Assembly: GCA_016200255.1 (NCBI GenBank)
Contig: JACQFA010000002.1
Span: 3,807 to 67,806 of the forward strand
Source of the DNA: Nitrospirota bacterium
Lineage (GTDB): Bacteria > Nitrospirota > Nitrospiria > JACQBZ01
DNA length: 64,000 nucleotides
Reading direction: 5' to 3'
This document shows positions 1 through 64,000 of this stretch, in pieces. Numbering within the stretch: position 1 is the stretch's first letter; every line of letters begins with the position of its first letter. A model generated the notes under the pieces. The model was not told where the DNA came from and did no database searches. It saw nothing but the letters and a program-made list of their open reading frames with translations. The position numbers and the translations under genes were made by a program.

Positions 1-309
1 CGAACCCACCACGAATTTCTGTTCATCGAGGTCGGCGATGCGCCGGGACCGCCGACCGGACATCGGATCGGGCTTTATCACATCGGGATCAAGATCGGGG
101 ATTCGCTGGATGAGTTGCGTGCGGCCGTGAAGGAGCTGGAGAAGGCCGGCCTGACGATCACCGGCGCAAGCGATCATACCGTCAGCCAGAGTCTTTATCT
201 GCTTGACCCGGATGGCAACGAGGTCGAGCTCTACGTCGATGCCGACCCGTCCATCTGGGAAAAGAATCCCGCCGCCGTGCTTTCGCCCATCAAGCCGCTG
301 AGACTTTAG
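1..309 (+). CDS. VOC/glyoxalase-family (extradiol-dioxygenase-like) protein, C-terminal part; the gene starts upstream of the window
   Basis: Frame 1 is open from nt 1 (RTHHEFLFIEVGDAPGPPTGHRIGLYHIGIKIGD...) and runs into the listed ORF 115..309 (..GASDHTVSQSLYLLDPDGNEVELYVD..). This is the typical VOC-fold pattern. The listed start at 115 is only a TTG inside the longer frame. Confidence 0.7.
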   Translation, partial: RTHHEFLFIEVGDAPGPPTGHRIGLYHIGIKIGDSLDELRAAVKELEKAGLTITGASDHTVSQSLYLLDPDGNEVELYVDADPSIWEKNPAAVLSPIKPLRL

Positions 310-372
310 CGCCTAACGATTACAATCAAAGCAACAACACGTTTGCCGTCGGCTCCAGCGATCTGTCGGGCA

Positions 373-726
373 TTATTTCTTCAAATCCGTATCATCAAGA
401 TGAAAGTGATGAAGCATCCGATGCAGGATGGGTGAGAGGACGAGTCCCATGACGGCAATAAACATAAGCCCGCTAAAAAGCGCATATCCTGACGCAAAAA
501 CTTTTGCGCTTCTCGACGTCAGCGGATCGACAGGACCCATTCCCCCGAGTATCATGGAGGCATTCAGAAGCGCATCAATCCAACCCAGTCCGGCGATCCA
601 ATGGTAGCCGGCCACCCCGATGAACAAAGCCCCAAAGACCAGAATGCCGGACAGTGTAAAACAGAGCAGGACTCTTCTTTGGAAGACTGAGATGGGAGCG
701 AGTTTTTCATGCTTCCGCTCAAACAT
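373..726 (-). CDS. small 2-TM membrane protein with a K+-channel-like pore-loop region (degenerate filter)
   Basis: The listed ORF 373..753 begins at a TTG; the first ATG is at 726 (MFERKHEK..). Two hydrophobic helices flank 'WIDALLNASMILGGMGPVDPLT'. Confidence 0.5.
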   Translation of the reverse strand: MFERKHEKLAPISVFQRRVLLCFTLSGILVFGALFIGVAGYHWIAGLGWIDALLNASMILGGMGPVDPLTSRSAKVFASGYALFSGLMFIAVMGLVLSPILHRMLHHFHLDDTDLKK

Positions 727-835
727 GTTGATCTCGTATATTATGATACCCAAGACCCCAAGCCGCGCCGCCGCGTTGCGCTCACCGCGGGCGTCGCCGG
801 CCCGAGGCTAAGGAAAAAGTCGAAAGGAGGGATAA

Positions 836-1132
836 TTAATAACGCCGACCGCCGCCGGATCCTCCTCGTCCTCCTCCGCCCCCTCGTTCTTCGCGTGGAC
901 GGGCTTCATTGACGTTGATCGCCTTGCCTTTCAGATCTTTCCCATTCGTGCCCTCGATCGCCGCCTGGGCTTCCGAAGCGGTGGGCATCTCCACAAACCC
1001 GAAACCCCTTGATGCTCCCGTAAACTTGTCCTTGATCACCGTGGCCGATTCGACTTTCCCGAACGCCGCGAAGGCTTGACGCAAATCATCATCCGTGACC
1101 TCGTGGGACAGATTTCCCGCAAAAATTTTCAT
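836..1132 (-). CDS. RRM-type RNA-binding protein with Gly/Arg-rich C-terminal tail
   Basis: RNP2 'KIFAGNL' and RNP1 'RGFGFVEM' are present, with tail 'ERGGGGGRGGSGGGRRY'. The ATG at 1132 is preceded by AAGGAG. The 39-codon extension to 1249 has no RRM-like sequence. Confidence 0.85.
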   Translation of the reverse strand: MKIFAGNLSHEVTDDDLRQAFAAFGKVESATVIKDKFTGASRGFGFVEMPTASEAQAAIEGTNGKDLKGKAINVNEARPREERGGGGGRGGSGGGRRY

Positions 1133-1262
1133 TCGATGCTCCTTTCCTATCCATGTGTGGTTAATGACGACCAGCGCCGAGCCGCCGAGACAGCGACTCG
1201 ACCCCATGGCCATGGCGGACGTTTCTCCGATGGGGTGACTATAAAGCAAACCGCTTAATCAG

Positions 1263-2264
1263 TCAATCCGTCCCCGGCCGGGTCGGGTACGGAATCAGTA
1301 CGGTTGATCCGGTCGTTTTCCGGGCTTCGAGATCGGCATGCGCCTTTGAGGCGTCCTGAAGCGGATAGGTCCGGCCGATCTCGATCTTCATGCCGTCGTG
1401 AAGCACCGCGTCGAACAGCGCCGAGGCGCTTGCCAGAAGATCTTCGCGCTTCGCGGTGTAATGCATCGGGGTCGGGCGGGTCAGGAACAACGACCCCTTG
1501 GTTGAAAGGATCGTAATGTCCAGCGGCGGGACCATCCCGGACGACTGGCCAAAACTGACCAGCAGGCCCCGGGGTCTCAGACAATCAAGCGAGCGCAAGA
1601 AGGTGTCCTTGCCGACCGAGTCGTATACGACCGGGACGCCCTCGCCGTGCGTGATCTCGCGGACGCGCGCGACAAAATCCTCCTCGCCCGTCACGATCAC
1701 ATGATCACAGTCATGCGCCGCCGCGAGCGCCGCCTTCTTCCGACTACCGACCGTGCCGATCACGGTTGCGCCGAGCCGTTTCGCCCACTGGCAGGCGATC
1801 ATCCCCACGCCGCCGGCCGCGGCATGAAATAAAATCGTGTCTCCGGGCTTGACGGAAAAAGTCCGGCGGAGAAGATACTCGGCCGTCATGCCCTTTAACA
1901 TCATCGCGGCGGCCTGTGGGTCCGAGATGCCGTCCGGAAGTTTCACGAGGCGGTGTGCGGGCATCACCCGCGCCTCGCTGTAGGCGCCCGTCGGTCCGCC
2001 GGCATAGGCCACACGATCACCCGCCGCCACCTCGGTCACGCCGGGTCCGACCGCCTCGACCCGACCGGCCGCCTCCGATCCGATCCCGGACGGAAGCGAC
2101 GGGAGGGGATAGAGCCCGCGGCGGTGGTAGACATCGATGAAGTTCAGGCCGATCGCGGTCTGACGCACAAGTGCTTCACCCGGACCGGGTGCGGTCAGGG
2201 AAATCTCCTTCCATTGAAGGACCTCCGGCCCGCCATATTGATCGATCATCATCGCCCGGGTCAT
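1263..2264 (-). CDS. qor: NADPH:quinone oxidoreductase (zeta-crystallin / MDR family)
   Basis: 333 aa, colinear with E. coli Qor as I recall it ('GGPEVL', 'GLNFIDVYHRRGLYPLPSLPSGIGSEAAG', 'HAAAGGVGMIACQWAK', 'VVYDSVGKDTFLRSLDCLRPRGLLVSFG'). Confidence 0.9.
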   Translation of the reverse strand: MTRAMMIDQYGGPEVLQWKEISLTAPGPGEALVRQTAIGLNFIDVYHRRGLYPLPSLPSGIGSEAAGRVEAVGPGVTEVAAGDRVAYAGGPTGAYSEARVMPAHRLVKLPDGISDPQAAAMMLKGMTAEYLLRRTFSVKPGDTILFHAAAGGVGMIACQWAKRLGATVIGTVGSRKKAALAAAHDCDHVIVTGEEDFVARVREITHGEGVPVVYDSVGKDTFLRSLDCLRPRGLLVSFGQSSGMVPPLDITILSTKGSLFLTRPTPMHYTAKREDLLASASALFDAVLHDGMKIEIGRTYPLQDASKAHADLEARKTTGSTVLIPYPTRPGTD

Positions 2265-2274
2265 TATCCCCCCC

Positions 2275-3218
2275 TCAATCGCTGATGCGAATCATGATCT
2301 TTCCTCTCGCGTGCCCCGTTTCGCTTAAGGCATGCGCCTCGGCCGTTTTCGAAAGCGGGAAAGTTCTATCGATCATCGGATGGATCTTCCCGGCTTCGAT
2401 CCATTCCGTGAGAAGCTCGAGGTCCGATGTCCGTGCACGGAGGTTGACCAGACGGGCCCGTTTTCCGCCCACGATCGAACCGATGACGATTCGTAGAATC
2501 GTATCCAGGCTGGAAGGGTGGAGATGTAGACGCCTTTGGGACTCAGCAGAGGTTTGCATTCGGTGAATGAACGGCTTGCGACGGGGTCGAAAATAATATC
2601 AAAGGATGAATCGGATTTCGTAAAATCCTCCGCGCTGTAATCGATGACGCAGCCCGCTCCCAGACCCTTCACGAAATCCATGTTCTTTCGGCTGGTCACG
2701 GCCGTTACCTTTGCTCCGAAGCTCTTCGCGAGCTGGACCGCGAAGGAGCCGACGCCGCCGGAGGCGCCATTGATCAACACGCGGTCGCCCCGCTTGATCC
2801 GGCCGTGATCGCGCATCGCCTGAAGCGCCGTCATTGCGGCCACCGGAACGACAGCCGCCTCTTCGAAAGTCAGGTTACGGGGTTTGATCGCCGCGTTCCG
2901 CTCCGGGACGGCGGCGTACTCGGCGCAGCCCCCGCCGGAAAAAGCAGAGAGCAGGCCGAAGACGGCATCTCCGGTTTTAAATCGGCTCACGGCGTTTCCG
3001 ACCCGCACCACCTCGCCCGCGATGTCCAACCCCGGAATCCTTGGCAGCCTTAGGAAGGGGATCCGGGGCTTGCCGCTTCGAAACTTCCAGTCCACCGGAT
3101 TGACCGAAGCGGCATGAACCTTGACCAGGATCTGACGCGATGTTATTTCAGGCTCCGGGACCTCTCCGTACTCCAGGACTTCCGGCGGTCCGTAGCGACG
3201 ATAGAGAACAGCCTTCAT
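2275..3218 (-). pseudogene. second MDR-family NAD(P)H quinone oxidoreductase, interrupted by a 1-nt frameshift near 2512-2522
   Basis: ORF 2373..3218 carries the N-terminal and Rossmann parts ('GASGGVGSFAVQLAK') up to '..PKGVYISTLP'. The conserved C-terminal part ('SLDTILRIVIGSIVGGKRARLV..LTEWIEAGKIHPMIDRTFPLSKTAEAHALSETGHARGKIMI') continues in another frame as ORF 2275..2559. The frame switch lies in the run ..ccaccccttcc.. read on the minus strand. Confidence 0.75.
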
Positions 3219-3367
3219 CGTCTATCCTGCTGAATGTCAGTGCGGTTGGCTTTCGTGCAGCCGTTATCTCGGTCTCAGAGGGCAGCCTATCAGAACGATG
3301 GCGTTGAGTCAATCCGCCAGCGGGTCCAGAACAAAAACTTTAAAGGAATCGCCTTTCAAACTGGATT

Positions 3368-3790
3368 CTATTTAATCAAGAGGGCCGCGACGATCCCGAC
3401 GATATTCATCTTGATCAGCCAGCTCCAGAAATTGGCCCGGGCAAGGGGACGCACCTTATCGAACCAGATGCCGTTGCCGATCGAGGCGACCGCGGCCGAC
3501 GGCAGCCAGAGGATCGTGCCGAACTCCATTCCCCCCATCACACCGCTGGCCCAGAGGTGTTCATGAAGACGCACATAGATCAGCACAAACGCGATCCCGA
3601 AGACCAGCGTGTTCAGTGCCGACTTGGCCAGCATCGGGCCCATATGGGCTTTCATTTTCTCTTTGTCACGGTAGGGCAGAGAGGTCAGCTCGGCGAATCC
3701 TTCCGTAAAAACGTAAGTCCATAAGATAAAATCCACGAAATACGCCACGACCGCCGTTAAGACACCCACCCCGATGATCGTCCAGAACAT
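3368..3790 (-). CDS. integral membrane protein (about 4 TM, possibly DUF1761-like)
   Basis: 140-aa ORF with four hydrophobic segments. It is co-directional and closely spaced with the neighbouring redox genes. The family call is tentative. Confidence 0.6.
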   Translation of the reverse strand: MFWTIIGVGVLTAVVAYFVDFILWTYVFTEGFAELTSLPYRDKEKMKAHMGPMLAKSALNTLVFGIAFVLIYVRLHEHLWASGVMGGMEFGTILWLPSAAVASIGNGIWFDKVRPLARANFWSWLIKMNIVGIVAALLIK

Positions 3791-3834
3791 GGGCCCCTCC
3801 TTTCTGAATGATCAGACCACTGCTCTTTAAAAAC

Positions 3835-4719
3835 CTAGCCGTGATAGACGGCCGCAAACTGTTTTGCAAACTGCTCAATCGAGGTCGGCGTCGTGTTCTT
3901 CGCCGATCGTTTTTCGGTCGGTCTCACAATGCCGTCGTTGAAGGCGCGGGTCATCTCGATATACGCCTGCGTGACACTGGGCGATAACCCCATCCCGATC
4001 ATCGCCTTCTCGGCCTCTTCATAAGGGAACTGAACGTATTTGAGATCCGGTTTTCCGATCGACTTTCCGAGGACCCGGGTGACATCGGCCATCGTGATAT
4101 CCCGCTGTCCCAGCAGCTCCTGCACGGACTTTCCGGCAAATTTCAGATCCAGCAGCAGCCGGACGGCCTCGGCCGCGATGTCCTGCGTCGCGATCAATGG
4201 CATCGGCAGATCGGCTTTGAGGGCGCTCCCGTTGATCCCCATTTTTTTGATCAGGTCGATATTCCAGTAGAGGTTTTCCATAAAATAGCCGGGGCGAAGA
4301 TGAACCACCTGGGTCTCTTTTAATTTGTTCAACCGCCGCTCCTGATCACAAAGTCCATTGCCCGGCCCGACCTTCTCGGAAAGATGCCCGCCCACGCTGC
4401 TCAAATTGACGACATGTTGAACGCGCGCATTCGCAATCGCTGTTGCGAGCGCTTCACCGATCTTATTTTGATAGTCACGCAGATTCGTCGCGGTCGGATT
4501 CGGAGGGATGATGGCATAGACCGCCTTCGTTCCCGTAAAGGCGCGGGTCAGGGCCGCGGCGTCGTCCAGTGACCCGGCAAACGGTTCGGCGCCTTTGTCG
4601 ACGAGCGGCTTGAGTCGCGCGGCGTCCCGCCCGATCACCCGGACTTTTTTCCCTTTGGACAGCAAGGCCTCCGCGATTAATTTTCCGGTGTTTCCTGTGG
4701 CTCCTGTAATAGCGTACAC
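3835..4719 (-). CDS. NmrA-like / NAD(P)H-binding SDR-type protein
   Basis: N-terminal 'MYAITGATGNTGKLIAEALLSKGKKVRVIGR' is a Rossmann GxxGxxG motif. The 294-aa length is typical of the NmrA family. Confidence 0.8.
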   Translation of the reverse strand: MYAITGATGNTGKLIAEALLSKGKKVRVIGRDAARLKPLVDKGAEPFAGSLDDAAALTRAFTGTKAVYAIIPPNPTATNLRDYQNKIGEALATAIANARVQHVVNLSSVGGHLSEKVGPGNGLCDQERRLNKLKETQVVHLRPGYFMENLYWNIDLIKKMGINGSALKADLPMPLIATQDIAAEAVRLLLDLKFAGKSVQELLGQRDITMADVTRVLGKSIGKPDLKYVQFPYEEAEKAMIGMGLSPSVTQAYIEMTRAFNDGIVRPTEKRSAKNTTPTSIEQFAKQFAAVYHG

Positions 4720-4758
4720 GGGACCCTCCTTTTAAGATGAGTTCGTTGAAATCAAGGC

Positions 4759-5622
4759 TCAGGTCGTGACGAAGGTTCCCATGCGGAGTTCGTACAGCGT
4801 CTGCTTGATCTCGTCCTGTGTGTTCATCACGAACGGGCCGTACCGCGCGATGGGCTCGTGCAACGGTTTTCCGGAAACCAGCAAAAAGCGAACCGGGATC
4901 TCGCCCGTGGTCACCTTCAGATAATCGCCGTCGCCCAAGACCGCCAGTTTTGGACCGGAGATCAGTGTTCCCTTTTCCTTGTCATCCCCGTGAAAACGGG
5001 CCTCGCCTTCGAACAGATAGGCAAAGGCAGTATGGCCCCTTTTGATCGGTTGCTGGAATGAAGAATGGGACGGAACGAGGACATCCAGATAAATTGGAGC
5101 GGCCGCGATGTCGGTCACGGGACCCTTCACCTCGCCGACCGTTCCCGTGATCACCCGTATTCTTGCTCCATCCCTCATTTTGATTTCCGGGATCTCGCCC
5201 GAGCGGATGTCCTGGTAGCGCGGCGGAGTCATCTTGAGCTTCGCCGGCAGATTGACCCAGAGCTGGAACCCGGCGATCCCTTCCGGACGCACCTGCGGCA
5301 TTTCCTCGTGCATGATGCCGCGGCCGGCCGACATCCACTGAACGTCTCCGGCCCCGATGCTTCCGGAGTTGCCGAGGGTGTCGCGGTGGCGCACCTCCCC
5401 CTTCAGCACGTAGGTCACCGTTTCGATCCCCCGGTGGGGATGGAGCGGAAACCCGGCCTCGTAATCACGCGGATCGTCGGAGGCAAAGTGGTCCAGCAAC
5501 AGGAAGGGGTCCAGGTAGTCCAGTTCCCGCGTCGCGATGCTTCGTTTGAGCCGGACCCCGGCCCCTTCAATGACGGCCTGCGGTTCGATGATCGTTTCAA
5601 TTTTTCGAGGCAATAATTTCAT
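4759..5622 (-). CDS. pirin family protein (bicupin, quercetinase-like)
   Basis: The 'HPHRGIETVTYVLKGEVRHRDTLGN' cupin metal motif is present. The 287-aa two-cupin length fits pirin. Confidence 0.9.
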   Translation of the reverse strand: MKLLPRKIETIIEPQAVIEGAGVRLKRSIATRELDYLDPFLLLDHFASDDPRDYEAGFPLHPHRGIETVTYVLKGEVRHRDTLGNSGSIGAGDVQWMSAGRGIMHEEMPQVRPEGIAGFQLWVNLPAKLKMTPPRYQDIRSGEIPEIKMRDGARIRVITGTVGEVKGPVTDIAAAPIYLDVLVPSHSSFQQPIKRGHTAFAYLFEGEARFHGDDKEKGTLISGPKLAVLGDGDYLKVTTGEIPVRFLLVSGKPLHEPIARYGPFVMNTQDEIKQTLYELRMGTFVTT

Positions 5623-5703
5623 GGCAACCTCCTTTAAGGATTAATTGTTCTCTGTCACCTCCGCGAGTTTGATTCCGGCGCAGGCGCCGAGCAGTACAAG
5701 GAC

Positions 5704-6258
5704 TCATTTGACGTTCACGAATGCGGCGAAGCCGGACATGAACTCCGACAGGAGCTTCTTGATCGTCTCGTCGACGAGCTTGCCCTCGGGGTCGAACGAC
5801 TGTCCCGCTCCCGCGACATAGAGTTGCTCGCCGAACCACGCGCGCGTGCCCAGGGTCCGGAGCACGGGAAGCCAAGCGTTCTGCGCCAGGCGCGTTCCAC
5901 CGCGTCCGGGTGTCGCGCCCATGATCGCCACGGGTTTGTCGCCGAACACCCGCGGGATGTCCTTGGCCGGTCGCGAGAGCCAGTCGATCGCGTTCTTAAG
6001 GACACCGGGCATCGAGTTGTTGTACTCGGGCGTGACGAGCAGGAGACCGTCTGCTCCCGCGATCCTGTCCTTCAGCTTCGTCACGGACTCCGGGATCCCT
6101 TGTTCGCGCTCGAGATCACCGTTGTAGAGCGGAATCCCCGTGATCGGCGCGATCTCAACCTCCGTGCCCGCGGGGGCGAACTCCGCGGCGGCCCGGAGGA
6201 GCGCCGCGTTGTAGGAGCCTTTTCGAAGACTGCCGCTGATGCCGATGATTCTTGCCAT
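5704..6258 (-). CDS. NADPH-dependent FMN reductase
   Basis: 'MARIIGISGSLRKGSYNAALLRAA' and 'LLLVTPEYNNSMPGVLKNAIDWLS' match the family. The ATG at 6258 is preceded by GAGGAG. The listed 6291 start adds 11 unsupported codons. Confidence 0.85.
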   Translation of the reverse strand: MARIIGISGSLRKGSYNAALLRAAAEFAPAGTEVEIAPITGIPLYNGDLEREQGIPESVTKLKDRIAGADGLLLVTPEYNNSMPGVLKNAIDWLSRPAKDIPRVFGDKPVAIMGATPGRGGTRLAQNAWLPVLRTLGTRAWFGEQLYVAGAGQSFDPEGKLVDETIKKLLSEFMSGFAAFVNVK

Positions 6259-6360
6259 GGTCTCGACTCCTCTGGAGCTCTCACTGCGCAAGGTAGCCCC
6301 AGTCGACCGCGTAGTACCCGCCCGTTACGAACGTAAATTTGTTCTCCAACTTATCTACGC

Positions 6361-6750
6361 CTATTCAATCTCGATCTTTATCGAATCTCCGTCTATCTTG
6401 ACCGGATATGTTTTTATATCACATGTCTTAATGTGCGACATGAGCATGCCGACGTGCTGCAAGGATTTACCGATACCCTCTGGAATGACTTCATCACCTA
6501 AATTCGGAGGGACCGGCCCGCTTAACGCCTCGCCTGAGGTGATATCAAACTGGGCATGGTGCATCGGGCAGGTTAAAATGTAGCCTTCTAAAGTTCCCAG
6601 ATCCAGCGGGGCATTCATGTGACCGCATCTTCTGTCGATCGCGTAAATCTTCCCAGCATCGTTGCAAACCACAATCTCCCTGCCATTCACCTCAGCGGCT
6701 TTTAACCCACCGGGGGCGATTTCATTCACCTTGGCCACGTCAACAAGCAT
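6361..6750 (-). CDS. Rieske [2Fe-2S] domain protein (small, ferredoxin-type) with C-terminal extension
   Basis: Ligand pattern CxH-x16-CxxH in 'RCGHMNAPLDLGTLEGYILTCPMHH'. The start lies 1 nt after the upstream gene's stop. Confidence 0.85.
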   Translation of the reverse strand: MLVDVAKVNEIAPGGLKAAEVNGREIVVCNDAGKIYAIDRRCGHMNAPLDLGTLEGYILTCPMHHAQFDITSGEALSGPVPPNLGDEVIPEGIGKSLQHVGMLMSHIKTCDIKTYPVKIDGDSIKIEIE

Positions 6751-6751
6751 G

Positions 6752-7087
6752 TCAGCCGCCTTTTATCTCAGTCATCGGGATCTGTTTGAGTTCGTCAGGG
6801 TTCGTCACATCTTTGTGCACATAAAGTCCACACCAGCAGCGCTTCATGGCGTCAAAATGTTCCCGGTGAAAAGGGATGCAGGGGCAAACGATCTTCATGT
6901 TTTCTTCCCGTTTTTTCGTGAGCCCCTGACACGGGCAATACGGGATGCCATGCTTTTGTTCCAGTATGACTTCTTGGTCTAATAGAAAATCAACCAGCTC
7001 CTCATCCGGACTGAATTTGTACCCCAACGGATCGATGACTTTTTGAAAGAGGAATCTTAATGCCTTTTTTCTTGATTCGGCGTTCAT
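6752..7087 (-). CDS. ferredoxin-thioredoxin reductase catalytic-subunit-like protein (FTRc family, divergent)
   Basis: 'GIPYCPCQG..KIVCPCIPFHREHFDAMKRCWCGLYV' is the triple Cys-x-Cys signature of FTR catalytic chains. The region before the first CPC also resembles plant/cyanobacterial FTRc. There is a 4-nt start/stop overlap with the upstream gene. Confidence 0.75.
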   Translation of the reverse strand: MNAESRKKALRFLFQKVIDPLGYKFSPDEELVDFLLDQEVILEQKHGIPYCPCQGLTKKREENMKIVCPCIPFHREHFDAMKRCWCGLYVHKDVTNPDELKQIPMTEIKGG

Positions 7088-7347
7088 GCTACTGCGCCTT
7101 TCTTCAGCCCCAATACCTCCGAATATTTCTCCGGGTTATAGCCAACGATGACGCGCTCTCCGATCATGACCACGGGAAAAGACCCGGCGCCGCTGATTTT
7201 TAACATCTTTTCCATGATCTTCTCCTGCTCATCTTCCGGCCGAAGGTCATAATCGACATAATCAAAAGGAATGTTGTTGCTCTTGAAGAAATTTTTCGTC
7301 TTTCGACACCACGGGCAGGTACTGAGCGTATACATAAAGACCTTCAT
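7084..7347 (-). CDS. glutaredoxin-like / NrdH-like small redoxin
   Basis: 87 aa, with 'MYTLSTCPWCRKTKNFF' (CPWC active site directly after beta-1) and a thioredoxin-fold C-terminal 'GSFPVVMIGERVIVGYN'. Both neighbours overlap it by ATGA. Confidence 0.85.
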   Translation of the reverse strand: MKVFMYTLSTCPWCRKTKNFFKSNNIPFDYVDYDLRPEDEQEKIMEKMLKISGAGSFPVVMIGERVIVGYNPEKYSEVLGLKKGAVA

Positions 7348-7685
7348 GATCGGTCTCCTTCTTCAATGTTGATAAATATCCTTCCGTTCTCCAACCACCA
7401 TTGATACATCGGTATTCTAATTTCCTTCGCATCTAAAAACTCTCCGGTTCGGATATCATATCTCCAATCGTGGCAGGGGCATTGAAGGGTGTGGCCCTTT
7501 AACGATCCCCCCGCCAATCCACATCCCATGTGCGCGCACTGGTTCGATACGGCGTAGATCTGCCCGGCGCTTTTGATCAGAAGGATGGAGAGTCCCTTCG
7601 GGAAGACAAGGTTCACGCTGTTTTCCTGCAATTTCTTGTCCTCGATGACAAAAACCCACGAAGACCGGCCATTGACTGGATTCAT
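7344..7685 (-). CDS. Rieske [2Fe-2S] domain protein (small, ferredoxin-type)
   Basis: CxH-x16-CxxH pattern in 'QCAHMGCGLAGGSLKGHTLQCPCH'; 113 aa. Confidence 0.85.
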   Translation of the reverse strand: MNPVNGRSSWVFVIEDKKLQENSVNLVFPKGLSILLIKSAGQIYAVSNQCAHMGCGLAGGSLKGHTLQCPCHDWRYDIRTGEFLDAKEIRIPMYQWWLENGRIFINIEEGDRS

Positions 7686-7745
7686 CGTCCACGCTCCGGA
7701 TGCGGATCGTTAAAACGCCCTAACGGGATGGGGGTGAGCGGCTTG

Positions 7746-8306
7746 CTACTGCGCGAGCCCGATCTGCTTCATGAACGTGAGATTGTCCCAGAACAGATAC
7801 TCTTCATCCATCACGCCGTCCTTCCAATGTCCGACGGTGACCATCGTCAGCTTGAATGGTTTCCCCGTGGGCGGGATCGCCTTCCCCTCGGCCGTGGGCA
7901 TAGGCTTGGTGAAGGTTCCCTCCATCACCCCGATCACGCTCGTCCATTCACCCGAGCCGAACTTGACCGGATGGACCTCGATCCGGGTGTCCGGGGCGTA
8001 GATGAACATAGCTTTCAGGTCCTCGATGTGCTTGTCGATGCCGTGGGTCTGATGCCCGTCGGGCCAGTGCACGATGATGTCTTTGGAATGACTCTCGTGC
8101 AGTCGGTCCCACTTCTGGTGGGTGAAGACGTCGAAGTCCAGGGTGTCAAAGGTCACGATGTGTCCATTGACGGTCTGCTCCTCGGCTTCGTATCTCATCA
8201 GCTTCGGATTGTCAATCGTCGCGCAGGCCGTCAACCAAATAGCCGTCAATGCGATGAAAGCTGTGCCTCGTGCAAGCGTGTTCGTCGTCGTAATGCGACT
8301 GGACAT
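7746..8306 (-). CDS. lipoprotein, ester-cyclase / SnoaL-like fold (tentative)
   Basis: The ATG at 8306 is preceded by AAAGGAG. The signal peptide carries the lipobox 'WLTAC'. The mature part resembles SnoaL-like ester cyclases. The listed 8369 start adds 21 codons that belong to the repeat described below. Confidence 0.65.
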   Translation of the reverse strand: MSSRITTTNTLARGTAFIALTAIWLTACATIDNPKLMRYEAEEQTVNGHIVTFDTLDFDVFTHQKWDRLHESHSKDIIVHWPDGHQTHGIDKHIEDLKAMFIYAPDTRIEVHPVKFGSGEWTSVIGVMEGTFTKPMPTAEGKAIPPTGKPFKLTMVTVGHWKDGVMDEEYLFWDNLTFMKQIGLAQ

Positions 8307-8355
8307 GGTTAATCTCCTTTCTTTGCTCGAAGATCGGGCGGCGGAGTAAATGAGA

Positions 8356-8470
8356 GGAATATCGCTCATCGGGTCAAACCGTTTTTAGCGTTTGTTCCGG
8401 ATCAATAAGCCTTTCCAGGGAAGAATCAGAATGATAAGCTCAAACACTCCGTAAAAGCAACTACTGTCAC
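8356..8470. repeat. copy A of a ~110-bp imperfect direct repeat (partner at 16908..17020)
   Basis: ggaatatcgctcatcgggtcaaaccgtttttagcgtttgtt..aagctcaaacactccgtaaaagcaactac aligns by eye with ggagtatcgctcatcgggtcagaccggctttagtgtttgtt..aagctcaaaccacccttataagcaactac. The first ~45 nt are nearly identical; a 3-nt indel lies in the middle. Confidence 0.8.
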
Positions 8471-8493
8471 CCATCAACCTTTCGTTATGTTGC

Positions 8494-9951
8494 TCATTGC
8501 GAGCCTCCTCCGCCGATCCATCCCCCGCCCAGCGCCTTGAACAGGTCCGCCGTCGCGGCGAGTTGCGCGCGCTGCGCCTCGATGCGGTTGAGTTCCGCAT
8601 CGAGCAGTCCGCGCTCGGTGTCGAGCAGATCGAGCTGGCTGGCCACCCCGTTGTCGTAGCGCATTTGGGCAAGCTCGAGCGCGCTGGAAAGTGCGGTTAC
8701 ACGTGCCTGTTCGGCTTCGAGCGTTTCGCGCGCTTTGCGTTGAGCGACCAGTGCATCCAGCGTATCGCGGAACGCATTCTGGATTGCCGACTGGTACAGC
8801 GCGAGCGCCTGCTGTTGGCGGGCCTGCGCCGCTTCCACCTGGGAGCCGGCGCGGCCGCCGCTGAACACCGTCTGGGCCACGGACGCGGAGTACTGCCAGA
8901 TGCGGGCGGGCGACGTGAACAGGTCGGCGAGCGTGGCGCTCTCGCTCCCGAAAAATCCGGTGAGCGAAATGGACGGGTAGTACGCGGCCTTGGCCACGCC
9001 GATCCTCGCATTGGCCGCGATCAAACGCTGCTCCGCTTCGCGCAGGTCGGGCCGGCGCTCCAGAAGATCGGAAGGCAACCCGGCCGGCACGGCCGGCGGA
9101 ACGGTGAGAGCTTCAATGGCCGCGCCGCGCTCGGGCGGCGAGCCGACGATCGCCCGGGGGCTGAGACCCAGCAGCACCGAGAGCGCGTTTTCCTGCTGCG
9201 CGAGCTGGCGTTCGAGCGAAGGCAGCAGCCCCTGTGCGGCCGCCGTCTCGGCCTCGATCTGGCGAAGCTCGAGCTCCGACGCCACGCCGGCTTCGAAGCG
9301 CTTGCGCTGCAGTGCGAGCGACGCGAGCCGGGTGGATAGGGTGCGGCGGGCGACCGCGACCTGGGCGTCGAGCGAGCGCAGGTTGAAGTAGCCCCGTGCC
9401 ACATCGGCGATCAGCGTCAATTGCACCGCGTCGCGGTTGAACTGCGCCGACAGCAGCTCGGCGCGCGCCGCCTCGGTGGCCCGACGGTACTTGCCCCAGA
9501 AATCGATTTCCCAAGAGGCGTTGAGCGAAACGTCCTGATCCTTGTAGCTCGGAGCGATGCCGGGGAAGAACGTGGGGCTGCGCTCGGAAATCCGGTTGTG
9601 TGACACATGGCCGTCGGCGGATACGATGGGCAACTGGTCGGCGCGAGCGAGGCCGAGTGTGGCGCGGGCCTCGTCCAGACGCGCGATCGCGAGCCGCAGG
9701 TCGGCGTTGTGCGCGAGCGCCTCTTCGATCATGGCGTCGAGCACGGGGTCGTTATAGCCGCGCCACCACATAGGAGAGGCGCTGCCGCGAGAAGGTGTAA
9801 TATCTTGGCTCGGCGGAGGGGCCCCGCTGCGCTGATCCGGCCACGCCTCTGGTGTGTCGATCTCCGGCCGCCGGTAGTCCGGGCCGACCGTCATGCAGCC
9901 GGAAAGCAACATGGCGATCAGCGTTGACGTGACGATGCGGTTCGGCGTCAT
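8494..9951 (-). CDS. RND efflux outer-membrane factor lipoprotein (NodT family)
   Basis: Lipobox 'LLSGC'; 485 aa with the duplicated OEP helical pattern. Its start overlaps the pump stop by ATGA. Confidence 0.9.
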   Translation of the reverse strand: MTPNRIVTSTLIAMLLSGCMTVGPDYRRPEIDTPEAWPDQRSGAPPPSQDITPSRGSASPMWWRGYNDPVLDAMIEEALAHNADLRLAIARLDEARATLGLARADQLPIVSADGHVSHNRISERSPTFFPGIAPSYKDQDVSLNASWEIDFWGKYRRATEAARAELLSAQFNRDAVQLTLIADVARGYFNLRSLDAQVAVARRTLSTRLASLALQRKRFEAGVASELELRQIEAETAAAQGLLPSLERQLAQQENALSVLLGLSPRAIVGSPPERGAAIEALTVPPAVPAGLPSDLLERRPDLREAEQRLIAANARIGVAKAAYYPSISLTGFFGSESATLADLFTSPARIWQYSASVAQTVFSGGRAGSQVEAAQARQQQALALYQSAIQNAFRDTLDALVAQRKARETLEAEQARVTALSSALELAQMRYDNGVASQLDLLDTERGLLDAELNRIEAQRAQLAATADLFKALGGGWIGGGGSQ

Positions 9952-12900
9952 GACGGTTCTCCTTTATGCATGGGCGTAGGCTGGGACACTTCTTCGGCCT
10001 GCCGTGCCGTCGTCTTGTGGTATTGGATCTCGGCTTTGATCTCCGACGTCGAGCGCGTTTCGGTCGGGTGCCGGTCGGTGATCAGCTTGAAGAACATCGG
10101 CACGAAGAAGATCGCGAGGAAGGTTGCGGCCAGCATCCCGCCCATCACGCCGGTTCCAACGGAGATGCGCGCGCCGGCCCCTGCCCCGGTCGAGAACGCC
10201 AACGGGGCCACTCCGAGAATGAAGGCGAGCGAGGTCATCAGGATCGGGCGGAAACGCAGTCGCGCCGCTTCCAGCGCCGCGGCGGAGGGCGACAGTCCCT
10301 CCTGGTTCTTCAGCACCGCGTACTCGACGATCAGGATGGCGTTCTTCGCCGCGAGACCCAGCAGCGTCACCAGGCCGATCTGAAAATACACGTCATTGGT
10401 CAGGCCCCGCAGCCATATCGCGGCCAGCGCGCCGAAGGTGCCGAACGGCAACGCCATCAGGACCGAGAGCGGCAAAGACCACTTCTCGTACTGCGCGGCC
10501 AGGATCAAGAACACCATGATCACCGCCAGGCCAAGGGCAAGGGCCGAGGTGCCGCTGGATTTCTTCTCCTGAAAGGACGCGCCGCCCCAGTCGTAACTGA
10601 AATCCGCCGGCAGCTCCTGCTTGGCGATCTTTTCGACCACCTGGATCGCTTGTCCGGAAGAGACGCCGTGCGCGCCTTGCCCGAGGAGTTTGACCGCCGG
10701 CAGATTGTTGAAGCGGTCGAGCGAATCCGGCCCGGAGGTGTAGGTGATCTTCGCGAGCGCATTGACCGGCACCATCCCGCCTTTTTCGGATCGGACGTAG
10801 AGCTCGCCGATCGAATCGGGGCGGTTGCGGTAGGAAGGCTCCGCCGACATCAACACCTGCCAGGTGCGGCCGTAGCGGTTGAAGTCGTTCACGTAGTAGG
10901 AGCCGAGTGTGGCCGAGAGCGTGTCGAACAGCTCGTTGATCGGCACGCCGAGCGCCTTGGCCTTTTCGCGATCCACATCGACGTAGAGCTGTGGCACGTT
11001 CGCTCGCCACAGTGTCTGCACGCCCGCGAGCATCGGGTCCTTGTTGGCGGCGGCGAGGAATTGACCCATCACCTGGGCCAGGCGCTGCGGCCCGCCTTGG
11101 CCCCGGTTCTGGATGTAGAACTCGAAGCCGCCGGCGTTGCCCAATCCGAAGATCGGGGGCGGGCCGAAGGCGAACACCAACGCTTCCTTGATCTGTGCGG
11201 TCTTCATGAAATACTCGCCCACCAGTTGCCGGGTGTCGGCCTTGCGTTCGTCCCAATGTTTTTGCGTGACGAAAATGGTCGCGGCGTTGTTGCGGAAACC
11301 GCCGCCGATGAAGTCCAGACCGGTAAAGGCCACGGCGTATTCGTTGGCCGGGTTGGATTGAATGGCCTTGACCACCTCGCCGACCACTTTGTCGGTGCGC
11401 TGCAACGTCGCCCCGTCCGGCAGGAATACGACGCCGATGTAGTAGCCCTGGTCCTCATCTGGCACCAGGCTGCCCGGCGTGAAGCGCCACAGTCCGGCGG
11501 TGATCACGACCATGCCGGCGAACAGCACCATGCCGATCGCGCCACGGCGGATCATCCAGGCCACGCCGTCGGCGTAGCGGCCGGTGACGCGATGGAACCA
11601 GTCGTTGAACCATTTAAAGAACCGGCCGGGCACCTTATGTTCGGATCTTAGGATGAGCACGCACAGGGCAGGCGTCAGCGTCAGCGCCACGATGCCGGAG
11701 AGCACCACCGCGATCGCGATGGTGACCGCGAATTGTCGATACAGCTCGCCGGTCAGGCCGCCGAGGAAGGCAATCGGCACGAACACCGCGCAGAGCGTCA
11801 GCACGATCGCGATGATCGGGCTGGTGACTTCCCCCATCGCCTTGACCGCGGCCTCGCGCGCCGCCCAATGCTCTTCGCGCATGATGCGCTCGACGTTCTC
11901 CAACACCACGATGGCGTCGTCTACCACGATACCGATCGCCAGCACCATGCCGAACAGGGTAAGCGTGTTGATCGAGTAGCCGAGCAGGAACAGGCCGGCG
12001 AAGGCGCCGATCAACGACACCGGCACCGCCGCGAACGGGATCAGGGTGGCGCGCCAGTTCTGGAGAAAGAGGAATACCACCAGAAACACCAACAGCATCG
12101 CCTCGCCGAGCGTCTTCGCCACCTCGCGGATCGAGACCTTGACGAAGCGCGTCGTGTCGTAGGGAATGGAGTAGGCGAGCCCGACCGGGAAACGCCCGGA
12201 GATCTCCTTCATCGTCTTCCCAACGTCCTTGGCGACATCCAGGGCATTCGCGCCCGGCTGCAGGAAGATACCGACCAGCGCCGCTTCCTTGCCGTTGACG
12301 CGGCCGATGAAATCGTAGTCCTTGGAGGCGAGTTCGATCCGCGCCACATCTTTAAGTCGCAGCGCCGAGCCGTCCGGGTTCGAGCGGATGATGATGTTCT
12401 CGAACTCCTTCGGATCGGTCAGCCGTCCCTGGGTGGTAATGGTGTAGACCAGCTCCTGCGGTCCACCGGTCGGCGCCTGGCCGACCTTGCCGGCCGCAAA
12501 CTGGGCGTTCTGCTCGTTGAGCGCCCGGAGAAGGTCGCTCGTGGTGAGCTTCAACTGCGTCATGCGGTCGGGCCGCAGCCAAATCCGCATCGCGTAGTCC
12601 TTGGCGCCGAAGATCTGTACGTTCGTCGTGCCCGGCAGGCGCTTGATCGTATCGAGCACGTTGAGCGTGACGTAGTTGCTGATATACAGGTCGTCGAACG
12701 TCCCGTCGGGCGAGTAGAACGCCAACACCTGCAGGAAGGATGACGAGCTTTTCTCGACCGTCACGCCCTGGCGGCGGACTTCCTGCGGCAACCGGGCCTC
12801 CGCCTGCTTGACCCGGTTGTTGACGTTGATCGCGGCCTGGTCGACGTCGGTGCCGATGTTGAACGTGATGTTGATCTCGACCACGCCGTTGGAACCCGAG

Positions 12901-13145
12901 TTGGAGTTCATGTAGAGCATGTTCTCGACCCCGTTGATCTGGGTTTCGAGCGGCGCGGCGATGGTCTGCTCGATCACCTCCGCGGAGGCGCCGGGATAGA
13001 TGGCGCGGACGGTCACCACCGGCGGTGCGATCTCGGGGTATTGCGCGATCGGCAGCGTGCGCATCGCGGCCAGACCCGCGAGCACCATGAAGAACGAGAG
13101 GACCGCCGCGAAGATCGGGCGGTCAATGAAAAAGCGGGAGAACAT
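9948..13145 (-). CDS. RND multidrug efflux permease (HAE1 / AcrB-type)
   Basis: 1065 aa. The N-terminus 'MFSRFFIDRPIFAAVLSFFMVLAGLAAMRTLPIAQYPEIAPP' is the classic AcrB start. It has 12 TM segments and two large periplasmic loops. Confidence 0.95.
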   Translation of the reverse strand: MFSRFFIDRPIFAAVLSFFMVLAGLAAMRTLPIAQYPEIAPPVVTVRAIYPGASAEVIEQTIAAPLETQINGVENMLYMNSNSGSNGVVEINITFNIGTDVDQAAINVNNRVKQAEARLPQEVRRQGVTVEKSSSSFLQVLAFYSPDGTFDDLYISNYVTLNVLDTIKRLPGTTNVQIFGAKDYAMRIWLRPDRMTQLKLTTSDLLRALNEQNAQFAAGKVGQAPTGGPQELVYTITTQGRLTDPKEFENIIIRSNPDGSALRLKDVARIELASKDYDFIGRVNGKEAALVGIFLQPGANALDVAKDVGKTMKEISGRFPVGLAYSIPYDTTRFVKVSIREVAKTLGEAMLLVFLVVFLFLQNWRATLIPFAAVPVSLIGAFAGLFLLGYSINTLTLFGMVLAIGIVVDDAIVVLENVERIMREEHWAAREAAVKAMGEVTSPIIAIVLTLCAVFVPIAFLGGLTGELYRQFAVTIAIAVVLSGIVALTLTPALCVLILRSEHKVPGRFFKWFNDWFHRVTGRYADGVAWMIRRGAIGMVLFAGMVVITAGLWRFTPGSLVPDEDQGYYIGVVFLPDGATLQRTDKVVGEVVKAIQSNPANEYAVAFTGLDFIGGGFRNNAATIFVTQKHWDERKADTRQLVGEYFMKTAQIKEALVFAFGPPPIFGLGNAGGFEFYIQNRGQGGPQRLAQVMGQFLAAANKDPMLAGVQTLWRANVPQLYVDVDREKAKALGVPINELFDTLSATLGSYYVNDFNRYGRTWQVLMSAEPSYRNRPDSIGELYVRSEKGGMVPVNALAKITYTSGPDSLDRFNNLPAVKLLGQGAHGVSSGQAIQVVEKIAKQELPADFSYDWGGASFQEKKSSGTSALALGLAVIMVFLILAAQYEKWSLPLSVLMALPFGTFGALAAIWLRGLTNDVYFQIGLVTLLGLAAKNAILIVEYAVLKNQEGLSPSAAALEAARLRFRPILMTSLAFILGVAPLAFSTGAGAGARISVGTGVMGGMLAATFLAIFFVPMFFKLITDRHPTETRSTSEIKAEIQYHKTTARQAEEVSQPTPMHKGEPS

Positions 13146-13160
13146 CGCGTCACTCCTCTC

Positions 13161-14345
13161 TTAGGGTTTCGCCGTGGAGGCGTCACCGGCCGCCTGCGCA
13201 ATCTTGACCGGCGAGCCGGGACGGGCCTTGAGCACGCCGTCGACAATGACCTGGTCGCCGGGGCTGAGCCCGCCGGTGATTACCCAATCTTCGCCGGACC
13301 AATCGCCGACCTGCACCGGCCGCGGCTCGACCATGCCCTGCGCGTTCACGATCATGACGATCTTGGTGTTGGGTCCTTCCAGGACCGAGCGCTGCGGGAT
13401 CGCGATCGCGCCGGGGCGGATGCCGCCGGCGAGCCGGACACGCGCGAACTGGCCGGGCCGCAGCAGTTGTTTCGGATTGGCGATGACGGCCCGGGCCTCG
13501 ATCGTCCCGGTGTTGGGATCCACTCGCACATCGGTGAAGTCCACCTTGCCGGCTTGGGCGTACTCGCTGCCATCGGCGAGTTTCAATGTGACATCGAACG
13601 TGCCGTCCTTGGGAAGCTTCAGGCGCCCTTCCGATACGGCACGGGTAAACTTCAGATGCTCGGCTTCGGTGAAGCTGAAGATCACATGGATCGGGTCAAT
13701 CTGCGAAATGGTCGTCAGCAGCGTCTGCCGTGCCTCGACCAGGCTGCCCTCGGACTTGAGCGCGCGGCTGGTAATACCGGAGATCGGCGCTTCCACACGG
13801 GTGTAGGAGAGGTTCAGCCGCGCCTCGGTCAGCGCGGCCTGAGCGGCCTTGACATTGGCCGCCGCGACCTCCTCGGCAGCGACGGCGTCGTCGTAATCCT
13901 TCTGGCTCACGGCCTTGGCTTCCCACAAGGGTTTCAAGCGCGCGGCATTGCGCGACGCCTGGGACAGACTCGCTTCTGTGCTGGCCAGGTCGGCTTCCGC
14001 CTTGGCGAACGCGGCCTGGAACGGGGCCGGATCGATCGTGAACAGGCTCTGGCCGGCCTCGACCCTCGACCCTTCCTTGTAGTTCCAGTGCTCGAGGATG
14101 CCGGAGATGCGCGGACGGACTTCCACCTCGCGGATTCCGGCGATCTGGCCCACGTACTCGAACGTGGCGGGCAGGTCGCGCGGTTGCACGACGACCACGC
14201 TGACCTCGGGCGGCGGCAGACCTCCGTTCTGAGGATTGCGGCTTTCGGCGGTGCCGTTCCGAGCCGCTGTAATCAGTAGCGAGGCCCCAACAAGGACGAA
14301 AAGTAAAACCGAGAAGAGAATCCATTTTGCATGTTGTCGTTTCAT
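13161..14345 (-). CDS. RND efflux periplasmic adaptor (membrane fusion protein)
   Basis: 394 aa with an N-terminal anchor helix. The lipoyl/hairpin region ('..VEVRPRISGILE..GQSLFTIDPAPFQAA..') matches the family. It lies 15 nt upstream of the pump gene. Confidence 0.9.
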   Translation of the reverse strand: MKRQHAKWILFSVLLFVLVGASLLITAARNGTAESRNPQNGGLPPPEVSVVVVQPRDLPATFEYVGQIAGIREVEVRPRISGILEHWNYKEGSRVEAGQSLFTIDPAPFQAAFAKAEADLASTEASLSQASRNAARLKPLWEAKAVSQKDYDDAVAAEEVAAANVKAAQAALTEARLNLSYTRVEAPISGITSRALKSEGSLVEARQTLLTTISQIDPIHVIFSFTEAEHLKFTRAVSEGRLKLPKDGTFDVTLKLADGSEYAQAGKVDFTDVRVDPNTGTIEARAVIANPKQLLRPGQFARVRLAGGIRPGAIAIPQRSVLEGPNTKIVMIVNAQGMVEPRPVQVGDWSGEDWVITGGLSPGDQVIVDGVLKARPGSPVKIAQAAGDASTAKP

Positions 14346-14379
14346 ATCCTTCTCCTGCTCCGATGACCTGATTTGTTGT

Positions 14380-14673
14380 TCATGATCCCCCTTCTTTTTC
14401 TTGCGACTGCATGATCCCTTCCACGATGCATTTGTTCAAACACCCCGATGCCCGCAACTCGGCTCCTTCATGGTGCATTTTTTTCAACAGGTCTTTTCCC
14501 TCTTCATCAATGAAGGTGACCGAGGACAGATCCACCCGGACAGGATAGATCTGTCGTGTGCCGGCGGCGGAACGCCAGGAGACCTCCAACTCTTTGACCC
14601 AAGGTCCTGCGAGCTTCCCAGCAAGGTTGAAAAGCAAAAGGCCGGTTTCCATCTGTACGGTAATTTTCAACAT
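14380..14673 (-). CDS. STAS-domain protein (anti-sigma-antagonist-like)
   Basis: 97 aa with 'LAGKL..VRVDLSSVTFIDEEGKDLL', the STAS core pattern. It lies 34 nt upstream of the adaptor gene. Confidence 0.65.
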   Translation of the reverse strand: MLKITVQMETGLLLFNLAGKLAGPWVKELEVSWRSAAGTRQIYPVRVDLSSVTFIDEEGKDLLKKMHHEGAELRASGCLNKCIVEGIMQSQEKEGGS

Positions 14674-14700
14674 GAAAAGTTTTTGCGCTCCTTCCCGAAA

Positions 14701-14895
14701 TTAACGCAACCAGGTCCTGATTTTCTCCAGCGAACCGCTCACAACCGGAATCCTGGCCTTCATCGGAAGCAACCGGATCGCGATGGCGCACGTTAGGATG
14801 ACAAGTAGTACGGCCGTGTATAACAGTATGACGCCGAATGCGATGATCGGATGAAACCCTTGCATGTTCATCACCACCCTTTCACGAATTATCAC
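14701..14895 (-). CDS. mini membrane protein (one TM helix)
   Basis: A GTG at 14895 overlaps the upstream stop (GTGA). An alternative ATG at 14871 (MNMQGFHPIIAFGVILLYTAVLLVILTCAIAI..) follows GAAAGGGTGG. Support is only position within the operon plus a hydrophobic helix. Confidence 0.4.
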   Translation of the reverse strand: MIIRERVVMNMQGFHPIIAFGVILLYTAVLLVILTCAIAIRLLPMKARIPVVSGSLEKIRTWLR

Positions 14896-15173
14896 GAAAC
14901 CCCTGCCGGGCTCGGCCGCCGGCGGCGGACCGGAATGCTTTCCGGTCCGACTTGACGGTTATGAAGAATAACCGGGTCCACAAGCTCCCCACACTGCACG
15001 CAGCGCTGGGCCGGAAAATCAAGATGGCCGGTGTCATCCATGAAATCGAAGCAATGCTCGATCACCATAAGGCCGCCGCAACGTGGACACTGTGCCGTGT
15101 CGACGACTTCTTCCCAATGGGCGGCATCCGCCTCTTTCAGATCTTCTGTGGGAAACCCAACTGCCGTAGCCAT
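14892..15173 (-). CDS. Zn-ribbon protein (CxxC..CxxC), unknown function
   Basis: The ATG at 15173 is preceded by GAAAGGAGG. 'CPRCGG' and 'CVQCGE' cysteine pairs are present. It is the first gene downstream of the sigma-54 promoter. Confidence 0.6.
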   Translation of the reverse strand: MATAVGFPTEDLKEADAAHWEEVVDTAQCPRCGGLMVIEHCFDFMDDTGHLDFPAQRCVQCGELVDPVILHNRQVGPESIPVRRRRPSPAGVS

Positions 15174-15220
15174 CGAAGCCTCCTTTCAATTTTCCACAAG
15201 TCCGATGCCATGAAATAATA

Positions 15221-15236
15221 GCAATCCATATGCCAA
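15221..15236 (-). promoter_or_regulatory. sigma-54 (-24/-12) promoter
   Basis: The minus strand reads TTGGCATATGGATTGC, i.e. TGGCAT-N5-TTGC against the consensus TGGCAC-N5-TTGC. It lies ~48 nt upstream of the ATG at 15173, and a sigma-54 activator gene is adjacent. Confidence 0.75.
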
Positions 15237-15331
15237 GCGCGTTCGATCCTGCCGCAAATCGGCCAAGTTACTGAAACTTCAGATGGTTGCAATCTATTCA
15301 GGGGATAGCTTTTGTCGGAAAAAAGATGCGG

Positions 15332-15379
15332 TGCCGAAAAAGTCATGCCGAAATATCGGCACGTGCCGAAGGATCGGCG
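15332..15379 (-). promoter_or_regulatory. candidate enhancer (UAS) sites for the sigma-54 activator
   Basis: Two inverted repeats are present: TGCCGA-AATA-TCGGCA (15346..15361, perfect) and TGCCGA-AGGA-TCGGCG (15364..15379). An extra TGCCGA half-site lies at 15332. The centres are ~120-140 bp upstream of the -24 element. Confidence 0.5.
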
Positions 15380-16921
15380 CTACATCTGGCGGGAGATATT
15401 TAGTTTCCTCATCTTAGATTGCAGGGTCGTGCGTTTCATGCCGAGGTGAGCGGCAGCGCCGGAAGGACCCCCGATCACCCAATTGGCTTCCCGGAGCGCG
15501 CGTAGGATGTGCTTGCGCTCCGCAGCTTCCAACGTGGTTGCTCCATCGGGAACCGCCGTTGCCGGTACTTTCAATTCTGCGAGACGAACGTTCAGGTCGG
15601 GCCCTCGAGACAGGATCACGGAACGCTCGATCAGGTTTTCAAGCTCCCGAATGTTGCCCGGCCAGTGATACTTGGAAAGAACGGCCATGGTCTCGGCCGG
15701 TATCGTCTCGATCTGCTTGCTCATCTGCCGCGCGTATTGTTGGGCAAAATAGCGGACGAGCAGGGGGATGTCTTCGGGACGCTCCCGCAGGGAAGGGGAC
15801 GTGATGGGAAAGACATTGAAACGGTAGTAGAGGTCGCTGCGGAACTGCTTGTCGGCGACCATCTGGGCCAAGTCCCGGTTCGTGGCCGCCACCAGACGGA
15901 CGTTCACCTTGAGGGTTTTCGTGCTCCCCAGGCGCTCGAACTCTTGTTCCTGGAGCACCCGCAATAACTTGGACTGCAGCTCGAGCGGGATATCGCCGAC
16001 TTCGTCGAGGAACAGCGTCCCCTGGTGGGCCAGTTCGAACCGGCCGACCTTTTGGGCGATGGCGCCGGTGAAGGCCCCTCTCTCGTGGCCGAATAATTCG
16101 CTTTCCAGCAGGCCGGTGGGAATCGCCGCGCAGTTCATCTTCACGAAAGTCCGCTCGCGCCGCCCGCTCAGGTTGTGGATCGCACGCGCGATGAGTTCCT
16201 TGCCGGTGCCGGTCTCGCCCTGAATCAGAACGGTGGAGTCGGTCGGCGCGACGGTCTCCACCTGCTTCAGGATGCGCTTCAGCGCCGCGCTCTCGCCGAT
16301 GATCTCCTCAAAGTTGTACTCGGTCCGGATCTCGTCCTCCAGGTATAACTTTTCCTTGGCCAGCTTGTCTTTCAGCTCGGTAATCTCCCGGTACGCCAAT
16401 ACGTTGTCCACGGCAACCGCGACCTGCTTGGCTACTTGCTGCAGGAATTCCAGATCGGCGTTATCGTACGCGGTTTCCTCCAAGCTCCCGAACCCGAGCG
16501 CGCCCAACCGTCGCTGCGCAGTGGTGAGAGGGACCGCGCAGAACGATTTCACACCCAGATCAAGCATCATTTTTGTCACACGAGGAAAGCGGATCTCTTT
16601 CTCGACTTGGGAGATGACCAGTGGCACCTGGGTCTTCCAAACCCATCCCCCCGGAGATTCCTCAACCGGATGGTCACAGCAGGCGGGCAGCTCACCCGCC
16701 TGCGGCGTTTCCAGCACATGCAGGCGCATGACGTTCTGCTCAGAGTCGTGCAGAAGCAGCCGCATGTGCTCAAAGTTGACGACGCGATGCAGTCGTTGGG
16801 CGAGGTCATGAAACAGACTGGGGAGGTCGCGGTGCAAGGCGATGGATTCAGAGACTTCCAGCAGGGTTCGGTACTGCTGGGCGAGGGCATCGACAGAGTC
16901 AGTTAGTGGAGTATCGCTCAT
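15380..16921 (-). CDS. sigma-54-dependent transcriptional activator, GAF sensor + AAA+ + Fis-type HTH
   Basis: Walker A 'GETGTGKE', '[15 protein letters not shown]' (GAFTGA loop) and C-terminal HTH '[21 protein letters not shown]' are present. The N-terminal ~170 aa are GAF-like, and there is no receiver domain. Confidence 0.9.
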
Positions 16922-17020
16922 CGGGTCAGACCGGCTTTAGTGTTTGTTTTAGATCAATGAGCCTTCTCAGTAAAATAATATAGTAAGCTCAAACCACCCT
17001 TATAAGCAACTACCGTATTG
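16908..17020. repeat. copy B of the ~110-bp imperfect direct repeat (partner at 8356..8470)
   Basis: It covers the first codons (MSDT..) and the upstream region of the activator gene. See copy A for the alignment. Confidence 0.8.
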
Positions 17021-17114
17021 CGCTTTGCAAAGCCGGCTGCTTATCCACCGGGAAATTGCGATCTCGCCAGGCCTCGACGCCGCCGGCCAAGGGAAAAGAC
17101 CTCATCCCTATCGC

Positions 17115-18182
17115 TTATTCCGCCGGTCTTGTTTTCGATTCCTCCGGGACGATCGGGAGGGTCATCTTTTCGGTCCGCCGGATGATCGTCAGGGAGGCCG
17201 TCGCCCCGACCGCATTTTCGGTCAAGGCCTTGTGAAGGTCGTCGATGCCGGAGATCGGCCGGCGGTCGTAACCCACGATCAGATCCCCCTCCAGCAGTCC
17301 GGATTTCTGCGCCGGACTGTCCGGCTCGATCGAGACGACCAGAACACCGCTGTCCACCTCCAGATTGTAAAACCGAACGACGCGTCGGTGCAGCGGGACG
17401 TTCTGTCCGGCCACGCCGATGGTGCCCCGCCGGATCCGGCCGTCCTTGATCAGCCGGGCCGCGACGAACTTGGCCGTATCGATCGCGAGCGCAAAACAGA
17501 TTCCCTGCGCGCCCATGATCATGGCCGAATTCACGCCGATCACCTCCCCGCGCGAGTTGACGAGCGGCCCGCCGGAATTCCCGGGGTTCAACGCGGCGTC
17601 CGTCTGGATCACGTTGTCGATCAGCCGGCCCGTCCGCGACCGGAGCGAGCGGCCCAGCGCGCTGACGACGCCGGCCGTGACGGTGGTCTGAAAGCCGTAG
17701 GGGTTGCCGATCGCGATCGCCAGCTGGCCCGGCCGGATGGATCGGGAATCCCCGAGCACGGCGGGCGTCAGGTTCGCGGCCGAGATCCGGATCACGGCCA
17801 GATCCGTTTCGGGATCGTCGCCGACGATATCGGCCACAAACCGTCCTCCGTCCGAGATCGTCACCTCGATTTCGGCCGCCCCGTGCACGACGTGGCTGTT
17901 CGTCATGATCAGGCCGTCCTTCGTGAAGATGAAACCGGAGCCGGTGCCGCGGGGCTCCCGCGGGCGGCGGGGATCGATCAGAGCCTTTCCCCGCTGCGCC
18001 TGATGCACCTCGATATAGACGACGGAAGGACTGACCGCATCGGCCGCGGCGATCACCGACCGCGAATAGGCGTCGAGAAGATGATGATCCGCATCGGGAG
18101 ATGACTCCGGGGCCGGTTTCTCGACCGCTTCAAGGCCGTTCGTCGATTCATTTTGGGATACCCATTCCAGAGTTCGATTCAT
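17115..18182 (-). CDS. HtrA/DegP-family S1C serine protease with one PDZ domain, no signal peptide
   Basis: Catalytic triad contexts 'TNSHVV', 'DLAVIR' and 'GNSGGPL' are present, with a C-terminal PDZ ('GVLVVSIEPDSPAQKSGLLEGDLIV'). The ATG at 18182 is preceded by AAGGAGG. The listed extension to 18491 is Arg/Gly/Pro-rich junk. Confidence 0.85.
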   Translation of the reverse strand: MNRTLEWVSQNESTNGLEAVEKPAPESSPDADHHLLDAYSRSVIAAADAVSPSVVYIEVHQAQRGKALIDPRRPREPRGTGSGFIFTKDGLIMTNSHVVHGAAEIEVTISDGGRFVADIVGDDPETDLAVIRISAANLTPAVLGDSRSIRPGQLAIAIGNPYGFQTTVTAGVVSALGRSLRSRTGRLIDNVIQTDAALNPGNSGGPLVNSRGEVIGVNSAMIMGAQGICFALAIDTAKFVAARLIKDGRIRRGTIGVAGQNVPLHRRVVRFYNLEVDSGVLVVSIEPDSPAQKSGLLEGDLIVGYDRRPISGIDDLHKALTENAVGATASLTIIRRTEKMTLPIVPEESKTRPAE

Positions 18183-18320
18183 GGGAGTCCTCCTTTTGTT
18201 TGCCGTGTCTTTTGAGAATAAGCCCGCGCTTGTTCTTGTGTCAAGGCCCGGGCCGATCCGGCTTCGGCCAGGGCTCGACTGGAACTTGACCCAAAGGCCC
18301 CTCCCGTTGGACAATGCCAT

Positions 18321-21300
18321 ATGGAATCGTTTCACCCGCTCATCACAAAATGGTTCGCGCTTAGGTTCAGCGGGCCGACCGAGGCACAGCGGCTCGGCTG
18401 GCCGTCGATTCTCGAAGGCCGCGATACACTGATTGCCGCTCCCACCGGCTCGGGCAAGACGCTGGCTGCGTTTCTGGCTTGTCTCGACCATCTGGTCCGC
18501 AACGGGATTTCGGGCGAGCTTACCGATCGGACGCAGGTTGTTTACATCTCGCCGTTAAAAGCGCTGAGCAATGACATTCAGCGGAACCTTCAGTCGCCGC
18601 TTTCCGAGATCCGCGCGTTGGCCCATCAGGAGGGAATTCCTCTTCCCGAAATCCGTGTTCTGGTCCGGACGGGCGATACTCCTGCGTCCGAGCGTCAGGC
18701 GATGACCCGCCGCCCGCCGCATATTCTGGTCACGACGCCCGAATCGCTCTACCTGTTGCTTACGGCCGAGAAAAGCCGGAAGATGCTTCGGTCGGTCGAG
18801 ACCGTGATTCTGGACGAAATCCATGCCGTCGCGCGGGACAAGCGGGGATCGCATCTGGCGCTTTCGATCGAGCGGCTGGATCATCTTTGCGAAAAACGTC
18901 CCATGCGGATCGCTCTTTCGGCCACGCAGCGGCCGATCGAGGAGATGGCGCGGTTTCTGGTGGGGTCGAAGCGCATCGATACGGACGGTCTGCCGGACTG
19001 CGCGATCATCGATGTCGGACATCTGCGCGAGCTGGACCTTGCGATCGAATCGCCCAAGACGCCGTTATCGGCCGTCTGTTCCAATGAACAATGGAAAGAG
19101 GTTTATGAACGGGTGGCCGAATTAATCAACGCGCATCGGAGCACCCTGATCTTCGTCAACACGCGCCGCCTGGCCGAGCGGGTGACGCATCAACTGTCCG
19201 AGCTTCTCGGAGAGGACGCGGTCGCTTCGCATCACGGGAGTCTTTCGAAAAAAATCCGGCTTCGGGCCGAGGAGCGTCTTAAGACCGGGGGGCTCAAGGC
19301 CGTCGTGGCAACGGCCTCGCTGGAGTTGGGGATCGATATCGGCTTCATCGATCTCGTGATCCAGATCGGAAGCCCGCGCTCGATCGCGGTCTTTCTACAA
19401 CGCATCGGCCGGTCGGGCCATGCGCTGGGCGTGATTCCGAAGGGACGGCTGTTTGCACTGACGCGGGACGAGCTTCTGGAATGCGGGGCGCTGATCCGTG
19501 CCGTGAGGGCGAAACGACTGGACCGTATCGAACTCCCGAAAGCGCCGCTGGATATACTGGCACAGCAGATCGTGGCGGCCGCGGCTTGCGAGGATTGGAA
19601 CGAGAAGGAGTTGTTTGAACTGGTTCGCGGCGCCTTTCCCTACCGCGATCTGAGCCGTTCTGACTTTGATGTTGTGATCGAAATGCTTTCGGAGGGTTTT
19701 GCGACCCGATCCGGCCGGTTCTCCGCCTATCTCCATCGCGACGGGGTTCACCATCGGGTCAAGGCCAGGCGCGGTGCGCGTCTCACGGCGCTTACTTCGG
19801 GCGGCGCGATTCCGGAGCGGGCCGACTACAAAGTCGTGGCCGAACCGGAGCATGTCACGGTCGGCTCGGTGGACGAGGATTTCGCGGTCGAGAGCATGAG
19901 CGGGGATGTCTTCCTTCTCGGCAACACGTCGTGGCGTATACAGCATGTGCGGGGCGGCGAGGTGGTCGTGGCGGATGCGCGCGGCGCCGCGCCGACGATC
20001 CCATTCTGGCGGGGCGAGGCCCCGTCACGAACCATCGAGCTGTCACAGGAGGTCTCGGCGCTTCGTGAGGAAATCGAAAACCGGCTTCCGGATCCAAAGC
20101 AGGCCGTCGGATTTTTAATGAACGAATGCGCGATGACCGAAACGAATGCGAGGGAGGCGGTCGGCTATCTTTCGGCGCAGAAGGCTGCGGTCGGGATGAT
20201 TCCGACCCAGAGCCATCTCTTGATCGAACGGTTCTTCGACGAGTCGGGCGGAATGGAGCTCATCATCCATTCGCCGTTCGGCGGCCGGATCAATCGCGCG
20301 CTGGGGTTGACGCTTCGAAAGCGGTTCTGCCGCCGCTTCGATTTCGAGCTGCAGGCCTCCGCGGACGACAACGGCGTCGTACTTTCGCTCGGGCCTCAGC
20401 AAAGTTTTCCGCTGGATGAAATTCCCCGGATGGTCCCGGCCGATCAGGCCGGCCATCTCTTGATGCAGGCCGTTCTTCCGTCGCCGTTTTTCACGGTCCG
20501 GTGGCGGTGGAACGCGACGCGCGCGCTGGCGGTGCTGCGAAATCGCGGCGGAAAGAAAGTCCCTCCGGCGCTTCAGCGGTTTCGTTCGGATGACCTGCTC
20601 ACGGCCGTCTTTCCGGCCGTCACGGCCTGTCCCGAAAACGACATGGCCGGCCCGGACATTTCTATCCCGGACCACCCGCTTGTACGGCAGACAATGCATG
20701 ACGCGCTTCACGAAGCGATGGATCTCGACGGGCTGGTCCGGCTCTTGGAAGAAATTCAGACGGGGAAGATACGCGTGACGGCGATGGACGTACGCGAACC
20801 GACGCCGTTTTCCTATTCGCTCTTAAACGCGCAGCCGTATGCCTTTCTCGACGACGCCCCGCTGGAAGAACGCCGCGCGCGCGCCGTGGCAACCCGAAGG
20901 ACGCTTTCGATCGAATCGGTCCGCGATCTCGGACGGCTCGATCCCGAGGCGATCGAAAAAGTCCGAAAAGAAGCCTGGCCGCTGGTCCGCGACGCGGATG
21001 AGCTTCATGATACGTTGCTGTCGGTCGGACTCCTTCCGGAGGACGAGGGAAAATACTGGAAGCCGTGGTTCTCCGAGTTGACCGCTTCCGGTCGTGCCAC
21101 GCGTGCCGTGGACGCCGACCGAAATATTTTCTGGGTCGCGACGGAACGATGGCCGATGGCGGCCGCGTCGCGTACGGGTTTCACGATGAATCCGATAATC
21201 ACGATTCCAACCGGTGTCCGACAAGACTGGACCGTATCCGAAGCTCGGGTCGCGCTGGTTCGAGGACGGATGGAGATCGTCGGGCCGACGACGGTCGAGG

Positions 21301-22637
21301 CCTTGTCCCGCGTGCTCGGCCTTCCGCCCCACGTGATCGAATCGTTGCTCGGCGCATTGGAAGCGGAGGGGTATGTCTTAAGGGGTCACTTTGATCCAGA
21401 CGTTACAGATACACAATGGTGCGCTCGTCGATTACTGGCCCGCATTCATCGCCTTACATTGGATTCTCTCCGTCGTCAGATGGAACCGGTCACGCCGGAG
21501 GAGCTGATTCGTTTTCTTTTGGGCTGGAACCATCTTTCACCGGACAGACAGGTGTATGGGCGTGAAGGGGTTCTGGACGTCATTGAGAAGCTTCAGGGCT
21601 TCGAGATCCCGGCCGTTTTATGGGAGCAGGAGATTCTTCGATCGCGCGTCGCGCAGTACAATCCTCGATGGCTGGATGGGATCTGTCTTTCGGGCGAGGT
21701 GGTCTGGGGACGGGTCCGTCTCGGCGCGTCGCGCGATGCCACAAAGATCCTTCCGATCACGATGATGCTTTGCGAGGATATGGACTGGCTTCGGTCGGTT
21801 GAGGCCGGGCCGGATGATTTGGGATCGGATGCGAGGCAGGTCTTCTCGATGCTGCAAACCCGCGGCGCGCTCTTCTTCAATGAGATCATTACAGCCACCC
21901 GGCTTCTTCCGACGCAGGTGGAAGAAGCCCTCTGGGAGCTGGTCGCGGCCGGGCGCGTGAGCGGGGACGGCTTCGGCGCGATTCGCTCGTTGACCTCGCC
22001 GAATCGTGATAAAGCGCAGCGACTGAGGCGTCATATCCGGCGTCGAGGGATCAAATCATTTGGGACGGCCTCACAGAGCGGACGCTGGTGGGTGATACAG
22101 CGATCCGAGGGTTCGATCGAGACCGCAGAAGCGACGCATGCGTCGCCCTTACAACAATGGGCCCATCAATTATTAATGCGTTACGGCGTTTTCTTCCGCG
22201 ATCTTCTCGCGCGTGAAGATGCCGCGCCATCCTGGCTTGAGCTGCTGCCGGTCTACCGCAGGATGGAATCCCGCGGCGAAATCCGCGGGGGGCGGTTCAT
22301 TACCGGCGTTGCGGGCGAGCAGTTCGCGCTGCCGGAGGTGGTGGATCAGTTGCGTCAAACGCGCCGCAACGAGAATGGAGGGGCGATTCAGGAGTCCCCC
22401 ATAATTGTTTCGGCCGCCGACCCGATGAACCTCGTCGGCATACTGACGCTCGGCGCAAAAGTCCCCGCCATCGCCTCCAACGCCGTGGCCTATCTCGGCG
22501 GCCGTTACGTCGGCCATCGCGTGGCCGGAGAAGTCTGGGTGGACCCGAGGCTCGATTCTGAAGTCGCCCAAAAACTCGCCCGCTCCCTCCAATCCGGCCG
22601 GTCGCATTTCAATCCGTCATATTCGCTGGAGGAATGA
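18321..22637 (+). CDS. lhr: Lhr-type large ATP-dependent DExH helicase
   Basis: 1438 aa with 'APTGSGKT' and 'LDEIHAV' (DExH). The long C-terminal extension follows a DEAD-associated region, as in E. coli Lhr. Confidence 0.9.
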   Translation: MESFHPLITKWFALRFSGPTEAQRLGWPSILEGRDTLIAAPTGSGKTLAAFLACLDHLVRNGISGELTDRTQVVYISPLKALSNDIQRNLQSPLSEIRALAHQEGIPLPEIRVLVRTGDTPASERQAMTRRPPHILVTTPESLYLLLTAEKSRKMLRSVETVILDEIHAVARDKRGSHLALSIERLDHLCEKRPMRIALSATQRPIEEMARFLVGSKRIDTDGLPDCAIIDVGHLRELDLAIESPKTPLSAVCSNEQWKEVYERVAELINAHRSTLIFVNTRRLAERVTHQLSELLGEDAVASHHGSLSKKIRLRAEERLKTGGLKAVVATASLELGIDIGFIDLVIQIGSPRSIAVFLQRIGRSGHALGVIPKGRLFALTRDELLECGALIRAVRAKRLDRIELPKAPLDILAQQIVAAAACEDWNEKELFELVRGAFPYRDLSRSDFDVVIEMLSEGFATRSGRFSAYLHRDGVHHRVKARRGARLTALTSGGAIPERADYKVVAEPEHVTVGSVDEDFAVESMSGDVFLLGNTSWRIQHVRGGEVVVADARGAAPTIPFWRGEAPSRTIELSQEVSALREEIENRLPDPKQAVGFLMNECAMTETNAREAVGYLSAQKAAVGMIPTQSHLLIERFFDESGGMELIIHSPFGGRINRALGLTLRKRFCRRFDFELQASADDNGVVLSLGPQQSFPLDEIPRMVPADQAGHLLMQAVLPSPFFTVRWRWNATRALAVLRNRGGKKVPPALQRFRSDDLLTAVFPAVTACPENDMAGPDISIPDHPLVRQTMHDALHEAMDLDGLVRLLEEIQTGKIRVTAMDVREPTPFSYSLLNAQPYAFLDDAPLEERRARAVATRRTLSIESVRDLGRLDPEAIEKVRKEAWPLVRDADELHDTLLSVGLLPEDEGKYWKPWFSELTASGRATRAVDADRNIFWVATERWPMAAASRTGFTMNPIITIPTGVRQDWTVSEARVALVRGRMEIVGPTTVEALSRVLGLPPHVIESLLGALEAEGYVLRGHFDPDVTDTQWCARRLLARIHRLTLDSLRRQMEPVTPEELIRFLLGWNHLSPDRQVYGREGVLDVIEKLQGFEIPAVLWEQEILRSRVAQYNPRWLDGICLSGEVVWGRVRLGASRDATKILPITMMLCEDMDWLRSVEAGPDDLGSDARQVFSMLQTRGALFFNEIITATRLLPTQVEEALWELVAAGRVSGDGFGAIRSLTSPNRDKAQRLRRHIRRRGIKSFGTASQSGRWWVIQRSEGSIETAEATHASPLQQWAHQLLMRYGVFFRDLLAREDAAPSWLELLPVYRRMESRGEIRGGRFITGVAGEQFALPEVVDQLRQTRRNENGGAIQESPIIVSAADPMNLVGILTLGAKVPAIASNAVAYLGGRYVGHRVAGEVWVDPRLDSEVAQKLARSLQSGRSHFNPSYSLEE

Positions 22638-22757
22638 CGATCGGTTGACTCGGTGGGGGAAGAGGAGTATAGAGAAAAGGTAAATTCTTGAAGCCTGCCG
22701 TCCACTCGCGGCGATTCGGATTGGGAACCTTGAAAGATTCAAAGGGGAGGAAAGAAA

Positions 22758-23441
22758 ATGAAGATCGGCATAATCGGAACGGGCATCGTGGGGCAAACCC
22801 TCGGCGCGAAGCTTGCCGAACGGGGCCATGCGGTGATGATCGGCACCCGTGACGTGGCCAAAACCCTGGCCCGCACCGAGCCGGACGCCATGGGAAGCCC
22901 TCCCTTCAGCGTATGGACCAAACAACACCCCCATATCAAGCTCAGGACGTTTGCGGAAGCCGCGGCGCACGGCGAAGTCGTGATCAACGCCGCGTCCGGA
23001 AGCGCTTCCATCGAGGCGCTCAAAATCGCGGGCGAAGCGAATCTCCGCGGGAAAATCCTGATGGATCTTGCCAACTCGCTGGACTTCTCGAAGGGCATGC
23101 CGCCGACGTTGTCCGTGTGCAATACCGATTCCCTCGGCGAACAGATCCAACGGGCTTTCCCCAAGGCCAGGGTGGTCAAGACGCTGAACACCGTCAGCGC
23201 CGCTCTGATGGTGAACCCCCACCGGCTCGCGGACGGAGAACACGATCTGTTTGTCAGCGGCAACGACCCCGAAGCGAAGACCCAGGTCACTCATTACCTC
23301 AAGACCTGGTTCGGTTGGAAGCACGTGATTGATTTGGGCGACATCACCACCGCGCGCGGGGCCGAGATGCTCCTGCCGATCTGGCTCCGCCTGTGGGGGG
23401 CCTTCAAGACCCCGAACTTCAATTATAAAATCGTCAAGTAA
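22758..23441 (+). CDS. NADP-binding oxidoreductase, F420-dependent-NADP-reductase / P5C-reductase-like family
   Basis: 'MKIGIIGTGIVGQTLGAKLAERGH' Rossmann start; GGGGAGG RBS. The antisense 299-aa ORF is compositionally implausible. Confidence 0.8.
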   Translation: MKIGIIGTGIVGQTLGAKLAERGHAVMIGTRDVAKTLARTEPDAMGSPPFSVWTKQHPHIKLRTFAEAAAHGEVVINAASGSASIEALKIAGEANLRGKILMDLANSLDFSKGMPPTLSVCNTDSLGEQIQRAFPKARVVKTLNTVSAALMVNPHRLADGEHDLFVSGNDPEAKTQVTHYLKTWFGWKHVIDLGDITTARGAEMLLPIWLRLWGAFKTPNFNYKIVK

Positions 23442-23533
23442 CGGCCGCTTGCACGATCCGGACGCAAACTCGCTGCGGCGGGGCATAAACCTTTGACACG
23501 CTGCGGAAGGTTCCATCTCAAAGGCAGGTAAAC

Positions 23534-23845
23534 ATGGGGCAGCGGCACGCTATTGCAAACACTCTTGTTCTTCTTTTTCCTTTTATAATAGTTTTTGGTG
23601 TGGTCTTGTCGGTTTTGATTGTGAACACGGCTCCCACTTTCTGGCTTTTTGGCGTTCCGGCGTTCTATGGATTTGGATTTTTGCTTTTTCTGCGTGCGAA
23701 GCTTTCAGTCATGAGAACGGGGAAGCTAATTTCTTTCGGTTCTAAAAAGATGTCTCCGGGTTACCGCTTGTTGTACCGCTCAGGATATTTTATTATGGTG
23801 CTGAGCGTCTTTCTTACTCTTGGTTTGCTAATATCCGGATATTGA
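23534..23845 (+). CDS. hypothetical membrane protein (3 TM) in an AT-rich islet
   Basis: 103-aa ORF with three hydrophobic helices. The local sequence is clearly more AT-rich than its flanks. Confidence 0.5.
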   Translation: MGQRHAIANTLVLLFPFIIVFGVVLSVLIVNTAPTFWLFGVPAFYGFGFLLFLRAKLSVMRTGKLISFGSKKMSPGYRLLYRSGYFIMVLSVFLTLGLLISGY

Positions 23846-23933
23846 GTCGAATCCGGAAGGTTGAAGGCGATGGCTTCGCTCAAATACGGATGTTATAAGA
23901 AAGATCACGCCCACCTTGAATCGGAGGAAGCCC

Positions 23934-25301
23934 GTGGATAAGATCAAGCCGCCCATTGAAAAGGATGTGCTTCACCGCCTTCATGAGCGGCCGAAGAAAT
24001 ACCTGGAGGAATGGCTGGATTTCCCGGCCCATGTCCTTCACGCCTCCTACCGTATGGAAAACCCGCCCGTCCAACGGCCCCAAAGCCGGATGGAATTCCT
24101 CCAACTTCTGCAGGGTCTGAAGATTCCGGAAACCCATGCCGTGGTGGCCGAGAAGTTCGGGTACGGCGTCCGGGTGGAGGCCAACGGCGATCGGTTCGTG
24201 GCGGTCTGGGAGGCCCACACCGAATATTACAGCTATCAGGTCTGGCATGTTCCGGACGACAAAACCATCCTTCCGGAATTCGGACCGTTCCCTTTTCCGC
24301 AGGCCCCGTTTCCGGTCCAGCCGCTCGGCACGAGGGTCAACGCGCTGGATATCGTCGTATCGCCGGAGCGGTCGGTGCCTCCCGATCTGATCCGGGATCT
24401 GCTTCCCGGGCCGCACGTCTACGGAAGCCGCGTCTTCGGCGAGGAGATCTCGATCGCCACCAGTTTCACGCCGGATGACCTTCTGCGCGAGCGTTATTTG
24501 ATCTTCTCGGACTCTCGCAAGGCGCTGCTTCGTCATCTGGCCAGGGTCATCGACGGCATCGTGACGATCGAGAACTACTATCACCTGCTGCTGCTTCCCT
24601 TTCCGGAATTCGCGAAGGCCGTCGACCGGATTCATGAACTGGAGCAGAATCATCTGATTCAGCGCAGCCGGATCACCGAAAAACTCGGGGCGACGGAGTC
24701 CAAGGCCCTTCAGGAATGGCTCAGCCGGCTGACGATCGATTTCATGGAGGTCAGCCGGTTTGCGGAGTCCTTGCGCTATCGCCTGTCCGCTTCGGTCCCG
24801 TACAATGCGATCATTCATGCCACGGTCCGGGGTTTTCAGGAACGGCCCCTGGCCCCGTTCCTTCCCCTCTCGGACTATGTGTTGGGAGGAATCTCGGGAG
24901 TGGCCGACGGATACCAGCAGCTGATGAAACGGATCGAGGCGATCGAGTCCGATTTCCAGAGCATCATCTCGGTGATCCGGACGCAGGTCAATCTGATCCA
25001 GCAGGAACAGAACCTGATTCTGGAGGATCAGAATCTCCGGCTGCTCGCCAGTGTCGACAAAACCACGAAAAGCCAGGCGATGCTGCAGCACACGGTGGAA
25101 GGGCTGTCGGTGATCGTGATCGCTTATTATCTGTCGGGACTGGCGGGCTATCTTTTCAAGGCGTTTGAGGAACTGGGCTGGATCAAAAGCGCCGTGACCG
25201 CATCTGGGCTGTTTGTTCCGATCTCCCTCGTTCTCTCGTTGACGCTGATGCTGGGGGGACGGGCCGTGATCCGCAAGCGCATGTCGTCGAAGGACGATTA
25301 A
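23934..25301 (+). CDS. uncharacterised protein with C-terminal TM hairpin (DUF3422-like, tentative)
   Basis: The GTG at 23934 is preceded by GGAGGA (the listed 23916 start is a TTG). The N-terminal 'LHRLHERP..FPAHVLHASY' and 'WEAHTEYYSYQVWH' resemble the DUF3422 family as I recall it. Two TM helices lie at the C-terminus. Confidence 0.6.
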   Translation: MDKIKPPIEKDVLHRLHERPKKYLEEWLDFPAHVLHASYRMENPPVQRPQSRMEFLQLLQGLKIPETHAVVAEKFGYGVRVEANGDRFVAVWEAHTEYYSYQVWHVPDDKTILPEFGPFPFPQAPFPVQPLGTRVNALDIVVSPERSVPPDLIRDLLPGPHVYGSRVFGEEISIATSFTPDDLLRERYLIFSDSRKALLRHLARVIDGIVTIENYYHLLLLPFPEFAKAVDRIHELEQNHLIQRSRITEKLGATESKALQEWLSRLTIDFMEVSRFAESLRYRLSASVPYNAIIHATVRGFQERPLAPFLPLSDYVLGGISGVADGYQQLMKRIEAIESDFQSIISVIRTQVNLIQQEQNLILEDQNLRLLASVDKTTKSQAMLQHTVEGLSVIVIAYYLSGLAGYLFKAFEELGWIKSAVTASGLFVPISLVLSLTLMLGGRAVIRKRMSSKDD

Positions 25302-25831
25302 GACCGTGCCGGCCCGTTCGCCGATGCCGTTTCGGACTTCCGCCAGAGCCGGATGAACTCCGGCATCTCGGGTGAAACCATGGTGATATTGAGCGAGCGC
25401 AACACCTCGGCCGTCGGGATGTTTCGATTGCGGCCCCGAAGCAGTCCTTTTACGGTGCCCGTCGCAACCAGCTCGCCTTCCCGTTCAAACCGTTGCTCGA
25501 TGAAAAACCACTTCTCATCCCAGCAAAGAATCCGGCTCTTCAATTCATAGCGCTGAAAGGGGTCGAGGGACCGGCGAAAGCGGATCGTGGCCGAGCCGAC
25601 CAGCGGGGACCATCGATGTTTTAAGGCCATCCGTCCCAGTCCCGTCCGGAGGATCAAATCGACGCGTCCGAGGTCCATGATCGTCAGGTACCGGCCGTTG
25701 TTCATGTGGCCGTTGACGTCCAGGTCGTGCGGCCAGACCCGGAAGGCGTGAACGGATTCATCGAGCGGGCCCAGTGGCCGACGGAAAAGGGAGGTGATGA
25801 GAACGAAGACAAAACGGAACCACAGGTTCAT
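25298..25831 (-). CDS. hotdog-fold acyl-CoA thioesterase family protein
   Basis: 'FRVWPHDLDVNGHMNNGRYLTIMDLGRVDL' is the 4HBT-type thioesterase motif; 177 aa. Confidence 0.8.
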   Translation of the reverse strand: MNLWFRFVFVLITSLFRRPLGPLDESVHAFRVWPHDLDVNGHMNNGRYLTIMDLGRVDLILRTGLGRMALKHRWSPLVGSATIRFRRSLDPFQRYELKSRILCWDEKWFFIEQRFEREGELVATGTVKGLLRGRNRNIPTAEVLRSLNITMVSPEMPEFIRLWRKSETASANGPARS

Positions 25832-25883
25832 CGGATTCGTCCGTGTTTTGCGTTGACGGCCGGCCGTTGTCCCTCGATCGGGC

Positions 25884-26219
25884 CTACCATTTTTTGAAAA
25901 TGAAGAAGACGGCTCCGATCATCATGGCAAATCCGACGAGGTAATTCCATTTCAGGCCTTCTTTCAGATAGACCACGGAGAAAACGCAGAAGACGATCAG
26001 GGTGATGACTTCCTGGATCGTTTTCAGTTGCGCCGCCGAAAATTGACCATGCCCGATGCGATTGGCCGGAACCTGGAAACAGTACTCGAAAAACGCGATC
26101 AGCCAGCTAATCACGATGACCTTCCAAAGCATGGAGTCCTTGTACTTGAGATGGCCGTACCAGGCGATTGTCATGAAAATGTTTGAGATCGTCAGTAGAA
26201 CGATGGTCTGCATGTTCAT
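25884..26219 (-). CDS. DMT-superfamily small membrane protein (DUF486 type)
   Basis: 'MQTIVLLTISNIFMTIAWYGHLKYKD' is the characteristic start of this ~110-aa family. The start is either 26219 (MNMQ) or 26213 (MQ). Confidence 0.8.
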   Translation of the reverse strand: MNMQTIVLLTISNIFMTIAWYGHLKYKDSMLWKVIVISWLIAFFEYCFQVPANRIGHGQFSAAQLKTIQEVITLIVFCVFSVVYLKEGLKWNYLVGFAMMIGAVFFIFKKW

Positions 26220-26338
26220 CAGTATACCAAAACGTCCCGGACCAGGCAAGAAGGGGGCCGGGCGGGAAGGATTGCAATTGTCCGGCGATCCGACTAGAAT
26301 GGCCCGCAGATTTGGGAGGAACGTCGTGCGGGCCTTGG

Positions 26339-27298
26339 ATGATTGAACTCAACAAAGGGATACGGATCGTCGGCACGGAGCTGTGGCTCGATTCGACCAA
26401 GGCGCGGCCGCTCGGCTTCATCTCCCATGCCCACGGCGATCACACCGCAAAGCACCAGCAGGTGATCGCGACTCCGGCCACCTGGTCGCTCTGCCGTCAT
26501 CGGCTCGGCGCCAAACCCCGGATCACGCCGCTTGAGTTTCGAAAACCTTATTCAGTGGACGGCCTCACGATCGAGCTTCTGCCGTCCGGCCATATCCTCG
26601 GCGCGGCCCAGATTTTAATCCAGAACGGCCAGCGCATCGTCTACACCGGCGACTTCAAGCTCAAGCCGAACCGGACGGCCGACCTGGCCGAGGTCCCGCA
26701 CTGCGACACGCTGATCATGGAATGCACCTTCGGCAAATCGCAGTATGTCTTTCCATCGGCGGACGAAGTCGAGCGGAGGCTGATTCAATTCATCGAATCG
26801 GCATTTGAGGACCGGAAGGTCCCGGTCCTGCTGGCCTACGCCATGGGAAAAAGTCAGGAGGTTTTAAAATTTCTCGGTGATCGGGGTTACACGGTCTGTC
26901 TTTCCAAGCTCACGATGGATGTTGTCAAGATTTACGAGACCTGCGGCGTCGTCTTTAAAAATCACGAACGGTTCATCAACGACAACCTGAATGGAAAAGT
27001 GCTGCTTCTGCCGCCTTATCTGGCCCGGACGCGGATGGTCGAGAAGATTCCAAACCGCCGCACCGCCGTACTGACCGGCTGGGCGATGGATGAGGAGGCC
27101 AAATACCGTTTCAGTGCGGACGAGGCGATTCCGATGTCGGACCATGCCGATTTCGAGGAGCTGAACGAATACGTGGACCGGGCGCGGCCGTCGAAGATCT
27201 ACACCGTCCACGGCGGGCCGGAATTCGCCCGGCATCTTCGCGCGCGCGGATTCGATGCCGAGCATCTCGCCCCCGGCACGCAGCTCGCGTTTTGGTAA
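26339..27298 (+). CDS. metallo-beta-lactamase / beta-CASP exonuclease (resembles the 'ligase-associated DNA damage response exonuclease' type)
   Basis: 'FISHAHGDHTAKH' (HxHxDH), 'SGHILGAA', 'ECTFG' and 'MSDHADF..YTVHG' are present. The ATG is at 26339 (MIELNKG..). The listed 26183 start overlaps the divergent gene. Confidence 0.8.
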   Translation: MIELNKGIRIVGTELWLDSTKARPLGFISHAHGDHTAKHQQVIATPATWSLCRHRLGAKPRITPLEFRKPYSVDGLTIELLPSGHILGAAQILIQNGQRIVYTGDFKLKPNRTADLAEVPHCDTLIMECTFGKSQYVFPSADEVERRLIQFIESAFEDRKVPVLLAYAMGKSQEVLKFLGDRGYTVCLSKLTMDVVKIYETCGVVFKNHERFINDNLNGKVLLLPPYLARTRMVEKIPNRRTAVLTGWAMDEEAKYRFSADEAIPMSDHADFEELNEYVDRARPSKIYTVHGGPEFARHLRARGFDAEHLAPGTQLAFW

Positions 27299-27313
27299 GT
27301 TAAGGGTCTCGTA

Positions 27314-28066
27314 ATGGAAAAATCAGCAACCGGTTTTCGCTGGCAATCCCTTCTGAGTCTGGTTCTTCCGGCGCGATGCCATACCTGCCGTCGGCATCTC
27401 CGCGGCGAAACGAATCCCTCTTTCTGCCTAGACTGCTGGGAGACGGTCTCGCTGATCGACGGCCCATGTTGTCCGAGATGCGGAAAGCCGTTTGCGTCCG
27501 ACGCGGCGCTCTCGCACAGTCCGGGCCATCTCTGCGGCGACTGCCGCGAGCGGCCGCCTCGCTTTGATCATGCCGTCGCGGCCGGATGGTATGAAGGCGT
27601 GCTGGCCGAGGCGATCCATCTCTTCAAGTACCGCGGCAAAACACTTCTGGTGCGGCCGCTGGGAGGTCTCCTCGTCAACGCGATGAACCGTCTTCCAAAG
27701 GTGGACGGTCTGGTGCCGGTCCCGCTTCATCCCTCCCGTCTTCGCGAGCGGGAATTCAATCAAGCGCTGCTCTTGTGCGATTATCTAAAGGCTGAATCGG
27801 GTCTGCCGGTGATTCACGATGGTCTTGAACGGATTCGCGAGACGCCGCCCCAGATCGGACTGGCCCATGCGGCCCGCCGGGGCAACGTCCGCCGTGCATT
27901 CGTTTCGAAGCGTCCCGAACGGATCGAGGGGCGGCGGATCGCGCTGATCGACGATGTTTTCACGACCGGCGCGACCGTGAACGACTGCGCGCGGGCCTTG
28001 AAACAGGCCGGGGCCGAGACGGTTTGTGTGCTGACCGTCGCGCGGACGCCGGTTGGAGCGGGCTGA
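27314..28066 (+). CDS. comF: ComF family protein (PRTase domain with N-terminal Zn-finger)
   Basis: N-terminal 'CHTCRRHL..CLDCW..CCPRCGKPF' cysteine motifs are followed by the PRTase loop 'IALIDDVFTTGATV'. Confidence 0.85.
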   Translation: MEKSATGFRWQSLLSLVLPARCHTCRRHLRGETNPSFCLDCWETVSLIDGPCCPRCGKPFASDAALSHSPGHLCGDCRERPPRFDHAVAAGWYEGVLAEAIHLFKYRGKTLLVRPLGGLLVNAMNRLPKVDGLVPVPLHPSRLREREFNQALLLCDYLKAESGLPVIHDGLERIRETPPQIGLAHAARRGNVRRAFVSKRPERIEGRRIALIDDVFTTGATVNDCARALKQAGAETVCVLTVARTPVGAG

Positions 28067-28089
28067 GAAGAGCCGAAAGGGAGAGGACA

Positions 28090-28572
28090 ATGGAACTCAA
28101 AACGATCCAGATCGAGAAACCAGACGATCTCAATTTTATTCTGGGCCAGGCCCATTTCATCAAGACGGTGGAGGATCTGCACGAAGCGCTGGTTTCGGCC
28201 GTGCCGGGGATCAAGTTCGGACTGGCCTTCTGCGAATCGTCCGGACTGTGTCTCGTCCGCGCGAGCGGGACGGATACGGCGCTGATCGAGCTGGCAAAGA
28301 AAAATGCCTACGCCTTATCGGCCGGTCATGCCTTCATCATCTTCCTTCGCGACGTCTTCCCGATCAATGTTTTGAATGCCGTCAAGTCGGTTCAGGAGGT
28401 CTGCGCGATCTATTGCGCCAGCGCAAATCCGGTCGAGGTGATCCTGGCTGAGACGGAGCAGGGCCGCGGAATCCTGGGCGTGGTGGACGGATTCCGATCC
28501 AAGGGCATCGAGACGGAGAAGGACGTGGCGGCACGGAAGGAACTGCTGCGGCGGTTCGGGTATAAGGCGTGA
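28090..28572 (+). CDS. adenosine-specific-kinase-family protein (Pfam Adenosine_kin type)
   Basis: 'MELKTIQIEKPDDLNFILGQAHFIKTVEDLHEALVSAVPGIKFGLAFCESSG' and 'EQGRGILGVVDG' match my memory of this ~160-aa family. The ATG at 28090 follows GGGAGAGG. Confidence 0.75.
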   Translation: MELKTIQIEKPDDLNFILGQAHFIKTVEDLHEALVSAVPGIKFGLAFCESSGLCLVRASGTDTALIELAKKNAYALSAGHAFIIFLRDVFPINVLNAVKSVQEVCAIYCASANPVEVILAETEQGRGILGVVDGFRSKGIETEKDVAARKELLRRFGYKA

Positions 28573-29042
28573 AGACCGCAGGATACTCAGACCGTCATCC
28601 CAAACGCAAGCAGATCGTCTTCCGCCCCATCGGCATCGTCCGCTCGGCGCATCGCGAGCCGGAAAACCGGGACTGGGACACGGTCGTCTCAGAAATCCAA
28701 ATCGATCCGAAATGGGCCAAGGGACTGAAGGGGCTCGAGGACTTTTCGCATATCATCGTACTGTTCCATCTGTCCCGTGCTCAAGGTGTAAATCTTCTCG
28801 TGCATCCCAAGCGACGGATGGATCTCCCGCTGGTCGGGATGTTCTCAACGCGATCCCCTCATCGCCCGAACCCGATCGCGATGACGATCTGCCGGTTAGT
28901 CAAACGACGCGGAACCCGCCTCACGGTGAAGGGCCTGGATACAATCGACGGCACGCCCGTGATCGACATCAAGCCGTACATCCCGGACAACGACTTAGTC
29001 AAACGCGCCCGGGTGGCGAAATGGATTTATAAGCTAAGATAG
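28569..29042 (+). CDS. trmO: tRNA (t6A37-N6)-methyltransferase TrmO / TsaA (YaeB) family
   Basis: 'FRPIGIVRS', 'FSHIIVLFHL' and 'STRSPHRPNPIAMT..LDTIDGTPVIDIKPYIP' are present. The GTG start overlaps the upstream stop (GTGA). Confidence 0.85.
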   Translation: MKTAGYSDRHPKRKQIVFRPIGIVRSAHREPENRDWDTVVSEIQIDPKWAKGLKGLEDFSHIIVLFHLSRAQGVNLLVHPKRRMDLPLVGMFSTRSPHRPNPIAMTICRLVKRRGTRLTVKGLDTIDGTPVIDIKPYIPDNDLVKRARVAKWIYKLR

Positions 29043-29057
29043 ATCTTTCTATGAATC

Positions 29058-31010
29058 TCAGCGGGCAGACTGAGAAGGGACCGGCTCAAGTTCTTCTGCG
29101 CCCACTTCGGTCGTCGTATAGGGCTTCTTCTGAATCAGGTAGCCGTACCATTTGATGATTGAGTCGGTCAGAATGATCACGGCCAGTGTGGCGACGATGC
29201 CGACGAGCGTCGCGTCGAGCCGGAGGCTGAAGGCTTGTGAGGCGTTTTCGGGCTGAGCGGCGTTGGCCAGATAGATGAAAAAGAGTTGATAGCTTGCGGT
29301 GAGGGTGACGGTTCCCACGAAAACCATCGGGACGGCCGTCACCCAGATATAGTTCGCCTTCCCCATCTTGATCAGCACCGTCGTCCCGATGCAGAGTGCC
29401 AATGTTCCCAACAGTTGGTTCGCCGCGCCGAACATCGGCCAGACCGTGGCGATCGATCCGGTCGAGATGAGATAGCCCCAGGCGAAGACCACGGCGGCGC
29501 TGGAGAAGACGACCCCCGGCCACCAGTTGAGGTTCTTCAACGGCGCGAAGACCTGCCCGCCCGTTTCCTGGATCAGATACCGCGCCACGCGGGTCCCGGC
29601 GTCGATCGTCGTCAAGATGAACAGCGCCTCGAACAGCAGCGCGAACTGGTACCAGTAGGCCATCAGGGAGTTCATTCCCGGCAGGGACGAAAAGATCGAG
29701 GCCATCCCGACCGCCAGCGAGACCGCGCCGCCGGGCCGGCCCGCCACGTTCACTTCGACCAGTTGAGACAGAGCCTGGAGATGCGCCGTCGGAAATCCCA
29801 GCGCCGCGAGCGCGTTGGCCGAAAGTTTCGTATTGATCGCAAAGTAATCGCCGGGCATCAGGATCGTGGCCGCGATCAAGGCCATCACACCGACGAAACT
29901 TTCCATCAGCATCGCCCCGTACCCGATCATCGCGTGGGATTCGCACGAGAGCATTTTGGGCGTCGTCCCGGAGGAGACGAGCGAATGGAACCCGGAGATC
30001 GCGCCGCAGGCGATCGTGATGAAGACAAACGGGAAGAGCGTGCCGGGGATGACCGGCCCGTTGCCGTGGATGAAGGCCGTGACGGCCGGCATCTGGACCG
30101 TCGGGGCCATCAGGATCACGCCGATGCCGAGCAACCAGACCACGCCGACCTTCATGAAGGTCGAAAGGTAATCCCGCGGCACCAAAAGCATCCAGACCGG
30201 AAGGACCGAGGCCAGAAACCCGTAGCAGGCCAGCAGCCAGACCAACGTCTCCTTTTCAAAATTAAAAAAACCTGCTAATCCCGAATGGGCGACCCAGCGC
30301 CCCATCATAACCGAGAAGACCAGCAGCATGATCCCGATGATCGAAACCTCGCCCACTTTCTCCGGCCGGAATTTCTGCAGATAGAAACCCATCAGGAAGG
30401 CGATCGGGATCGTCAAGGTCAGGGTGAAGGTGCCCCAGGGATTGTGATACAGCGCGTTCACGACGGCCAGCCCGAGTCCGGCCAGCGCGACGACCACGAT
30501 GAAAAGCACCCCGATCGTGGTCGCGATTCCGGTCAGCGGTCCGATCTCGTCTTTGGCGATCTGGGGGAGCGAACGGCCGTTCCGGCGCATCGAGGCGACG
30601 AGGATGACGAAATCCTGTACCGCGCCGGCCAGTACCGCGCCGATCACAAGCCAGAGAAACCCGGGCAGGTATCCGAACTGGGCCGCCAGGACCGGTCCCA
30701 ACAGCGGACCCGCGCCGGCGATCGCGGCAAAATGGTGGCCGAACAAAACGAAGCGGTTGGTGGGTTGGAAGTTTTTATCATCGCGGAGACGGTGGGCCGG
30801 TGTGATCCTCCGGTCGTCCAGGTTGACGACGCGTGTTTTCAGAAACCGGCCGTAGAAACGGATTGCGAGAATATAAAAGCAGGCCGCGGCCACGACGAGC
30901 CAGAGCGCGTTCAGTTCTTCGGCGGGGTTCAATATCCCGGCTACGATCGCAAAGGCCACGGCGCACAGAACGGCCAGGGCCACCCAGCCGATATTTTTAA
31001 GTATCTCCAT
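29058..31010 (-). CDS. cstA: carbon starvation protein A (peptide/pyruvate transporter)
   Basis: 'LNALWLVVAAACFYILAIRFYGRF', 'FGHHFAAIAGAGPLLGPVLAAQFGYLPG' and 'ACGAISGFHSLVSSGTTPK' match CstA. The start at 31010 (MEILKN..) gives the same N-terminal length as E. coli CstA; 31040 is the alternative. Confidence 0.9.
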   Translation of the reverse strand: MEILKNIGWVALAVLCAVAFAIVAGILNPAEELNALWLVVAAACFYILAIRFYGRFLKTRVVNLDDRRITPAHRLRDDKNFQPTNRFVLFGHHFAAIAGAGPLLGPVLAAQFGYLPGFLWLVIGAVLAGAVQDFVILVASMRRNGRSLPQIAKDEIGPLTGIATTIGVLFIVVVALAGLGLAVVNALYHNPWGTFTLTLTIPIAFLMGFYLQKFRPEKVGEVSIIGIMLLVFSVMMGRWVAHSGLAGFFNFEKETLVWLLACYGFLASVLPVWMLLVPRDYLSTFMKVGVVWLLGIGVILMAPTVQMPAVTAFIHGNGPVIPGTLFPFVFITIACGAISGFHSLVSSGTTPKMLSCESHAMIGYGAMLMESFVGVMALIAATILMPGDYFAINTKLSANALAALGFPTAHLQALSQLVEVNVAGRPGGAVSLAVGMASIFSSLPGMNSLMAYWYQFALLFEALFILTTIDAGTRVARYLIQETGGQVFAPLKNLNWWPGVVFSSAAVVFAWGYLISTGSIATVWPMFGAANQLLGTLALCIGTTVLIKMGKANYIWVTAVPMVFVGTVTLTASYQLFFIYLANAAQPENASQAFSLRLDATLVGIVATLAVIILTDSIIKWYGYLIQKKPYTTTEVGAEELEPVPSQSAR

Positions 31011-31122
31011 CCCGTCTCTCCCGGAATCAGAACGGTTCATTATAGTGATCCCTTGGGAGGGCGTCAAGAAAAGGGTGGTGGGTCCGTTGACAATCGCAAT
31101 TGCGCGGTGATACGGTGACGGC

Positions 31123-31818
31123 ATGCCCGCCTTAAAAAAGGCCCTGATCATTTTCGCGAAGGTTCCGAAACCCGGACAGGTGAAAACGAGGCTCCAGCCG
31201 GAGTTGTCGCCGGATGCGTCCAGCCAGATTTATCTCGCGTTTATCCTGGATACTCTCTCGGCCACGGCCCCGTTGAAGGGCGTGAAACGCATTCTGGCCT
31301 GTGATTCGACGCGGCGGGATCCGTTTTTCATCCAGCTTGCGGAACGATACAACCTGGCGCTGATCGATCAAACCGGCGAAAACCTCGGGGCCCGGATGAG
31401 GAACGCCGTCGCGGAGGCCTATCGGCTGGGCTTTGGCCAGGCCGTGATCATCGGGACGGACATTCCGACGCTTCCGGTCGATTATATCCAAGAGGCGTTT
31501 AAACATCTGAAGAAAAGTCCCTTGGTGCTGGGTCCGAGCGCCGACGGCGGTTATTACCTCATCGGCGGTTCCGGATCCATTCCGCCGATCTTCGATGGAG
31601 TCCACTGGGGGACGGAGCAGGTCCTGACGCAGACGCTTCAACGGATCACCGAGAACAAGCTCGATGCGGCCCTTCTTCCGTTCTGGTACGACGTGGATAC
31701 GGTCGGTGACCTCCGGTTTTTATCGCAGCACCTGGTTTACCTCGAACGGCAGACGGGGAAATGCGCGGCGGCCGAGACGTCCCGCGTTCTCAAGACATTA
31801 AAACTGGACATTCCGTAA
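31123..31818 (+). CDS. DUF2064 / TIGR04282-type glycosyltransferase-like protein
   Basis: 'ALIIFAKVPKPGQVKTRLQPELS..AFILDTL' is the signature start of this family; 231 aa. Confidence 0.75.
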   Translation: MPALKKALIIFAKVPKPGQVKTRLQPELSPDASSQIYLAFILDTLSATAPLKGVKRILACDSTRRDPFFIQLAERYNLALIDQTGENLGARMRNAVAEAYRLGFGQAVIIGTDIPTLPVDYIQEAFKHLKKSPLVLGPSADGGYYLIGGSGSIPPIFDGVHWGTEQVLTQTLQRITENKLDAALLPFWYDVDTVGDLRFLSQHLVYLERQTGKCAAAETSRVLKTLKLDIP

Positions 31819-31872
31819 AGCCGAAATCCTCTTGCGGCGCCCTCGGGAGTGTGTTATAAATTCAAAACAGAA

Positions 31873-31948
31873 GGCGGCGTACCCAAGTGGCTAAGGGAGC
31901 AGTCTGCAAAACTGCGATTCGGCGGTTCAATCCCGCCCGCCGCCTCCA
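31873..31948 (+). tRNA. tRNA-Cys: tRNA-Cys (anticodon GCA), CCA encoded
   Basis: Cloverleaf by hand: acceptor GGCGGCG/CGCCGCC, anticodon arm GCAGT-CTGCAAA-ACTGC, T arm GGCGG-TTCAATC-CCGCC. It has discriminator U73 and an A13:A22 mismatch, both typical of tRNA-Cys. Confidence 0.9.
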
Positions 31949-31957
31949 CCTTTCCCT

Positions 31958-32362
31958 CTACCAACCCTTCAGTACCATCCGCAGTTTTTCGACATCCTGC
32001 TCATCGCACCAGACGTAGGCCGAATAGCGGGCCTCCAATCCCATCGCATCAACGGCATGGAGGTTGATCCCCTCCTGTGCGATCCGGTCGAGGGTGTCGG
32101 CCAGCGCTCCGGCGCGGTCCTCGCCCGTCAGATGAAAGCAGCTCCCTTCACGAAACACCCAGCCGGCCTCTCGCGCCACGTTTCGAAAAATGGCGGAATC
32201 CCACGGAATGGCGATGATCTCTCCATTGCCCCGGCCGGTTCCAAAACTCCAGACCGCGTGCAGATTAATCTCTCGCTCCGACATCTGCTTTGAAAATCGG
32301 GCCAGTTGCCCCGGCCGATCCTCTGTTGAAATCACAAAAAAAGTTTTCCGTGCAATGTCCAT
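31958..32362 (-). CDS. tandem ACT-domain protein
   Basis: The 134-aa product from the ATG at 32362 (GAGG RBS) has two 'F.V....RPG.LA......E.INL.AV'-type ACT repeats. The upstream 200 codons of the listed 334-aa ORF are not supported. Confidence 0.75.
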   Translation of the reverse strand: MDIARKTFFVISTEDRPGQLARFSKQMSEREINLHAVWSFGTGRGNGEIIAIPWDSAIFRNVAREAGWVFREGSCFHLTGEDRAGALADTLDRIAQEGINLHAVDAMGLEARYSAYVWCDEQDVEKLRMVLKGW

Positions 32363-32559
32363 TGTCGACCTCGCCCATCCCTTGAGCAGAACTGTTTTTA
32401 ACGGAACGCGCCGTTCGTGAAAGAAAAGCCCATGAAAAGATACGGATGATAAGATACGGAATTCTTGTAAAAAAGGCAAGCGGGGAACGGCACGACAGGA
32501 ACCGGGTCCGGTAAGGCAGGGCGGGCAGAGCCGTTTTTCGAAGCTACTGGCTCGTTTTT

Positions 32560-32823
32560 TTAATGCGAGGTTGTCCGGGGTGTCGACCGGAAGGCATCCG
32601 CCGCGCTCCAGACGGTCAGCACCAGCAGGAGCGCCAGCAGCAGGAGGTGCAGCATGGAAGCGTCCGTAAAGCCGCTCGACAGAACGGAACGGCGACGCAG
32701 CATGCCGCTCGCAATCAGTGTTCCGATCAGAAATGCCGTTCCCTTCATCCAATGATGGTTGAGCATCTGACCCGCGCCCGGCAGTATCGCCGAGAGGGCG
32801 GTTGCGATCCAGCGGTATGTCAT
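32560..32823 (-). CDS. small membrane protein (3 TM)
   Basis: The ATG at 32823 is preceded by GGAGGGAG. 'ALSAILPGAGQMLNHHWMKG' is followed by hydrophobic helices. Confidence 0.6.
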   Translation of the reverse strand: MTYRWIATALSAILPGAGQMLNHHWMKGTAFLIGTLIASGMLRRRSVLSSGFTDASMLHLLLLALLLVLTVWSAADAFRSTPRTTSH

Positions 32824-33023
32824 GGTCTCCCTCCTCGTTCGTCTCTTGAAGTGGCACGCCATCCCGGCGGCCATGAAGCATCCAACCTGCCATTATTTTA
32901 CCGTAAATTCCTAATCCGTCAACCCTTATTTGCAATGACCTGCGTTTATTTTCATTGATCATTCATCCGGTGGTTCATTGAGTCCGCCGGTAGGGGCTGT
33001 TTATTCATGGGGAAATGTTGCGC

Positions 33024-33053
33024 TTGACACGCTCAAGAGCGCTCAGTCATAAT
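33024..33053 (+). promoter_or_regulatory. candidate sigma-70 promoter for the PilZ gene
   Basis: TTGACA (33024..33029), an 18-nt spacer, then CATAAT (33048..33053). It lies ~33 nt upstream of the ATG at 33086. Confidence 0.45.
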
Positions 33054-33085
33054 GGTTTCGTGAACCGATTCTCTCGTTGAGGCCC

Positions 33086-33433
33086 ATGACGAACAAACGA
33101 CATTACAAGCGAGTCACGATCAAGTCGGTTGGAGATATTCTTTGTATGGACGACAACCGCCGATTCAAGGCGTTTGTGGGCGGGATCAGCCGGGGCGGGC
33201 TGGAGATTTATTCGCAGGAGACGGTAAATCGCGACTGTCGGTTGAAGATCAGCCTGTCGTTTTTGGATAAGGATGGTAAGCCGATGGTCGAAAACCTGAC
33301 GGGTCAGGTGCGCTGGTCCGCGCCGTTTCAAGATGCATATATCGCCGGAATTCAGTTCGACGTGCTGGTGAACGAGGACGCCACGCCGGCGCTGGCGGAC
33401 TATATCGAAAATGCAGAACGTTACTTCACCTGA
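33086..33433 (+). CDS. PilZ-domain protein (c-di-GMP receptor type)
   Basis: 'KRHYKR' (RxxxR-like) and 'GGISRGGLEI' (D/NxSxxG-like) are at PilZ spacing. The ATG is at 33086; the listed 33077 start is a TTG. Confidence 0.7.
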   Translation: MTNKRHYKRVTIKSVGDILCMDDNRRFKAFVGGISRGGLEIYSQETVNRDCRLKISLSFLDKDGKPMVENLTGQVRWSAPFQDAYIAGIQFDVLVNEDATPALADYIENAERYFT

Positions 33434-33455
33434 AATGCATGGGTCAAGATTGGGA

Positions 33456-33671
33456 ATGCCGGAAAGAGAACAGAAAGTGATCATGCATGCCGTGATGTCC
33501 ACGCGAGGCCCGTTTATCGTCTGCCATTTCTGTTATTCACAGTTAAAAGACGAGGCCAAGCTGGACCCGCGCGACCGGGCCGTTTCGGATACGGTCTCGG
33601 ACGAATTCTGCGTCAATTGTTATGACCGGAACAAGATACTGATTGATGATCTGGCCGGCAGCACGGAATAA
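33456..33671 (+). CDS. small Cys-pair protein (CxxC..CxxC), hypothetical
   Basis: 'CHFCYS' and 'CVNCYD' pairs are present. The start is uncertain (ATG at 33456, 33483 or 33495). It lies directly downstream of the PilZ gene. Confidence 0.3.
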   Translation: MPEREQKVIMHAVMSTRGPFIVCHFCYSQLKDEAKLDPRDRAVSDTVSDEFCVNCYDRNKILIDDLAGSTE

Positions 33672-33673
33672 CG

Positions 33674-33826
33674 ATGGATGATGACGAGGAGATCGAGCTT
33701 CCGATCCTGCCCCCCGCCATCCCGGGCCCGGACTGTCCTTTTTGCGGCGAACCCACCTTGAGCGTGGATGGAGACTTCATCTGTCTTGATTGCAATGGCG
33801 GAAGCTACGGTCCGGAGACCGGATAA
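33674..33826 (+). CDS. 50-aa Zn-ribbon mini-protein, hypothetical (below the ORF-track length cut-off)
   Basis: My own translation is MDDDEEIELPILPPAIPGPDCPFCGEPTLSVDGDFICLDCNGGSYGPETG*. It starts 2 nt after the previous stop. Confidence 0.3.
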   Translation: MDDDEEIELPILPPAIPGPDCPFCGEPTLSVDGDFICLDCNGGSYGPETG

Positions 33827-33903
33827 CGTCGGATTCGGCCGCCATTCGTAAGCACTCTCCAGGAAAGTTCGAAAAATCTCCCTAAACCCCGCGCGATTGA
33901 ACC

Positions 33904-35319
33904 ATGGCCATGATGAAAAAAACAGTTTCCCTTATTCTATCGCTCATCTTCATACTGACGGCCTGTGCGGCGCCTTCAACCCGGCCGACTCAACCCGCTC
34001 CCGAAACCGAACGCCGGCCGCCGGCGGACCGCGGCAAGGAACTGGGAAAGGAATTCCTGGCGGAAGCCCGGAAACAGTATCGGTTCGTCACAGATCAAAC
34101 GGTGGTGGATGCCGTCAACCAAGTGGGCCGTCGGCTGGTCACGGCGGCCGGCGGTGCTCCGGACGCATTTCATTTCTTCGTGGTCAGCGAGATTCAGCCG
34201 AATGCGTTTGCGATTCCGGGAGGATATATCTTCGTTTTTGACGGGCTTCTCGCCAAACTGAACTCGGAGGATGAGCTGGCCGGTGTTCTGGCCCATGAAA
34301 CCGGCCACGTCATGCACAACCATTTTTTTAAAGACGATTCGAAAGTAACCGCCCTGAGTCTGGCCACCATCGCGGCGATCCTTTTGTCGAGAGGGAGCGG
34401 GGCGGCCGCCAGCATCGCAATCGCCGCCAATATCTCAGCACAGCTTCATTTCAGCCGCGAGAATGAAGAGGAAGCCGACGCGTCGGGCATGCAATACCTC
34501 AAACAGGCCGGGTATGATCCGAAGGGGATGCTGAATTTTTTTCAGACCCTGCTTAACTATGAACGAATCAATGGCGCCGAGATACCGGCCTATCTGGAGA
34601 CACACCCGGCGCTGGACGATCGCATCCATCTTGTGGAGATGCGTATGGCCCGTCCGGTGGACAGCGTCCTGTCCTCTCCTCGAAAAGTCGTGGATTGGGA
34701 CCGCGTGGAAACCGTGATCCGGGCCAAAAGTCAGACCTGGAAGGATGTCGCCCAGCTGTTTCCCGGCCGGTCGGCCGGAACCGCTACGGATGAACGATTC
34801 CACTACCTTTCCGGTCTGGCCTACTTGACGGCGGATCGGGTGGCCGAAGCCATTACCGAGTATCGGGCGGCGTTGTCCGCGTCTCCGGCCAATCCGGTTT
34901 ATCATGCCGATCTGGCAACGGCCTATTTAAAAAGCCAGGAGATCGAGCGGGCGAGGGCCGAGGCGCTTGAGAGTCTGAAACAGTCGAAGCCGGGCGAGGA
35001 GCCTCCGTCCGCGTTTCTCGTTCTCGGAATGCTGGAAGAGCATGCCGGCCGGTTGGAAGAGGCCCGTCACCACTACGAAGACGTGATTCAGCGGGACCCG
35101 GATCACGCTTTCGCCCAGTATCATCTCGGACAGGTTTATTTTCAAACCGGGAATCCGAAGGAAGCTGCCTATCACACGGGACGCTATCTTCGGCTCAACC
35201 TGGAGCCGGAAGCGGCGCTCCGTGAATTCAAGCGGGCCAAGGATCTTGCTTCCAAGGACAGCGACCTGGCCCGAACGATCCAGGAACAGATTGATCAGAT
35301 CAATTCGGACGGGATCTAA
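33904..35319 (+). CDS. M48-family Zn metalloprotease with C-terminal TPR repeats (BepA-like), lipoprotein
   Basis: Lipobox 'ILTAC', 'HETGHVMHNH' (HExxH) and 'EEEADASG' are present. The C-terminal half contains TPR repeats. Confidence 0.85.
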   Translation: MAMMKKTVSLILSLIFILTACAAPSTRPTQPAPETERRPPADRGKELGKEFLAEARKQYRFVTDQTVVDAVNQVGRRLVTAAGGAPDAFHFFVVSEIQPNAFAIPGGYIFVFDGLLAKLNSEDELAGVLAHETGHVMHNHFFKDDSKVTALSLATIAAILLSRGSGAAASIAIAANISAQLHFSRENEEEADASGMQYLKQAGYDPKGMLNFFQTLLNYERINGAEIPAYLETHPALDDRIHLVEMRMARPVDSVLSSPRKVVDWDRVETVIRAKSQTWKDVAQLFPGRSAGTATDERFHYLSGLAYLTADRVAEAITEYRAALSASPANPVYHADLATAYLKSQEIERARAEALESLKQSKPGEEPPSAFLVLGMLEEHAGRLEEARHHYEDVIQRDPDHAFAQYHLGQVYFQTGNPKEAAYHTGRYLRLNLEPEAALREFKRAKDLASKDSDLARTIQEQIDQINSDGI

Positions 35320-35333
35320 TTTGAATAGGGAAT

Positions 35334-35418
35334 GCCGGAGTGGTGGAATGGTAGACACAAGGGACTTAAAATCCCTCGCGCAGAAACGCGCGTGACGGTT
35401 CGAGTCCGTCCTCCGGCA
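35334..35418 (+). tRNA. tRNA-Leu: tRNA-Leu (anticodon UAA), long variable arm, CCA not encoded
   Basis: Acceptor GCCGGAG/CTCCGGC, anticodon arm AGGGA-CTTAAAA-TCCCT, variable stem CGCG..CGCG, T arm GACGG-TTCGAGT-CCGTC, discriminator A. Confidence 0.9.
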
Positions 35419-35513
35419 GACTTTATGTTTAGACGCCGTTTCCCCTTCCCGATTTCCCCAAAACGCTCAAGATAAAAAATGAGGTTATTTGCTTTAGATA
35501 TCACGTTATTGCC

Positions 35514-35542
35514 TTGACAAGATCGGCCCAATCAGGTACATT
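35514..35542 (+). promoter_or_regulatory. candidate sigma-70 promoter at the head of the 25-kb locus
   Basis: TTGACA (35514..35519), a 17-nt spacer, then TACATT (35537..35542), in an AT-rich 170-bp spacer ~48 nt upstream of the ATG at 35590. Confidence 0.4.
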
Positions 35543-35589
35543 CAGCGATCAAATAGCAGGTTAAATGTGCGGAGTTATCGAGTCGAAGA

Positions 35590-36999
35590 ATGGGTTGGTT
35601 TTCAAAGAAGACACGCAAGGTACTGGTCTTGGGACTGGATTGTGCCACGCCTCAGCTGGTTTTTGACCGCTGGCTAAAGGATCTTCCCAATATTAAGAGT
35701 CTTGTTGATCGCAGCGTTTACGGGGAAATGAAAAGCTGCGACCCGCCGATTACCGTCCCGGCATGGGCTTCGATGATGTCCAGCAAGAATCCGGGGCGTC
35801 TCGGCATCTACGGTTTCCGAAACCGCGCCGATTATTCCTACGACAAATTGACCATGGCTAATTCCACCTCGGTGAAAGAGGACCGGGTATGGGATATTCT
35901 TTCCCGCGCCGGAAAACAGGTCGCCTTGATCGGGGTTCCCCAGACCTATCCCCCCAAACCGATCAACGGCCATATGGTTACCTGCTTTCTCACCCCCGAT
36001 ATCAGCAGCAACTTTACGTATCCGGCCGAATTCCGGAATGAAGTGCAAAAGGTGGTGGGGGAATACATTCTCGACGTGAAAGATTTCAGGACGGAAAATA
36101 AGGAGCTGATCCTCCGTCAGATTTTTGAAATGACCGAAAAGCGTTTCAAACTGGCCCGGCACATGCTCAAAAACAAGCCGTGGGATTATTTCATGATGGT
36201 CGAAATGGGCGTGGACCGGATCCATCACGGTTTCTGGAAGTACATGGACACGACCCATCGCAAATACGAGGTCGGCAACCCCTTTGAGAACGCCATCTAC
36301 GATTATTACCGGTACCTCGACCGCGAAATCGGGGAAATCCTTTCGCTGATTGATTCCGATACGGTGGTCTTCCTCGTTTCGGATCACGGAGCGAAGAAGA
36401 TGGAGGGCGGAATCTGCATTAACGAGTGGTTCCGCCGGGAGGGCTATTTAAAACTGGCGGAGGATCCCGCGGGCCCGACGCCCATTTCCAGGGCCTCGGT
36501 GGACTGGCGGGAGACGAAGGCCTGGGGCGAGGGCGGTTACTATTCCCGGATTTTTATGAACGTCAAGGGGCGCGAGCCGCACGGCGCGATTGATCCGAAG
36601 GATTATGAAACGGTGCGGACTGAATTAATCGCGAAGCTGGAGGCCCTGACGGACGAAAAGGGGCAGCCCATTGGGACGAAGGTCTATCGGCCGGAGGAGC
36701 TCTATCCCGAGGTGCGGGGCATCGCGCCGGATTTGATCGCCTACTTTGGGAATCTCTATTGGCGCTCGGTGGGAAGCGTGGGTCTCGGGTCGATCCATAC
36801 ATTTGAGAACGATACCGGGCCCGATGATGCGAACCACGCCGAGCACGGAATTTTTGTCATGGCGGATCCAAAGCGGTCGGGAGAGGGCCGGAAACTAACC
36901 GGTCTTCAATTGATGGACATGGCCCCGACCATTCTGAAACTGTTTGACATGCCCGTTCCGCACGACATGGAAGGAAAGGCGGTATCATTTGCAGGCTGA
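35590..36999 (+). CDS. alkaline-phosphatase-superfamily protein, nucleotide pyrophosphatase/phosphodiesterase type (paralog 1)
   Basis: 'VLVLGLDCAT', 'DPPITVPAWASMMSSKNPGRLGIYGF' (nucleophile Thr context) and 'FLVSDHGA' are present. It is homologous to 46518..48245 and 48265..49998. Confidence 0.8.
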   Translation: MGWFSKKTRKVLVLGLDCATPQLVFDRWLKDLPNIKSLVDRSVYGEMKSCDPPITVPAWASMMSSKNPGRLGIYGFRNRADYSYDKLTMANSTSVKEDRVWDILSRAGKQVALIGVPQTYPPKPINGHMVTCFLTPDISSNFTYPAEFRNEVQKVVGEYILDVKDFRTENKELILRQIFEMTEKRFKLARHMLKNKPWDYFMMVEMGVDRIHHGFWKYMDTTHRKYEVGNPFENAIYDYYRYLDREIGEILSLIDSDTVVFLVSDHGAKKMEGGICINEWFRREGYLKLAEDPAGPTPISRASVDWRETKAWGEGGYYSRIFMNVKGREPHGAIDPKDYETVRTELIAKLEALTDEKGQPIGTKVYRPEELYPEVRGIAPDLIAYFGNLYWRSVGSVGLGSIHTFENDTGPDDANHAEHGIFVMADPKRSGEGRKLTGLQLMDMAPTILKLFDMPVPHDMEGKAVSFAG

Positions 37000-37573
37000 T
37001 GCTTTCAAAGGCGTAACGATATGGCTGACCGGCCTGCCCTCGGCCGGAAAAACAACGCTGGCCCATTTGTTGGGAAACAAACTGCGGGAAAGAGGGATCA
37101 CCGGGCTTGAAATTCTGGACGGGGATGTCATTCGGCTGAATCTTTGCAAGGATCTGGGGTTCAGCCAGGAAGACCGGATGACCAATATCCGGCGGATCGC
37201 CTTCGTCTCGCAGCTTTTAACGCGCCACGGCATCATCGTGATCGTCGCCGCAATCTCGCCCTATCGGGAAAGCCGAGATCTCGCCCGTCAGGAGATCAAG
37301 GATTTCGTCGAGGTGTTTGTCAAATGTCCGATGGACGTCCTGATCGGTCGGGATGTGAAAGGGCACTATAAAAAAGCGCTGGCTGGAAATCTCCCCCATT
37401 TCACCGGGGTATCGGACCCGTATGAAGAGCCGCTCCATCCGGAGATCCTGGTCGAAACCGACAAGGAAACGCCCGAGGCGTCGGCCGCAAAGATTCTCGG
37501 TTTTCTCAAAAAAATGGGATACCTGCCCGATTCTTTTTCGACCCTATATGAAAAACGGAAAAGCGCGCCATGA
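36944..37573 (+). CDS. cysC: adenylyl-sulfate (APS) kinase
   Basis: 'GVTIWLTGLPSAGKTTLA' (P-loop), 'LDGDVIRLNLCKDLGFSQEDR' and 'VAAISPYRESR' are present. The start is either the ATG at 36944 (56-nt overlap with the upstream gene) or the TTG at 36989 (11-nt overlap). Confidence 0.9.
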   Translation: MTCPFRTTWKERRYHLQADAFKGVTIWLTGLPSAGKTTLAHLLGNKLRERGITGLEILDGDVIRLNLCKDLGFSQEDRMTNIRRIAFVSQLLTRHGIIVIVAAISPYRESRDLARQEIKDFVEVFVKCPMDVLIGRDVKGHYKKALAGNLPHFTGVSDPYEEPLHPEILVETDKETPEASAAKILGFLKKMGYLPDSFSTLYEKRKSAP

Positions 37574-38448
37574 TCGGCCGACGGATCGATCTTCATGCCC
37601 ACAGCACGGCCTCGGACGGCAGTCTCACCCCGCCGGAACTGATCCGGTATGCCGCCGATAAAAAACTTTCCGCAATGGCCCTGACGGACCACGATTGCGT
37701 GGACGGACTGGATGAGGCCGTGGCCGAAGGGGAGCGGCTGGGCATCGAGGTGATTCCGGCGGTGGAGTTGAGCGCCGACCATCCCGACGGGACGATGCAT
37801 ATCCTGGGTTTTTTCGTGGACCGGCGGCATGAGGGGTTTTGCGGCCGGTTGCGGCGACTACAAGAGGCCCGCCGGGAGAGAAACCCGAAGATCATTCAGA
37901 ATCTTCAGTCGTTGGGATTGAATCTTACCTATGACGAAGTGGTCGCCGCGTCCGGAGGAGGACAGGTCGGCCGGCCCCATTTTGCGAAGGTTCTGGTCCA
38001 GAAGGGGTATGTCTCCTCGATGCAGGAGGCTTTCGAGCGATATCTGAAAAAAGGGGCGCCGGGATATGTCGAAAAGTTCCGGTTCAGTCCTCAGGATGCC
38101 ATCGCCGCGATTCATGAGGCGGGGGGCGTGGCCGTGCTGGCGCATCCGTTTACGTTGTACAAGGACAATTCCGTCCCGCTGGACCCGCTGCTCGAAGGGC
38201 TGTCGCAGGCCGGTCTGGACGGGATAGAAGTGATCTACAGCACTTATTCCGGGGAGCAGACGCGGTATTATCGCGAGCGGGCCGAGAAGTACAACCTGCT
38301 GCCGTCGGGCGGATCCGATTTTCACGGGGCCCATAAACCCGGAATCGATCTCGGGGTCGGTCAGGGCCGTCTCGAGGTTCCCTATGAACTGCTCGAACCG
38401 CTTCGAAAAAAGGCTCAAGGCTATAAAGTCTCGGTTCATGCCGGTTGA
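37570..38448 (+). CDS. PHP-domain phosphoesterase, TrpH/YciV (COG0613) family; candidate 3',5'-nucleoside-bisphosphate (pAp) phosphatase
   Basis: 'IDLHAHSTASDGSLTP', 'LTDHD', 'GGVAVLAHP' and 'GGSDFHG' are present, colinear with E. coli TrpH. There is an ATGA overlap with cysC. Confidence 0.8.
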   Translation: MIGRRIDLHAHSTASDGSLTPPELIRYAADKKLSAMALTDHDCVDGLDEAVAEGERLGIEVIPAVELSADHPDGTMHILGFFVDRRHEGFCGRLRRLQEARRERNPKIIQNLQSLGLNLTYDEVVAASGGGQVGRPHFAKVLVQKGYVSSMQEAFERYLKKGAPGYVEKFRFSPQDAIAAIHEAGGVAVLAHPFTLYKDNSVPLDPLLEGLSQAGLDGIEVIYSTYSGEQTRYYRERAEKYNLLPSGGSDFHGAHKPGIDLGVGQGRLEVPYELLEPLRKKAQGYKVSVHAG

Positions 38449-38498
38449 CGATCGCCGTTGATTCCATTTGGAAGGACCTTATAACGCGGGAGATGATC

Positions 38499-39791
38499 AT
38501 GAGCGTCGATAAACCGTTTGACGTTATTGTTATGGGCGGAGGACCGGGCGGGTCCAGCACCGCCACGTTTTTAGCTCAAAAGGGCCACAAGGTTTTGCTC
38601 CTTGAAAAAGAGCGATTCCCCCGGTTTCATATCGGCGAATCGTTGTTGCCGGCGCTATGGGACATCTGGGACGCGCTCGGAGTCACTGCGGAGCTTGAGG
38701 CGAAGGGTTTTGTGGTGAAGCAGGGCGTCAACTTTGCGATGTTTAATTCGCCCAACGATATCGCCCTTTTGACGGGCGAATACCCCGAGTACTTTCAGCG
38801 CCCGTATGCCTATCATGTCGATCGGGCGAGCTTCGACGAGATCCTTCTGAATCACGCGCGCCGGACCGGCGTCGAGGTTCGGGAGGAATGGACCGTCCAG
38901 GACGTCTTGTTTGAGGGAAGCCGGGCCGTCGGTGTGTTGGCCGGGCCCAACGGACAGGAAGCCCGGCCGATCCGGTCGTCCATCGTCGTGGACGCCACCG
39001 GACGCTCCAGTTTGATCTCGCGAAAGCTCGGCTGGCACAAGCGCGATCCGAAACTCTCCAAAGTCGCCTATTTCACGCATTTTAAAGGCGCCCGCCGCCA
39101 GGAGACGATCGAGATTTTAAAAGACCCTGTTTTATGCCAGGACGACACCTATATGACCGATATCCACACCATCGACGCCGGATGGATCTGGTACATCCCG
39201 CTAACGGATGACATTGTGAGCGTCGGAGCGGTCGTGGATTTGAAACACGACTTCGGAGCGCCGGACCCGCAGACGCGCTTCAACCGTGCGATAGCCAGTT
39301 GCTCCCGAATCCGCGACTGGGTCGGATCGTCGGAACAGCTGATCGAGATGCAGGCCATCTCGAACATTTCATACCTCAGCGATTCGTTTGTCGGAGACGG
39401 CTTCGTCTTGGTCGGAGACGCCTCGATGTTCGTGGACCCGATCTTTTCGGCCGGCGTGACGATCGCGATGCGCGGCGGGATGTTCGCGGCCGATGCGATT
39501 CATGAGGCTTTTCTGGCCGGGGATTTCAGCGCCGCGCGGCTGAAGCCTTATGAGACGAAGATCCGCCATCCGATGGGCCGTATCTTCAAGATGATTTACA
39601 ACTGGTATCACATACTGCAAAACAAGGATGCCGGCAATATTTTTGCCATGTCCCGACAGATGCCGCTTTTGCGCGAGCGGCTGATCGTACTCCTGAGCGG
39701 CGGATATGACAAGGTTGACATGGAGGCTATCCTCAAAGCGACCGAGGGCCAGATGGATCGCCTGACCGCCGGTCCGGGGAAAATGGCCTGA
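38499..39791 (+). CDS. FAD-dependent halogenase-like oxidoreductase (PltA / Trp-halogenase superfamily)
   Basis: 'VMGGGPGGS' (GxGxxG), 'FPRFHIGESLLP', Lys in 'VVKQG', 'GWIWYIPL' (WxWxIP) and 'GDASMFVDPIFSAG' are present. The ATG at 38499 follows GGGAG; the listed 38445 start is a TTG. Confidence 0.75.
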   Translation: MSVDKPFDVIVMGGGPGGSSTATFLAQKGHKVLLLEKERFPRFHIGESLLPALWDIWDALGVTAELEAKGFVVKQGVNFAMFNSPNDIALLTGEYPEYFQRPYAYHVDRASFDEILLNHARRTGVEVREEWTVQDVLFEGSRAVGVLAGPNGQEARPIRSSIVVDATGRSSLISRKLGWHKRDPKLSKVAYFTHFKGARRQETIEILKDPVLCQDDTYMTDIHTIDAGWIWYIPLTDDIVSVGAVVDLKHDFGAPDPQTRFNRAIASCSRIRDWVGSSEQLIEMQAISNISYLSDSFVGDGFVLVGDASMFVDPIFSAGVTIAMRGGMFAADAIHEAFLAGDFSAARLKPYETKIRHPMGRIFKMIYNWYHILQNKDAGNIFAMSRQMPLLRERLIVLLSGGYDKVDMEAILKATEGQMDRLTAGPGKMA

Positions 39792-39815
39792 GTGTAACTG
39801 ACAACGGAGGAGGAG

Positions 39816-42809
39816 ATGGATTTTTCAAAATCTAAGAAACGTGCGTCGGGCGGGGTCATGTTTCATCATCCGGTCGCATTTTGGCTGGGGACCGCTGTCC
39901 TGGTGGCGGGTGTCATCATGCATCTGCCGGACTACTTCAATGCCGGAGGCATGAGCTACCGCATGGCCGGGATGCCTATGTCACAGATCATGCTGATCGG
40001 CATGGCGCTGATTCTCGGTGGAATCGGCCTGGCCGCGTATGGACTGTTTCCGCGGAATTTTGGACGACCGACCGTGGATGTGGGAGAAGCATTTCATATA
40101 CGGGCGATGGACGATGCCCCCCTCACGGCGGCCCACTGGCGGCTGGTGGCGGTGCTCGGAACGGCGCTGATCGTGGACGTGATGAAGCCGGCCACGCTGG
40201 GCTTCGTCGTCCCGGGCTCCAGGGCCGAATACGGGTTGACCGCTTCCCAGGTGGCGTGGTTTCCGTTGGTGGCTCTGACCGGCACGACCATCGGTTCGGT
40301 GATCTGGGGCATGCTGGCGGATCGGCTCGGCCGACGGGGCGCGATCCTGATGGCGGCGCTGATGTTTGTCGGGACGACGATCTGCGGCGCGATGCCTTCG
40401 TTTGCCTGGAATCTATTCATGTGTTTTCTGATGGGACTGTCGGCCGGCGGGCTGTTGCCGATCGTCTTTGCGCTTCTGGCCGAAACGATGCCGGCGAAAC
40501 AGCGCGGTTGGATCACGGTGTTGATCGGCGGAATTGGAACGGTCGGCGGCTATCTCGCGGCCAGTGGAGCCGCCGCATTGTTTGAACCCCATTTCAACTG
40601 GCGGATCCTGTGGTTTTTGAATCTGCCGACCGGCGCTCTCGTGATTGCGCTGAACCGGTTTATTCCGGAATCTCCCCGCTACCTTTTTATGCACGGTCGG
40701 TCTGATGAGGCCCGTGATATGATGCAGAATTTCGGCATCACGGTGGAGAAGGAAAAGGTTGCGGCCCGGTCCATCGCCGCCCATCAAAAGGAGCATTATC
40801 TGACCAGTCTGTCCCGGTTATTCAGCGGGGTCTATCGCAGTCAGACTCTCAGTCTCGTTCTGCTCGGGTTGGCCTGGGGGCTGGTCAACTGGGGCTTCCT
40901 CACCTGGCTTCCGAGTAATTTAAGGGAGATGGGCCTGTCGGCCGGAGTTTCGAACGGAATACTGGCACGGTCCGCGTTGATCGCCATTCCCGGTATCCTA
41001 ATTGTGTCTTGGCTCTACGGTCACTGGAGCAGCAAGAAAAGCATGGTGATGTTTGGCCTGGCGACCGCCACGGTGTTGGTCGGGTTTTCCGTGATCGGCA
41101 GCGATCTTGCTAAAAACACCGGTCTGCTGGTAATGCTCGTCATGGGTCTGCTTGTCTGCAGCAGCGGAGTGATCGCGACGCTGCTTCCCTACAGCGCCGA
41201 GGTTTATCCCACGCGTCTACGGGGTATTGGAGCCGGGGTCACTTCCGCCAGCAGTAAGTTTGGCGGGATCGTTGGTCCTCCTCTCATCGCCGCCGTGATC
41301 ACCCTGTGGCCCGGTCTCACGGTTGCGGCACTGGTGACGGCGGTGCCGATCGCCGTAGCGGCGATCCTGCTCGGCCTTAAAGGATTTGAAACACGGGGCC
41401 GGCGTCTTGAAGAGATCCAGTCTTCCGCCGCCGCAAAACCAAAAGGGTCCAAGAAGCGGGATGTGGTCATTATCGGAGGAGGTCCGGCCGGAGCAGCCAG
41501 CGCGATGTTCCTGGCAAAAGAAGGCCTCCGGTCGCTGATCATCGAGGAGGAACCCTTCCCGCGTTATCACATCGGCGAGTCATTGACCGGCGCCGGCGGC
41601 CAGGTTCTGCGGGAGCTGGGACTGGACGTCGAAATGATCAAACGCAATCATCCGGTCAAGCAGGGGGTCAAAGTCTACGGCAACAACCCGAAGGGCACCT
41701 GGTTTGTACCCGTCATGGGGCGTGACGAAAACTGGAACCTCCATGACTCGGAGACCTGGCAGGTGCGTCGGAGCGAGTTCGACCGCATGATGCTCAACGA
41801 GGCCTCCTCGCGCGGCGCAGACCTTCTTCAGGGAAAGGCGACCCGGCCGCTCCGGAACGAGGACGGCTCGGTGCGGGGCGTGGAAGTCCGAATGGCCGAC
41901 GGCGGCGTTCAGGAGATCGAGTCGGAGGTTTTGCTCGACTGCTCGGGTCAGGCGACCTTCTTGGCGAATGCCGGTGTGACGGGGACCAAACATATTGGCA
42001 ATCACGTCAAGCATATCGCGATCTTCTCGCAGGTGGCCGGCGCCATCCGGGATCAGGGCGGCAGCCGCGACAACCATAAGGACAATACGCTCATTTTTTA
42101 TCAAAAGAAGTTCCACTGGGCCTGGTTCATTCCGCTTGACGACGACATCGTGAGCGTCGGGGTCGTGGTCCCGTCGTCCTATTTCCAGGAAAGGAAGGAG
42201 ACCAAACGGGATTTCCTGATTCGGGAACTGCATGAACTGCACCCGGAGCTCAAGCGTCGCCTTCCGGAAATCAAGCTGGTCGAGGAGGTTCATGCAATTC
42301 CGGACTACACCTATCAGGTGGACGAATTCTGCGGCAAGGGCTTCATCTGTATCGGAGACGCCCACCGTTTTATCGATCCGATCTTTTCTTTCGGCGTGAC
42401 GGTTGCGATGCGGGAGGCCCAGTTCGCGGCGCCGGCGATCAAGGACTATCTTGGGGGCGCCCATCGCGATCGGGCCAATCCGTTTGCCGGGCACCAGCTA
42501 TTGTGCGACAAGGGAGCCGACGTCTTGGAGGACACCATCGACCTGTTCTGGGACCAGCCGACGACCTTCGCATTTTTCGCGCATCAACGCCACAAGGAGA
42601 TGATCACGGACGTTTTTGCCGGGCGGATCTATGAAAGGCAGCCCTCCGCCTCCATCGTGGATGTGCGGAAGCTCCTCAATCGCCAGCAGGATCGTGAACG
42701 GTTTTACGAAAATCCGGACCTCTACTCGGTTCCGATCGGTTCGCGCTACCATCCTGAACGCGCATCCATTTGGGAGCCGAATTCTTCAATGGCCTCCGCG
42801 GAAGAATAG
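39816..42809 (+). CDS. fusion protein: MFS permease (N-terminal ~535 aa) + FAD-dependent halogenase-like domain (C-terminal ~450 aa)
   Basis: A single 997-codon ORF preceded by a GGAGGAGGAG RBS. MFS marks are 'GMLADRLGRRG', 'IPESPRYLF' and 'FETRGRRLEEI'. The FAD-domain marks are 'IIGGGPAGAAS', 'FPRYHIGESL', 'VKQG', 'HWAWFIPL' and 'GDAHRFIDPIFSFG'. Confidence 0.8.
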   Translation: MDFSKSKKRASGGVMFHHPVAFWLGTAVLVAGVIMHLPDYFNAGGMSYRMAGMPMSQIMLIGMALILGGIGLAAYGLFPRNFGRPTVDVGEAFHIRAMDDAPLTAAHWRLVAVLGTALIVDVMKPATLGFVVPGSRAEYGLTASQVAWFPLVALTGTTIGSVIWGMLADRLGRRGAILMAALMFVGTTICGAMPSFAWNLFMCFLMGLSAGGLLPIVFALLAETMPAKQRGWITVLIGGIGTVGGYLAASGAAALFEPHFNWRILWFLNLPTGALVIALNRFIPESPRYLFMHGRSDEARDMMQNFGITVEKEKVAARSIAAHQKEHYLTSLSRLFSGVYRSQTLSLVLLGLAWGLVNWGFLTWLPSNLREMGLSAGVSNGILARSALIAIPGILIVSWLYGHWSSKKSMVMFGLATATVLVGFSVIGSDLAKNTGLLVMLVMGLLVCSSGVIATLLPYSAEVYPTRLRGIGAGVTSASSKFGGIVGPPLIAAVITLWPGLTVAALVTAVPIAVAAILLGLKGFETRGRRLEEIQSSAAAKPKGSKKRDVVIIGGGPAGAASAMFLAKEGLRSLIIEEEPFPRYHIGESLTGAGGQVLRELGLDVEMIKRNHPVKQGVKVYGNNPKGTWFVPVMGRDENWNLHDSETWQVRRSEFDRMMLNEASSRGADLLQGKATRPLRNEDGSVRGVEVRMADGGVQEIESEVLLDCSGQATFLANAGVTGTKHIGNHVKHIAIFSQVAGAIRDQGGSRDNHKDNTLIFYQKKFHWAWFIPLDDDIVSVGVVVPSSYFQERKETKRDFLIRELHELHPELKRRLPEIKLVEEVHAIPDYTYQVDEFCGKGFICIGDAHRFIDPIFSFGVTVAMREAQFAAPAIKDYLGGAHRDRANPFAGHQLLCDKGADVLEDTIDLFWDQPTTFAFFAHQRHKEMITDVFAGRIYERQPSASIVDVRKLLNRQQDRERFYENPDLYSVPIGSRYHPERASIWEPNSSMASAEE

Positions 42810-42835
42810 ATGGAACCGGCTTCTTAAGGTTGAAA

Positions 42836-43978
42836 ATGGATTTTTCCTTTACACAGGAACAGCGTCAGTTAAAGCGGTCCTTGGTCGATTTTGCCAAGGG
42901 CGCCTTGAATGACGACCTGGCTAAACGGGATCAAGCGCGGGAGTTTTCAAGGGACCTCTGGAAACGGTGCGCCGATTTTGGGATACAGGGCCTTCCGATC
43001 CCGGCCGAGTGGGGCGGCCGCGGTCTGGACATGGTCAGCGTCTTTTATGCGCTTGAAGGGCTGGGGTACGGCTGCCGGGATAACGGTCTCGCCTTCTCGA
43101 TGCAGGCCCATCTTTGGGGTGTCTCGATGCCTCTGTCGCTCTTCGGGACCCCGGTTCAGAAGAAAAGTTATCTTCCAAAACTTTGCGATGGGAGGATGAT
43201 CGGTTCGATCGCGATGGCCGAGCCGGAGTCGGGATCGGATGCATTTACTCTGAAAACGCGCGCCGTGAAAAAAGGGGCGGGGTATGTTTTAAACGGATCG
43301 AAGACCCTGATCACGAACGCCCCGGTGGCCGATCTGTATCTTGTCTTTGCGGCGGTCGAGCCGCCTGATCCGTCCGGCGTGACGGCATTTTTGGTCGAAC
43401 GGGGCGCGCCGGGTCTGACGGTCGGCCGGACGCTGGAAACGATGGGGCTGCGCACCTCCCCCCTGGGCGAACTGAGTTTCAAGGACTGCGAGGTTCCGGC
43501 CGGGAATCTGCTCGGCAAACCGGGCGACGGGACGGTCATCTTCACCGGCGCCATGGAGCTGGAGCGGTGCGGCATCCCGGCCAGTCATGTCGGCGCGATG
43601 GAGCGGATTCTGGAGCGCTGCATCGCCTATGCGCGCGAACGCCGGCAGTTCGGAAAGCCGATCGGCGATTTTCAGGCCGTTTCCCATAAGATCGCCGAGA
43701 TGAAAATCCGGCTGGAGACGTCGCGCTTGCTGGTTTACCGGGCCGCCTGGCTCAAGAGCCAGGAGCGGCATGCCATTCTGGAGGCCTCGATCGCCAAGGC
43801 GCATGTCGGAGACGCCTATATCCAGACCTGTCTAGATGCGGTCCAGATTTACGGCGGCCGCGGTTATCTGGTCGAATTTGAACTGGAGCGGGAGCTGCGG
43901 GATGCGATCCCGAGCCGGATTTATTCCGGAACCTCCGAAATCCAGAAGAAGATCATTGCGGGCTGGCTGGGATTGTAG
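42836..43978 (+). CDS. acyl-CoA-dehydrogenase-family flavoprotein, probably an acyl/aminoacyl-carrier-protein dehydrogenase
   Basis: 380 aa with ACAD domains ('IAMAEPESGSD', 'NGSKTLITNA', 'FGKPIGDFQAVSHKIAEM', 'IYGGRGY'). The ATG is at 42836 (MDFSFTQEQ..). It lies immediately upstream of the adenylation enzyme and carrier protein. Confidence 0.8.
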   Translation: MDFSFTQEQRQLKRSLVDFAKGALNDDLAKRDQAREFSRDLWKRCADFGIQGLPIPAEWGGRGLDMVSVFYALEGLGYGCRDNGLAFSMQAHLWGVSMPLSLFGTPVQKKSYLPKLCDGRMIGSIAMAEPESGSDAFTLKTRAVKKGAGYVLNGSKTLITNAPVADLYLVFAAVEPPDPSGVTAFLVERGAPGLTVGRTLETMGLRTSPLGELSFKDCEVPAGNLLGKPGDGTVIFTGAMELERCGIPASHVGAMERILERCIAYARERRQFGKPIGDFQAVSHKIAEMKIRLETSRLLVYRAAWLKSQERHAILEASIAKAHVGDAYIQTCLDAVQIYGGRGYLVEFELERELRDAIPSRIYSGTSEIQKKIIAGWLGL

Positions 43979-43982
43979 ACGG

Positions 43983-45587
43983 ATGAATCCTCAAATAAAC
44001 AAAAATTTTCTACTGCAGCATCTCTTGACCTCCGGCGCGCTTCGCGATCCGGATGCGATGGCGGTGGTCTGCCGGGGCGCGCGATTGACCTACGGCCAGC
44101 TGGAGCGATCTTCCGACAGGATGGCCCGGCTCCTTTGTGAGGAAGGCGTGCGGCCGGGCGACCGTGTCGGAATATTTTTCCCCAAATCGGCCGAGACCCT
44201 GACCGCGATCTTCGGCATCTTGAAGGCCGGGGCGGTTTATGTGCCGATCGATCCCAAGGGACCCGCTCAGCGCGCGGCCTACATCATCCGGGACTGCGGA
44301 ATTCAAGTCCTGTTGACCGCGGCCAAGCAGAAAAGTCTTCTGACCCAGATCCTTCGCGAGGCGGCGCCCCTGCGGCTGCTGCTCTTCATGGATACTGCGG
44401 CCTCGATGGAATCGACGGACAGCCGTTCCGGTCGAGTCCTGGCCTGGCCGGAGGCGCAGGCGGCCGTGACGGAGGGTCGACCGGATCTTCCGACCATCCA
44501 TACGGACCTGGCCTACATTCTGTACACCTCCGGCTCGACCGGCCGTCCCAAGGGCGTCATGCTGAGTCATCTGAATGCGATGACTTTTGTGGACTGGGCC
44601 GTAAGTTATTTTGAGCTCCGGCCGAAGGATCGTCTTTCCAATCATGCCCCGATGCATTTTGATCTGTCCGTTTTCGACCTCTTTGCGTCCTTCAAGGCCG
44701 GCGCGTCCGTCTTTCCGATTCCGGAGGAGATCACCTTTTTCCCGATTCAGGTGGCCCAGTTCATTCAAGATCATCGCCTCACGGTCTGGTATTCGGTGCC
44801 CTCGGCCTTGATCCAGTTGCTCCAGCACGGGGAACTCCAACGGTTTGATCTTTCCGGACTCCGGTCCGTTCTGTTTGCCGGCGAGGTTTTTCCGGTGAAG
44901 TATCTTCGAATGCTGAAGGCCGCTCTCCCCGCCGCCAAGCTGTTCAACCTGTACGGACCGACCGAAACGAATGTATGCACGGTCCACCCGGTGCAGGATC
45001 TCGCGGCGGATCAAGCCATCCCGATCGGCAAGGCCTGTGCCAACGCGGCCGTCGTTGCGATGAATGAAAATAACGAACCGATCCAGGCGGGCGAAACAGG
45101 AGAGCTGTGCGTCAGCGGCCCGACCGTGATGAAGGGCTACTGGGGGCATCCGGATCTCACGGCCGCTGTCCTGGTTCCCGGTCCGGCGGAAGGCGGCGGT
45201 ACGGAGAGCGTTTACCGCACGGGCGATTTGGTGACGATCAATGAAAAGGGCGAGTACCTGTTTATCGGAAGGCGCGATCATATGATCAAGAGCCGCGGCT
45301 TCCGGATCGAGCTGGGCGAGATCGAGGCGGCGCTGGTCGACCATCCGGGGGTACAGGAGGCGGCGGTCGTCGCGATTCCGGATGAGGAAGCGGGCAACCG
45401 GATCAAGGCCGTGATTGTTCCGACCGCGGTCGCGACCTTGACGCGGGAGGAGATCGAAACGCACTGCGCGAAGAGACTCCCCCGCTACATGATTCCGGAG
45501 ATCATCGAGTTCTGCAAGGCGCTGCCGCGGACTTCGACCGGAAAAATGGATAAAACGATACTGGTAAAGGAAACAGTCCGGTCCTGA
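43983..45587 (+). CDS. stand-alone adenylation enzyme (ANL superfamily, amino-acid-adenylation type)
   Basis: Core motifs 'LAYILYTSGSTGRPKGV', 'HFDLSVFD', 'NLYGPTET', 'YRTGDLV', 'GRRDHMIKSRGFRIELGEIE' and 'PRTSTGKMDK' are present. There is no fused C or T domain. The ATG is at 43983. Confidence 0.85.
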   Translation: MNPQINKNFLLQHLLTSGALRDPDAMAVVCRGARLTYGQLERSSDRMARLLCEEGVRPGDRVGIFFPKSAETLTAIFGILKAGAVYVPIDPKGPAQRAAYIIRDCGIQVLLTAAKQKSLLTQILREAAPLRLLLFMDTAASMESTDSRSGRVLAWPEAQAAVTEGRPDLPTIHTDLAYILYTSGSTGRPKGVMLSHLNAMTFVDWAVSYFELRPKDRLSNHAPMHFDLSVFDLFASFKAGASVFPIPEEITFFPIQVAQFIQDHRLTVWYSVPSALIQLLQHGELQRFDLSGLRSVLFAGEVFPVKYLRMLKAALPAAKLFNLYGPTETNVCTVHPVQDLAADQAIPIGKACANAAVVAMNENNEPIQAGETGELCVSGPTVMKGYWGHPDLTAAVLVPGPAEGGGTESVYRTGDLVTINEKGEYLFIGRRDHMIKSRGFRIELGEIEAALVDHPGVQEAAVVAIPDEEAGNRIKAVIVPTAVATLTREEIETHCAKRLPRYMIPEIIEFCKALPRTSTGKMDKTILVKETVRS

Positions 45588-45622
45588 ATCGACCGGGTTG
45601 AAACGGAGGAGGCCGGAGATCC

Positions 45623-45898
45623 ATGATGGACAGTGCAATCATCGAAGAGAAGATCAAAACCTATATAATGACGGACCTGGCGCGCGATCACTCCGGGTCG
45701 GATTTGAAACGGGACGAATCCCTGATCGACCGGGGAATTATCGATTCGCTCGGGCTTTTCAAGCTGATCGCATTTATAGAGGAGGAATTCGGGGTTGCGG
45801 TCGAGCCCCAGGAGGTCCGAACCGATAATTTTGAAACCCTGGCGATGGTATCCGACCTGGTCGGGAAGAAAATCGCCAGGAAGTCCGCCCGTTCGTAG
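45623..45898 (+). CDS. acyl/peptidyl carrier protein
   Basis: 91 aa with 'LIDRGIIDSLGLFKLIAFIEEEFG', the DSL phosphopantetheine-attachment motif. It has a GGAGGAGG RBS. Confidence 0.85.
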   Translation: MMDSAIIEEKIKTYIMTDLARDHSGSDLKRDESLIDRGIIDSLGLFKLIAFIEEEFGVAVEPQEVRTDNFETLAMVSDLVGKKIARKSARS

Positions 45899-45921
45899 TC
45901 CGGACCACGCCGAGAGCATCC

Positions 45922-46521
45922 ATGTTTGATACCATCCGAGGGGATCTGGGAAGAAAGCGTCAGACGTATATCGTCCGGGCGATGGATCAGACCTGGTTCA
46001 ACCGGAACATCAAGATTTATCTTCAGCAGGGCAGTATCGCGGTGGCCGTTTTCCGGTTCGGGCAGTGGGTCCAACGGCTTCGAATTCCGGTGCTGAAGCA
46101 GATCCTGTTCACGGTCTACTACATTCTGAATCTGGCCGTGATCATTTTTTTCGGCATCAACATCCAGCTCAGCGCCAACATCGGCCGGGGGTTTATTGTC
46201 CATAATTATTCCGGGGTCTTTCTGGGACGGATTACGATCGGAGAGAACTGCATCGTCAATCAGGGCGTGACGATCGGGAACATCCGCGGCGAGCCGGGCC
46301 GTCCGGTTCTTGGAAATAACGTCTATATTGGGGTCAGCGCCGTTGTATTGGGAAACGTGAAAATCGGAAACAATGTCGTGATCGGGGCCAACTCGCTGGT
46401 GATCACGAACGTGCCGGACAACTGCACCGTGGTGGGGGTGCCGTCCCGGATTGTTTCCCGTCGGCCGACCAGTCCCTACTTGAAATTTGGAAATGAACCG
46501 GCGGCGGGGTCCAAGGCATGA
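45922..46521 (+). CDS. left-handed-beta-helix O-acyltransferase (serine-acetyltransferase / WcaB-like)
   Basis: Hexapeptide repeats are present ('IGENCIVNQGVTIGN..VLGNNVYIGVSAVVLGNVKIGNNVVIGANSLV'). The N-terminal helical region is typical of EPS-cluster SAT-like enzymes. Confidence 0.8.
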   Translation: MFDTIRGDLGRKRQTYIVRAMDQTWFNRNIKIYLQQGSIAVAVFRFGQWVQRLRIPVLKQILFTVYYILNLAVIIFFGINIQLSANIGRGFIVHNYSGVFLGRITIGENCIVNQGVTIGNIRGEPGRPVLGNNVYIGVSAVVLGNVKIGNNVVIGANSLVITNVPDNCTVVGVPSRIVSRRPTSPYLKFGNEPAAGSKA

Positions 46522-48245
46522 GCGCATCCCCGTCCTCAAAACCGCGCGTCCTGATCATCGGGCTGGATGGGGCCACCCTAGATCTCGTGGTCCCCTGGGC
46601 CTCCGATGGAAAACTGCCTCACATGGCCCGCCTCCTGAAGGAGGGCACATGGGGACCGCTTCAGTCTCCCATCCCCCCCATCACGCCGCCGTCCTGGAGC
46701 AGCTTCATGACCGGGATGAATCCCGGAAAGCACGGCGTATTTCATTTCATTGAACCGCAGCCCGGTAGTTACGGGATGCGGTACATCAATGCGGCCCACC
46801 GCAAGGCCCGCACGATCTGGAGCATCCTTTCGGACGCTGGCCTGACCGTCGGCGTAATGAATCTTCCTTTTACCTATCCTCCCGAGGCCGTCAACGGATT
46901 CATGATTTCGGGAATGGATACCCCGGATGAAACCAGCGACTTCGTCCATCCGCGGGCGCTCCGGGCCGAGCTGGAGCGGACCGTGGGGAAAATCAATCTA
47001 GACATCCGTTACCTCGGCTTTATGTCAACGGATGAGCGACGCGCGGCCGTTCTAAAAGAGCTGGCCCAGATCGATGAGCAGCGCACCCGGATGGCGCTCT
47101 ATCTTCTGGAGAAGCATCCGGCCGATGTCATGATGTTCGCCTACACCTCCTCCGATACGGCCCACCACTATTTCTGGCAGTTCATGGATCCGCAGCACCC
47201 GTTTTACGATCCGGTGGGGGCCAAAAAATTCGGAGGGGCCGTTCTGGAAATATACCAGCGGCTGGACCGCGCCGTCGGTCTTCTTCTGGAGCGGGTTTCC
47301 GAGGAGACGTCGGTCATCCTCGTCTCCGATCACGGGGGCGGACCCGTGTCGGACAAGGTCTTATACCTTAACCGTTTCCTGGCCAACATTGGATTGCTGG
47401 CGTACAAGACCAAGGGCCCGCTTGGCAACTGGGCGTGGCTGCAACGGCCGGTCCGGTATCTCTATGGATGGCTGCGCAGCTCGCTCTCTTCCAAACAGAA
47501 AAGCCGGCTCGCCAGGCTCTTCCCGATACTGCGGCGACGGTTGGAGGCCTCCTACACCGCCTTCAGTCAGATTGATTGGTCGCGGACCCAGGCCTTTTGT
47601 AATGAAGTCCTGATGTCGCCCCCCAATATCTGGATCAATCTCAAAGGCGACAAACCCCAGGGGATTGTGGAGTCGGGTCAGTATGATTCGCTGGTGGGCC
47701 GGATCATCGCTCATTTGTACGAGCTCAAGGATCCCCGCACCGGGCGGCAGCTCATCCGGAAAGTTTACCGGCGCGACGAGATCTATCAAGGCCCTTATGT
47801 AAACTCGGCTCCCGATCTGACCTTGTGCTGGTGGGAAAGGGACTCCTTCGTCACCAAGCCGAGCTTTCCGGAGGATCGGGGAAAACCGGTCGTCCAGATC
47901 CGGTCGGAGGGATTTCAGGACGGCTCGGAATGGAGCGGAACGCACACGCTGGACGGGATCCTGCTGCTCAAAGGGAAAGTGTTCCGATCGGGCGGCGCCG
48001 CGAAGGACAGCCGGATCATCGATCTCGCCCCGACGCTGCTTCATATACTGGGTCTGCCGGTTCCGGAGGAGATGGACGGCCGCGTGCTGACCGAGTTATT
48101 GGACGAAACCTTCCGGGCGGGGCACCCCATTCAATACCAAAAGAGCACGGGCGGCGACAGCCGTCCGGCTGGTGACGGCAGTTATTCGGAAGAGGATGCC
48201 GAAAAAATTGAAAAGCGCCTGCAGGGGCTTGGCTACATTGATTAA
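46518..48245 (+). CDS. alkaline-phosphatase-superfamily protein, NPP/phosphodiesterase type (paralog 2)
   Basis: 'VLIIGLDGAT', 'PPITPPSWSSFMTGMNPGKHGVF' and 'LVSDHGG' are present, with C-terminal tail 'YSEEDAEKIEKRLQGLGYID'. There is an ATGA overlap with the upstream gene. Confidence 0.8.
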   Translation: MSASPSSKPRVLIIGLDGATLDLVVPWASDGKLPHMARLLKEGTWGPLQSPIPPITPPSWSSFMTGMNPGKHGVFHFIEPQPGSYGMRYINAAHRKARTIWSILSDAGLTVGVMNLPFTYPPEAVNGFMISGMDTPDETSDFVHPRALRAELERTVGKINLDIRYLGFMSTDERRAAVLKELAQIDEQRTRMALYLLEKHPADVMMFAYTSSDTAHHYFWQFMDPQHPFYDPVGAKKFGGAVLEIYQRLDRAVGLLLERVSEETSVILVSDHGGGPVSDKVLYLNRFLANIGLLAYKTKGPLGNWAWLQRPVRYLYGWLRSSLSSKQKSRLARLFPILRRRLEASYTAFSQIDWSRTQAFCNEVLMSPPNIWINLKGDKPQGIVESGQYDSLVGRIIAHLYELKDPRTGRQLIRKVYRRDEIYQGPYVNSAPDLTLCWWERDSFVTKPSFPEDRGKPVVQIRSEGFQDGSEWSGTHTLDGILLLKGKVFRSGGAAKDSRIIDLAPTLLHILGLPVPEEMDGRVLTELLDETFRAGHPIQYQKSTGGDSRPAGDGSYSEEDAEKIEKRLQGLGYID

Positions 48246-48264
48246 CTTATCGTAACGGAGCCGG

Positions 48265-49998
48265 ATGCCGGAAGGATCGCCACAGGGACGCAGCGTCTTC
48301 ATCCTTGGATTGGACGGGGGGACGTATGATTTGATTCTGCCGTGGGTCCAAGAGGGGCGCCTGCCGAATCTGGGGCGGCTGATTCAATCGGGCAGCCATG
48401 CGGAGCTGGCCTCGACCGTTCCGCCGATGACGCCGCCCGGATGGACGTCGTTCATGACCGGGATGAATCCAGGAAAACACGGCATCTTCGATTTTACGGA
48501 GCGGGAGCCGGGGCGCTACGAGGTCAAGATCATGAATGCGACCGACCGGCAGGCCCGCACGATCTGGTCGCTCATGAGTCAGGCCGGGAAACGGGTGGCC
48601 TCCATCGGCGTGCCGCTCACCTATCCCCCGGAGCCGGTCAACGGCGTGATGATCAGCGGGTTTGATTCGCCGGTGCTCGACCGGCGGATCATGCATCCGC
48701 CCGAACTGTTCGACGAACTGGAGAAGTCTGTAGGGGGATATCCCGTTTCGCCCGATTTCGTCCGGCATGCGGTGCGCGGGGATCTGAAACGGGCGGTCGA
48801 AATCATCTGCGAGACGATGGATCAAAAGGCCCGGGCGGTGGAATATCTTCTCAAACGGGAGGCCTGGGATTGTTTTATGCTGGTGTTCGGCGAGACGGAC
48901 GCCTGCATCCATTATTTCTGGGGACACCACGATCCTGCCTCGCCCCACCGCCCCCGGCATCCGGATCCGGGACCGGATCCGATCCGGACGGTGTACGAAA
49001 AGGTGGACGAGATTCTCGGCCGGTTGTTACCGTTGCTTCCGCCCGATTCCGGCATGATGCTCATTTCGGATCACGGGACCGGCGGCGCGGGACGCAAGAT
49101 GGTCTATCTGAACCGGTGGCTTGAAGCGGAGGGTTTTCTCGCCTTCCGGGCCGGCTCCGGACGCGGTTGTCTCCGGACGATGAACTGGCGGTTGTTGGAA
49201 GAAGCCCGGTCCTGGGCCCGCGCCGTCCTGCCGCAATCGATCCTCAAGCGGTTGAGATACCGTTCGGGTCTTGGCGCCCGGCTGGAGTCCAATCAGCGGT
49301 TTTCGGGACTGGATTGGAAGCGGACCGCGGTCTATTCCGATGAAACGCCGCATTATCCGAATCTGTGGGTCAATCTGAAGGGGCGGGAGCCGCAGGGGGT
49401 CGTGAATCCGGGCGAGGAGTACGAGTCGCTCCGGGAGCGGATCCTTGAGCGGTTGTCCGAATGGCGGGACCCCGAGACCCGGCGGCCGTTGATCAAACGG
49501 GCGTACAAACGGGAAGAGGTTTACCACGGCCCCTGTCTGGAGAGGGCGCCGGATATACTGATCGCCTGGAATCTGGACGGAAACTATTCCTATCTGAACG
49601 GCTCCAGTCTCATGGCCTCGGGCAGGGCCCCGGTGGTTGCGATCGATCCGACCGGTTTCTGGAGATCCAAATCAATGCTGAACCGGGGAGGCAGTCACCG
49701 GGAGAACGGAATCTTCCTGATCCGCGGCGAAGGAGTTCAACGAGGGCATCGCCTGCTCAAGGCCGGCATCGCGGACATGGCGCCCACGCTGCTTTACTGG
49801 ATGGGTCTTCCCGTTCCGTCCGACATGGACGGGACGGTATTGACGGAGGCGTTTGAGGATTCCTACCGGCGGGGTCATCCGGTTCATCGCGACGGGATTT
49901 CCGGCCAGGAGACCCAGGACCGCGCGCGGCTGGTTTATTCCGAAGAGGAAACGAAGAAGGTCGAAGAACGGTTGCAAAGCCTGGGGTATATCGAATGA
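48265..49998 (+). CDS. alkaline-phosphatase-superfamily protein, NPP/phosphodiesterase type (paralog 3)
   Basis: 'VFILGLDGGT', 'PPMTPPGWTSFMTGMNPGKHGIF' and 'LISDHGT' are present, with C-terminal tail 'YSEEETKKVEERLQSLGYIE'. It is colinear with paralog 2. Confidence 0.8.
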   Translation: MPEGSPQGRSVFILGLDGGTYDLILPWVQEGRLPNLGRLIQSGSHAELASTVPPMTPPGWTSFMTGMNPGKHGIFDFTEREPGRYEVKIMNATDRQARTIWSLMSQAGKRVASIGVPLTYPPEPVNGVMISGFDSPVLDRRIMHPPELFDELEKSVGGYPVSPDFVRHAVRGDLKRAVEIICETMDQKARAVEYLLKREAWDCFMLVFGETDACIHYFWGHHDPASPHRPRHPDPGPDPIRTVYEKVDEILGRLLPLLPPDSGMMLISDHGTGGAGRKMVYLNRWLEAEGFLAFRAGSGRGCLRTMNWRLLEEARSWARAVLPQSILKRLRYRSGLGARLESNQRFSGLDWKRTAVYSDETPHYPNLWVNLKGREPQGVVNPGEEYESLRERILERLSEWRDPETRRPLIKRAYKREEVYHGPCLERAPDILIAWNLDGNYSYLNGSSLMASGRAPVVAIDPTGFWRSKSMLNRGGSHRENGIFLIRGEGVQRGHRLLKAGIADMAPTLLYWMGLPVPSDMDGTVLTEAFEDSYRRGHPVHRDGISGQETQDRARLVYSEEETKKVEERLQSLGYIE

Positions 49999-51308
49999 GC
50001 CGATATCGTATCGCCATGGTGGCCGCCTGTCCCTTTCCGGCGAATCACGGTTCGCCGGCCAGCATCCGGGAGATGTCCGAAGCACTGGCGCAGCTGGGTC
50101 ATCAGGTTCATGTGGTCACCTATCCCGACGGACAGGATATCCCGGTCAAGGGGGTCGTCATTCATCGGGCCGCCCGCATCCTTTCCTCGAAGGAAGTGTC
50201 GGTCGGCCCGTCCTGGAAACGACCGATCCTGGATCTGATGCTGTCGGTCAAGTTGTGTCGGGTCATTCGTCGGGAGCGGATCGAGATCATCCATGCGCAC
50301 AATTATGAAGGTGCCCTGGTGGGGTTCCTGGCCAAGTTGATCACGCGAAAACCGTTTCTCTATAACGCCGTGAACACCATGATCGACGAACTGCCGGGGT
50401 ATCGTTTTATCCGTCCAAAGGCCCTGGCCGTTCTCGTCGCGCGCCTCTTGGACCGGTGGGTCCCGCGGGGGGCGGATCACATCACGGTGGTCTCGAAAGA
50501 GCTGGGCGATTTTCTGAAATCAAAGGGCATCTCGGAGCACCGCATCACGATCGTTCCGGCCGGCGTCAACCTGGAGATGTTTGAACACCCGGACCCGGAG
50601 CCGGTCCGGCGGCGTTTCGGGATCGGGTCGCATCCGGTCGTGATGTATACCGGGACGATGGATCCGTTTCAGCGGATCGATTACCTTCTTCGGGCGATGC
50701 AAAAGGTCGTGTCGGCCCTGCCGGAAACCCGCTTGATGATCGTCTCCAATATCGTGGTGAAGGAATTTTTGGACCGGCACCGGATGCTGGCCCGGGACCT
50801 GGGCATTGAAGACCGGGTGATCTTCACCGGTCCGATTCCTCTTCCGGAACTTCCCAGCTATCTGGCCGCGGCCGATGTCGTGGTGATGCCCCGTCCGGCC
50901 TGTCCCGGGCATCCCGTCAAGTTATTAAACTACATGGCCGCGGGCAAGGCGATCGTGGCTTTTGAGGGCTCGGCCAAAGGGCTTCGAAATCTTTATAATG
51001 GGATTGTTGTTCCGGATCACGACTGGGGACAGTTCGGGGCGGGAATCCTGACGCTGATGAAGGAAACCGAACTGGCCCTACGTTTGGGCGAAAACGCCCG
51101 CACCGGGATTGTCGGAACGTTTGATTGGGTGACGCTGGCCAATGGGATTTCGGTTCTGTACACCGGTCTCGTCCATGTCGGCCGGAACGGCCTGCTCCGG
51201 CTGGACCAACAGGAACTCCGGAAATATCTTAAGGCCAGTTATGACCCCGTCCCACCGGGAAATTGGGTGCCCGCCCGTCTGCCCGTTCTGCGGTCCGACA
51301 AACCCTGA
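49995..51308 (+). CDS. GT4-family (GT-B) glycosyltransferase
   Basis: 'RIAMVAACPFPANHGSPASIREMSEALAQLGHQVHVVT' is the typical GT4 N-terminus. The C-terminal half is a Glycos_transf_1-like region. There is an ATGA overlap with the upstream gene. Confidence 0.8.
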   Translation: MSRYRIAMVAACPFPANHGSPASIREMSEALAQLGHQVHVVTYPDGQDIPVKGVVIHRAARILSSKEVSVGPSWKRPILDLMLSVKLCRVIRRERIEIIHAHNYEGALVGFLAKLITRKPFLYNAVNTMIDELPGYRFIRPKALAVLVARLLDRWVPRGADHITVVSKELGDFLKSKGISEHRITIVPAGVNLEMFEHPDPEPVRRRFGIGSHPVVMYTGTMDPFQRIDYLLRAMQKVVSALPETRLMIVSNIVVKEFLDRHRMLARDLGIEDRVIFTGPIPLPELPSYLAAADVVVMPRPACPGHPVKLLNYMAAGKAIVAFEGSAKGLRNLYNGIVVPDHDWGQFGAGILTLMKETELALRLGENARTGIVGTFDWVTLANGISVLYTGLVHVGRNGLLRLDQQELRKYLKASYDPVPPGNWVPARLPVLRSDKP

Positions 51309-51438
51309 CCCTTGCGGAAGGGACCTTCTTCTCGAAACGATATCGGAGATTTTCGGTCGGCCCGTATGGCGGGCTGAACCCGAGGACTGATTGCAACGCC
51401 GGGCGGAGTTCGATATACTATCCGTTGCCGGGTAGGAG

Positions 51439-52008
51439 ATGGGGTTCGTCATGGCTTCACCCGTTGGACATTCGCTGGCCGGGGTTTCGCTCTATCTTTT
51501 CCTGACCCGAAAGACGGACGGACCGGCGATCCGGGCCGATTGGAAAACGGCGGCCCTTCTGGTGGCCGCCGCCAATCTTCCGGACATTGATTTTCTCATC
51601 GGGTATGCGGTCTACGGCGATCCGAACCGCATCCACGGCGGGTGGACGCATGCCGGCCTGTTTGCCGCTGCGGCGGCCTGGGTTCTGACCCGGCTGCATC
51701 GGTTCCAACCCTCCGTCGGCACGGCGGGTTGGGCCTACTTTTTTGCGGTTGCATCCCATGGGATTATGGATTTCTTTACCGGTCCGACGATCGGTCTTTA
51801 TCCCTCCTACGGGGTGGCCTTTCTCTGGCCGTTTCACGGCGAAAAATTGAAGTCGCCGGTGACATTCTTTCAGGGCCCGCGGCACCGCAGTCTGGACCAG
51901 TTGCTGACCGTGGACAATCTTTGGGGGATGATGTACGAACTTCTTCTATGGATTCCCCTGGTATGGGGGCTGATCATATTTCTCAGGAAAAACCGGAGAA
52001 CCGAATGA
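51439..52008 (+). CDS. membrane-bound metal-dependent hydrolase (YdjM / DUF457 family)
   Basis: 'SPVGHSLAG', 'PDIDFLIGY', 'GGWTHA' and 'SHGIMDFFTG' are spread over 4-5 TM helices. The start is either 51439 or 51451 (MASPVGH..). Confidence 0.7.
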   Translation: MGFVMASPVGHSLAGVSLYLFLTRKTDGPAIRADWKTAALLVAAANLPDIDFLIGYAVYGDPNRIHGGWTHAGLFAAAAAWVLTRLHRFQPSVGTAGWAYFFAVASHGIMDFFTGPTIGLYPSYGVAFLWPFHGEKLKSPVTFFQGPRHRSLDQLLTVDNLWGMMYELLLWIPLVWGLIIFLRKNRRTE

Positions 52009-53135
52009 TGATGACAAAGACGACGACATGGATCATCGGCGGGACGGCCGGGATCGGGCTCCTCTTTCTGGGCGTGGCGGCATTGAAACATATGGTGCGC
52101 ACCGACGCGACCAAGGCCCGCCTGGTCCATGCAGGGATTCCGGTGGAGATTCAACCGGCCGGTGTTGCAACAATGAATGAAATCATCGGGGCGAGCGGCT
52201 CGTTGCTGCAGGAGAACACGGCGACTCTGACCTCCCGGGTTGCGGCCCTGGTCCAGTCCGTGCCGGTCGAACTGGGCCAATTGGTGCTAAAGGATCAGGT
52301 CTTGACCCAATTTGATTCCCGTCTCCTCGAAGCGGCTGTCGTCAGCGCCAAGGAGAAAGTGGAGGAGGCGCAGGTACAACTCTATCATGCGCAGCAACAG
52401 CTGGAACGCCTCACCATCCTGAATGAGCAGGGGGTCGTGGCGAAATCAGATGTGGAGCAGGCCCAGGTGCAGGCGGCGACCGGAAAACTCAATCTGGCAT
52501 CGGCGCGTCAGGCCCTGATCGAGGCCGAAATCGCCTATGACCATGCCGTCGTGAAATCGCCCGTCAATGCGATCCTTCTCGACCGGTATATCAATCCCGG
52601 CGAAAACGTGAAAGTGGGAGACCGGCTTTTCACGATCGGGACGATCGACCGGGTTTTCATGGTGGCCCATGTCGGGGAAGAAAAGATCGCTTCGGTCCAG
52701 ATCGAACAGGAAGGCGAGGTGACGCTGGATTCTTTTCCGGGCGAGATCTTTCACGGCCGTGTCGTCAAGATTGATCCCACCACCGATTCCAAGACCCGCA
52801 CGTTTTCGGCTTACATCCGGATGGACAATCCCACGCTGCGGTTCAAGCCCGGCCTCACAGGATTCGGTCGGATCCGCCGCTTGATCAGCACGCTGGTCGT
52901 TCCAAACACGGCGATCATCAACCCCGTGGGGGACCGCATGACCCTTTACATCGTGGACGGGACCGGGACCGCGCACCTCCGCTCCGTGCGGACCGGGATC
53001 GTCAGCGACGGCATGACCCAGATCCTGGAGGGACTGACCGAAGGGGAACGCGTGGTGACGGTGGGGCAGCTCTATCTCCGGGACAACGACCGGGTGCAGA
53101 CGAACGGGACTCGTGATCCGAACAAGAAAAACTGA
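52005..53135 (+). CDS. HlyD-family membrane fusion (periplasmic adaptor) protein
   Basis: The ATG at 52005 overlaps the upstream stop (ATGA) and follows GGAGAA. It has an N-terminal anchor helix, a coiled-coil region ('EEAQVQLYHAQQQLERL..') and a beta-barrel C-terminus. The listed 51642 start lies inside the previous gene. Confidence 0.85.
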   Translation: MMMTKTTTWIIGGTAGIGLLFLGVAALKHMVRTDATKARLVHAGIPVEIQPAGVATMNEIIGASGSLLQENTATLTSRVAALVQSVPVELGQLVLKDQVLTQFDSRLLEAAVVSAKEKVEEAQVQLYHAQQQLERLTILNEQGVVAKSDVEQAQVQAATGKLNLASARQALIEAEIAYDHAVVKSPVNAILLDRYINPGENVKVGDRLFTIGTIDRVFMVAHVGEEKIASVQIEQEGEVTLDSFPGEIFHGRVVKIDPTTDSKTRTFSAYIRMDNPTLRFKPGLTGFGRIRRLISTLVVPNTAIINPVGDRMTLYIVDGTGTAHLRSVRTGIVSDGMTQILEGLTEGERVVTVGQLYLRDNDRVQTNGTRDPNKKN

Positions 53136-54468
53136 CATTCTTTCGACCCTCATCGGTTTGATGATTCTTTCGGGAACGGCCGCCGGCCCTGTCCTTGGGC
53201 AGACCTCCGAGCTCGTGTGCGACCTGAACGCTTGTCTGAACTATGCCGTGCATCACCGTCCGGAAGTTTCGGCGGCGGATGCCAAGGAGATCACCCAGAC
53301 GGCGGCGGTTTTTCTCAAAAAAACTCAGTTCCGTCCGACCCTCAATTTGTCAGGCGATATATCGTATGTCAACGGCGAGCCGACCAGCTACTTTGGCGTG
53401 GTCGGCGTTCCCGAGCCGGAGATCGTCAACCACCGGATTCTGTACAAAAGATATTACTCGGTCTCCGTGGAGTTGGATTATCCCATTTTCAAGGAAGGCG
53501 TTTTCTTCGGCATCGGGGCGCCTTCGGTCAATGCCGCCGAGGCCGATCGGAAAAGGGAAGCGAGTAATGTGGACATGATCAAAGAGGAGATCATCTCGTC
53601 CGTCAGCCAGACCTATGTCACGATTCTGAATACCCAGGGGGCGCTGGTTCTCGCGGAGGAGATGGTACGGGTCAATCTGCGTCGTTATGAGATGATCCAG
53701 GCCCAGGCCCGGCAACAAATCCTTTCGAAGGAGGATGTAAAGATCGCCGAGCTGGCCTGGCGGGCGAGCCAACAGACGGAGGAGAAGGTCCGGAAGGCCT
53801 TAACCTACCATTTGAATCAATTAACCCTGCAGGTGGGCGCCGGCCCGGAGATAACGATCCGGGTCAACGGCGAGCCGCCTGTTCATGATTCGATGCCGAC
53901 GCTGGACGCGCTGATCGGAAAGGCCCTTCTCCATAATCCGGCCGCCAGCAGTCAGGGGGCCACGATTGACGCGGCGCAAGCCGACCTTAAGACCACCCGG
54001 GCCCGCCGCATGCCCGTTTTGGATTTCATTAATAATTATATCTATGCGGATGATTTCCTGCCGCCCGGGAATAACTTTATGGCAACCATATTAAGGCTTA
54101 AGGTGCCGATCATCGATTTCGGACAGTATTCGTCCGATGCCCGGATGTCCGAAATGAAGGTTCGGGCTGCAGAAATGATGATGGCGGCGGTTCGATCCAA
54201 CATCACCCAGTCGGTGACGGATGCCTACACAAAGCTTCAGGATGACGGGGCTGCTCTGAATGTCTTGGATCTGCAGGTTCAGCAGGCCGAACTCCAGTTG
54301 AAGCAGGTTCAAGCGAAGGTCCTGCAGCAGATCCTGCCCCCTTCCGCGGCCCTGGATGCCGAGCAGGCGCTGGTCGATATAAAAAAAACCCGCCTTCAGA
54401 TGGAGCTTAATCAACGCATGGACGACATCGCATTACGACTCGCCGTGGGAGGACCGATCGATCTGTGA
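53113..54468 (+). CDS. TolC-family outer-membrane channel
   Basis: A signal peptide ('LIGLMILSGTAAGPVLGQ') is followed by two OEP repeats; 451 aa. Confidence 0.8.
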   Translation: MIRTRKTDILSTLIGLMILSGTAAGPVLGQTSELVCDLNACLNYAVHHRPEVSAADAKEITQTAAVFLKKTQFRPTLNLSGDISYVNGEPTSYFGVVGVPEPEIVNHRILYKRYYSVSVELDYPIFKEGVFFGIGAPSVNAAEADRKREASNVDMIKEEIISSVSQTYVTILNTQGALVLAEEMVRVNLRRYEMIQAQARQQILSKEDVKIAELAWRASQQTEEKVRKALTYHLNQLTLQVGAGPEITIRVNGEPPVHDSMPTLDALIGKALLHNPAASSQGATIDAAQADLKTTRARRMPVLDFINNYIYADDFLPPGNNFMATILRLKVPIIDFGQYSSDARMSEMKVRAAEMMMAAVRSNITQSVTDAYTKLQDDGAALNVLDLQVQQAELQLKQVQAKVLQQILPPSAALDAEQALVDIKKTRLQMELNQRMDDIALRLAVGGPIDL

Positions 54469-55931
54469 AACAGTCCCAGCGGATCGTCAAGAATGCCCTG
54501 TCCGGCGTCGGGGCCGAGTTGGCCGGCGGCGGCTTGAATTTTATCGCGCTGCTGCTTATCGCTCGGTCCTCCGGCGTGGACCGGTTCGGAATCTTCTCCT
54601 TTGTGCTCGCCTTTTCCGGGCTGTTTCAATTGGTAGCCGATTTCGGCTTGAGCAATATTCTGGTGCGCGAGATCAGCACGCACCGGGACCAGCTCGATCG
54701 ATATCTCGGCGCGGCCAAATCCCTGATCTGGATCCTCTCCTTCCTGACGTTCGCCGTCATGGTCGGCACGATTCATCTGATCGGACGATCACCGGAGGTC
54801 GTTCGATTGTCCTATCTCATGGGGTTGGCGGTGCTGGCGATGTTTCATGTGACGGGCTATGCCGCCGTCTTCCGCGCCTTCGAGGTGATGGAACTGAACG
54901 CCCTAGGGTTTGTCCTGCACAAGGCCTTTTTGCTTGGATGCGTTCTTCTCACCATCCTCGCCGGCGGCGGTTTGATGGGGTTTGCTCTGTCCTACTTGGC
55001 GGCGAATCTTGCGCTCTGGGGGTTTAATTACCTGCTGGTGCGGCGGCGGTACGTCCGGCCTCGGATGATCATGGACCGTCCGCTCTGGCGAGAACTGTTG
55101 ACCGAGGCCTACCCCTTGGGAATCGGGATGATCCTCCGACGGGTCACCTGGCATGTGGATTCGCTCCTGCTGACCTGGTTGTCCCTCCCTTCCGCCGTCG
55201 GGCTGTATAATGCGGCCTATCGAATCATCCAGTCCATAAGCCTTCTTCCCATGGCGCTGACCATCCCGCTCTATCCGGTTTTTTCAAGGCTGGCCGGATG
55301 TTCCCACGAAAAGTTGTGGGCCGCCTATCAAAAAAGCCTGATGTTTCTGGGGATCGTCAGTCTCCCAATGGCCGTGGGGCTCAGCGTCCTGTCCGAACGG
55401 ATCATCGGCCTGCTTTACGGGGAGGCCTATCTGCCCTACGCGCCAGCCCTGGCCGTTTTGAGCTGGGTGGTGGTTCTCCTCTTTTCCACCTCGCTTTATC
55501 TCTACCTCTACACGGCGCTGGGACGACAGCGGCTGTACACCTTCTGCGTCGGGACTTCCCTGGGGATCAACATCATCCTGGATCTGGTGCTGATCCCGAT
55601 CTTCGGTTTTATGGGCGCGTGTTATGCGACCTTGATTGCGGAGATCGTTTTGTTCGGCTTCGGCCATTACGGTCTGGTCAAGCTGGGCGGTCCCGCCGCT
55701 TTCTGGACGGTCCTCTGGCGCCCCCTGGCGGCCAGCTCGGTGCTCGGCCTGGTGCTCTATTTTTTAAAAGACTCCGCGCCGGGATGGATCCTGATCGGAG
55801 GCTTCGCGGGCCTGATCCTTTACGGGGTCCTCCTGCTGGTTTTCAAGACCTTCTCCCCTCAGGACTGGAGCCTGATCAAGGAGGGGATCGGCCGCCGCTT
55901 GTACGGTTCAAGGCCGGTTTCAGGAGGATGA
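54465..55931 (+). CDS. polysaccharide/oligosaccharide flippase (MOP superfamily, Wzx-like)
   Basis: 488 aa with ~12-14 TM helices. The N-terminus 'IVKNALSGVGAELAGGGLNFIALLLIARSSGVDRFGIFSF' is typical of the Polysacc_synt family. The GTG start overlaps the TolC stop. Confidence 0.8.
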   Translation: MKQSQRIVKNALSGVGAELAGGGLNFIALLLIARSSGVDRFGIFSFVLAFSGLFQLVADFGLSNILVREISTHRDQLDRYLGAAKSLIWILSFLTFAVMVGTIHLIGRSPEVVRLSYLMGLAVLAMFHVTGYAAVFRAFEVMELNALGFVLHKAFLLGCVLLTILAGGGLMGFALSYLAANLALWGFNYLLVRRRYVRPRMIMDRPLWRELLTEAYPLGIGMILRRVTWHVDSLLLTWLSLPSAVGLYNAAYRIIQSISLLPMALTIPLYPVFSRLAGCSHEKLWAAYQKSLMFLGIVSLPMAVGLSVLSERIIGLLYGEAYLPYAPALAVLSWVVVLLFSTSLYLYLYTALGRQRLYTFCVGTSLGINIILDLVLIPIFGFMGACYATLIAEIVLFGFGHYGLVKLGGPAAFWTVLWRPLAASSVLGLVLYFLKDSAPGWILIGGFAGLILYGVLLLVFKTFSPQDWSLIKEGIGRRLYGSRPVSGG

Positions 55932-55932
55932 C

Positions 55933-57174
55933 ATGACGCTGACTCAGCCGCTCTTTAAAGCGACCTGCCTCGCCGGCGCGCTTCTTCTACTGGCCAGCGG
56001 GGCCCTGGGATGGTTGTCGGCGCCGCTTTCGGGCTGGTTGAAGGGTTACGCGCTGGTTCCCTTCCGGGATCTGGTCCCGGCGTCGCCGCCTTTCCGCCTC
56101 CTGTCGTTCGGGGTGGCAACGTCGTTGCTGGGAGCGGTCGGGATTATTTTCTTCCAGGTCGAACGGGTTCGGTGGGTCGTCGGTTTTCTGGCCCTGGTGA
56201 TCGGGATCGGGTTTTTCTACCACCTGGCCTTTTTGAATCCGCATTGGTTCTGGCCGTTGCTGGATGAAAACCAGCAGTATCAGAGGGTCTTCAGTTTCTC
56301 GGCCAAATATCTGCCCGCGAATCAAGGGCGCGAGCCGGTTTTCCAGACCAACTTGAGCGGCGACGGCTTCAACGCGCGGCTCACCTCGTCGGCCTATTTT
56401 CTCGGGCTGGGCTGGGGCCTCGCCATGGCCGGCGCCGCGACCCTGATCGCAACGACGCGATGGCGCCGCTGGGGGTTCGGGGCCGTGTTCGGTTTCTTTA
56501 TCGTTGCGTCGATTCCATTTTGGTGGTCCGATTATCTGAGGGAGCGGGGCGACGCGGCCCTGGACCGGGGCCGGCCGCTTGAAGCCGTCCGGAATTATAT
56601 CGACGCCGGACGGATTGATTCCTACCTGGGCTTGAATATGGACTATCGAATCCATCTGGGCGAGGCCTATGACCGTCTCGGCCGTCGGGACGAGCCCGAC
56701 GCGCATCTCTATCAGGCGGATCTGTTGGAACGCGAGGGACGGACTCCGGAGGCGATGTTCGAGTTTGAAAAAGCGCTTGAGAAAAGCCGGGAGGCTTCCC
56801 GTCGTGTGAGCGAGACCGGACTGGCCATGCTGGACATCCTGTACGGTCTTGAACAATTTGGACTGGGGGACCAGGAGAAAAGCCTTCTCTTTTTCCAGAA
56901 AGCGATCGAGGTCGATTCCCGACAGGTCCAGGCCGATTACTATTCGGCGAAGGCCTATTTTGACCTGGGTCGCTATCCCGAGGCGATCGCGGCGAACCAG
57001 CGCCTGTTGCGGTCCGTCGGAAATTCAATCGTCCTGGCCAATGTCCATGCCAATATCGGGGACTGTTATTACCGGCAAGGGGAGTATGCCGCGGCCAAAC
57101 AATTTTATTCCCGGTCGATGGAACTGGACCGCTATCTCAATATCCGGGCGCTCAAAAGCCTGGTGGGACCTTAG
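55933..57174 (+). CDS. membrane protein (about 6 TM) with C-terminal TPR repeats
   Basis: CAGGAGGA RBS, with the ATG 1 nt after the flippase stop. The N-terminal half is hydrophobic. The C-terminal half carries TPR-like repeats ('AKAYFDLGRYPEAIAANQ','GDCYYRQGEYAAAKQFYSRSMELD'). Confidence 0.7.
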   Translation: MTLTQPLFKATCLAGALLLLASGALGWLSAPLSGWLKGYALVPFRDLVPASPPFRLLSFGVATSLLGAVGIIFFQVERVRWVVGFLALVIGIGFFYHLAFLNPHWFWPLLDENQQYQRVFSFSAKYLPANQGREPVFQTNLSGDGFNARLTSSAYFLGLGWGLAMAGAATLIATTRWRRWGFGAVFGFFIVASIPFWWSDYLRERGDAALDRGRPLEAVRNYIDAGRIDSYLGLNMDYRIHLGEAYDRLGRRDEPDAHLYQADLLEREGRTPEAMFEFEKALEKSREASRRVSETGLAMLDILYGLEQFGLGDQEKSLLFFQKAIEVDSRQVQADYYSAKAYFDLGRYPEAIAANQRLLRSVGNSIVLANVHANIGDCYYRQGEYAAAKQFYSRSMELDRYLNIRALKSLVGP

Positions 57175-57178
57175 TCGT

Positions 57179-60100
57179 ATGGCGCTTCCAAACTCTGCTC
57201 GCGTATCGGAACCCTCGCTGCTTTCTCAATCCAGGAAGTCGTTCCCCGGATGGCTCCTGGTCCTTTTGTTCGGAGGGACCCTCGGTTACTTTCTCTGGAA
57301 TACCTTTCCGGACCCAGTCCCCCATCTATACAACCCCTCCCTTCAATCGGCAGACTGGATCCGTCCCTCGGACAAAACACCTCAGGGGTATTTTCGTAAG
57401 GAGGTTTTCGTCGACCAGGCGGTTCGAGAAGCCTGGATCACCGTGGCCGCGACGGACGATTATCAGCTTTATCTGAACGGCGAATCGGTCGGCCACGAAA
57501 CGTTCATCTCGGCCAATGCCTCCGGCGTCTATGACGTCTCCCGCAGGCTGGCCTCCGGTAAAAACGTGATCGCGGCAAGCATTCACCGCCAGAGCTATCC
57601 GGGCCCCAGCCGCCTGGCCCTCCGGTTGGTCCTGCGGGATTACAGCGGCCGGGAACGGGTGGTGGTCACCGACCGGTCCTGGCGGGTGTCGACGCTTGAA
57701 GAGCGGCAGAACATGGGGCTCTTCATGTGGTACGCGCCGGACTTTAATGCAGCGCAGTGGGTGTTCGCGACCGATTCCGGCCCGGTCCGGGAAGGGGAGA
57801 TCATTCCGATTTCGTTTGATCCGGACTCCATCGGCGGTGCCCCGCGGGGTCGCTGGATCATGCATCCCGACCCGGGTTCAAGGTCGTCCTATTTTGAGAA
57901 AGAGGTGGCGCTGCCGTCCCGGGTCCGCGAGGCCTGGATCCGGATCTCGGCCTCGGAACATTATGTCCTTCTGCTGAACGGTTTTCCCGTGGCCGATCAG
58001 GACAGCGCCGAGGCGCAAATGGATCTCTATGACATCGCTCCTCTTCTGCGGGCCGGATCCAATCGAATCTCGATCGGCAGCATCAGTCATCTCGGTCCTC
58101 CGCGTCTCTTTGCGGATGGCCGGGTGCACACTCGAAACGGTCAGACGGTCTCGTTTGGGACCGACACAACCTGGACGGCGTCCCGTCTGGGCGGTTCGGG
58201 AACGATCCCGACGGGGGAAAAGGGGCTCCGTCCCACTGAGGCGAACCGGGCCGTCATGGCCGTGACGGATCTGTCTCTGACCGTCGGCGCTTTTAAGAAA
58301 TCCATCCGGACCCTCTTGCTTCCCACGGAGCTGACATGGCGGGCATACGGCCGTCTCCTTCTGTCGATCTCCCTCGGGATGTTCGCCGCCTGGGCGGCAT
58401 GGGTCGGATTCGCGTGGTTTCTGGCCCGCAGATTTCAAGACGACCGTGCCGGCACCCTCCGATCGGTTGCGTTCCTGTATCTTCCATCACTGCTTGGGCT
58501 GGGCGGCCTTCTCCTGCTGCGGTTCGATATTCGTTTTGATCCGTCCTTTCCATTTCAGGCCCGTTTCATCGCGCGGGCGGTGCTGCTTCTGCTTGTTTTT
58601 AAGACGATCTTCCTGATCGAACGGGGCCTGCGAGGCCAAACCGCGCCGGCCTCCGTCGCAAGGGCCGGGGCTTGGGATCGGTTTGAAGAATTTTGGTCAA
58701 GACGCGGATCCCTGTTGTGGACCCTTCTGATTTTCTGTCTCGTGTTTACGGGTCTGGGCATCCGGCTTCACGGGCTCGATGAGCAGTCTCTCACGCATGA
58801 TGAGGCGAGCCTGGTTCAATATGTCCAGGATATGAAACAGGGAGAGTATCCCACCAAAAAAATCGGGAGTCTGGACAAACCCCTGTCGACCTATGAATTG
58901 ATTCCCTATCCGGTCCTGCTCTCGGTTACGATACTCGGCTGGAGCGACTGGGCGGCCCGTCTGCCGGCGGCCCTCATCGGCGGGCTGACGATCCTGTTGC
59001 TTTACATCGCGGGTCGGGATCTCTTTAATCGCTGGGTCGGTCTTCTATCGGCCGCGATCTACGCCTTTTCCCCCTGGGCGATCATCTGGTCACAAAATCT
59101 TTTTTATCCCCAGCAAACCCAGTTCGCATCCCTTCTCACGGTTTACCTTTTCTTTAAAGCGATCCGCCATAAAACATTGGTTCCCCGTTATCTTTACCTC
59201 ACGGGGGCCTCGTTCCTGTTCAATTACCTGAGCTGGGAAGGGAGCGGTTTCGTCCTCCCGGCGCTCGGCGTGGGAATCATTGCCTACAAAGAAGATGATT
59301 TCAGCTGGCTGAAATCCGGGGCGATGTGGCGGGGGATGGGCGGGGTGGCCCTCGTGATCTACATTCAGTACAGCCTTCGTATCCTGACCCAGGATCCCTA
59401 TCTGGCCGTTGGCACCGGGCCGGGGGATATCAAGATCGATCCGCTCTTTTTCCTGAACGCGATGTACGATCCCTATTTCTATCTGCAGCATTTCTTCTGG
59501 CTGGAAGGTCATGAGATCCTGACGGTGCTGTTCATCTCCGGCGCCTTCCTGGTTGTTCGCGATCGCACGCTGAGATATTTGTACGCGATCCTCCTGTCCC
59601 TCTGCCTTGCCATGACCAATTTCCTCCCGGCCTATGCCCAGCGGTACTTTTATTACGCTCAGCCGTTGCTGATTCTATCGGCGGCTGCGGTCTGTGTCGC
59701 GCTGCTGCGGGGCCTGTACGATGCCCGGCCGGCGGATCTCATCCGGAATGCCTCCAGGGGTTTTTCGAGATGCTCCGTGTCCGTCCGAATTTTTACAGTG
59801 ATGCTGATTCCGGTCCTGGTCTTTCTATCGACCAATTCAACGGTTTTGAAACTCTACCGCTTCTCTGAAAAGATCGGGGAGCCTCCTCCGCAAACCCGGC
59901 TGGGGGTGTACTACATCGATTATCGATCGGCCAATGAATATCTTGAACGGTCCTTCCGCGAAGGCGATGCCATCGTGGCGGTGATGACCCATATGGTCTA
60001 TTATTATGCAGGGCTGAAGAGCGACTATAACTTCAATTCCACGCTGGCCTCGCGAAGCTACTATGATCCGGAGATTCGTCCGCCGCAATACCTGGACCGG

Positions 60101-60298
60101 TACATGGGAAATCCGGTGATGCGGGATTTCGGGGAGGCGCGGGACGTATTGCTGGGCCATCCGCGGGTCTGGATCGTCGCGGCGCCGTCGGACGGCTTCG
60201 TCTCCCAGAACGAAAAGGATCTGGTCCAGTATCTGCTGAACAACAGCAAGGTGATGTACGAGAGTTACAAGGCCAAGGTTTATCTCTGGAAGGGTTAA
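57179..60298 (+). CDS. large GT-C-fold glycosyltransferase (ArnT/PMT_2-like) with two N-terminal beta-sandwich (rhamnosidase-N / galactose-binding-like) modules
   Basis: The ATG at 57179 lies 4 nt after the upstream stop. The modules contain internal repeats 'YFRKEVFVDQAVREAWITVAATDDYQLYLNG' and 'YFEKEVALPSRVREAWIRISASEHYVLLLNG'. The C-terminal ~600 aa are polytopic, with 'SLTHDEASLV' and 'ARLPAALIGGLTILLLYIAGRDLF'. Confidence 0.75.
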   Translation: MALPNSARVSEPSLLSQSRKSFPGWLLVLLFGGTLGYFLWNTFPDPVPHLYNPSLQSADWIRPSDKTPQGYFRKEVFVDQAVREAWITVAATDDYQLYLNGESVGHETFISANASGVYDVSRRLASGKNVIAASIHRQSYPGPSRLALRLVLRDYSGRERVVVTDRSWRVSTLEERQNMGLFMWYAPDFNAAQWVFATDSGPVREGEIIPISFDPDSIGGAPRGRWIMHPDPGSRSSYFEKEVALPSRVREAWIRISASEHYVLLLNGFPVADQDSAEAQMDLYDIAPLLRAGSNRISIGSISHLGPPRLFADGRVHTRNGQTVSFGTDTTWTASRLGGSGTIPTGEKGLRPTEANRAVMAVTDLSLTVGAFKKSIRTLLLPTELTWRAYGRLLLSISLGMFAAWAAWVGFAWFLARRFQDDRAGTLRSVAFLYLPSLLGLGGLLLLRFDIRFDPSFPFQARFIARAVLLLLVFKTIFLIERGLRGQTAPASVARAGAWDRFEEFWSRRGSLLWTLLIFCLVFTGLGIRLHGLDEQSLTHDEASLVQYVQDMKQGEYPTKKIGSLDKPLSTYELIPYPVLLSVTILGWSDWAARLPAALIGGLTILLLYIAGRDLFNRWVGLLSAAIYAFSPWAIIWSQNLFYPQQTQFASLLTVYLFFKAIRHKTLVPRYLYLTGASFLFNYLSWEGSGFVLPALGVGIIAYKEDDFSWLKSGAMWRGMGGVALVIYIQYSLRILTQDPYLAVGTGPGDIKIDPLFFLNAMYDPYFYLQHFFWLEGHEILTVLFISGAFLVVRDRTLRYLYAILLSLCLAMTNFLPAYAQRYFYYAQPLLILSAAAVCVALLRGLYDARPADLIRNASRGFSRCSVSVRIFTVMLIPVLVFLSTNSTVLKLYRFSEKIGEPPPQTRLGVYYIDYRSANEYLERSFREGDAIVAVMTHMVYYYAGLKSDYNFNSTLASRSYYDPEIRPPQYLDRYMGNPVMRDFGEARDVLLGHPRVWIVAAPSDGFVSQNEKDLVQYLLNNSKVMYESYKAKVYLWKG

Positions 60299-61335
60299 GG
60301 CTTCGGGCTATTCGGGCGGGCGAGCCGTTGGACGGCGTACTGGAGATCATTGGATCGATCCGGATCTTGAAAGTCGGACTCATAGATTTCGAGGTAGCGG
60401 GCCCCGGCCGCTATCCCCCGGTCGATCGCCTCGCGGAGAGAGGTTGTGGAATCCGGCCGGCCCGGGCCGAGCATCTGGAAGCCGACCGGGGTTGTTTTGG
60501 AATAGTCCTTGATCAATCGGTAGAGGGGAAAACCCTCCCGGGTATGATCACTCAGCCAATTTCCCTGGATGCAAAACCGCCCGGGATACGTGCGGGCGCC
60601 GTACGCCAGGATCTCCTCCAGGCTGCCGTCGTTGTATAACGGGATGGAGATGTCCACGGCCAGGCCGTGGTCGGGAAAGGCCCTGGCATAGGCGTCGATC
60701 ACGGTCTTCCAGGCGGCGACCAGTTTGTCGCGGCGGTAGCCATTCTTCTCCCAGACGGCCCGGTCGTCCGGGGATTTTGGAAGATGCATCTCGGCCGTAT
60801 TGGCGGTGGGACCGGCCATCTGGATCAGGACGAGCGAAGGATCGTTGCGGTATCGTTGACCGAGGGCCGAGATGAAAGCGGTCCATCTCCCCAGATAGAC
60901 CGCATCCCAGGGAACCGGGATCTTGACCGTCTGACCCTGAAGCGGGTGGCCGATTTTGCGGACGGTATACCCAATCGTGCTCACGCCGGCCAGGGCCCAG
61001 TCCGGCGAATGGATTCCGGGCAGGATTCGAATTATCACTTTCTTCCCGGATGCCTTGGCCGCCCCGATGGTCTGATCGAGATACGACCAGTCATAGCCGT
61101 CTTCGCGGGGCTGCAGATCTTTCCAGGAAGTTCGAAGGCTGACCCCTGAGGCCGGATAACTCTCCAGGGTTTTGGATTCAATAGGCTCGTTGGGTTTCAG
61201 CAGTACATAAAGGCCGGTGAAGTCCGGAAGAGCGCCAGCCCATCCATGGGATGCGATCAGGAGACCGCACAATACGAGGATCGAACAGAACAATCGTCTT
61301 GAGTCTCGTGCAGCCGATTTTGCGATGCAGCCCAT
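60295..61335 (-). CDS. secreted TIM-barrel glycoside-hydrolase-like protein (family not resolved)
   Basis: The ATG at 61335 gives the signal peptide 'LFCSILVLCGLLIASHGWAG'. 'SLRTSWKDLQPREDGYDWSYLDQTIGAAKASGKKVIIRI' resembles GH5/GH42-type barrels. Its stop overlaps the convergent GT-C gene end by 4 nt. Confidence 0.55.
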   Translation of the reverse strand: MGCIAKSAARDSRRLFCSILVLCGLLIASHGWAGALPDFTGLYVLLKPNEPIESKTLESYPASGVSLRTSWKDLQPREDGYDWSYLDQTIGAAKASGKKVIIRILPGIHSPDWALAGVSTIGYTVRKIGHPLQGQTVKIPVPWDAVYLGRWTAFISALGQRYRNDPSLVLIQMAGPTANTAEMHLPKSPDDRAVWEKNGYRRDKLVAAWKTVIDAYARAFPDHGLAVDISIPLYNDGSLEEILAYGARTYPGRFCIQGNWLSDHTREGFPLYRLIKDYSKTTPVGFQMLGPGRPDSTTSLREAIDRGIAAGARYLEIYESDFQDPDRSNDLQYAVQRLARPNSPKP

Positions 61336-61434
61336 GAGAACATCGTACCGGATGCCCAGAAGGGCTGTCAAGCAGGCCGGGCGAGGGGGGTTGACTCTAA
61401 AGGCGTTTTTCTTGTACAGTATTGCTACGTTATT

Positions 61435-63123
61435 ATGAAAATCATGTCGATTGGTTTCCAAATACGGGTATGGTGGGCGGGCATTACGGGTCTATTGGCG
61501 ATCCTGATGATCGCCGGGGGCTGCGCGCGCCAAACATTTCAGGATCTCCAGTCTCCCGCGACCGTCCGGAGCCTGATCAAGACCCAGATTCCGGCTCCGG
61601 ACGCAACGGGCGTCACCTTGAACTCCGCGATTCAGGTGGTGTTTGAAAAGGGGATGGACCCGACCACGATCAACAATCTTTCGTTTTATGTCGAGGATGG
61701 GGGGGGCAATAAAGTCGCCGGAAACGCCACCTATGTCACCGGCAGCCGCACCGCCCAGTTCACCGCGACCACCGGATTCAGTTATCTGACCGCGTATACC
61801 GCCACGATGACGACTGCGGTGAAGGATCCGCAGGGCAATCCTCTGACGGCGCCGGTCGTCTGGAGTTTTACGACCGAAAAGATTCCGCTGACCATCGGTG
61901 CCAACATCCGTATTTCGGATTATACCCTCGCCTCCGTCCCAGCGGGTTCGTATTCATCGGGGCAATGCAGTCTGGCCTGGTCGGGAGGGACCCTTTATGC
62001 CGTTTGGTATGACAATCGAATGGACATCACCTCCGCTCATATTTATTTTACGAAGAGCACCGATGGGGGATTGACCTTCGGTCCCAACGTGAAGGTGGAC
62101 GACGACACGACCACGACGAACCACGAATATCCCTGCATAACCCTGGATTCCCAGGGAAACGTATATGTGGTGTGGGACGACCAGCGGGGCGGCACCGATA
62201 CGGGATACGATGTCTACGTTGCAAAGAGCACAGACGGGGGCGCCATATTTGGTCCCAGCGTCAAGGTCAATCATGACGGGACCCCATACGATCAGAACAC
62301 GGCCAGCATTGCGGTGGGCGCCGACGGCACGATCTATGTGGCCTGGAAAGACTACAGGACTCCGATCCTGGACAGCAAAGGTCAACCGACCAATGCCGAC
62401 ATTTTTGCCTCCACCAGCACGGACGGCGGACAGACCTTTTCCGCGGAGGTCAAGGTCAACGACAATACGGTAACGGCCCTACAGAGCCACCCGTCGATCG
62501 GTGTAGACTCGGTCGGAAAAATCTATCTGGTCTGGACCGACCAGCGCAATCTGGCCGTCAACGGCACAAACGGGGATATCTATTTTTCGGTTGGGACATT
62601 CAACGGATCGATTTGGTCTTTCGGCAAGAATATTCTGATCAATGACGACACGGTTTATGCCAACCAGCATGACCCCAGTCTCCGGATCGGACCGGCGGAC
62701 GAAATCCTGATCGCCTGGGCGGATCATCGAAACGGCGGAAACTCCGACATCTATTTTTCAAAAAGCACCGACGGCGGAGCGACCTTCAGCGCCAACCTTG
62801 GGGTGGACCTCGTCTTTACGGGGGGGCAGGATGTCCCGAGCCTGGCCGTGAATGCCTCCGGAAAGATCATCGTGACCTGGCAAAACTCGATTCCGACAGG
62901 GGTCGGGAAACAGGCACTTCTCGATATTAAAGCCGCCACCAGCACCGATGAAGGCGCATCGTTTCATACCGGAGTATTGGTGAACGACGACACCAACTCA
63001 GCCGCACAGCGCCAGGCGAATGTGGCGATCGATGACAGCGGCCAGGTCTATATGTTCTGGGCGGATGATCGAAACGGCGTCGGGAGCGGGAATTTTGATA
63101 TCTATTTTGCGATCGGGCAATAA
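61435..63123 (+). CDS. secreted/lipoprotein with Ig-like (SbsA/Big_5-type) domain and BNR/Asp-box beta-propeller
   Basis: There is a possible lipobox 'IAGGC'. The Ig-like segment reads 'PDATGVTLNSAIQVVFEKGMDP..'. Five clear Asp-boxes are present: 'STDGGLTF','STDGGAIF','STDGGQTF','STDGGATF','STDEGASF'. Confidence 0.8.
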   Translation: MKIMSIGFQIRVWWAGITGLLAILMIAGGCARQTFQDLQSPATVRSLIKTQIPAPDATGVTLNSAIQVVFEKGMDPTTINNLSFYVEDGGGNKVAGNATYVTGSRTAQFTATTGFSYLTAYTATMTTAVKDPQGNPLTAPVVWSFTTEKIPLTIGANIRISDYTLASVPAGSYSSGQCSLAWSGGTLYAVWYDNRMDITSAHIYFTKSTDGGLTFGPNVKVDDDTTTTNHEYPCITLDSQGNVYVVWDDQRGGTDTGYDVYVAKSTDGGAIFGPSVKVNHDGTPYDQNTASIAVGADGTIYVAWKDYRTPILDSKGQPTNADIFASTSTDGGQTFSAEVKVNDNTVTALQSHPSIGVDSVGKIYLVWTDQRNLAVNGTNGDIYFSVGTFNGSIWSFGKNILINDDTVYANQHDPSLRIGPADEILIAWADHRNGGNSDIYFSKSTDGGATFSANLGVDLVFTGGQDVPSLAVNASGKIIVTWQNSIPTGVGKQALLDIKAATSTDEGASFHTGVLVNDDTNSAAQRQANVAIDDSGQVYMFWADDRNGVGSGNFDIYFAIGQ

Positions 63124-63229
63124 CGCTGTGAAGATCCATGCCGATTGCCGACATTATCGCGGAGACATTCCCTGCGAGCCGCACAAGCGGGAGGGAGTGC
63201 ATTGCGAAGGGTGTTCCCATTATAGGCCG

Positions 63230-64000
63230 GTGACCCGTCGCGTCCTGATCATCAAGCTGGGCGCCATCGGCGATGTGATCCGAACGACGCCGCTGCTCAG
63301 CCGATTGAAGGCGCTCGATCCGGACTGTGAAGTCAGCTGGCTGACGCACACCCCGGACATTCTTCCCCGCCTTGTGGACCGTGTCTATCCGTTCACCCTG
63401 TCCAGCATTGTTGCGCTGCAGGGCATGTCGTTTGACGTCCTCTACAATCTGGACAAGGACCGGGAGGCCTGCGGTCTCGCGATGCAGATTGCGGCCCAAC
63501 AGAAGATCGGCTTCGGGCTTGAAAACGGCAAGTGCGTTCCGTTGAATGACGCGGCCCGCGAAAAATGGCTGACCGGTCTCTTCGATGACGTCAGCCGTGA
63601 TAATAAAAAGAGTTACCAACAGGAAATCTTTGAGATTTGCGGATGGACGTTCTCCGGAGAAGACTATCTTTTAGAAAAGCCCGTCGGCAACCTGTGGCCG
63701 ATCCCGCATCGGAAGCCGGTGGTGGGACTGAATACCGGATGCGGTGCGCGCTGGTCGTCGCGGTTGTGGCCCGAAAAATCCTGGGCGCTTCTGGCCCGGC
63801 GGTTGAAGAAGGCCGGTTTTACCGTCATCCTGCTGGGCGGGCCGGACGAGCATGAACGGAACCGGCGGCTGGCCAAAGCCAGCGGGGCGAAATATCTGGG
63901 ACATTTTCCGCTGGACCGGTTCATCGGTCTGGTGGATCAATGCGATCTAGTCGTCACGGCCGTGACGATGGCGATGCATCTGGCGATCGGGTTGAAGAAA
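63230..64000 (+). CDS. GT9-family glycosyltransferase (heptosyltransferase-like), 3' end beyond the window
   Basis: This is not in the ORF track because there is no stop before the window end. My translation from the GTG at 63230 is VTRRVLIIKLGAIGDVIRTTPLLSRLKALDPDCEVSWLT..GLNTGCGARWSSRLWP..ILLGGPDE..LVVTAVTMAMHLAIGLKK. The start could also be the GTG at 63197 or 63128. Confidence 0.7.
   Translation, partial: MTRRVLIIKLGAIGDVIRTTPLLSRLKALDPDCEVSWLTHTPDILPRLVDRVYPFTLSSIVALQGMSFDVLYNLDKDREACGLAMQIAAQQKIGFGLENGKCVPLNDAAREKWLTGLFDDVSRDNKKSYQQEIFEICGWTFSGEDYLLEKPVGNLWPIPHRKPVVGLNTGCGARWSSRLWPEKSWALLARRLKKAGFTVILLGGPDEHERNRRLAKASGAKYLGHFPLDRFIGLVDQCDLVVTAVTMAMHLAIGLKK

Follow-up and report, generated by a model that had tools for sequence, protein, structure and literature searches.

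An APS kinase, a candidate pAp phosphatase and an AlkP-superfamily enzyme at the head of a surface-sugar locus in a Nitrospirota bacterium: a possible non-canonical sulfation module

Sulfated surface glycans are widespread and, to our knowledge, many PAPS-making bacteria and archaea have no recognisable sulfotransferase or PAPS reductase. In Pyrococcus yayanosii, the cluster PYCH_17520-17560 contains sat, a DHH pAp phosphatase, a type I phosphodiesterase/NPP and cysC, in that order, and neither a sulfotransferase nor a PAPS reductase was identified in its host (Jin et al., 2021, PMC8268124). The N-glycan sulfotransferases Agl30 (VNG1056C) and Agl31 (VNG1057C) of Halobacterium salinarum, supported by deletion and heterologous expression, are AlkP-superfamily (sulfatase-like) enzymes in place of canonical sulfotransferases, one being membrane-bound and one soluble (Zaretsky et al., 2025, PMC11980604). 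Agl7 (HVO_2046) of Haloferax was considered as another PF01663 precedent, but the published accounts consulted do not place it in a family. The sulfated hexose of the Agl7 system may be sulfoquinovose. Nothing useful was found in the literature on COG3379, or on Sat or CysC together with a type I phosphodiesterase.

Layout of the locus

Analysis of open reading frames in the window, the whole stretch of 64,000 nucleotides analysed from Nitrospirota bacterium GCA_016200255.1 (JACQFA010000002.1:3807-67806), revealed the following features in and directly upstream of the locus.

35333..35419, + strand: tRNA-Leu(TAA), directly upstream of the locus (ARAGORN)
35514..35542, + strand: sigma-70-like promoter candidate, TTGACA-17-TACATT (10/12 match, consensus scan alone)
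35590..36999, + strand: AlkP1, cytoplasmic PF01663 enzyme of predicted NPP fold, 469 aa (Pfam, 178.7 bits)
36989..37573 (alternative start 36944), + strand: CysC, APS kinase by profile (PF01583, TIGR00455)
37570..38448, + strand: PHP-family phosphoesterase of the Cv1693/TrpH group, candidate pAp (3',5'-bisphosphate) phosphatase (PF02811)
38497..45898, + strand: halogenase-like protein, MFS::halogenase-like protein, ACAD, adenylating enzyme and carrier protein, a halopyrrole-type cassette (profile matches)
45922..46521, + strand: hexapeptide-repeat acyltransferase, member of the conserved core glycan cassette (profile match)
46518..48245, + strand: AlkP2, PF01663 paralog with the tail YSEEDAEKIEKRLQGLGYID at 48174-48239 (Pfam, 153.8 bits)
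48265..49998, + strand: AlkP3, PF01663 paralog with the tail YSEEETKKVEERLQSLGYIE at 49927-49992 (Pfam, 136.5 bits)
49995..55931, + strand: GT4 glycosyltransferase, HlyD-type adaptor, outer-membrane factor and Wzx-type flippase (profile matches)

The promoter-like site ends 47 nt before the AlkP1 start, and the AlkP1, CysC and PHP genes follow on the same strand with overlapping ends. The initial annotation had described three overlapping genes at the start of the locus, an overlap of 11-56 nt between the AlkP-type gene and cysC, and an ATGA common to cysC and the PHP gene; the reading frames were found exactly so. The first start of the CysC frame, TTG 36944, gives a 56-nt overlap with AlkP1, the second in-frame TTG, at 36989 and preceded by a GGAAGGAAAGG stretch, gives an 11-nt overlap, and the ATGA at 37570-37573 combines the CysC stop with the PHP start. 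Translation from TTG 36989 yields a normal APS-kinase N-terminus before the P-loop GLPSAGKTT, and this TTG, after GGAAGGAAAGG, is the likely start on sequence grounds.

Regarding the remainder of the locus, a core cassette of AlkP1, AlkP2/3, hexapeptide-repeat acyltransferase, GT4, adaptor, outer-membrane factor and flippase is syntenic with a Chthoniobacterales locus, while the halopyrrole-type cassette is missing from the AlkP1 locus of a genome of the same genus (G281). The locus is a surface-sugar gene cluster headed by PAPS-making and PAPS-recycling genes plus AlkP1.

Sulfate activation, assimilation and pAp recycling

CysC is an APS kinase at equivalog level as judged by its profile scores (TIGR00455, 219.2 bits against a cut-off of 138.7; PF01583, 194 bits), and no other strong APS-kinase gene was found in the genome, which is 96.8% complete. 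A second APS_kinase match on another contig was rejected as weak (21 bits in a 521-aa frame). The initial annotation held that its reading would fall if this cysC were the only copy and simply served assimilatory sulfate reduction; the gene is indeed the only copy, but the assimilatory role did not stand. The annotation had suggested looking for sat/cysDN elsewhere on the contig; the genome's sole Sat was located on a different contig, in the operon Rrf2-TauE-AprA-AprB-sulfite reductase-Sat, in which AprA scores 768 bits (cut-off 557) alongside an AprB-like ferredoxin and the sulfite reductase. PAPS reductase (CysH) was not found in the 96.8%-complete genome, whose only PF01507 match was rejected as a TtuA-like PP-loop protein. 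Assimilation runs via the AprAB-type APS reductase, needing neither PAPS nor CysC, and a demand for PAPS other than assimilation therefore exists. A purely assimilatory role for cysC with a chance gene order, already contradicted by these genes and by the recurrence of the AlkP1 adjacency in about nine phyla, is scarcely credible.

The third gene may account for disposal of the by-product. The PHP protein finds its best solved match in 2YB1, the PHP-family 3',5'-adenosine bisphosphate phosphatase Cv1693 of Chromobacterium violaceum, to which it aligns over its full length (residues 5-263, E 1.6e-44), keeping the metal-binding motifs HAHS..SDG, TDHD, VELS, HILG, AHP and GSDFH as well as the arginines aligned to R99, R102 and R134, which we take to have a role in pAp binding in Cv1693. 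It falls below the equivalog cut-off: its best NCBIfam model, NF041577, gives 222.7 bits where 400 are required, with the RNase RNM/AM model close behind (198.7 bits). Escherichia coli TrpH/YciV, of the same PHP group, is RNase AM (7UG9). Thus the likeness to a pAp phosphatase proposed at first holds for alignment, motifs and arginines, though not at the equivalog threshold, and pAp is a candidate substrate.

Genes of the CysQ type (PF00459) were not found in the genome, although CysQ often clusters with cysDNC in other bacteria, and AlkP1 itself might instead hydrolyse an adenosine sulfate or bisphosphate nucleotide, either as an alternative pAp phosphatase or by breaking down PAPS or APS and so limiting the pool. 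Cleavage of nucleotide phosphoanhydrides is an NPP activity, and a universal substrate would fit the conservation of AlkP1 described below. A role as pAp phosphatase ranks low because the operon already has the Cv1693-like PHP enzyme, and it would be futile to hydrolyse the donor next to its own synthetic enzyme or in fusion with it; we regard AlkP1 as a nucleotide hydrolase of this kind as highly improbable.

AlkP1 and a possible sulfate-transfer step

The initial annotation had recognised no sulfotransferase in the locus and named a canonical one in or beside it as grounds for refutation; profile searches of locus and genome were likewise empty: a six-frame search of the 96.8%-complete genome gave no match to Sulfotransfer_1-5, Stf0 or arylsulfate sulfotransferase, and the large ORFs of 33.9-64 kb gave no match to a sulfotransferase family at E <= 0.01. 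Positive controls worked for Sulfotransfer_1, Sulfotransfer_3 and Arylsulfotrans only, so the absence of Sulfotransfer_2, Sulfotransfer_5 and Stf0 is less secure. Among 30 genomes with an AlkP1-CysC pair, 16 have neither Sulfotransfer_1 nor Sulfotransfer_3; since about half of the pair-bearing genomes do have canonical sulfotransferases, AlkP1 is not simply their replacement.

The PF01663 scores of AlkP1, AlkP2 and AlkP3 all lie above the cut-off of 23 bits, and all three proteins carry the Thr nucleophile motif PPITVPAW, as the initial annotation had noted for the nucleophile, together with the metal-ligand motifs. In AlkP1 the nucleophile is Thr55 and the metal ligands, assigned by motif correspondence with NPPs, are D17, D209, H213, D265, H266 and H416; these seven residues are invariant across the three paralogs and at least 98% conserved in 241 AlkP1 relatives. 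Over the same relatives 100 of the 469 positions are at least 98% identical, including a family-specific invariant arginine cluster (R77, R79, R210, R320, R328 and R392), and AlkP1 orthologs are 55-70% identical over about nine phyla. An AF2 model (pLDDT 97) places AlkP1 in the NPP fold, the closest solved folds being ENPP6, ENPP1 and Xac NPP (probability 1.00, E about 1e-17, TM 0.55-0.60). The residue after the nucleophile is Val56 in AlkP1 and presumably Phe in Xac NPP. Scores for PF00884 are under the cut-off of 25 bits in AlkP1 (20.2) and AlkP2 (18.4), and AlkP3 has no PF00884 match; among sequences of solved structures AlkP1 matched choline-sulfatase alone, marginally (E about 0.004), and the ESM Atlas returned generic alkaline phosphatase family clusters and nothing else.

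Conserved gene adjacency and natural fusions give strong support to a link between the AlkP family and sulfate activation. Of 80 AlkP1 ortholog loci, drawn from about nine phyla, 31 have CysC directly next to AlkP1 and 17 have Sat there, while APS kinase is present in 55 of the 56 AlkP1-bearing genomes tested; the co-occurrence that the annotation had proposed to analyse is therefore real, and the AlkP1-CysC adjacency is not local chance. The order AlkP1-CysC-PHP recurs in an Acidobacteriota locus (L083) and in a second genome of the same genus (G282). All 120 longer matches listed, of 265 at E <= 1e-30, are Sat::AlkP1 fusions (at least 120), and further natural fusions are CysC::AlkP1 and, with a pyruvate-kinase barrel, AlkP1::PK::Sat and AlkP1::pyruvate kinase.

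The interpretation given in the initial annotation is thus partly supported: a dedicated donor-making and pAp-recycling module in the locus was upheld, CysC being needless for assimilation and the PHP enzyme Cv1693-like. For the missing step of sulfate transfer AlkP1 is the strongest candidate, and that it consumes PAPS in sulfuryl transfer is a tentative reading, a little short of an even chance. The three genes would provide the donor for a dedicated sulfation pathway of non-canonical type, acting on a surface glycan or glycolipid that the remainder of the locus makes and exports. APS would be supplied by Sat from the assimilatory operon on the other contig and phosphorylated to PAPS by CysC; AlkP1, a cytoplasmic two-metal enzyme of NPP fold, would accept the sulfuryl group from PAPS, probably as sulfo-Thr on Thr55, and hand it on, and the PHP enzyme would dispose of pAp, the inhibitory by-product, by hydrolysing it to AMP plus phosphate. 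Conservation as strong as that of AlkP1 is hardly compatible with recognition of variable glycans, so its acceptor is probably universal, possibly a small sugar-phosphate, a nucleotide-sugar or the tyrosine of the ERLxxLGY tail described below. The non-assimilatory PAPS demand, the failure to find a known consumer, the ties of AlkP1 to CysC and Sat in many phyla, the intact catalytic core, the invariant arginines and the confident AF2 model all count towards transfer by AlkP1, for which Agl30 and Agl31, as glycan sulfotransferases of the AlkP superfamily, offer a precedent by analogy. Against it, we know of no PF01663 enzyme with biochemical support as a sulfotransferase, and the classical target of an NPP-type active site is phosphorus instead of sulfur.

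The main rival, a serious one absent from the initial annotation, makes AlkP1 a helper of PAPS synthesis, a role that suits its extreme conservation and its fusions with Sat and a pyruvate-kinase barrel at least as well: it would hydrolyse the pyrophosphate from ATP sulfurylase, or otherwise pull the unfavourable Sat reaction, and form a PAPS factory with CysC, leaving AlkP2/AlkP3 (Agl30/Agl31-like) or another protein as the real sulfotransferases. Such a role is the published guess for the archaeal NPP gene PYCH_17550 (PMC8268124), the Sat and pyruvate kinase fusions mirror four-enzyme laboratory PAPS synthesis, very high conservation suits universal small substrates, and the family I pyrophosphatase PF00719 was not found in the genome. 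A H+-pyrophosphatase (904 bits) is nevertheless encoded there, the Sat-AprAB-sulfite reductase operon has no AlkP1, AlkP1 is linked with CysC more often than with Sat, and the neighbourhoods of AlkP1 orthologs hold glycan genes, not assimilation genes. We consider the helper role doubtful, though deserving of attention.

Those neighbourhoods could also point to sugar-phosphate chemistry, with AlkP1 taking its substrates, sugar phosphates or nucleotide sugars, from the glycan pathway, for example as a GmhB-like heptose bisphosphate phosphatase, a phosphotransferase or a nucleotide-sugar pyrophosphatase, and with CysC adjacent only through co-regulated glycan decoration. AlkP1 stands first in the conserved AlkP1-AlkP-hexapeptide-repeat acyltransferase-GT4-adaptor-outer-membrane factor-flippase cassette, an HddA-like kinase takes the place of CysC in the Chthoniobacterales locus (L007), a Chloroflexota operon reads AlkP1-CysC-Sat-HddA-like-GmhA-like, and more distant AlkP1 relatives are fused to a nucleotidyltransferase or GT2. 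As the association with the HddA-like kinase and GmhA is confined to two phyla, and as neither the fusions to ATP sulfurylase and CysC nor the near-universal APS kinase is explained, this role is unlikely.

Tail-bearing paralogs and comparison with known systems

The initial annotation had proposed the AlkP paralogs together as candidates for an unconventional transfer; the connection to sulfate activation stood, while their treatment as one equivalent set did not, AlkP1 belonging to a family tied to Sat and CysC. AlkP2 is 33% identical to AlkP1 and retains the catalytic core, with the AlkP1-specific arginine cluster gone, an insert of about 45 aa and its C-terminal tail; AlkP3 has the same architecture, and its orthologs directly precede GT4 in several phyla. 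The three paralogs are thus not equivalent: AlkP1 is extremely conserved, whereas the divergent AlkP2 and AlkP3 bear the tail and are linked with GT4.

The portable ERLxxLGY tail of AlkP2 and AlkP3 comprises 20 residues of the pattern Y-S-x-E-E-E...E-R-L-x-x-L-G-Y. Elsewhere it is found on neighbouring CysC proteins, on sulfatase-like neighbours and as free-standing ORFs of 41-43 aa, and genuine PF00884 proteins that bear it adjoin AlkP1 orthologs in other phyla. Of the Nitrospirota genomes, all three that have an AlkP1 ortholog carry the tail, as do 15 of the 248 others. As some AlkP1 orthologs themselves bear the tail and these 15 genomes have no close AlkP1 ortholog, it is not strictly a tag of AlkP1 partners. 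A role as TPR-docking peptide is not favoured: TPR genes are present in this locus, but Brocadia AlkP1-CysC(tail) loci have no nearby TPR gene.

A pyrophosphatase function of AlkP1 gives no reason for a tail common to CysC and the putative terminal enzymes. If AlkP1 is instead a sulfuryl transferase and the tail tyrosine its acceptor, we infer that AlkP2 and AlkP3 would carry out the acceptor-specific step beside GT4. A more speculative and unlikely extension would make AlkP1 a PAPS-dependent sulfuryl transferase of a structurally new class, loading sulfate onto the tail tyrosine, not onto glycan, with tail-bearing AlkP/sulfatase-fold enzymes then using the tethered aryl sulfate as donor for glycan sulfation; the tails on AlkP2/AlkP3, sulfatase-like enzymes, CysC and free peptides would then follow a logic like that of acyl or biotinyl carriers.

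In gene order, the AlkP1 family fills the missing-sulfotransferase gap, across phyla and with repeated fusion to ATP sulfurylase and APS kinase. If AlkP1 transfers sulfate, it would represent a new enzyme class and mechanism, would explain sulfation of the Agl30/Agl31 type and would provide a genomic marker by which to recognise sulfated envelopes in uncultured lineages, anammox bacteria, Nitrospirota and Chloroflexota among them. As a helper of the pyrophosphatase type, it would instead add an accessory enzyme not yet described to a textbook pathway, and enzymes of the AlkP2/3 type would become the sulfotransferase candidates.

Compared with canonical bacterial sulfation clusters (cysDN-cysC-cysQ with Sulfotransfer enzymes), donor synthesis and by-product recycling likewise lie inside a glycan or lipid locus, whereas here an AlkP-fold enzyme occupies the slot of the Sulfotransfer gene, which was not found in locus or genome. 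Relative to the NPPs (Xanthomonas NPP 2GSN, ENPP1, ENPP3 and ENPP6), its best structural matches, AlkP1 has the predicted fold, two-metal site and Thr nucleophile in common, but is 12-15% identical, cytoplasmic instead of secreted and about 90 residues larger, with its own invariant arginine cluster and genomic ties to Sat and CysC. Agl30 and Agl31, compared by family and not by sequence, belong to the arylsulfatase family with an undefined donor, whereas AlkP1-3 are PF01663 proteins. Like the archaeal PYCH cluster, the module places an NPP-type AlkP gene next to those for APS kinase and a pAp phosphatase; it differs in its bacterial host, in a candidate phosphatase of PHP type instead of DHH type, in a Sat encoded elsewhere in an assimilatory operon, and in heading a glycan-export locus with two further AlkP paralogs.

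Sulfate activation and putative pAp recycling in the genome

Starting at 35.6 kb, the genes run co-oriented on the + strand for the rest of the window, the sole break being a minus-strand GH42-like gene (60295-61461). The run opens with AlkP1, followed by CysC and PHP, and is preceded by two further features:

35333-35419, tRNA-Leu(TAA), before AlkP1
35514-35542, candidate promoter-like site TTGACA-17-TACATT, before AlkP1
35590-36999, + strand, AlkP1, 469 aa (PF01663, 178.7 bits)

AlkP1, an NPP-fold member of the AlkP superfamily, has neither signal peptide nor membrane segment, and its first core strand begins directly at the N-terminus. The CysC reading frame has two possible starts, TTG 36944 and TTG 36989, the latter with GGAAGGAAAGG upstream and the P-loop GLPSAGKTT downstream, giving overlaps with AlkP1 of 56 and 11 nt, respectively, as described in the initial annotation; the ATGA common to the CysC end and the PHP start was found at 37570-37573. 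ORFs and family matches confirm the trio as first observed. CysC lies above the cut-off of the TIGR00455 equivalog (219 vs. 138.7 bits), and the top model for the PHP protein is the 3',5'-nucleoside bisphosphate phosphatase NF041577 (222.7 bits, under the cut-off of 400), its nearest solved relative being Cv1693 (2YB1; E 1.6e-44, full length), with every metal motif retained. In the first halogenase-like ORF that follows (38445-38500 region), a possible TTG start at 38445 overlaps the PHP stop (TTGA); an ATG after GGGAG, at 38497 or 38503, is the more likely start.

The initial annotation had proposed a dedicated sulfation step lacking a recognisable sulfotransferase, with the AlkP paralogs as transfer candidates. 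A six-frame search of the 2.26-Mb, 96.8%-complete genome extends the first part of this claim genome-wide, with zero matches to Sulfotransfer_1, _2, _3, _4, _5, Stf0 and Arylsulfotrans; positive controls rang for Sulfotransfer_1, _3 and Arylsulfotrans only, so that less weight can be put on the zero results for _2, _5 and Stf0. CysC is the sole real APS kinase of the genome, and the single PF01507 match proved to be a PP-loop protein resembling TtuA. The only Sat, whose position had been left to be checked, is unlinked to CysC and lies on another contig:

Contig C26 (L089:10227-17412), Rrf2-TauE-AprA-AprB-like-sulfite reductase::TusA-Sat operon

The AprA of this operon reaches 768 bits, the cut-off being 557. 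In this small Nitrospirota genome the operon thus provides an assimilatory APS-reductase route with an AprAB of the dissimilatory type. Because Sat adjoins AprAB and sulfite reductase and the PF01507 match is TtuA-like, APS is taken to be reduced directly, PAPS being unneeded for assimilation. Although CysC is the sole APS kinase, APS goes through the AprAB-type route, and plain assimilation as an account of the locus is barely credible.

Regarding pAp, PF00459 (CysQ/SuhB, inositol-monophosphatase family) was unmatched in the whole genome while ringing in 14 of 14 control genomes, and PHP is therefore the only candidate pAp phosphatase of a known family seen. That AlkP1 is itself a hydrolase of pAp, PAPS or APS is very unlikely. 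Thus, with no canonical sulfotransferase or PF00459 protein found and no assimilatory need for PAPS, the earlier argument that dedicated making and recycling of PAPS implies sulfation holds, and there is good support for the view that PAPS production and recycling by the trio serve sulfation, not assimilation.

Downstream genes and the AlkP2 and AlkP3 paralogs

Downstream of the trio lie the following:

two halogenase-like flavoproteins, one a fusion with an MFS permease
acyl-CoA-dehydrogenase-like gene, adenylating enzyme and carrier protein
hexapeptide-repeat acyltransferase
46518-48245, AlkP2, PF01663 paralog
48174-48239, AlkP2 tail YSEEDAEKIEKRLQGLGYID, C-terminal end
48265-49998, AlkP3, PF01663 paralog
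49927-49992, AlkP3 tail YSEEETKKVEERLQSLGYIE, C-terminal end
GT4 glycosyltransferase, HlyD-type adaptor, outer-membrane factor and Wzx-type flippase
TPR proteins, PMT_2 proteins and further glycan genes

AlkP2 and AlkP3 each share 33% identity with AlkP1 and retain the catalytic core; both have lost the AlkP1-specific R77, R79, R210, R320 and R392 and gained an insert of ~45 residues and the C-terminal tail. The AF2 model of AlkP1 is very confident (pLDDT 97, pTM 0.94), its closest solved folds being the NPPs ENPP6, ENPP1 and Xac NPP (TM 0.55-0.60, identity 12-15%); no solved structure of a close relative was found.

AlkP1 belongs with AlkP2/3 and the export genes to one conserved core cassette, since a Chthoniobacterales locus has the same cassette in the order AlkP1 ortholog, HddA-like kinase, AlkP, hexapeptide-repeat acyltransferase, GT4, adaptor, outer-membrane factor, flippase and TPR. 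The entire locus is present in identical order in one genome of the same genus (G282), where proximal genes are 69-93% identical (most 77-93%) and AlkP2, AlkP3 and GT4 just 54-62%. In a second (G281), AlkP1 is 70% identical, the CysC, PHP and halopyrrole genes are missing beside it, which makes the 36.9-45.9 kb block look like an accessory insert; there the core glycan cassette lies 29 kb from AlkP1 on the opposite strand (contig C131; L099, L100) and CysC is located on a different contig.

Distribution, neighbours and fusions of AlkP1

The AlkP1 family is very large (14,919 clusters at 50% identity, E <= 0.001). Close orthologs, 55-70% identical, were detected in Nitrospirota, Verrucomicrobiota, Chloroflexota, Acidobacteriota, Planctomycetota (Brocadia), Gemmatimonadota, Zixibacteria, Eisenbacteria, Melainabacteria, Binatia and Actinomycetes. 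Across 241 sequences, identity is >=98% at 100 of the 469 positions, among them Thr55, eight arginines and the metal ligands; R77, R79, R210, R320, R328 and R392 are invariant. Only 2 of 250 sampled Nitrospirota have an ortholog, and the AlkP-PAPS module is therefore patchy and probably mobile.

Neighbours were counted at 80 ortholog loci, all in genomes representing their species. CysC lies directly beside AlkP1 in 31 (30 by tblastn, 31 by ORF clustering), and APS kinase is encoded in 24 of the 25 AlkP1-bearing genomes lacking an adjacent CysC and in 55 of 56 overall. Among adjacent-pair genomes, 16/30 lack both Sulfotransfer_1 and Sulfotransfer_3. ATP sulfurylase is a neighbour at 17 loci, mostly in the order Sat-AlkP1-CysC, and a CobW/COG0523-type metallochaperone at 11 (e.g., L032:8054-9028), which fits a zinc-dependent enzyme needing metal delivery; a CobW-type gene also lies upstream in one Nitrospiria contig with an ortholog. 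Membrane sulfatase-like proteins, UDP-glucose dehydrogenase, PMT_2 and flippases are less frequent. Two Chloroflexota operons (L087:9956-15037, L020:9995-14896), divergent from a myo-inositol-1-phosphate synthase gene, combine the ortholog with CysC, Sat, an HddA-like GHMP kinase and a GmhA-like isomerase, and in the Chthoniobacterales locus (L007:10001-12524) an HddA-like kinase occupies the CysC position. Such neighbours suggest that the acceptor may be a heptose phosphate; that AlkP1 is instead a sugar-phosphate or nucleotide-sugar enzyme is distinctly unlikely.

All 120 longer matches listed, of 265 at E <= 1e-30, are Sat::AlkP1 fusions. At three such loci examined, CysC follows and no canonical sulfotransferase is present; two of them are surrounded by GT4 and methyltransferase genes, joined in one case by further PF01663 genes. 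Other natural fusions are CysC::AlkP1, AlkP1::pyruvate-kinase barrel::Sat, AlkP1::pyruvate kinase, AlkP1::GT2 and nucleotidyltransferase::AlkP1. In two fusion proteins (P0325, P0379) the AlkP1-family domain is joined to a pyruvate-kinase barrel minus its usual C-terminal domain, with ATP sulfurylase following in one. The pyruvate-kinase fusions suggest ATP regeneration built into a sulfate-activation module.

The tail (Y-S-x-E-E-E...ERLxxLGY), in which an acidic stretch leads to ERLxxLGY[ILV] at or near the C-terminus, is conserved, with a variable linker. In the window's own genome it is confined to AlkP2 and AlkP3. Elsewhere it occurs on AlkP2/3-like paralogs of Verrucomicrobia, Binatia/Deltaproteobacteria and Actinomycetes, on sulfatase-like membrane proteins of PF00884 adjoining AlkP1 orthologs, and on 23 of the neighbouring CysC proteins (past the natural C-terminal helix). 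Of 120 close AlkP1 orthologs, 4 have it too, as do CysC::AlkP1 and AlkP1::PK fusions. Four Binatia-type loci have it as a free-standing ORF of 41-43 residues (L027, 12354-12482; L032; L041; L077), its ATG overlapping the CobW stop in the one locus checked for start-stop coupling (L027). Because it occurs both on its own and attached to several enzymes of a single pathway, the tail behaves like a carrier or common docking tag. Among the sampled Nitrospirota genomes, a 22-position profile detected it in 3/3 that have an AlkP1 ortholog and in 15/248 that lack one, counts that are indicative only, kin being non-independent.

An NPP gene in an archaeal sat-DHH-NPP-cysC cluster was guessed, as published speculation, to remove pyrophosphate (PMC8268124). 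A corresponding role of AlkP1 as pyrophosphatase helper would suit its fusions to Sat and the pyruvate-kinase barrel, its very strong conservation and a genome in which no match to family I pyrophosphatase (PF00719) was found, but an H+-pyrophosphatase is encoded there on contig C51, the Sat operon is without AlkP1, AlkP1 follows CysC more than Sat, and the tail is common to putative terminal enzymes; we consider this role rather unlikely.

Proposed sulfuryl transfer and known systems

Our reading of the whole, tentative and somewhat short of probable, is that APS from the unlinked Sat would be converted to PAPS by CysC, that AlkP1 would be the PAPS-consuming sulfuryl-transfer enzyme, and that PHP would clear the resulting pAp, with AlkP2 and AlkP3, adjoining GT4, performing acceptor-specific work; the AlkP catalysis is what we infer. 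An enzyme recognising variable glycans would not be as conserved as AlkP1, whose acceptor should therefore be universal, possibly a small sugar phosphate, a nucleotide sugar or the tail tyrosine.

One genetic precedent for AlkP-superfamily sulfotransferases is Agl30/Agl31 (PMC11980604), which are sulfatase-like and have an undefined sulfate donor, whereas AlkP1-3 belong to PF01663. The gene-cluster type has been published for archaea, with a putative function of the NPP (PMC8268124); in comparison, the window holds a bacterial variant in which the recycling enzyme is of PHP type and Sat is unlinked, and in which a glycan-export locus, with a halopyrrole cassette among its genes, begins with the module.

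Follow-up and report, generated by a model that had tools for sequence, protein, structure and literature searches.

What consumes the product of a halopyrrole pathway that has no assembly line beside it? An adenylation (A) enzyme, a peptidyl carrier protein (PCP), a dehydrogenase of the acyl-CoA dehydrogenase (ACAD) family and an FADH2-dependent halogenase form the known enzyme set that converts L-proline to (halo)pyrrolyl-S-PCP in the pyoluteorin, clorobiocin/coumermycin, prodiginine and Bmp pathways. Such a set lies in a Nitrospirota bacterium (JACQBZ01; assembly GCA_016200255.1, contig JACQFA010000002.1, positions 3,807 to 67,806). The whole stretch of 64,000 nt that was analysed is called the window.

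Gene set and operon layout

Essentially all window ORFs of at least 150 aa were scanned against Pfam. The initial annotation had described five co-directional genes at 38499-45898 on the plus strand, and all five ORFs are present (Table 1). It had given them gaps of 4-50 nt. Within the cassette the gaps are 24, 26, 4 and 35 nt; the 50-nt gap separates the PHP gene from the first halogenase gene and falls outside the five-gene set. Intergenic gaps across the cassette are operon-like, and a promoter-like site is found at 35514-35542, before the first gene of the operon (AP469).

Judged by their domains, proline-type specificity code and halogenase motifs, the five genes probably form a proline-to-(poly)halopyrrolyl-S-carrier-protein cassette. 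The neighbours named by the same annotation are all real: a hexapeptide acyltransferase, a GT4 glycosyltransferase, a Wzx-type flippase, an APS kinase, a periplasmic adaptor (MFP) and an outer-membrane factor (OMF). It had also seen no ketosynthase (KS), condensation (C) or thioesterase (TE) domain, and none occurs among the window ORFs of at least 150 aa. The sole thioesterase-like gene in the window encodes a 4HBT_2 hotdog protein (25298-25831, minus strand), 13 kb upstream in an unrelated context. No flavin reductase of the kind that would supply FADH2 to the halogenases, and no canonical sulfotransferase, is found in the operon; an FMN_red gene (5704-6291, minus strand) is 32 kb off.

Table 1. 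Features of the operon and the adjoining GH42-like gene (window coordinates).
Feature	Coordinates	Strand	Evidence
AP469, cytoplasmic NPP-like protein (alkaline-phosphatase superfamily), first operon gene	35590..36999	+	Phosphodiest, E = 3e-52
APS kinase, makes PAPS	36989..37573	+	APS_kinase, E = 1.7e-57
PHP-family phosphatase	37570..38448	+	Pfam PHP
Hal1, flavin-dependent halogenase, carrier-protein-dependent class	38499..39791	+	Trp_halogenase + FAD_binding_3
MFS transporter domain of fusion (aa 1-546)	39816..41453	+	MFS_1, Sugar_tr
Hal2, Bmp2-like halogenase domain of fusion (aa 547-997)	41454..42809	+	PDB match, motifs
ACAD-family prolyl-S-carrier-protein dehydrogenase	42836..43978	+	All three Acyl-CoA_dh domains (Pfam)
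Stand-alone L-proline-type adenylation enzyme	43983..45587	+	AMP-binding + AMP-binding_C (Pfam)
PCP, 91 aa	45623..45898	+	PP-binding, E = 1.6e-5
Hexa, hexapeptide-repeat (left-handed beta-helix) acyltransferase	45922..46521	+	Pfam Hexapep
AP575, NPP-like paralogue, backbone	46518..48245	+	Phosphodiest, E = 1.2e-44
AP577, NPP-like paralogue	48265..49998	+	Phosphodiest, E = 2.1e-39
GT4 glycosyltransferase, backbone	49995..51308	+	Glyco_transf_4 + Glycos_transf_1; 41-62% identity in backbone loci
YdjM-family membrane hydrolase, backbone	51439..52008	+	Pfam YdjM; kept in backbone loci
MFP	52005..53135	+	HlyD_D23; TIGR01730 201 bits, over cut-off; likely start 52005
OMF, TolC-like	53113..54468	+	Pfam OEP
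Wzx/MOP-family flippase	54465..55931	+	Polysacc_synt; MOP flippase models match below cut-offs
TPR protein, backbone	55933..57174	+	TPR families
GT-C (PMT_2/ArnT-like), N-terminal carbohydrate-binding-like domain	57179..60298	+	PMT_2 + Bac_rhamnosid_N
GH42-like protein, recurs with backbone	60295..61461	-	Glyco_hydro_42, weak match

A proline-type ligase and its carrier

The A enzyme exceeds the cut-off of the 'amino acid adenylation domain' model TIGR01733 (399 bits against 317). A proline-like specificity code had been suggested as a check on the pyrrole model. In PheA numbering the code is DLFYLALVCK, which matches that of PltF (6o6e, DLLYLALVCK) at 9 of 10 positions; a second L-proline ligase (7thn) has DLFYIAWVCK. 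The same code is found in all Hexa-linked A orthologues surveyed. PltF is also the top single-domain PDB match, at 355 bits. The DltA entries reach 206-224 bits, and these scores together with the proline-type code rule out a DltA. The second-best NCBIfam match, TIGR03098, scores 374 bits, below its cut-off of 592. The PCP is free-standing, with its phosphopantetheinyl Ser42 in the sequence ...GIIDSLG....

Oxidation of the tethered prolyl group

The top PDB match of the ACAD is the prolyl-ACP dehydrogenase AnaB (4irn), at 428 bits, and its best NCBIfam models are PigA (418 bits, cut-off 500) and RedW (395 bits, cut-off 650), both under their equivalog cut-offs. The best butyryl-CoA dehydrogenase reaches 297 bits. 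The enzyme thus does not group with the dehydrogenases of beta-oxidation, and that identity is rejected; such a grouping was part of what the initial annotation had said would refute its reading.

AnaB yields (S)-pyrroline-5-carboxyl-AnaD, so that oxidation halts at the pyrroline (PMC3252866). AnaB-like two-electron and PltE-like four-electron enzymes are not separable by sequence, and the pyrrole-type halogenases in the cassette speak for pyrrole as the product here. From this we infer a four-electron oxidation.

Two halogenases and a fused transporter

Hal1 matches CndH (215 bits), ChlB4 (192), PltA (186) and Mpy16 (186) in the PDB. It carries GGGPGG at aa 13, FVVKQG with Lys75, WIWYIP at aa 229 and GDASMFVDPIFSAG at aa 306. 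Hal2 is the C-terminal part of a 997-aa protein (39816-42809, plus strand), in which MFS_1/Sugar_tr covers aa ~98-538 and Trp_halogenase/FAD_binding_3 covers aa 547-983. Its nearest solved relative is Bmp2 (5bva, 262 bits; runner-up 151), and it has GGGPAG at aa 554, HPVKQG, WAWFIP at aa 768 and GDAHRFIDPIFSFG at aa 847. Both enzymes therefore keep the GxGxxG, WxWxIP and GDAxxFxDPxFSxG motifs. They also keep the catalytic lysine, on whose alignment the earlier halogenase assignment had been made to depend.

Three positions distinguish Bmp2 (5bva: Y, F, A) from its triple mutant (5bul: S, V, W). Hal2 has F, V and L there, so the number of halogenations is not predictable from these residues. 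Polyhalogenation and the choice of halide are thus presumed here.

The fusion is not an assembly artefact, since it recurs in three independent assemblies, with identities of 91% (P0001), 60% (P0002) and 58% (P0003). Its MFS domain has about 14 hydrophobic segments in a rough hydropathy scan and belongs to a widespread family of ~550-aa MFS proteins (50-62% identity). Of 81 loci surveyed, about 10 have a member of this family beside halogenases and proline cassettes. The MFS is thus a recurrent member of halogenase cassettes, a point that the earlier reading had missed.

The acyltransferase after the carrier

The Hexa gene starts 23 nt past the PCP stop codon. The EpsC, CysE and WcaB models all score under their cut-offs against it; EpsC (103 bits, cut-off 150) and CysE (90 bits, cut-off 211) are the top NCBIfam models. 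Its nearest solved relatives are serine O-acetyltransferases (SAT), at 76 bits. The alignment covers only the beta-helix part, the N-terminal domain of SAT is absent, and the histidine of the SAT 'DIH' motif aligns with glutamine. For these reasons Hexa is not taken to be a serine O-acetyltransferase of the CysE/EpsC kind.

Hexa is instead the likely off-loading enzyme for (halo)pyrrolyl-S-PCP, because its relatives recur beside carrier-protein modules across related loci. Both donor and acceptor are proposed from this genomic association; taking the acyl group from a carrier protein in place of acyl-CoA would resemble the logic of LpxA and LpxD. Against off-loading stands the presence of Hexa in backbone loci of Verrucomicrobiota where a carrier module is missing. 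Hexa may thus be a common O-acetyltransferase of the backbone that depends on acetyl-CoA, and may lie next to the PCP by position alone.

Recurrence of the acyltransferase beside carriers

The comparison set comprised about 170 related loci, among them 79 GTDB loci seeded on Hexa. In 30 of these 79, a ligase gene and a carrier gene both lie within 5 kb of Hexa. Relatives of Hexa directly beside carrier genes are associated with three chemistries in several phyla. A neighbour-joining tree places the acyltransferases linked to carriers in two clades, and more distant members of the family have no carrier nearby.

An example is found in Acidobacteriota, where Hexa, ACAD, A and PCP form a single block in about 22 loci, all with the identical A code. 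The blocks lie between exopolysaccharide (EPS) export genes (Poly_export, Wzz, AAA_22) and a priming Bac_transf gene. No KS or C domain occurs within 10 kb of the cassette in these roughly 22 species. Roughly half of the loci have A-T, P450 and A-T-TE genes after the cassette, again with no C domain, and in these a small product of peptide-like kind might take up the pyrrolyl group. The initial annotation had not noticed that a pyrrole cassette with a hexapeptide acyltransferase, and without halogenases, is widespread in acidobacterial EPS loci.

Another example is a 4-hydroxybenzoate module in about 10 Alteromonadaceae and Hydrogenophilales loci. The order there is AMP-ligase, chorismate pyruvate-lyase, carrier and Hexa, and 19 nt separate the stop codon of the carrier gene from the start of Hexa. 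Finally, locus L015 has Hal1 (55% identity), A, PCP and Hexa adjoining PMT_2 and GH42-like genes.

Two close relatives bear on the history of the locus. Locus L002 is 84-93% identical to the window from the APS kinase to the ACAD and only 40-62% from Hexa to YdjM. This break in identity between PCP and Hexa indicates that Hexa belongs evolutionarily to the backbone and not to the cassette, which also counts against the off-loading model. Locus L086 has the opposite pattern; its MFS is unfused and Hal2 is absent, and its sequence ends at the GT4 gene. The two patterns support a modular make-up of the locus. Both loci retain the stretch between AP469 and GT4, these genes included, as a single conserved unit.

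Backbone and sulfate activation

The genes around the cassette form a backbone conserved in Nitrospirota and Verrucomicrobiota: NPP-like proteins, GT4, YdjM, MFP, OMF, Wzx, TPR and GT-C, together with genes for PAPS supply. The backbone can occur without the cassette, as in Verrucomicrobiota and in the Nitrospiria locus L004, where a chorismate lyase and two Hexa genes take the cassette position. MFP, OMF and YdjM are kept in loci that have neither cassette nor MFS. Orthologues of the GT-C are found in L004, in Verrucomicrobiota and in L015 beside its Hal1-A-PCP-Hexa set; homologues of the GH42-like protein are found in L015 and in the Alteromonas locus L026.

The AF2 model of AP469 (pLDDT 93) has NPP1, Xac NPP and ENPP6 as its best folds, at TM ~0.58. 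Orthologues 61-65% identical occur in Verrucomicrobiota backbone loci. Sulfate-activation genes stand beside them in two loci, L016 (an APS-kinase tblastn match only) and L019 (Pfam), the latter a Verrucomicrobiota backbone with an ATP-sulfurylase/APS-kinase fusion. A canonical Sulfotransfer_1 gene is part of the backbone in Alteromonas. AP575 is 39% identical to AP577 and 30% to AP469, and its orthologues (53-59%) occur in Nitrospiria and Verrucomicrobiota backbone loci.

The APS kinase scores 217 bits against TIGR00455, above the cut-off of 138.7. Where its translation starts is uncertain, with the frame open from 36944 and a TTG at 36989. The PHP protein is probably a 3',5'-nucleoside bisphosphate (PAP) phosphatase; its best NCBIfam model, NF041577, gives 223 bits, under the cut-off of 400. 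Because an APS kinase and such a phosphatase open the operon, a glycan made here would probably be sulfated.

A proposed halopyrrole donor for an envelope glycan

We consider it somewhat more probable than the opposite that the cassette is a replaceable module whose aroyl groups decorate a sulfated glycan of the cell envelope, with both acceptor and product deduced from gene content. In this model, the A enzyme would first load L-proline on the PCP. Next, the ACAD-type flavoenzyme would convert prolyl-S-PCP to pyrrolyl-2-carboxyl-S-PCP, and Hal1 and the Bmp2-like Hal2 would halogenate the tethered pyrrole, Hal2 being kept at the membrane through its fused MFS. The thioester would then be consumed by Hexa and not by a PKS, an NRPS or a thioesterase. 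Hexa would O-acylate an envelope-glycoconjugate intermediate on the cytoplasmic side, and the downstream backbone genes would assemble and export the glycoconjugate. The cassette would be exchangeable, with the 4-hydroxybenzoate module in its place in other lineages.

Of the two alternatives left by the initial annotation, an exported metabolite or a decorated glycan or glycolipid, the comparison of loci makes the second the more plausible, through the adjacent Hexa. Several observations count against the glycan: some of the acidobacterial cassettes are followed by genes that might lead to a peptide-like product; AnaB, a pyrroline-stage enzyme, is the closest solved relative of the ACAD; the operon has no canonical sulfotransferase or flavin reductase; and the ACAD and PHP proteins fall under equivalog cut-offs.

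A wider proposal is more tentative, and we rate it as possible and no better than doubtful. A cross-phylum family of hexapeptide-repeat acyltransferases would off-load carrier-bound aroyl groups onto sulfated surface glycans, and the window organism would make a halogenated, sulfated envelope polysaccharide or glycolipid. In Acidobacteriota the transferred group would be pyrrole-2-carboxyl, in Alteromonadaceae it would be 4-hydroxybenzoyl, and in the present Nitrospirota lineage polyhalopyrrolyl. The halogenase-fused MFS would serve halogenation, for instance by supplying halide, and the NPP-like proteins would replace the missing sulfotransferase. Among described organohalogens we know of none that is a sulfated polysaccharide or glycolipid of the envelope with covalently bound halogen.

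Alternative explanations

The end product may instead be a small halogenated metabolite, which is unlikely but the best of the alternatives. Halopyrrolyl-S-PCP would be hydrolysed spontaneously, by YdjM or by another hydrolase; halopyrrole-2-carboxylate or a decarboxylated polyhalopyrrole would leave via the fused MFS and/or the MFP-OMF pair, and the glycan genes would be unrelated. Bmp2, the nearest relative of Hal2, belongs to a pathway whose product is free tetrabromopyrrole (PMC10509201). In locus L001 the same fusion stands two genes from an ACP-TE didomain gene of Bmp1-like architecture, and L097-type metagenomic cassettes (A-PCP-Hal-MFS-Hal-ACAD) have no hexapeptide acyltransferase. The window, however, has neither TE nor ACP-TE, and its PCP is free-standing. 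A transporter fused to a halogenase, with MFP and OMF genes downstream, also fits export, but this MFS is closer to metabolite/aromatic-acid uptake symporters than to EmrB-type exporters (151 against 43 bits), and MFP, OMF and YdjM are backbone genes that persist without cassette and MFS. Export would also leave unexplained the repeated tight coupling of carrier and acyltransferase genes across phyla.

Hexa may also pass the pyrrolyl group to the hydroxyl or amine of a small molecule, such as serine or a beta-hydroxy amino acid, either free or on a carrier. This would give a diffusible ester or amide and no glycan decoration, and we think it improbable. The serine O-acetyltransferase relatives of Hexa point in this direction, as do the acidobacterial genes after the cassette, since A-T and P450 are a classical beta-hydroxylation pair. 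Such extra NRPS-like genes are absent from the window and from L002 (L086 being seen only to GT4), and the differences between Hexa and SAT noted above weaken the likeness. In every lineage, moreover, the genes lie inside glycan assembly/export loci.

A third explanation, very improbable in our view, is that the cassette feeds a halopyrrolyl starter in trans to a distant PKS or NRPS, in the manner of pyoluteorin or prodiginine, and that its glycan context is coincidental. This is the usual role of a PltF/L/E/A-type set, to which the Pfam and PDB matches point, and the view is limited to 64 kb of genome. The conserved AP469-GT4 unit and the acidobacterial EPS loci lacking a nearby KS or C domain speak against it.

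That the ACAD stops at pyrroline-5-carboxyl-S-PCP as AnaB does, with the FAD enzymes acting elsewhere or as non-halogenating oxidases, seems scarcely credible: AnaB is its nearest solved relative, but the pyrrole-forming PigA and RedW profiles score about equally, both FAD domains carry the halogenase-specific lysine and WxWxIP, Hal2 is close to Bmp2, and electrophilic halogenation requires an aromatic pyrrole.

Comparison with known systems

The envelope-decoration model can be set beside several known systems. The proline A enzyme, free PCP, ACAD and Lys/WxWxIP halogenases resemble PltF/PltL/PltE/PltA, RedM/RedO/RedW, PigI/PigG/PigA and Mpy16. Unlike pyoluteorin-, prodiginine- and pyrrolomycin-type pathways, the window has no PKS, NRPS or KS/C acceptor, so it is not a pyrrole-primed PKS/NRPS cluster. 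It differs from them also in having an MFS within the cassette, fused to a halogenase, and Hexa after the PCP, all inside a glycan and sulfate-activation operon.

The outline of the Dlt system (DltA/DltC/DltB/DltD) and of NodF/NodE/NodA is similar, with an adenylating enzyme, a dedicated small carrier and acyl decoration of a glycopolymer or oligosaccharide. Unlike in Dlt, the A domain is of the proline type, oxidation and halogenation would take place on the tethered acyl group, and the transferase is a soluble beta-helix protein. Pfam finds no MBOAT (DltB) or DltD family in the window, and Dlt-type polymer acylation does not apply.

PEP-CTERM/exosortase-A EPS loci, whose associated AMP-ligase is the TIGR03098 family, are similar in two ways: the A enzyme matches that family, below cut-off, and the acidobacterial cassettes lie in EPS loci. 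No exosortase or PEP-CTERM gene was seen in the window. To our knowledge, the AMP-ligase/ACP pair linked to PEP-CTERM is functionally uncharacterised.

In clorobiocin and coumermycin, CloN3/N4/N5 and then CloN2/CloN1/CloN7 deliver the group to the 3'-OH of noviose; in the window an envelope glycan is the presumed acceptor. According to the initial annotation, the order ACAD-A-PCP matches that of CloN3-N4-N5. Unlike that system, the window has no second carrier and would use a different transfer enzyme; CloN2 and CloN7 are, as far as we know, not hexapeptide-repeat proteins. Clorobiocin gives a precedent for a proline-derived, carrier-made pyrrole-2-carboxyl group that is finally esterified to a hydroxyl of a sugar (PMC11218499).

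With Bmp1-4 of Pseudoalteromonas the window shares the nearest relative of Hal2 and a proline-derived, carrier-tethered, polyhalogenating logic (PMC10509201). It is not a Bmp pathway: the Bmp1-type ACP-TE, which carries out release and decarboxylation, is absent, the 91-aa PCP stands alone and no Thioesterase domain occurs in the operon.

Significance

If the cassette is a small-metabolite pathway after all, it would still be a halopyrrole pathway that lacks a TE, found in a phylum whose known secondary metabolism is sparse.

If it decorates a glycan, proline-to-halopyrrole chemistry would shift from antibiotic assembly lines to the envelope. A concrete function would be available for a large unannotated group of 'serine acetyltransferase' genes, and for ligase and carrier genes in EPS loci of Acidobacteriota, Alteromonadaceae, Verrucomicrobiota and Nitrospirota. 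The locus would also offer a candidate MFS transporter tied to halogenation, and candidate proteins of NPP fold that act as non-canonical partners of PAPS metabolism. Finally, natural polymer-bound organohalogens would have a possible source in the surface polysaccharides of uncultured bacteria from groundwater and soil.

Enzymes of the Cassette

The five consecutive, co-directional genes described in the initial annotation are present at the positions assigned to them, as confirmed by the open reading frame list and by Pfam and NCBIfam scans. They encode a halogenase (Hal1), an MFS transporter fused to a second halogenase (Hal2), an acyl-CoA-dehydrogenase-family protein (ACAD), an adenylation (A) enzyme and a carrier protein (PCP). 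The intergenic gaps are 24, 26, 4 and 35 nt.

Features of the window and of related loci, with positions in the respective sequence; window genes are listed in order along the sequence
Feature	Sequence	Position	Strand	Remarks
FMN_red	window	5704-6291	-	SsuE-like NADPH-dependent FMN reductase; 32 kb from halogenases
RND efflux set	window	8494-14345	-	complete (OMF, AcrB-like, MFP)
Lhr-type large helicase	window	18321-22637	+	
4HBT_2 thioesterase	window	25298-25831	opposite to cassette	hotdog family
Promoter-like site	window	35514-35542		ahead of 35590; suggestive
AP469	window	35590-36999		NPP-like
APS kinase	window			
PHP phosphatase	window			best model: 3',5'-nucleoside bisphosphate phosphatase
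Hal1	window	38499-39791	+	halogenase
MFS-Hal2 fusion	window	39816-42809	+	997 aa; MFS aa ~98-538; FAD/halogenase domain aa 547-983
MFS part of fusion	window	39816-41453		
ACAD	window	42836-43978	+	
A enzyme	window	43983-45587	+	
PCP	window	45623-45898	+	91 aa; IDSLG motif
Hexa	window	45922-46521		hexapeptide-repeat acyltransferase
AP575	window	46518-48245		NPP-like
AP577	window	48265-49998		NPP-like
GT4	window			
YdjM	window			
MFP	window			
OMF	window			
Wzx flippase	window			
TPR protein	window			
GT-C (PMT_2) transferase	window			
GH42-like gene	window		opposite to operon	
MFS family member	L086	7653-9335		
MFS family region	L097	4995-7925		
MFS family region	L088	3339-6659		
Region with MFS-Hal2 fusion homologue	L001	10001-15095		JGI contig
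Chorismate pyruvate-lyase next to Hexa family	L004	8758-10576		
Chorismate pyruvate-lyase next to Hexa family	L006	8119-11203		
Chorismate pyruvate-lyase next to Hexa family	L026	3073-5968		
Genes following Hexa-ACAD-A-PCP	L044	13991-19870		
Region compared for NPP-like and sulfate-activation genes	L019	61-5826		
Region compared for sulfotransferase	L026 (Alteromonas)	6529-7377		

The A enzyme scores above the cut-off of the NCBIfam amino-acid adenylation model (399 against 317 bits). Among solved single-domain proteins the best match is PltF, an L-proline-[prolyl-carrier-protein] ligase (355 bits). The ten specificity residues were taken from an ungapped alignment to the A4-A5 region of PheA and cross-checked on the printed PltF alignment. 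The code had been expected to be proline-like if a pyrrole is made, and it reads DLFYLALVCK, compared with DLLYLALVCK in PltF and DLFYIAWVCK in the proline ligase 7thn. This code and the order of matches rule out a DltA or fatty-acyl-AMP ligase.

The ACAD matches AnaB, the prolyl-ACP dehydrogenase of anatoxin biosynthesis, at 428 bits, and the best ordinary butyryl-CoA dehydrogenase at 297. Its top two NCBIfam models are PigA (418 bits) and RedW (395 bits), both under their strict equivalog cut-offs.

Hal1 is nearest to halogenases of carrier-bound substrates, namely CndH, ChlB4, PltA and Mpy16 (186-215 bits). Hal2 is nearest to Bmp2 (262 bits, runner-up 151), the brominase that adds all bromines to proline-derived pyrrolyl-ACP (PMC10509201). 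Both keep the catalytic lysine, together with the GxGxxG, WxWxIP and GDAxxFxDPxFSxG motifs. At three positions Hal2 has F, V and L, where Bmp2 (5bva) has Y, F and A and its triple mutant (5bul) has S, V and W. This is an intermediate pattern that gives no reading of the degree of halogenation, and both the halide and the number of halogens can only be presumed. The reductase FMN_red is a possible, unlinked source of reduced flavin for the halogenases.

The initial annotation had named as contrary evidence an A enzyme akin to DltA or fatty-acyl-AMP ligases, an ACAD akin to beta-oxidation enzymes, and FAD domains without the catalytic lysine. All were looked for and none was found, which supports the pyrrole interpretation. 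Judged by sequence, the cassette is predicted to be a set that converts proline to (halo)pyrrolyl-S-PCP.

A scan of essentially all window reading frames of at least 150 aa also bore out the reported lack of ketosynthase, condensation and thioesterase domains, with the single exception of 4HBT_2. This protein was rejected as a release enzyme; it is encoded 13 kb upstream, on the opposite strand and in an unrelated gene context.

The Fused Transporter

The MFS-Hal2 fusion is considered real because it recurs in three independent assemblies. An exact look-up of the fusion protein returned no identical record, and homologues were used in its place. The MFS family itself (~550 aa) is widespread, with 50-62% identity.

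In a survey of 81 homologues, from 80 metagenomic loci and Gemmatirosa, a halogenase and/or the proline cassette directly adjoins the MFS gene in about 10 loci, and the halogenase neighbourhood recurs in unrelated lineages. Clustering of the neighbours found, beyond these genes, only unrelated housekeeping genes. An example of an unfused arrangement is L097, with the order A-PCP-Hal-MFS-Hal2like-ACAD, where the Hal2-like gene starts 4 nt past the MFS stop. Such adjacent pairs indicate that the window fusion arose from two genes that originally stood side by side. The 385-aa protein encoded after cassettes of this type has no Pfam or PDB relative. Gemmatirosa kalamazoonensis has a different FDH-MFS pair, with a 533-aa FDH-like gene and no proline cassette, and the MFS is absent from non-halogenated acidobacterial cassettes. 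By its distribution, then, the MFS follows halogenation, not proline activation. It may transport the halide, the product or a precursor.

A homologous fusion (Hal2 69% identical) lies inside a sugar-modification cluster in L001. Two genes away, an ACP-TE didomain is encoded, an architecture like that of Bmp1. Genes of lasso-peptide type (PqqD, transglutaminase-like, Asn synthase) are close by, and within 10 kb there is no A or ACAD gene.

The Locus and Its Relatives in Nitrospirota

The operon appears to begin at 35590 and extends to about 60298. A terminator scan of the window performed no better than a shuffled control. Around the cassette lie backbone genes, which encode NPP-like proteins, GT4, YdjM, MFP, OMF, Wzx, TPR and GT-C proteins. 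Pairing of MFP and OMF with the fused MFS, as in an EmrAB-TolC-like pump, is disfavoured; both belong to the backbone and also occur in loci that lack the MFS. The RND efflux set and the large helicase are unrelated to the cassette.

The nearest relatives are Nitrospirota MAGs. L002 (GCA_016198945, Nitrospirota) shares the gene order from AP469 to GT4. Its identity to the window is 84-93% across the stretch from APS kinase to ACAD, but only 40-62% from Hexa onward. L086 and L087 share this order as well, except that their MFS (560 aa) is unfused and Hal2 is missing. L086 is 78-90% identical to the window in AP469, Hexa, AP575, AP577 and GT4, and its MFS only 62%. This mosaic identity indicates that the halogenation genes were exchanged, recombining recently as a block between diverged backbones.

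The Acyltransferase across Genomes

Hexa, encoded directly after the PCP, was used as the seed for a search of GTDB species genomes, and 79 loci were scored by tblastn. A ligase and a carrier gene both lie within 5 kb in 30 of the 79. Neighbour-joining places the acyltransferases with a linked carrier in two clades, and more distant members of the family have no carrier nearby. A true CysE identity was rejected: scores fall under the cut-offs, the SAT N-domain is missing, and the histidine of 'DIH' aligns to glutamine.

A single Hexa-ACAD-A-PCP block is present in about 22 loci of Acidobacteriota. All share the A code of the window, and only L074 includes a halogenase. The block is found in EPS loci, between Poly_export/Wzz/AAA_22 and the priming Bac_transf gene. 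A Pseudomonadota MAG (L015) has Hal1 (55%)-A-PCP-Hexa adjoining PMT_2 and GH42-like genes.

In L044 and about 12 other acidobacterial loci, three more genes directly follow the block: an A-T didomain (code DAWFLGNVVK), a P450 and an A-T-TE (code DIEDIGTVIK). These loci hold no condensation domain, giving an NRPS-like set without C domains inside a polysaccharide locus.

Hexa is preceded by an AMP-ligase, a chorismate pyruvate-lyase and a carrier in Alteromonadaceae, in Hydrogenophilales and in L006, a contig whose origin is unknown. GT4, YdjM and MFP come after Hexa except in L006, and a Wzx match follows only in Alteromonadaceae. A carrier module is missing from the Nitrospiria locus L004 and from about 20 loci of Verrucomicrobiota, all of which contain the backbone (AP469-like, AP575-like, Hexa, GT4, YdjM, MFP, OMF, Wzx, TPR and PMT_2). 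In its place, L004 encodes a chorismate lyase and an additional Hexa.

The lyase genes adjoining this acyltransferase family are Rv2949c-like, and their products would be makers of 4-hydroxybenzoate. An AMP-ligase and a carrier of ~80 aa usually accompany them, L004 having the lyase alone.

Sulfate and the NPP-Like Proteins

The Verrucomicrobiota backbone locus L019 begins with an ATP-sulfurylase/APS-kinase fusion, and the Alteromonas backbone has a canonical Sulfotransfer_1 gene and no NPP-like genes. The common product of these loci is therefore probably sulfated.

AP469, AP575 and AP577 are cytoplasmic backbone paralogues of the NPP fold (Phosphodiest). AP469 belongs to a very large unnamed family, 62-73% identical across phyla. 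Sequence comparison with the PDB found nothing beyond weak ENPP matches; AF2 and Foldseek confirmed the fold for an NPP-like protein and indicated no specific function. Loci with NPP-like proteins, such as the window and L019, hold sulfate-activation genes and no canonical sulfotransferase. The NPP-like proteins may be non-canonical PAPS-using enzymes.

Possible Destinations of the Pyrrolyl Group

The Plt, Red, Pig and Bmp cassettes share the enzyme chemistry of the window cassette. The window locus is not a member of these pathways, because their defining acceptor or release domains were sought in the window and are absent.

From the observed identities, motifs, synteny and co-occurrence, the best-supported model, towards which we lean modestly, is acylation of an envelope glycan by the cassette and Hexa. 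The cassette would assemble a halogenated pyrrolyl group as a thioester of the PCP, and on the cytoplasmic face the adjacent soluble Hexa would transfer this group to a hydroxyl of a glycan intermediate. Flipping by Wzx and processing by the GT-C enzyme in the periplasm would come afterwards, with PAPS-dependent sulfation in the same pathway. The cassette would thus be one aroyl-donor module among several that are interchangeable. Hexa is the most plausible explanation for the missing acceptor and would tie the cassette to an envelope glycan locus that is conserved and sulfate-associated.

The main weaknesses of the glycan model are the occurrence of Hexa in backbone loci without carriers and the L002 recombination break between PCP and Hexa. 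The A-T, P450 and A-T-TE genes in half of the acidobacterial loci could also point to a small peptide-like product.

Alternatively, a free halopyrrole or halopyrrole carboxylate might be exported; the fused MFS could carry such a product, the window lacks a linked release domain, and this outcome seems unlikely. Transfer to a small-molecule acceptor is more doubtful still, Hexa lying among glycan genes. Use of the pyrrolyl group by a trans-acting PKS or NRPS is improbable. AnaB-like chemistry, in which oxidation ends at pyrroline (PMC3252866), is the least probable in spite of the ACAD match, since the pyrrole-type halogenases argue for a four-electron oxidation, two and four electrons not being separable from sequence.

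Precedents for the glycan model differ in their acceptors or proteins. In clorobiocin, the pyrrole-2-carboxyl group made from proline is passed from its carrier protein to the hydroxyl of a sugar (PMC11218499). This is the nearest functional precedent, although the acceptor there is an antibiotic glycoside. The clorobiocin transferases are not known to be related to the hexapeptide acyltransferase. The Dlt and NodF/NodA systems, which acylate envelope or secreted glycans, are alike in outline, but their defining proteins are absent from the window locus. No such system was found in the literature on Nitrospirota halogenases, on pyrrole-2-carboxyl groups on polysaccharides or on prolyl-carrier dehydrogenases in EPS loci.

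The chemistry of the cassette is familiar, but its destination, an envelope glycan, would be unexpected, and the pattern reaches many uncharacterised EPS loci.

Follow-up and report, generated by a model that had tools for sequence, protein, structure and literature searches.

Can a membrane transporter and a halogenase be encoded by one gene, and if so, what does the transporter carry? This question is raised by one reading frame in the window (the whole stretch of 64,000 nucleotides analysed here), which an initial annotation had described as an MFS permease joined to a halogenase-like flavoprotein. Few genomic signals point to functional coupling as strongly as a conserved gene fusion, and the partners here are a halogenase and a transporter family that recurs unfused beside halogenases. 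Flavin-dependent halogenases are sought-after biocatalysts. The supply of halide in producer cells is rarely considered, above all for fresh water and soil, both poor in bromide and chloride. The pairing of a membrane transporter with a halogenase in one gene has not been described before; no such fusion turned up in the searchable literature, and the initial annotation likewise knew of no characterised one.

Results

One reading frame joins a permease to a halogenase

The frame, which had been reported as uninterrupted over 997 codons from the ATG at 39816, was indeed found to be continuous and to close with TAG.

39816..42809, + strand: fusion ORF, a single uninterrupted frame of 997 codons (997 amino acids) followed by TAG
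39806..39815, + strand: Shine-Dalgarno-like GGAGGAGGAG, abutting the ATG, as read from the sequence
41421..41459, + strand: linker SSAAAKPKGSKKR, basic, 13 residues (536–548), a low-confidence stretch in AF2

The MFS permease occupied residues 1–535 and was followed by the 13-residue basic linker and a flavin-dependent halogenase domain (549–997). All the motifs quoted earlier were located: GMLADRLGRRG from residue 165, PESPRYL from 284 and FETRGRRLEEIQ from 524 in the permease; GGGPAG at 554, FPRYHIGESL at 581, VKQG at 614 (Lys615), WAWFIP at 768–773 and GDAHRF/FIDPIFSFG at 847–860 in the FAD domain. When the HMM searches proposed initially were carried out with Pfam, residues 126–536 matched MFS_1 (115 bits) and Sugar_tr (111 bits), and residues 549–983 matched Trp_halogenase (77.4 bits; cut-off 21) and FAD_binding_3 (61 bits), all four above their gathering scores. 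AlphaFold modeling of the full protein gave a pTM of 0.60 and a floppy linker, so that the model predicts neither a fixed interface between the domains nor a channel joining them. The pLDDT was below 50 at residues 540–544 of the linker; elsewhere such low values occurred only at both termini. Met15 is a possible later start, used by the 91% identical orthologue P0001, and the fusion is unaffected by it. The GC content of the frame matched that of the window.

The fusion is real and conserved

Neighboring MFS and Bmp2-like genes that are not fused do occur, set apart by just a stop codon and a few bases (L016, L088–90), and an assembly or sequencing artefact could in principle merge two such neighbors. 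Against this, a search for the same architecture yielded three fused orthologues with 98–99% query coverage, namely P0001 (91% identity, from an independent MAG assembly), P0002 (60%) and P0003 (58%), along with another fusion, P0136, that ends at a contig edge. Including the query, there were five independent fused sequences from different assemblies and taxa, all in frame. The linkers of the orthologous fusions (13, ~40, and ~60 residues) were of low complexity and always in frame, and they differed in both length and sequence. The GC content of the frame, too, is in line with the window. An artefact was therefore rejected, its probability being negligible, and the fusion first noticed in a single sequence is a real and conserved one.

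The MFS halves of the fusions formed one clade in the MFS tree, and a single event accounts for the four fusions with an MFS half that could be positioned there. Most likely, the stop codon separating two neighboring genes was lost; in the unfused equivalent L016, TAA and 4 nt separate the MFS and FDH-B genes. No further MFS–halogenase fusion was present among the best 150 matches in a 50%-identity representative library. The same library gave two different fusions, P0254 and P0275; in the latter, a relative of the halogenase domain is fused to PP-binding and alpha/beta-hydrolase. Metagenomes were scanned with the four-fusion alignment A3.

The permease is an SLC22/AAHS-like MFS protein with two extra helices

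40128..41378, + strand: canonical 12-helix MFS core (residues 105–521) with motif A GMLADRLGRRG and PESPR; Pfam MFS_1 and Sugar_tr
39870..40049, + strand: two extra N-terminal transmembrane helices (residues 19–78) by hydropathy; AF2 helices 19–46 and 57–77

Hydropathy and the AlphaFold model agreed on 14 transmembrane helices (2 + 12). The core was made up of two six-helix halves and carried motif A (GxxxDRxGRR) between TM2 and TM3, as expected of an MFS member. Between the N-terminal helices lies a His/Met-rich loop, HLPD...MxYxMAGMPMS, which is conserved (invariant residues in alignment A1) and predicted to be periplasmic. The even helix count and the positive-inside charge pattern (hydropathy, AF2) place the FAD domain in the cytoplasm, in agreement with the initial annotation.

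By sequence, the nearest solved structures were SLC22A6/OAT1, SV2A/B, and OCT1; by fold (Foldseek), the nearest MFS protein was SV2A. Two NCBIfam models gave sub-threshold scores, the aromatic acid:H+ symporter family TIGR00895 (151 bits against a cut-off of 418.55) and PcaK (107 bits). The TIGR00895 score indicates resemblance only and not family membership.

The C-terminal domain belongs with carrier-protein-dependent halogenases

41460..42806, + strand: flavin-dependent halogenase domain (residues 549–997), Bmp2-like by PDB phmmer, blastp and Foldseek; predicted cytoplasmic
41475..41492, + strand: GxGxxG dinucleotide-binding motif GGGPAG (residues 554–559), invariant in four fusions
41658..41660, + strand: catalytic-type Lys615 in PVKQGV, aligned with the Lys of Bmp2 PDKPGV
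42117..42134, + strand: WxWxIP motif WAWFIP (residues 768–773), aligned with Bmp2 WSWIIP
42369..42395, + strand: second flavin motif FxDPxFSxG, FIDPIFSFG (residues 852–860)

The best PDB match by phmmer was Bmp2 (5bva; 262 bits, E 7e-77), to which the domain was 38% identical over 372 amino acids by blastp. Bmp2 was followed in the sequence search by FasV, Mpy16, PltA, ChlB4, CmlS, and CndH. Foldseek gave a TM-score of 0.92 with Bmp2 (rmsd 2.6–2.8 Å), and its top 12 matches were all halogenases. Thus both sequence and fold set the domain nearer to characterised halogenases, with monooxygenases and geranylgeranyl reductases more distant. It has GxGxxG, WxWxIP and, ~60 residues after the dinucleotide fold, the aligned Lys. 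K615-Q616-G617 was invariant in the four fusions, one of which reads WSWFVP at the WxWxIP site. The FxDPxFSxG segment spans two of the three halogenation-number positions of Bmp2, Y302/F306 being F/V here, as read from an alignment to wild-type Bmp2 and its Y302S/F306V/A345W mutant.

The domain passed no equivalog model (for CmlS, NF033113, it scored 148 bits against a cut-off of 900, and it is not a CmlS orthologue), and sub-threshold NCBIfam scores were seen for QhpG (120 bits), a geranylgeranyl-reductase subfamily (107) and LodB (87). These scores would favor a related monooxygenase or reductase, of the QhpG/LodB hydroxylase or geranylgeranyl-reductase type, that is no halogenase. Such an assignment is highly improbable. 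Nine of the ten best solved-structure matches are halogenases (the exception, 3nix, is an uncharacterised flavoprotein), geranylgeranyl reductase scored 59 bits compared with 262 for Bmp2, the halogenase-specific WxWxIP motif is present together with the invariant catalytic Lys, and the genomic partners are just the ones that accompany pyrrole halogenases. These flavoprotein types were rejected on scores, motifs, and context, and the halogenase assignment made initially is upheld. Among its comparators (PrnA, RebH, and PltA), only PltA was well chosen. PrnA and RebH, which act on free tryptophan, were absent from the domain's PDB sequence matches at E <= 0.001, and the tryptophan-halogenase type was rejected; the carrier-protein-dependent enzymes Bmp2, Mpy16, and PltA fit. 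Judged by sequence, the domain falls in the class of carrier-protein-dependent pyrrole halogenases, closest to Bmp2, and its homology and context suggest that it would act on a pyrrolyl-S-carrier protein.

The fusion lies in a predicted proline-to-halopyrrole cassette

The proline/carrier-protein genes around the fusion, and a second halogenase upstream of it, had been missed in the initial annotation.

38445..39791, + strand: FDH-A, a second, stand-alone halogenase of 448 amino acids, 24 nt upstream of the fusion ORF; Pfam Trp_halogenase 124 bits
42836..43978, + strand: prolyl-carrier-protein dehydrogenase with acyl-CoA dehydrogenase fold; PDB 4irn 424 bits, 6cxt_B 295, 5zw0 285
43983..45587, + strand: stand-alone L-proline adenylating enzyme, PltF-like; TIGR01733 399 bits, cut-off 317
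45623..45898, + strand: carrier protein of 91 amino acids with DSLG serine; best PDB match 2my5 (peptidyl carrier protein)
45922..46521, + strand: hexapeptide-repeat O-acyltransferase, EpsC/CysE/WcaB-like (NCBIfam), conserved in L006 (93% related locus)

FDH-A has its own Lys, WIWYIP and FVDPIFSAG, and matched CndH (215 bits), FasV (201), ChlB4 (192), and PltA and Mpy16 (186) in the PDB. For the adenylating enzyme, PltF was the best stand-alone match over the whole length (355 bits), the second module of LgrA ranking first overall; with the pocket segment only, PltF was clearly best (194 bits). The pocket code, D-L-F-Y-L-A-L-V-C, was identical to that of PltF (D-L-L-Y-L-A-L-V-C) at eight of nine positions; a literature search on A-domain code strings found nothing relevant. 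The carrier protein also matched carriers of proline/pyrrole pathways, i.e., 6cxt_A (Bmp1 carrier domain), PltL, and PigG. The dehydrogenase scored 412 bits for PigA and 395 for RedW in NCBIfam, both under the equivalog cut-offs. Its match 4irn is a prolyl-ACP dehydrogenase, and it is closest to AnaB. Since AnaB reportedly stops at pyrroline and not pyrrole, the halogenated ring may not be a full pyrrole.

An L-proline adenylating enzyme, a carrier protein, and a prolyl-carrier dehydrogenase are thus co-located, as in the pyrrole-halogenase class, and the gene set is, on homology, a PltF/L/E/A- or Bmp-type cassette. No thioesterase was found in the window, and the carrier is a stand-alone protein and not a Bmp1-type carrier–thioesterase fusion; in L001, a PP-binding + thioesterase didomain lies just downstream of the fusion. 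A partner flavin reductase gene near a halogenase is frequent, though not obligatory, and none of the window's ORFs scanned with Pfam was recognisable as one. The hexapeptide O-acyltransferase is a candidate for acyl transfer onto glycan. The cluster also holds HlyD, OEP, and Wzx export genes.

The permease family recurs beside halogenases

In unrelated bacteria, the cassette regularly includes the MFS gene, most often unfused and placed between those for FDH-A and FDH-B. The gene order was CP, FDH-A, MFS, FDH-B in L016; A, CP, FDH-A, MFS, FDH-B, ACAD in L088–90; A, CP, MFS, FDH, ACAD in L100; and ACAD, A, MFS, CP, FDH, FDH in L027. In L004, the same cassette surrounds a stand-alone relative of the halogenase domain. 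Across the MFS family, which was present in at least 564 species genomes, a halogenase-like gene lay within 6 kb of the MFS gene in 14 of 81 genome loci and 9 of 42 metagenome loci. These halogenases span at least four subfamilies (one in a xanthomonadin-type cluster), and the associated MFS genes were dispersed across the MFS tree. In two of the associated loci, the chorismatase clusters L077 and L111, the units made would be hydroxybenzoate-derived. In ~83% of the genome loci, no halogenase was near; a single conserved neighbor that might account for the family there was rejected, as all-against-all clustering of 729 neighboring ORFs gave no neighbor family common to more than six loci. The primary role of the family may therefore be unrelated to halogenation.

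Similar surroundings recur around the cassettes: glycosyltransferases, Wzx/Wzy, DegT, sulfotransferases, APS kinase, and acyltransferases of the LpxL, PlsC, GDSL, or hexapeptide type. Halopyrrole cassettes within envelope-glycan and sulfation loci were seen in uncultured Nitrospirota, Gemmatimonadota, Chloroflexota, and Proteobacteria.

Discussion

Taken as a whole, the data are best explained by a natural permease–halogenase fusion working in a proline cassette; we put the probability of this reading as a whole at roughly 60%. Halide import, the favored role of the permease within it, is clearly less probable than that and falls short of even odds. By homology, the PltF-like enzyme would load L-proline onto the 91-residue carrier protein, the AnaB/PigA/RedW-like flavoprotein would oxidise the carrier-bound proline to a pyrrolinyl or pyrrolyl thioester, and FDH-A and the fused FDH-B would halogenate the carrier-bound ring with FADH2, O2, and halide. 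The glycosyltransferases, flippase, sulfation genes, and acyltransferases around the cassette suggest a cell-surface glycoconjugate as the final site of the halopyrrole-carboxyl group, which would then not be a free toxin.

The gene neighborhoods make a functional link of the permease to halogenation likely. Among the small co-substrates of the fused enzyme, halide would be the only one requiring an external source, and we tentatively propose that the permease imports it (as Cl− or Br−), the tether holding the halogenase at the cytoplasmic mouth of the supply. That the 14-helix family as a whole is a dedicated halide (Cl−/Br−) uptake system, recruited repeatedly by flavin-dependent halogenase pathways, is somewhat doubtful; the fusion would then be a conduit feeding scarce halide directly to the halogenase in habitats low in halide, such as groundwater and soil. 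Against halide, the nearest characterised MFS relatives (OAT1, OCT1, SV2, and the sub-threshold AAHS/PcaK) carry organic ions or aromatic acids, none of them halide, and to our knowledge there is no MFS halide importer in bacteria.

The main rival is that the cargo is an organic aromatic acid. The permease would export a released halogenated pyrrole-2-carboxylate or related product, either to protect the cell or to deliver it, or, acting in uptake, would bring in an aromatic acid serving as precursor or signal, and the fusion would merely keep the last tailoring enzyme by the exit. The best family-level likeness is indeed to aromatic-acid:H+ symporters, OAT1, OCT1, and SV2, all the associated pathways yield aromatic acyl units (pyrrole-2-carboxyl, or hydroxybenzoate-derived), and transporters in biosynthetic clusters are commonly exporters. 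We consider it unlikely. The substrate and product of the halogenase stay carrier-bound, so that no free molecule is handed to the permease; the AAHS score is far under the family cut-off; export genes already exist in the window cluster; and orthologous permeases, ~50–60% identical, accompany halogenases of differing organic substrates, which is unusual for a substrate-specific carrier. Distinctly improbable is a role of the MFS half mainly as membrane anchor or scaffold, its transport having nothing to do with the chemistry, with the halogenase and carrier machinery held at the inner-membrane face, at which a lipid acceptor or lipid-linked glycan would be built. The repeated location of the cassette inside envelope-glycan and lipid loci, and the unconstrained linker length, would suit such an anchor. 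However, in most cassettes the MFS is a separate protein that anchors nothing covalently, and it keeps every MFS signature with ~50–60% identity across phyla, unfused operons included, which argues that it is under selection as a transporter.

Halide import versus product or aromatic-acid transport is thus a testable question for a widespread MFS family. If family-wide halide uptake holds true, this would be the first MFS halide importer known from bacteria and would explain how freshwater and soil bacteria get chloride or bromide for halogenated metabolites. The proline-derived halopyrrole cassettes within envelope-glycan/sulfation loci point to a pathway type not noticed before, suggesting halopyrrole-decorated surface glycoconjugates rather than diffusible toxins.

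Comparison with known systems

Like SLC22 (OAT1/OCT1), SV2, and AAHS (PcaK) proteins, the permease has a 12-helix Sugar_tr-type core, motif A, and a long cytoplasmic TM6–TM7 loop. It differs from them in its weak scores (~60–70 bits in the PDB search), in the two added N-terminal helices with their conserved His/Met-rich outer loop, and in a distinctive invariant TM1 motif, DVMKPATLGF. The unfused FDH-A/MFS/FDH-B triads of soil metagenomes and a Gemmatimonadaceae MAG (L088–90, L016) share gene order, families, and partners with the fusion locus, but consist of three separate proteins with stop codons, and their FDH-B is only 53–54% identical to the fused domain.

The PltF/PltL/PltE/PltA system of pyoluteorin (also Mpy16 and PigI/PigG/PigA) follows the same four-part logic as the cassette: adenylating enzyme, carrier protein, acyl-CoA-dehydrogenase-like oxidase, and FADH2-dependent halogenase. 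The PltF-like A-domain code and the PltA/Mpy16/CndH-like FDH-A add to this likeness. In contrast to the Plt type, there are two halogenases here, with the MFS gene lying between them or forming part of a fusion; a downstream assembly line, such as a polyketide synthase, is absent; and the cassette sits in envelope-polysaccharide-type loci.

Bmp2, the brominase of pyrrolyl-S-Bmp1 in marine Gammaproteobacteria, is the top sequence and fold match of the fused domain and has the same motifs and the same Lys. The partners are also Bmp-like, i.e., a prolyl-carrier dehydrogenase (6cxt_B being the Bmp3 homologue), a proline ligase, and a carrier protein, and Bmp1-like carrier–thioesterase didomains adjoin, or are fused with, relatives of the fused domain. 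Bmp2, however, is soluble and of ~400 amino acids, whereas the domain here is longer by ~50 residues at its C terminus and is tied covalently to a 14-helix permease; at the three positions governing selectivity it reads F/V/L, compared with Y/F/A in Bmp2. Unlike the Bmp pathway, the window is without thioesterase and has glycan and sulfation genes around in place of bmp5–10, and the host is a groundwater Nitrospirota relative and not a marine gammaproteobacterium.

The fusion reading frame

When the sequence was re-read, the uninterrupted 997-codon frame from 39816 reported in the initial annotation was recovered, and all of the motifs quoted there were found where they had been placed.

Features of the fusion ORF
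39816–42809, + strand: fusion ORF, a single 997-codon frame without interruption, TAG stop
before the ORF start (39816), + strand: GGAGGAGGAG, read from the sequence
39921–40004 (residues 36–63): His/Met-rich loop HLPD...MxYxMAGMPMSxxM, strongly conserved in the MFS family
residues 554–559: GGGPAG, halogenase hallmark, aligned with Bmp2, invariant in four fusions
residue 615: Lys615, halogenase hallmark, aligned with Bmp2, invariant in four fusions
residues 768–773: WAWFIP (WxWxIP hallmark), aligned with Bmp2, invariant except for Ile-to-Val in the fused relative P0002
residues 852–860: FIDPIFSFG, halogenase hallmark, aligned with Bmp2, invariant in four fusions

Pfam assigned residues 126–536 to MFS_1 (115 bits) and Sugar_tr (111 bits), and residues 549–983 to Trp_halogenase (77 bits) and FAD_binding_3 (61 bits). 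All four scores exceeded the gathering scores. Hydropathy and charge scans placed two N-terminal helices (19–37 and 60–78) before the canonical twelve (105–521), with Lys/Arg-rich segments in the N-tail, the central loop (283–343) and the C-tail. The AlphaFold2 model (mean pLDDT 83.5) contained the same 14 helices, pLDDT falling below 50 at both ends and at linker residues 540–544. From the 14 helices and the Lys/Arg-rich tails and central loop, the termini of the permease, and hence the FAD domain, are predicted to lie on the cytoplasmic side, as had been argued earlier from an even helix count. No fixed interface between the domains was predicted (pTM 0.60), so that any coupling would be by proximity and not through a sealed channel. 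The model also showed two short β-strands in cytoplasmic segments, at residues 91–96 (40086–40103), after the second extra helix, and 309–314 (40740–40757), in the central loop. Pairing between the two, if it occurs, would fasten the N-terminal extension to the MFS core.

Fused relatives and origin of the fusion

A homologue search of 5.8 billion proteins returned three full-length fused relatives: P0001 (91% identity), from an independent assembly of a groundwater Nitrospirae MAG (GCA_016198945.1), P0002 (60%) and P0003 (58%). A fourth, P0136 (Dehalococcoidia), is cut by its contig end, which leaves the final MFS helices, joined by a long linker to the same FAD domain. The linker has 13 residues in the window protein and P0001, about 40 in P0002 and about 60 in P0003 and P0136, where it is Pro/Gln/Ala-rich; despite the unequal lengths, all are in frame. 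The domain architecture thus recurs, and the fusion is real and old. Given independent fused relatives with varied in-frame linkers, an assembly artefact is effectively ruled out.

A neighbour-joining tree was built from 111 MFS homologues. The MFS halves of four fusions could be placed in it, and these formed a single clade, which points to one fusion event behind them. In locus L016 (Gemmatimonadaceae MAG) the MFS and halogenase genes are adjacent and separate, with TAA and four bases between them. In the soil metagenome contigs L088–90, a first flavin-dependent halogenase gene (FDH-A), the MFS gene and a second halogenase gene (FDH-B) follow one another in one frame, divided by stop codons alone. 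Loss of the stop codon between two such nearly abutting genes is the most likely way in which the fusion arose.

The halogenase domain

In sequence, the solved structure closest to the FAD domain was Bmp2 (5bva; 262 bits, E 7e-77; 38% identity over 372 residues), the enzyme that brominates pyrrolyl-S-carrier protein. It was followed, in order, by FasV, Mpy16, PltA, ChlB4, the uncharacterised flavoprotein 3nix, CmlS, CndH and RadH. Geranylgeranyl reductase, the non-halogenating type with which the domain might have been grouped, scored 59 bits in the same search, and the Lys is aligned; the halogenase assignment of the initial annotation therefore stands. By Foldseek, the model superimposed on Bmp2 with a TM-score of 0.92 (2.6–2.8 Å), and the twelve best matches were all halogenases. 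At the alignment positions of the Bmp2 halogenation-number residues Y302, F306 and A345, the fused domain has F, V and L.

The domain falls in a very large clade of stand-alone proteins (about 455–465 aa, 65–79% identical to it) from many phyla, and some sources label them pyrrole-2-carbonyl-carrier-protein brominase. A relative in the representative library, P0275 (841 aa), combines in one chain a Bmp2-like halogenase, a PP-binding domain and an alpha/beta-hydrolase and is in effect a Bmp2–Bmp1 fusion. Bmp1 is echoed both there and in the PP-binding and thioesterase didomain encoded downstream of the fusion in locus L001.

A predicted proline-to-halopyrrole cassette around the fusion

Genes adjoining the fusion ORF
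38445–39791: FDH-A, a second complete halogenase, 24 nt upstream of the fusion; CndH 215 bits, PltA and Mpy16 186 bits
42836–43978: acyl-CoA-dehydrogenase-fold protein (ACAD); most similar to prolyl-carrier-protein dehydrogenases, AnaB 4irn (424 bits), 6cxt_B (295) and 5zw0 (285)
43983–45587: stand-alone amino-acid adenylating enzyme (A); TIGR01733, 399 bits against a cut-off of 317
45623–45898: carrier protein (CP), 91 aa; matches include the Bmp1 carrier domain, PltL and PigG
45922–46521: hexapeptide O-acyltransferase, EpsC/CysE/WcaB-like (NCBIfam)

The dehydrogenase also matched NCBIfam PigA (412) and RedW (395), each under its own equivalog cut-off. Its longest ORF begins at a TTG (42770), so that its first 40 nt lie within the fusion ORF. 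The ATG at 42836 (380 aa), 27 nt past the fusion stop, is favoured as the probable start because of an orthologue's gene call and the alignment. When the segment of the adenylating enzyme that holds the substrate pocket was searched by itself, PltF was the best match by far (194 bits). The aligned specificity positions read D-L-F-Y-L-A-L-V-C against D-L-L-Y-L-A-L-V-C in PltF, and the sole difference agrees with PigI. We infer from these matches a route in which proline would be loaded on the carrier protein to give prolyl-S-CP, this would be oxidised to pyrrol(in)yl-S-CP, and the two halogenases in turn would convert the tethered group to a halogenated thioester.

The MFS family and its halogenase neighbours

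Relatives of the permease, typically 50–58% identical, occur in at least 564 genomes (scan of one genome per species). The family is marked by the two additional N-terminal helices, by the His/Met-rich loop between them, conserved family-wide and predicted to be periplasmic, and by an invariant TM1 motif, DVMKPATLGF. The loop calls to mind Met motifs of the soft-metal or oxidant-reactive kind. In another library protein, P0254 (1484 aa), an MFS relative carries about 960 residues of FG-GAP/UnbV_ASPIC repeats, and FG-GAP/ASPIC proteins adjoin the MFS gene in Gemmatirosa kalamazoonensis (L005 10544–16922); these repeats are a second, unrelated fusion partner of the same family.

The key finding is that an MFS gene lies within the proline cassette in independent loci.

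Gene order in loci with halogenase and MFS genes
L088–90: A, CP, FDH-A, MFS, FDH-B, ACAD
L100: A, CP, MFS, FDH, ACAD
L027 (Betaproteobacteria MAG): ACAD, A, MFS, CP, FDH, FDH
L016: CP, FDH-A, MFS, FDH-B
L086: FDH, then MFS-FDH fusion

Other halogenases also adjoin MFS genes. CndH/PltA-like genes lie 24–27 nt upstream in Actinomycetota (L008, L009 and L092; L007 is similar), a 533-aa Trp_halogenase-like gene lies immediately upstream in G. kalamazoonensis (L005; relative in L099), and PrnA-type genes adjoin the MFS gene in Cellvibrionaceae. In the Burkholderiaceae-type loci L077 (5308–11659) and L111 (3920–9665), halogenase, chorismatase (FkbO/Hyg5, XanB2-type), acyltransferase (PlsC-type), GT2 and MFS genes follow in order, as xanthomonadin-type clusters. 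The order is that of arcA–arcE in the xanthomonadin-like pigment cluster of Azoarcus, except for arcC, an outer-membrane protein gene (PMC3949708); by this analogy, the MFS family may have a part in pathways to brominated aryl-polyene pigments too.

Of 81 genome loci, 14 had a halogenase-like gene within 6 kb of the MFS gene, as did 9 of 42 metagenome loci; by rough estimate, well under one locus would be expected by chance. The remaining genome loci (about 83%) showed neither a halogenase nor another conserved neighbour. The halogenase-associated MFS genes fall in no fewer than six different clades of the tree, so the association arose repeatedly.

Possible cargo of the permease

Fusion partners usually have a metabolite in common. 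The fused enzyme would use FADH2, O2, halide and a protein-bound acyl group, of which halide is the sole one plausibly delivered by a permease; the same orthologous permease, moreover, accompanies halogenases with differing organic substrates. We therefore favour, tentatively (probability about 0.3–0.35), uptake of halide for the halogenase. Nearly as likely is the main rival, transport of an aromatic acid or the halogenated product, towards which the nearest permease relatives point: the closest solved structures are SLC22A6/OAT1, SV2A/B and OCT1 (about 60–70 bits), and the top NCBIfam match is the aromatic-acid:H+ symporter family (151 bits, far under the cut-off of 418). That the permease is purely an anchor is less likely, as it evolves under strong purifying selection and is in most cases encoded on its own. 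Were it a halide importer, the finding would be considerably more interesting.

The wider cluster and comparison with known systems

Genes flanking the cassette in the window
36944–37573: APS kinase
37570–38448: PHP-family protein; best match 3',5'-nucleoside-bisphosphate (pAp) phosphatase
within 35590–38448 and 46518–49998: three alkaline-phosphatase-superfamily 'Phosphodiest' proteins, 469–577 aa
around the cassette: GT4 glycosyltransferase
within 51642–60298, downstream: HlyD and OEP export components, Wzx-type flippase, TPR protein
within 51642–60298: 1149-aa membrane protein with a PMT_2 glycosyltransferase-like region and rhamnosidase-N/GH2-N-like sugar-binding domains

The APS kinase, PHP protein and Phosphodiest set look like a PAPS-making, pAp-recycling group. 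No recognisable sulfotransferase was found in the window, and the Phosphodiest proteins might stand in its place; the related cassette loci L003 (sulfotransferase, Wzy, Wzx) and L027 (two TPR-sulfotransferases, LpxL-like acyltransferase) have such enzymes. Neighbours in L001 are DegT aminotransferases, glycosyltransferases, a Bac_transf sugar-phosphate transferase and a carbamoyltransferase; in L088, two GDSL-like proteins, DegT and a glycosyltransferase. We infer from this gene content that the halopyrrole-carboxyl group would go onto a cell-surface glycan or lipid and not out as a free toxin. GDSL/SGNH-like acylhydrolase genes adjoin the carrier-protein cassette in L088 (467–2897), L003 (4999–7596) and, as a weak match, L004 (9545–10447). 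Seen alongside the DltA- and DltC-like scores of the adenylating enzyme and carrier protein, they bring to mind a Dlt-type system, in which an acyl group passes from its carrier to a polymer of the envelope.

No covalent transporter–halogenase fusion was found in the searchable literature. The cassette is of a known kind, with the same logic as PltF/PltL/PltE/PltA (or Bmp4/1/3/2), and the enzyme half, by its matches, is a further member of the known Bmp2/PltA/Mpy16 class. As far as that literature shows, what is new is the covalent fusion itself, the regular occurrence of one MFS family within halopyrrole cassettes and next to halogenases of other kinds, and the presence of such cassettes in glycan/sulfation loci of uncultured groundwater and soil bacteria.
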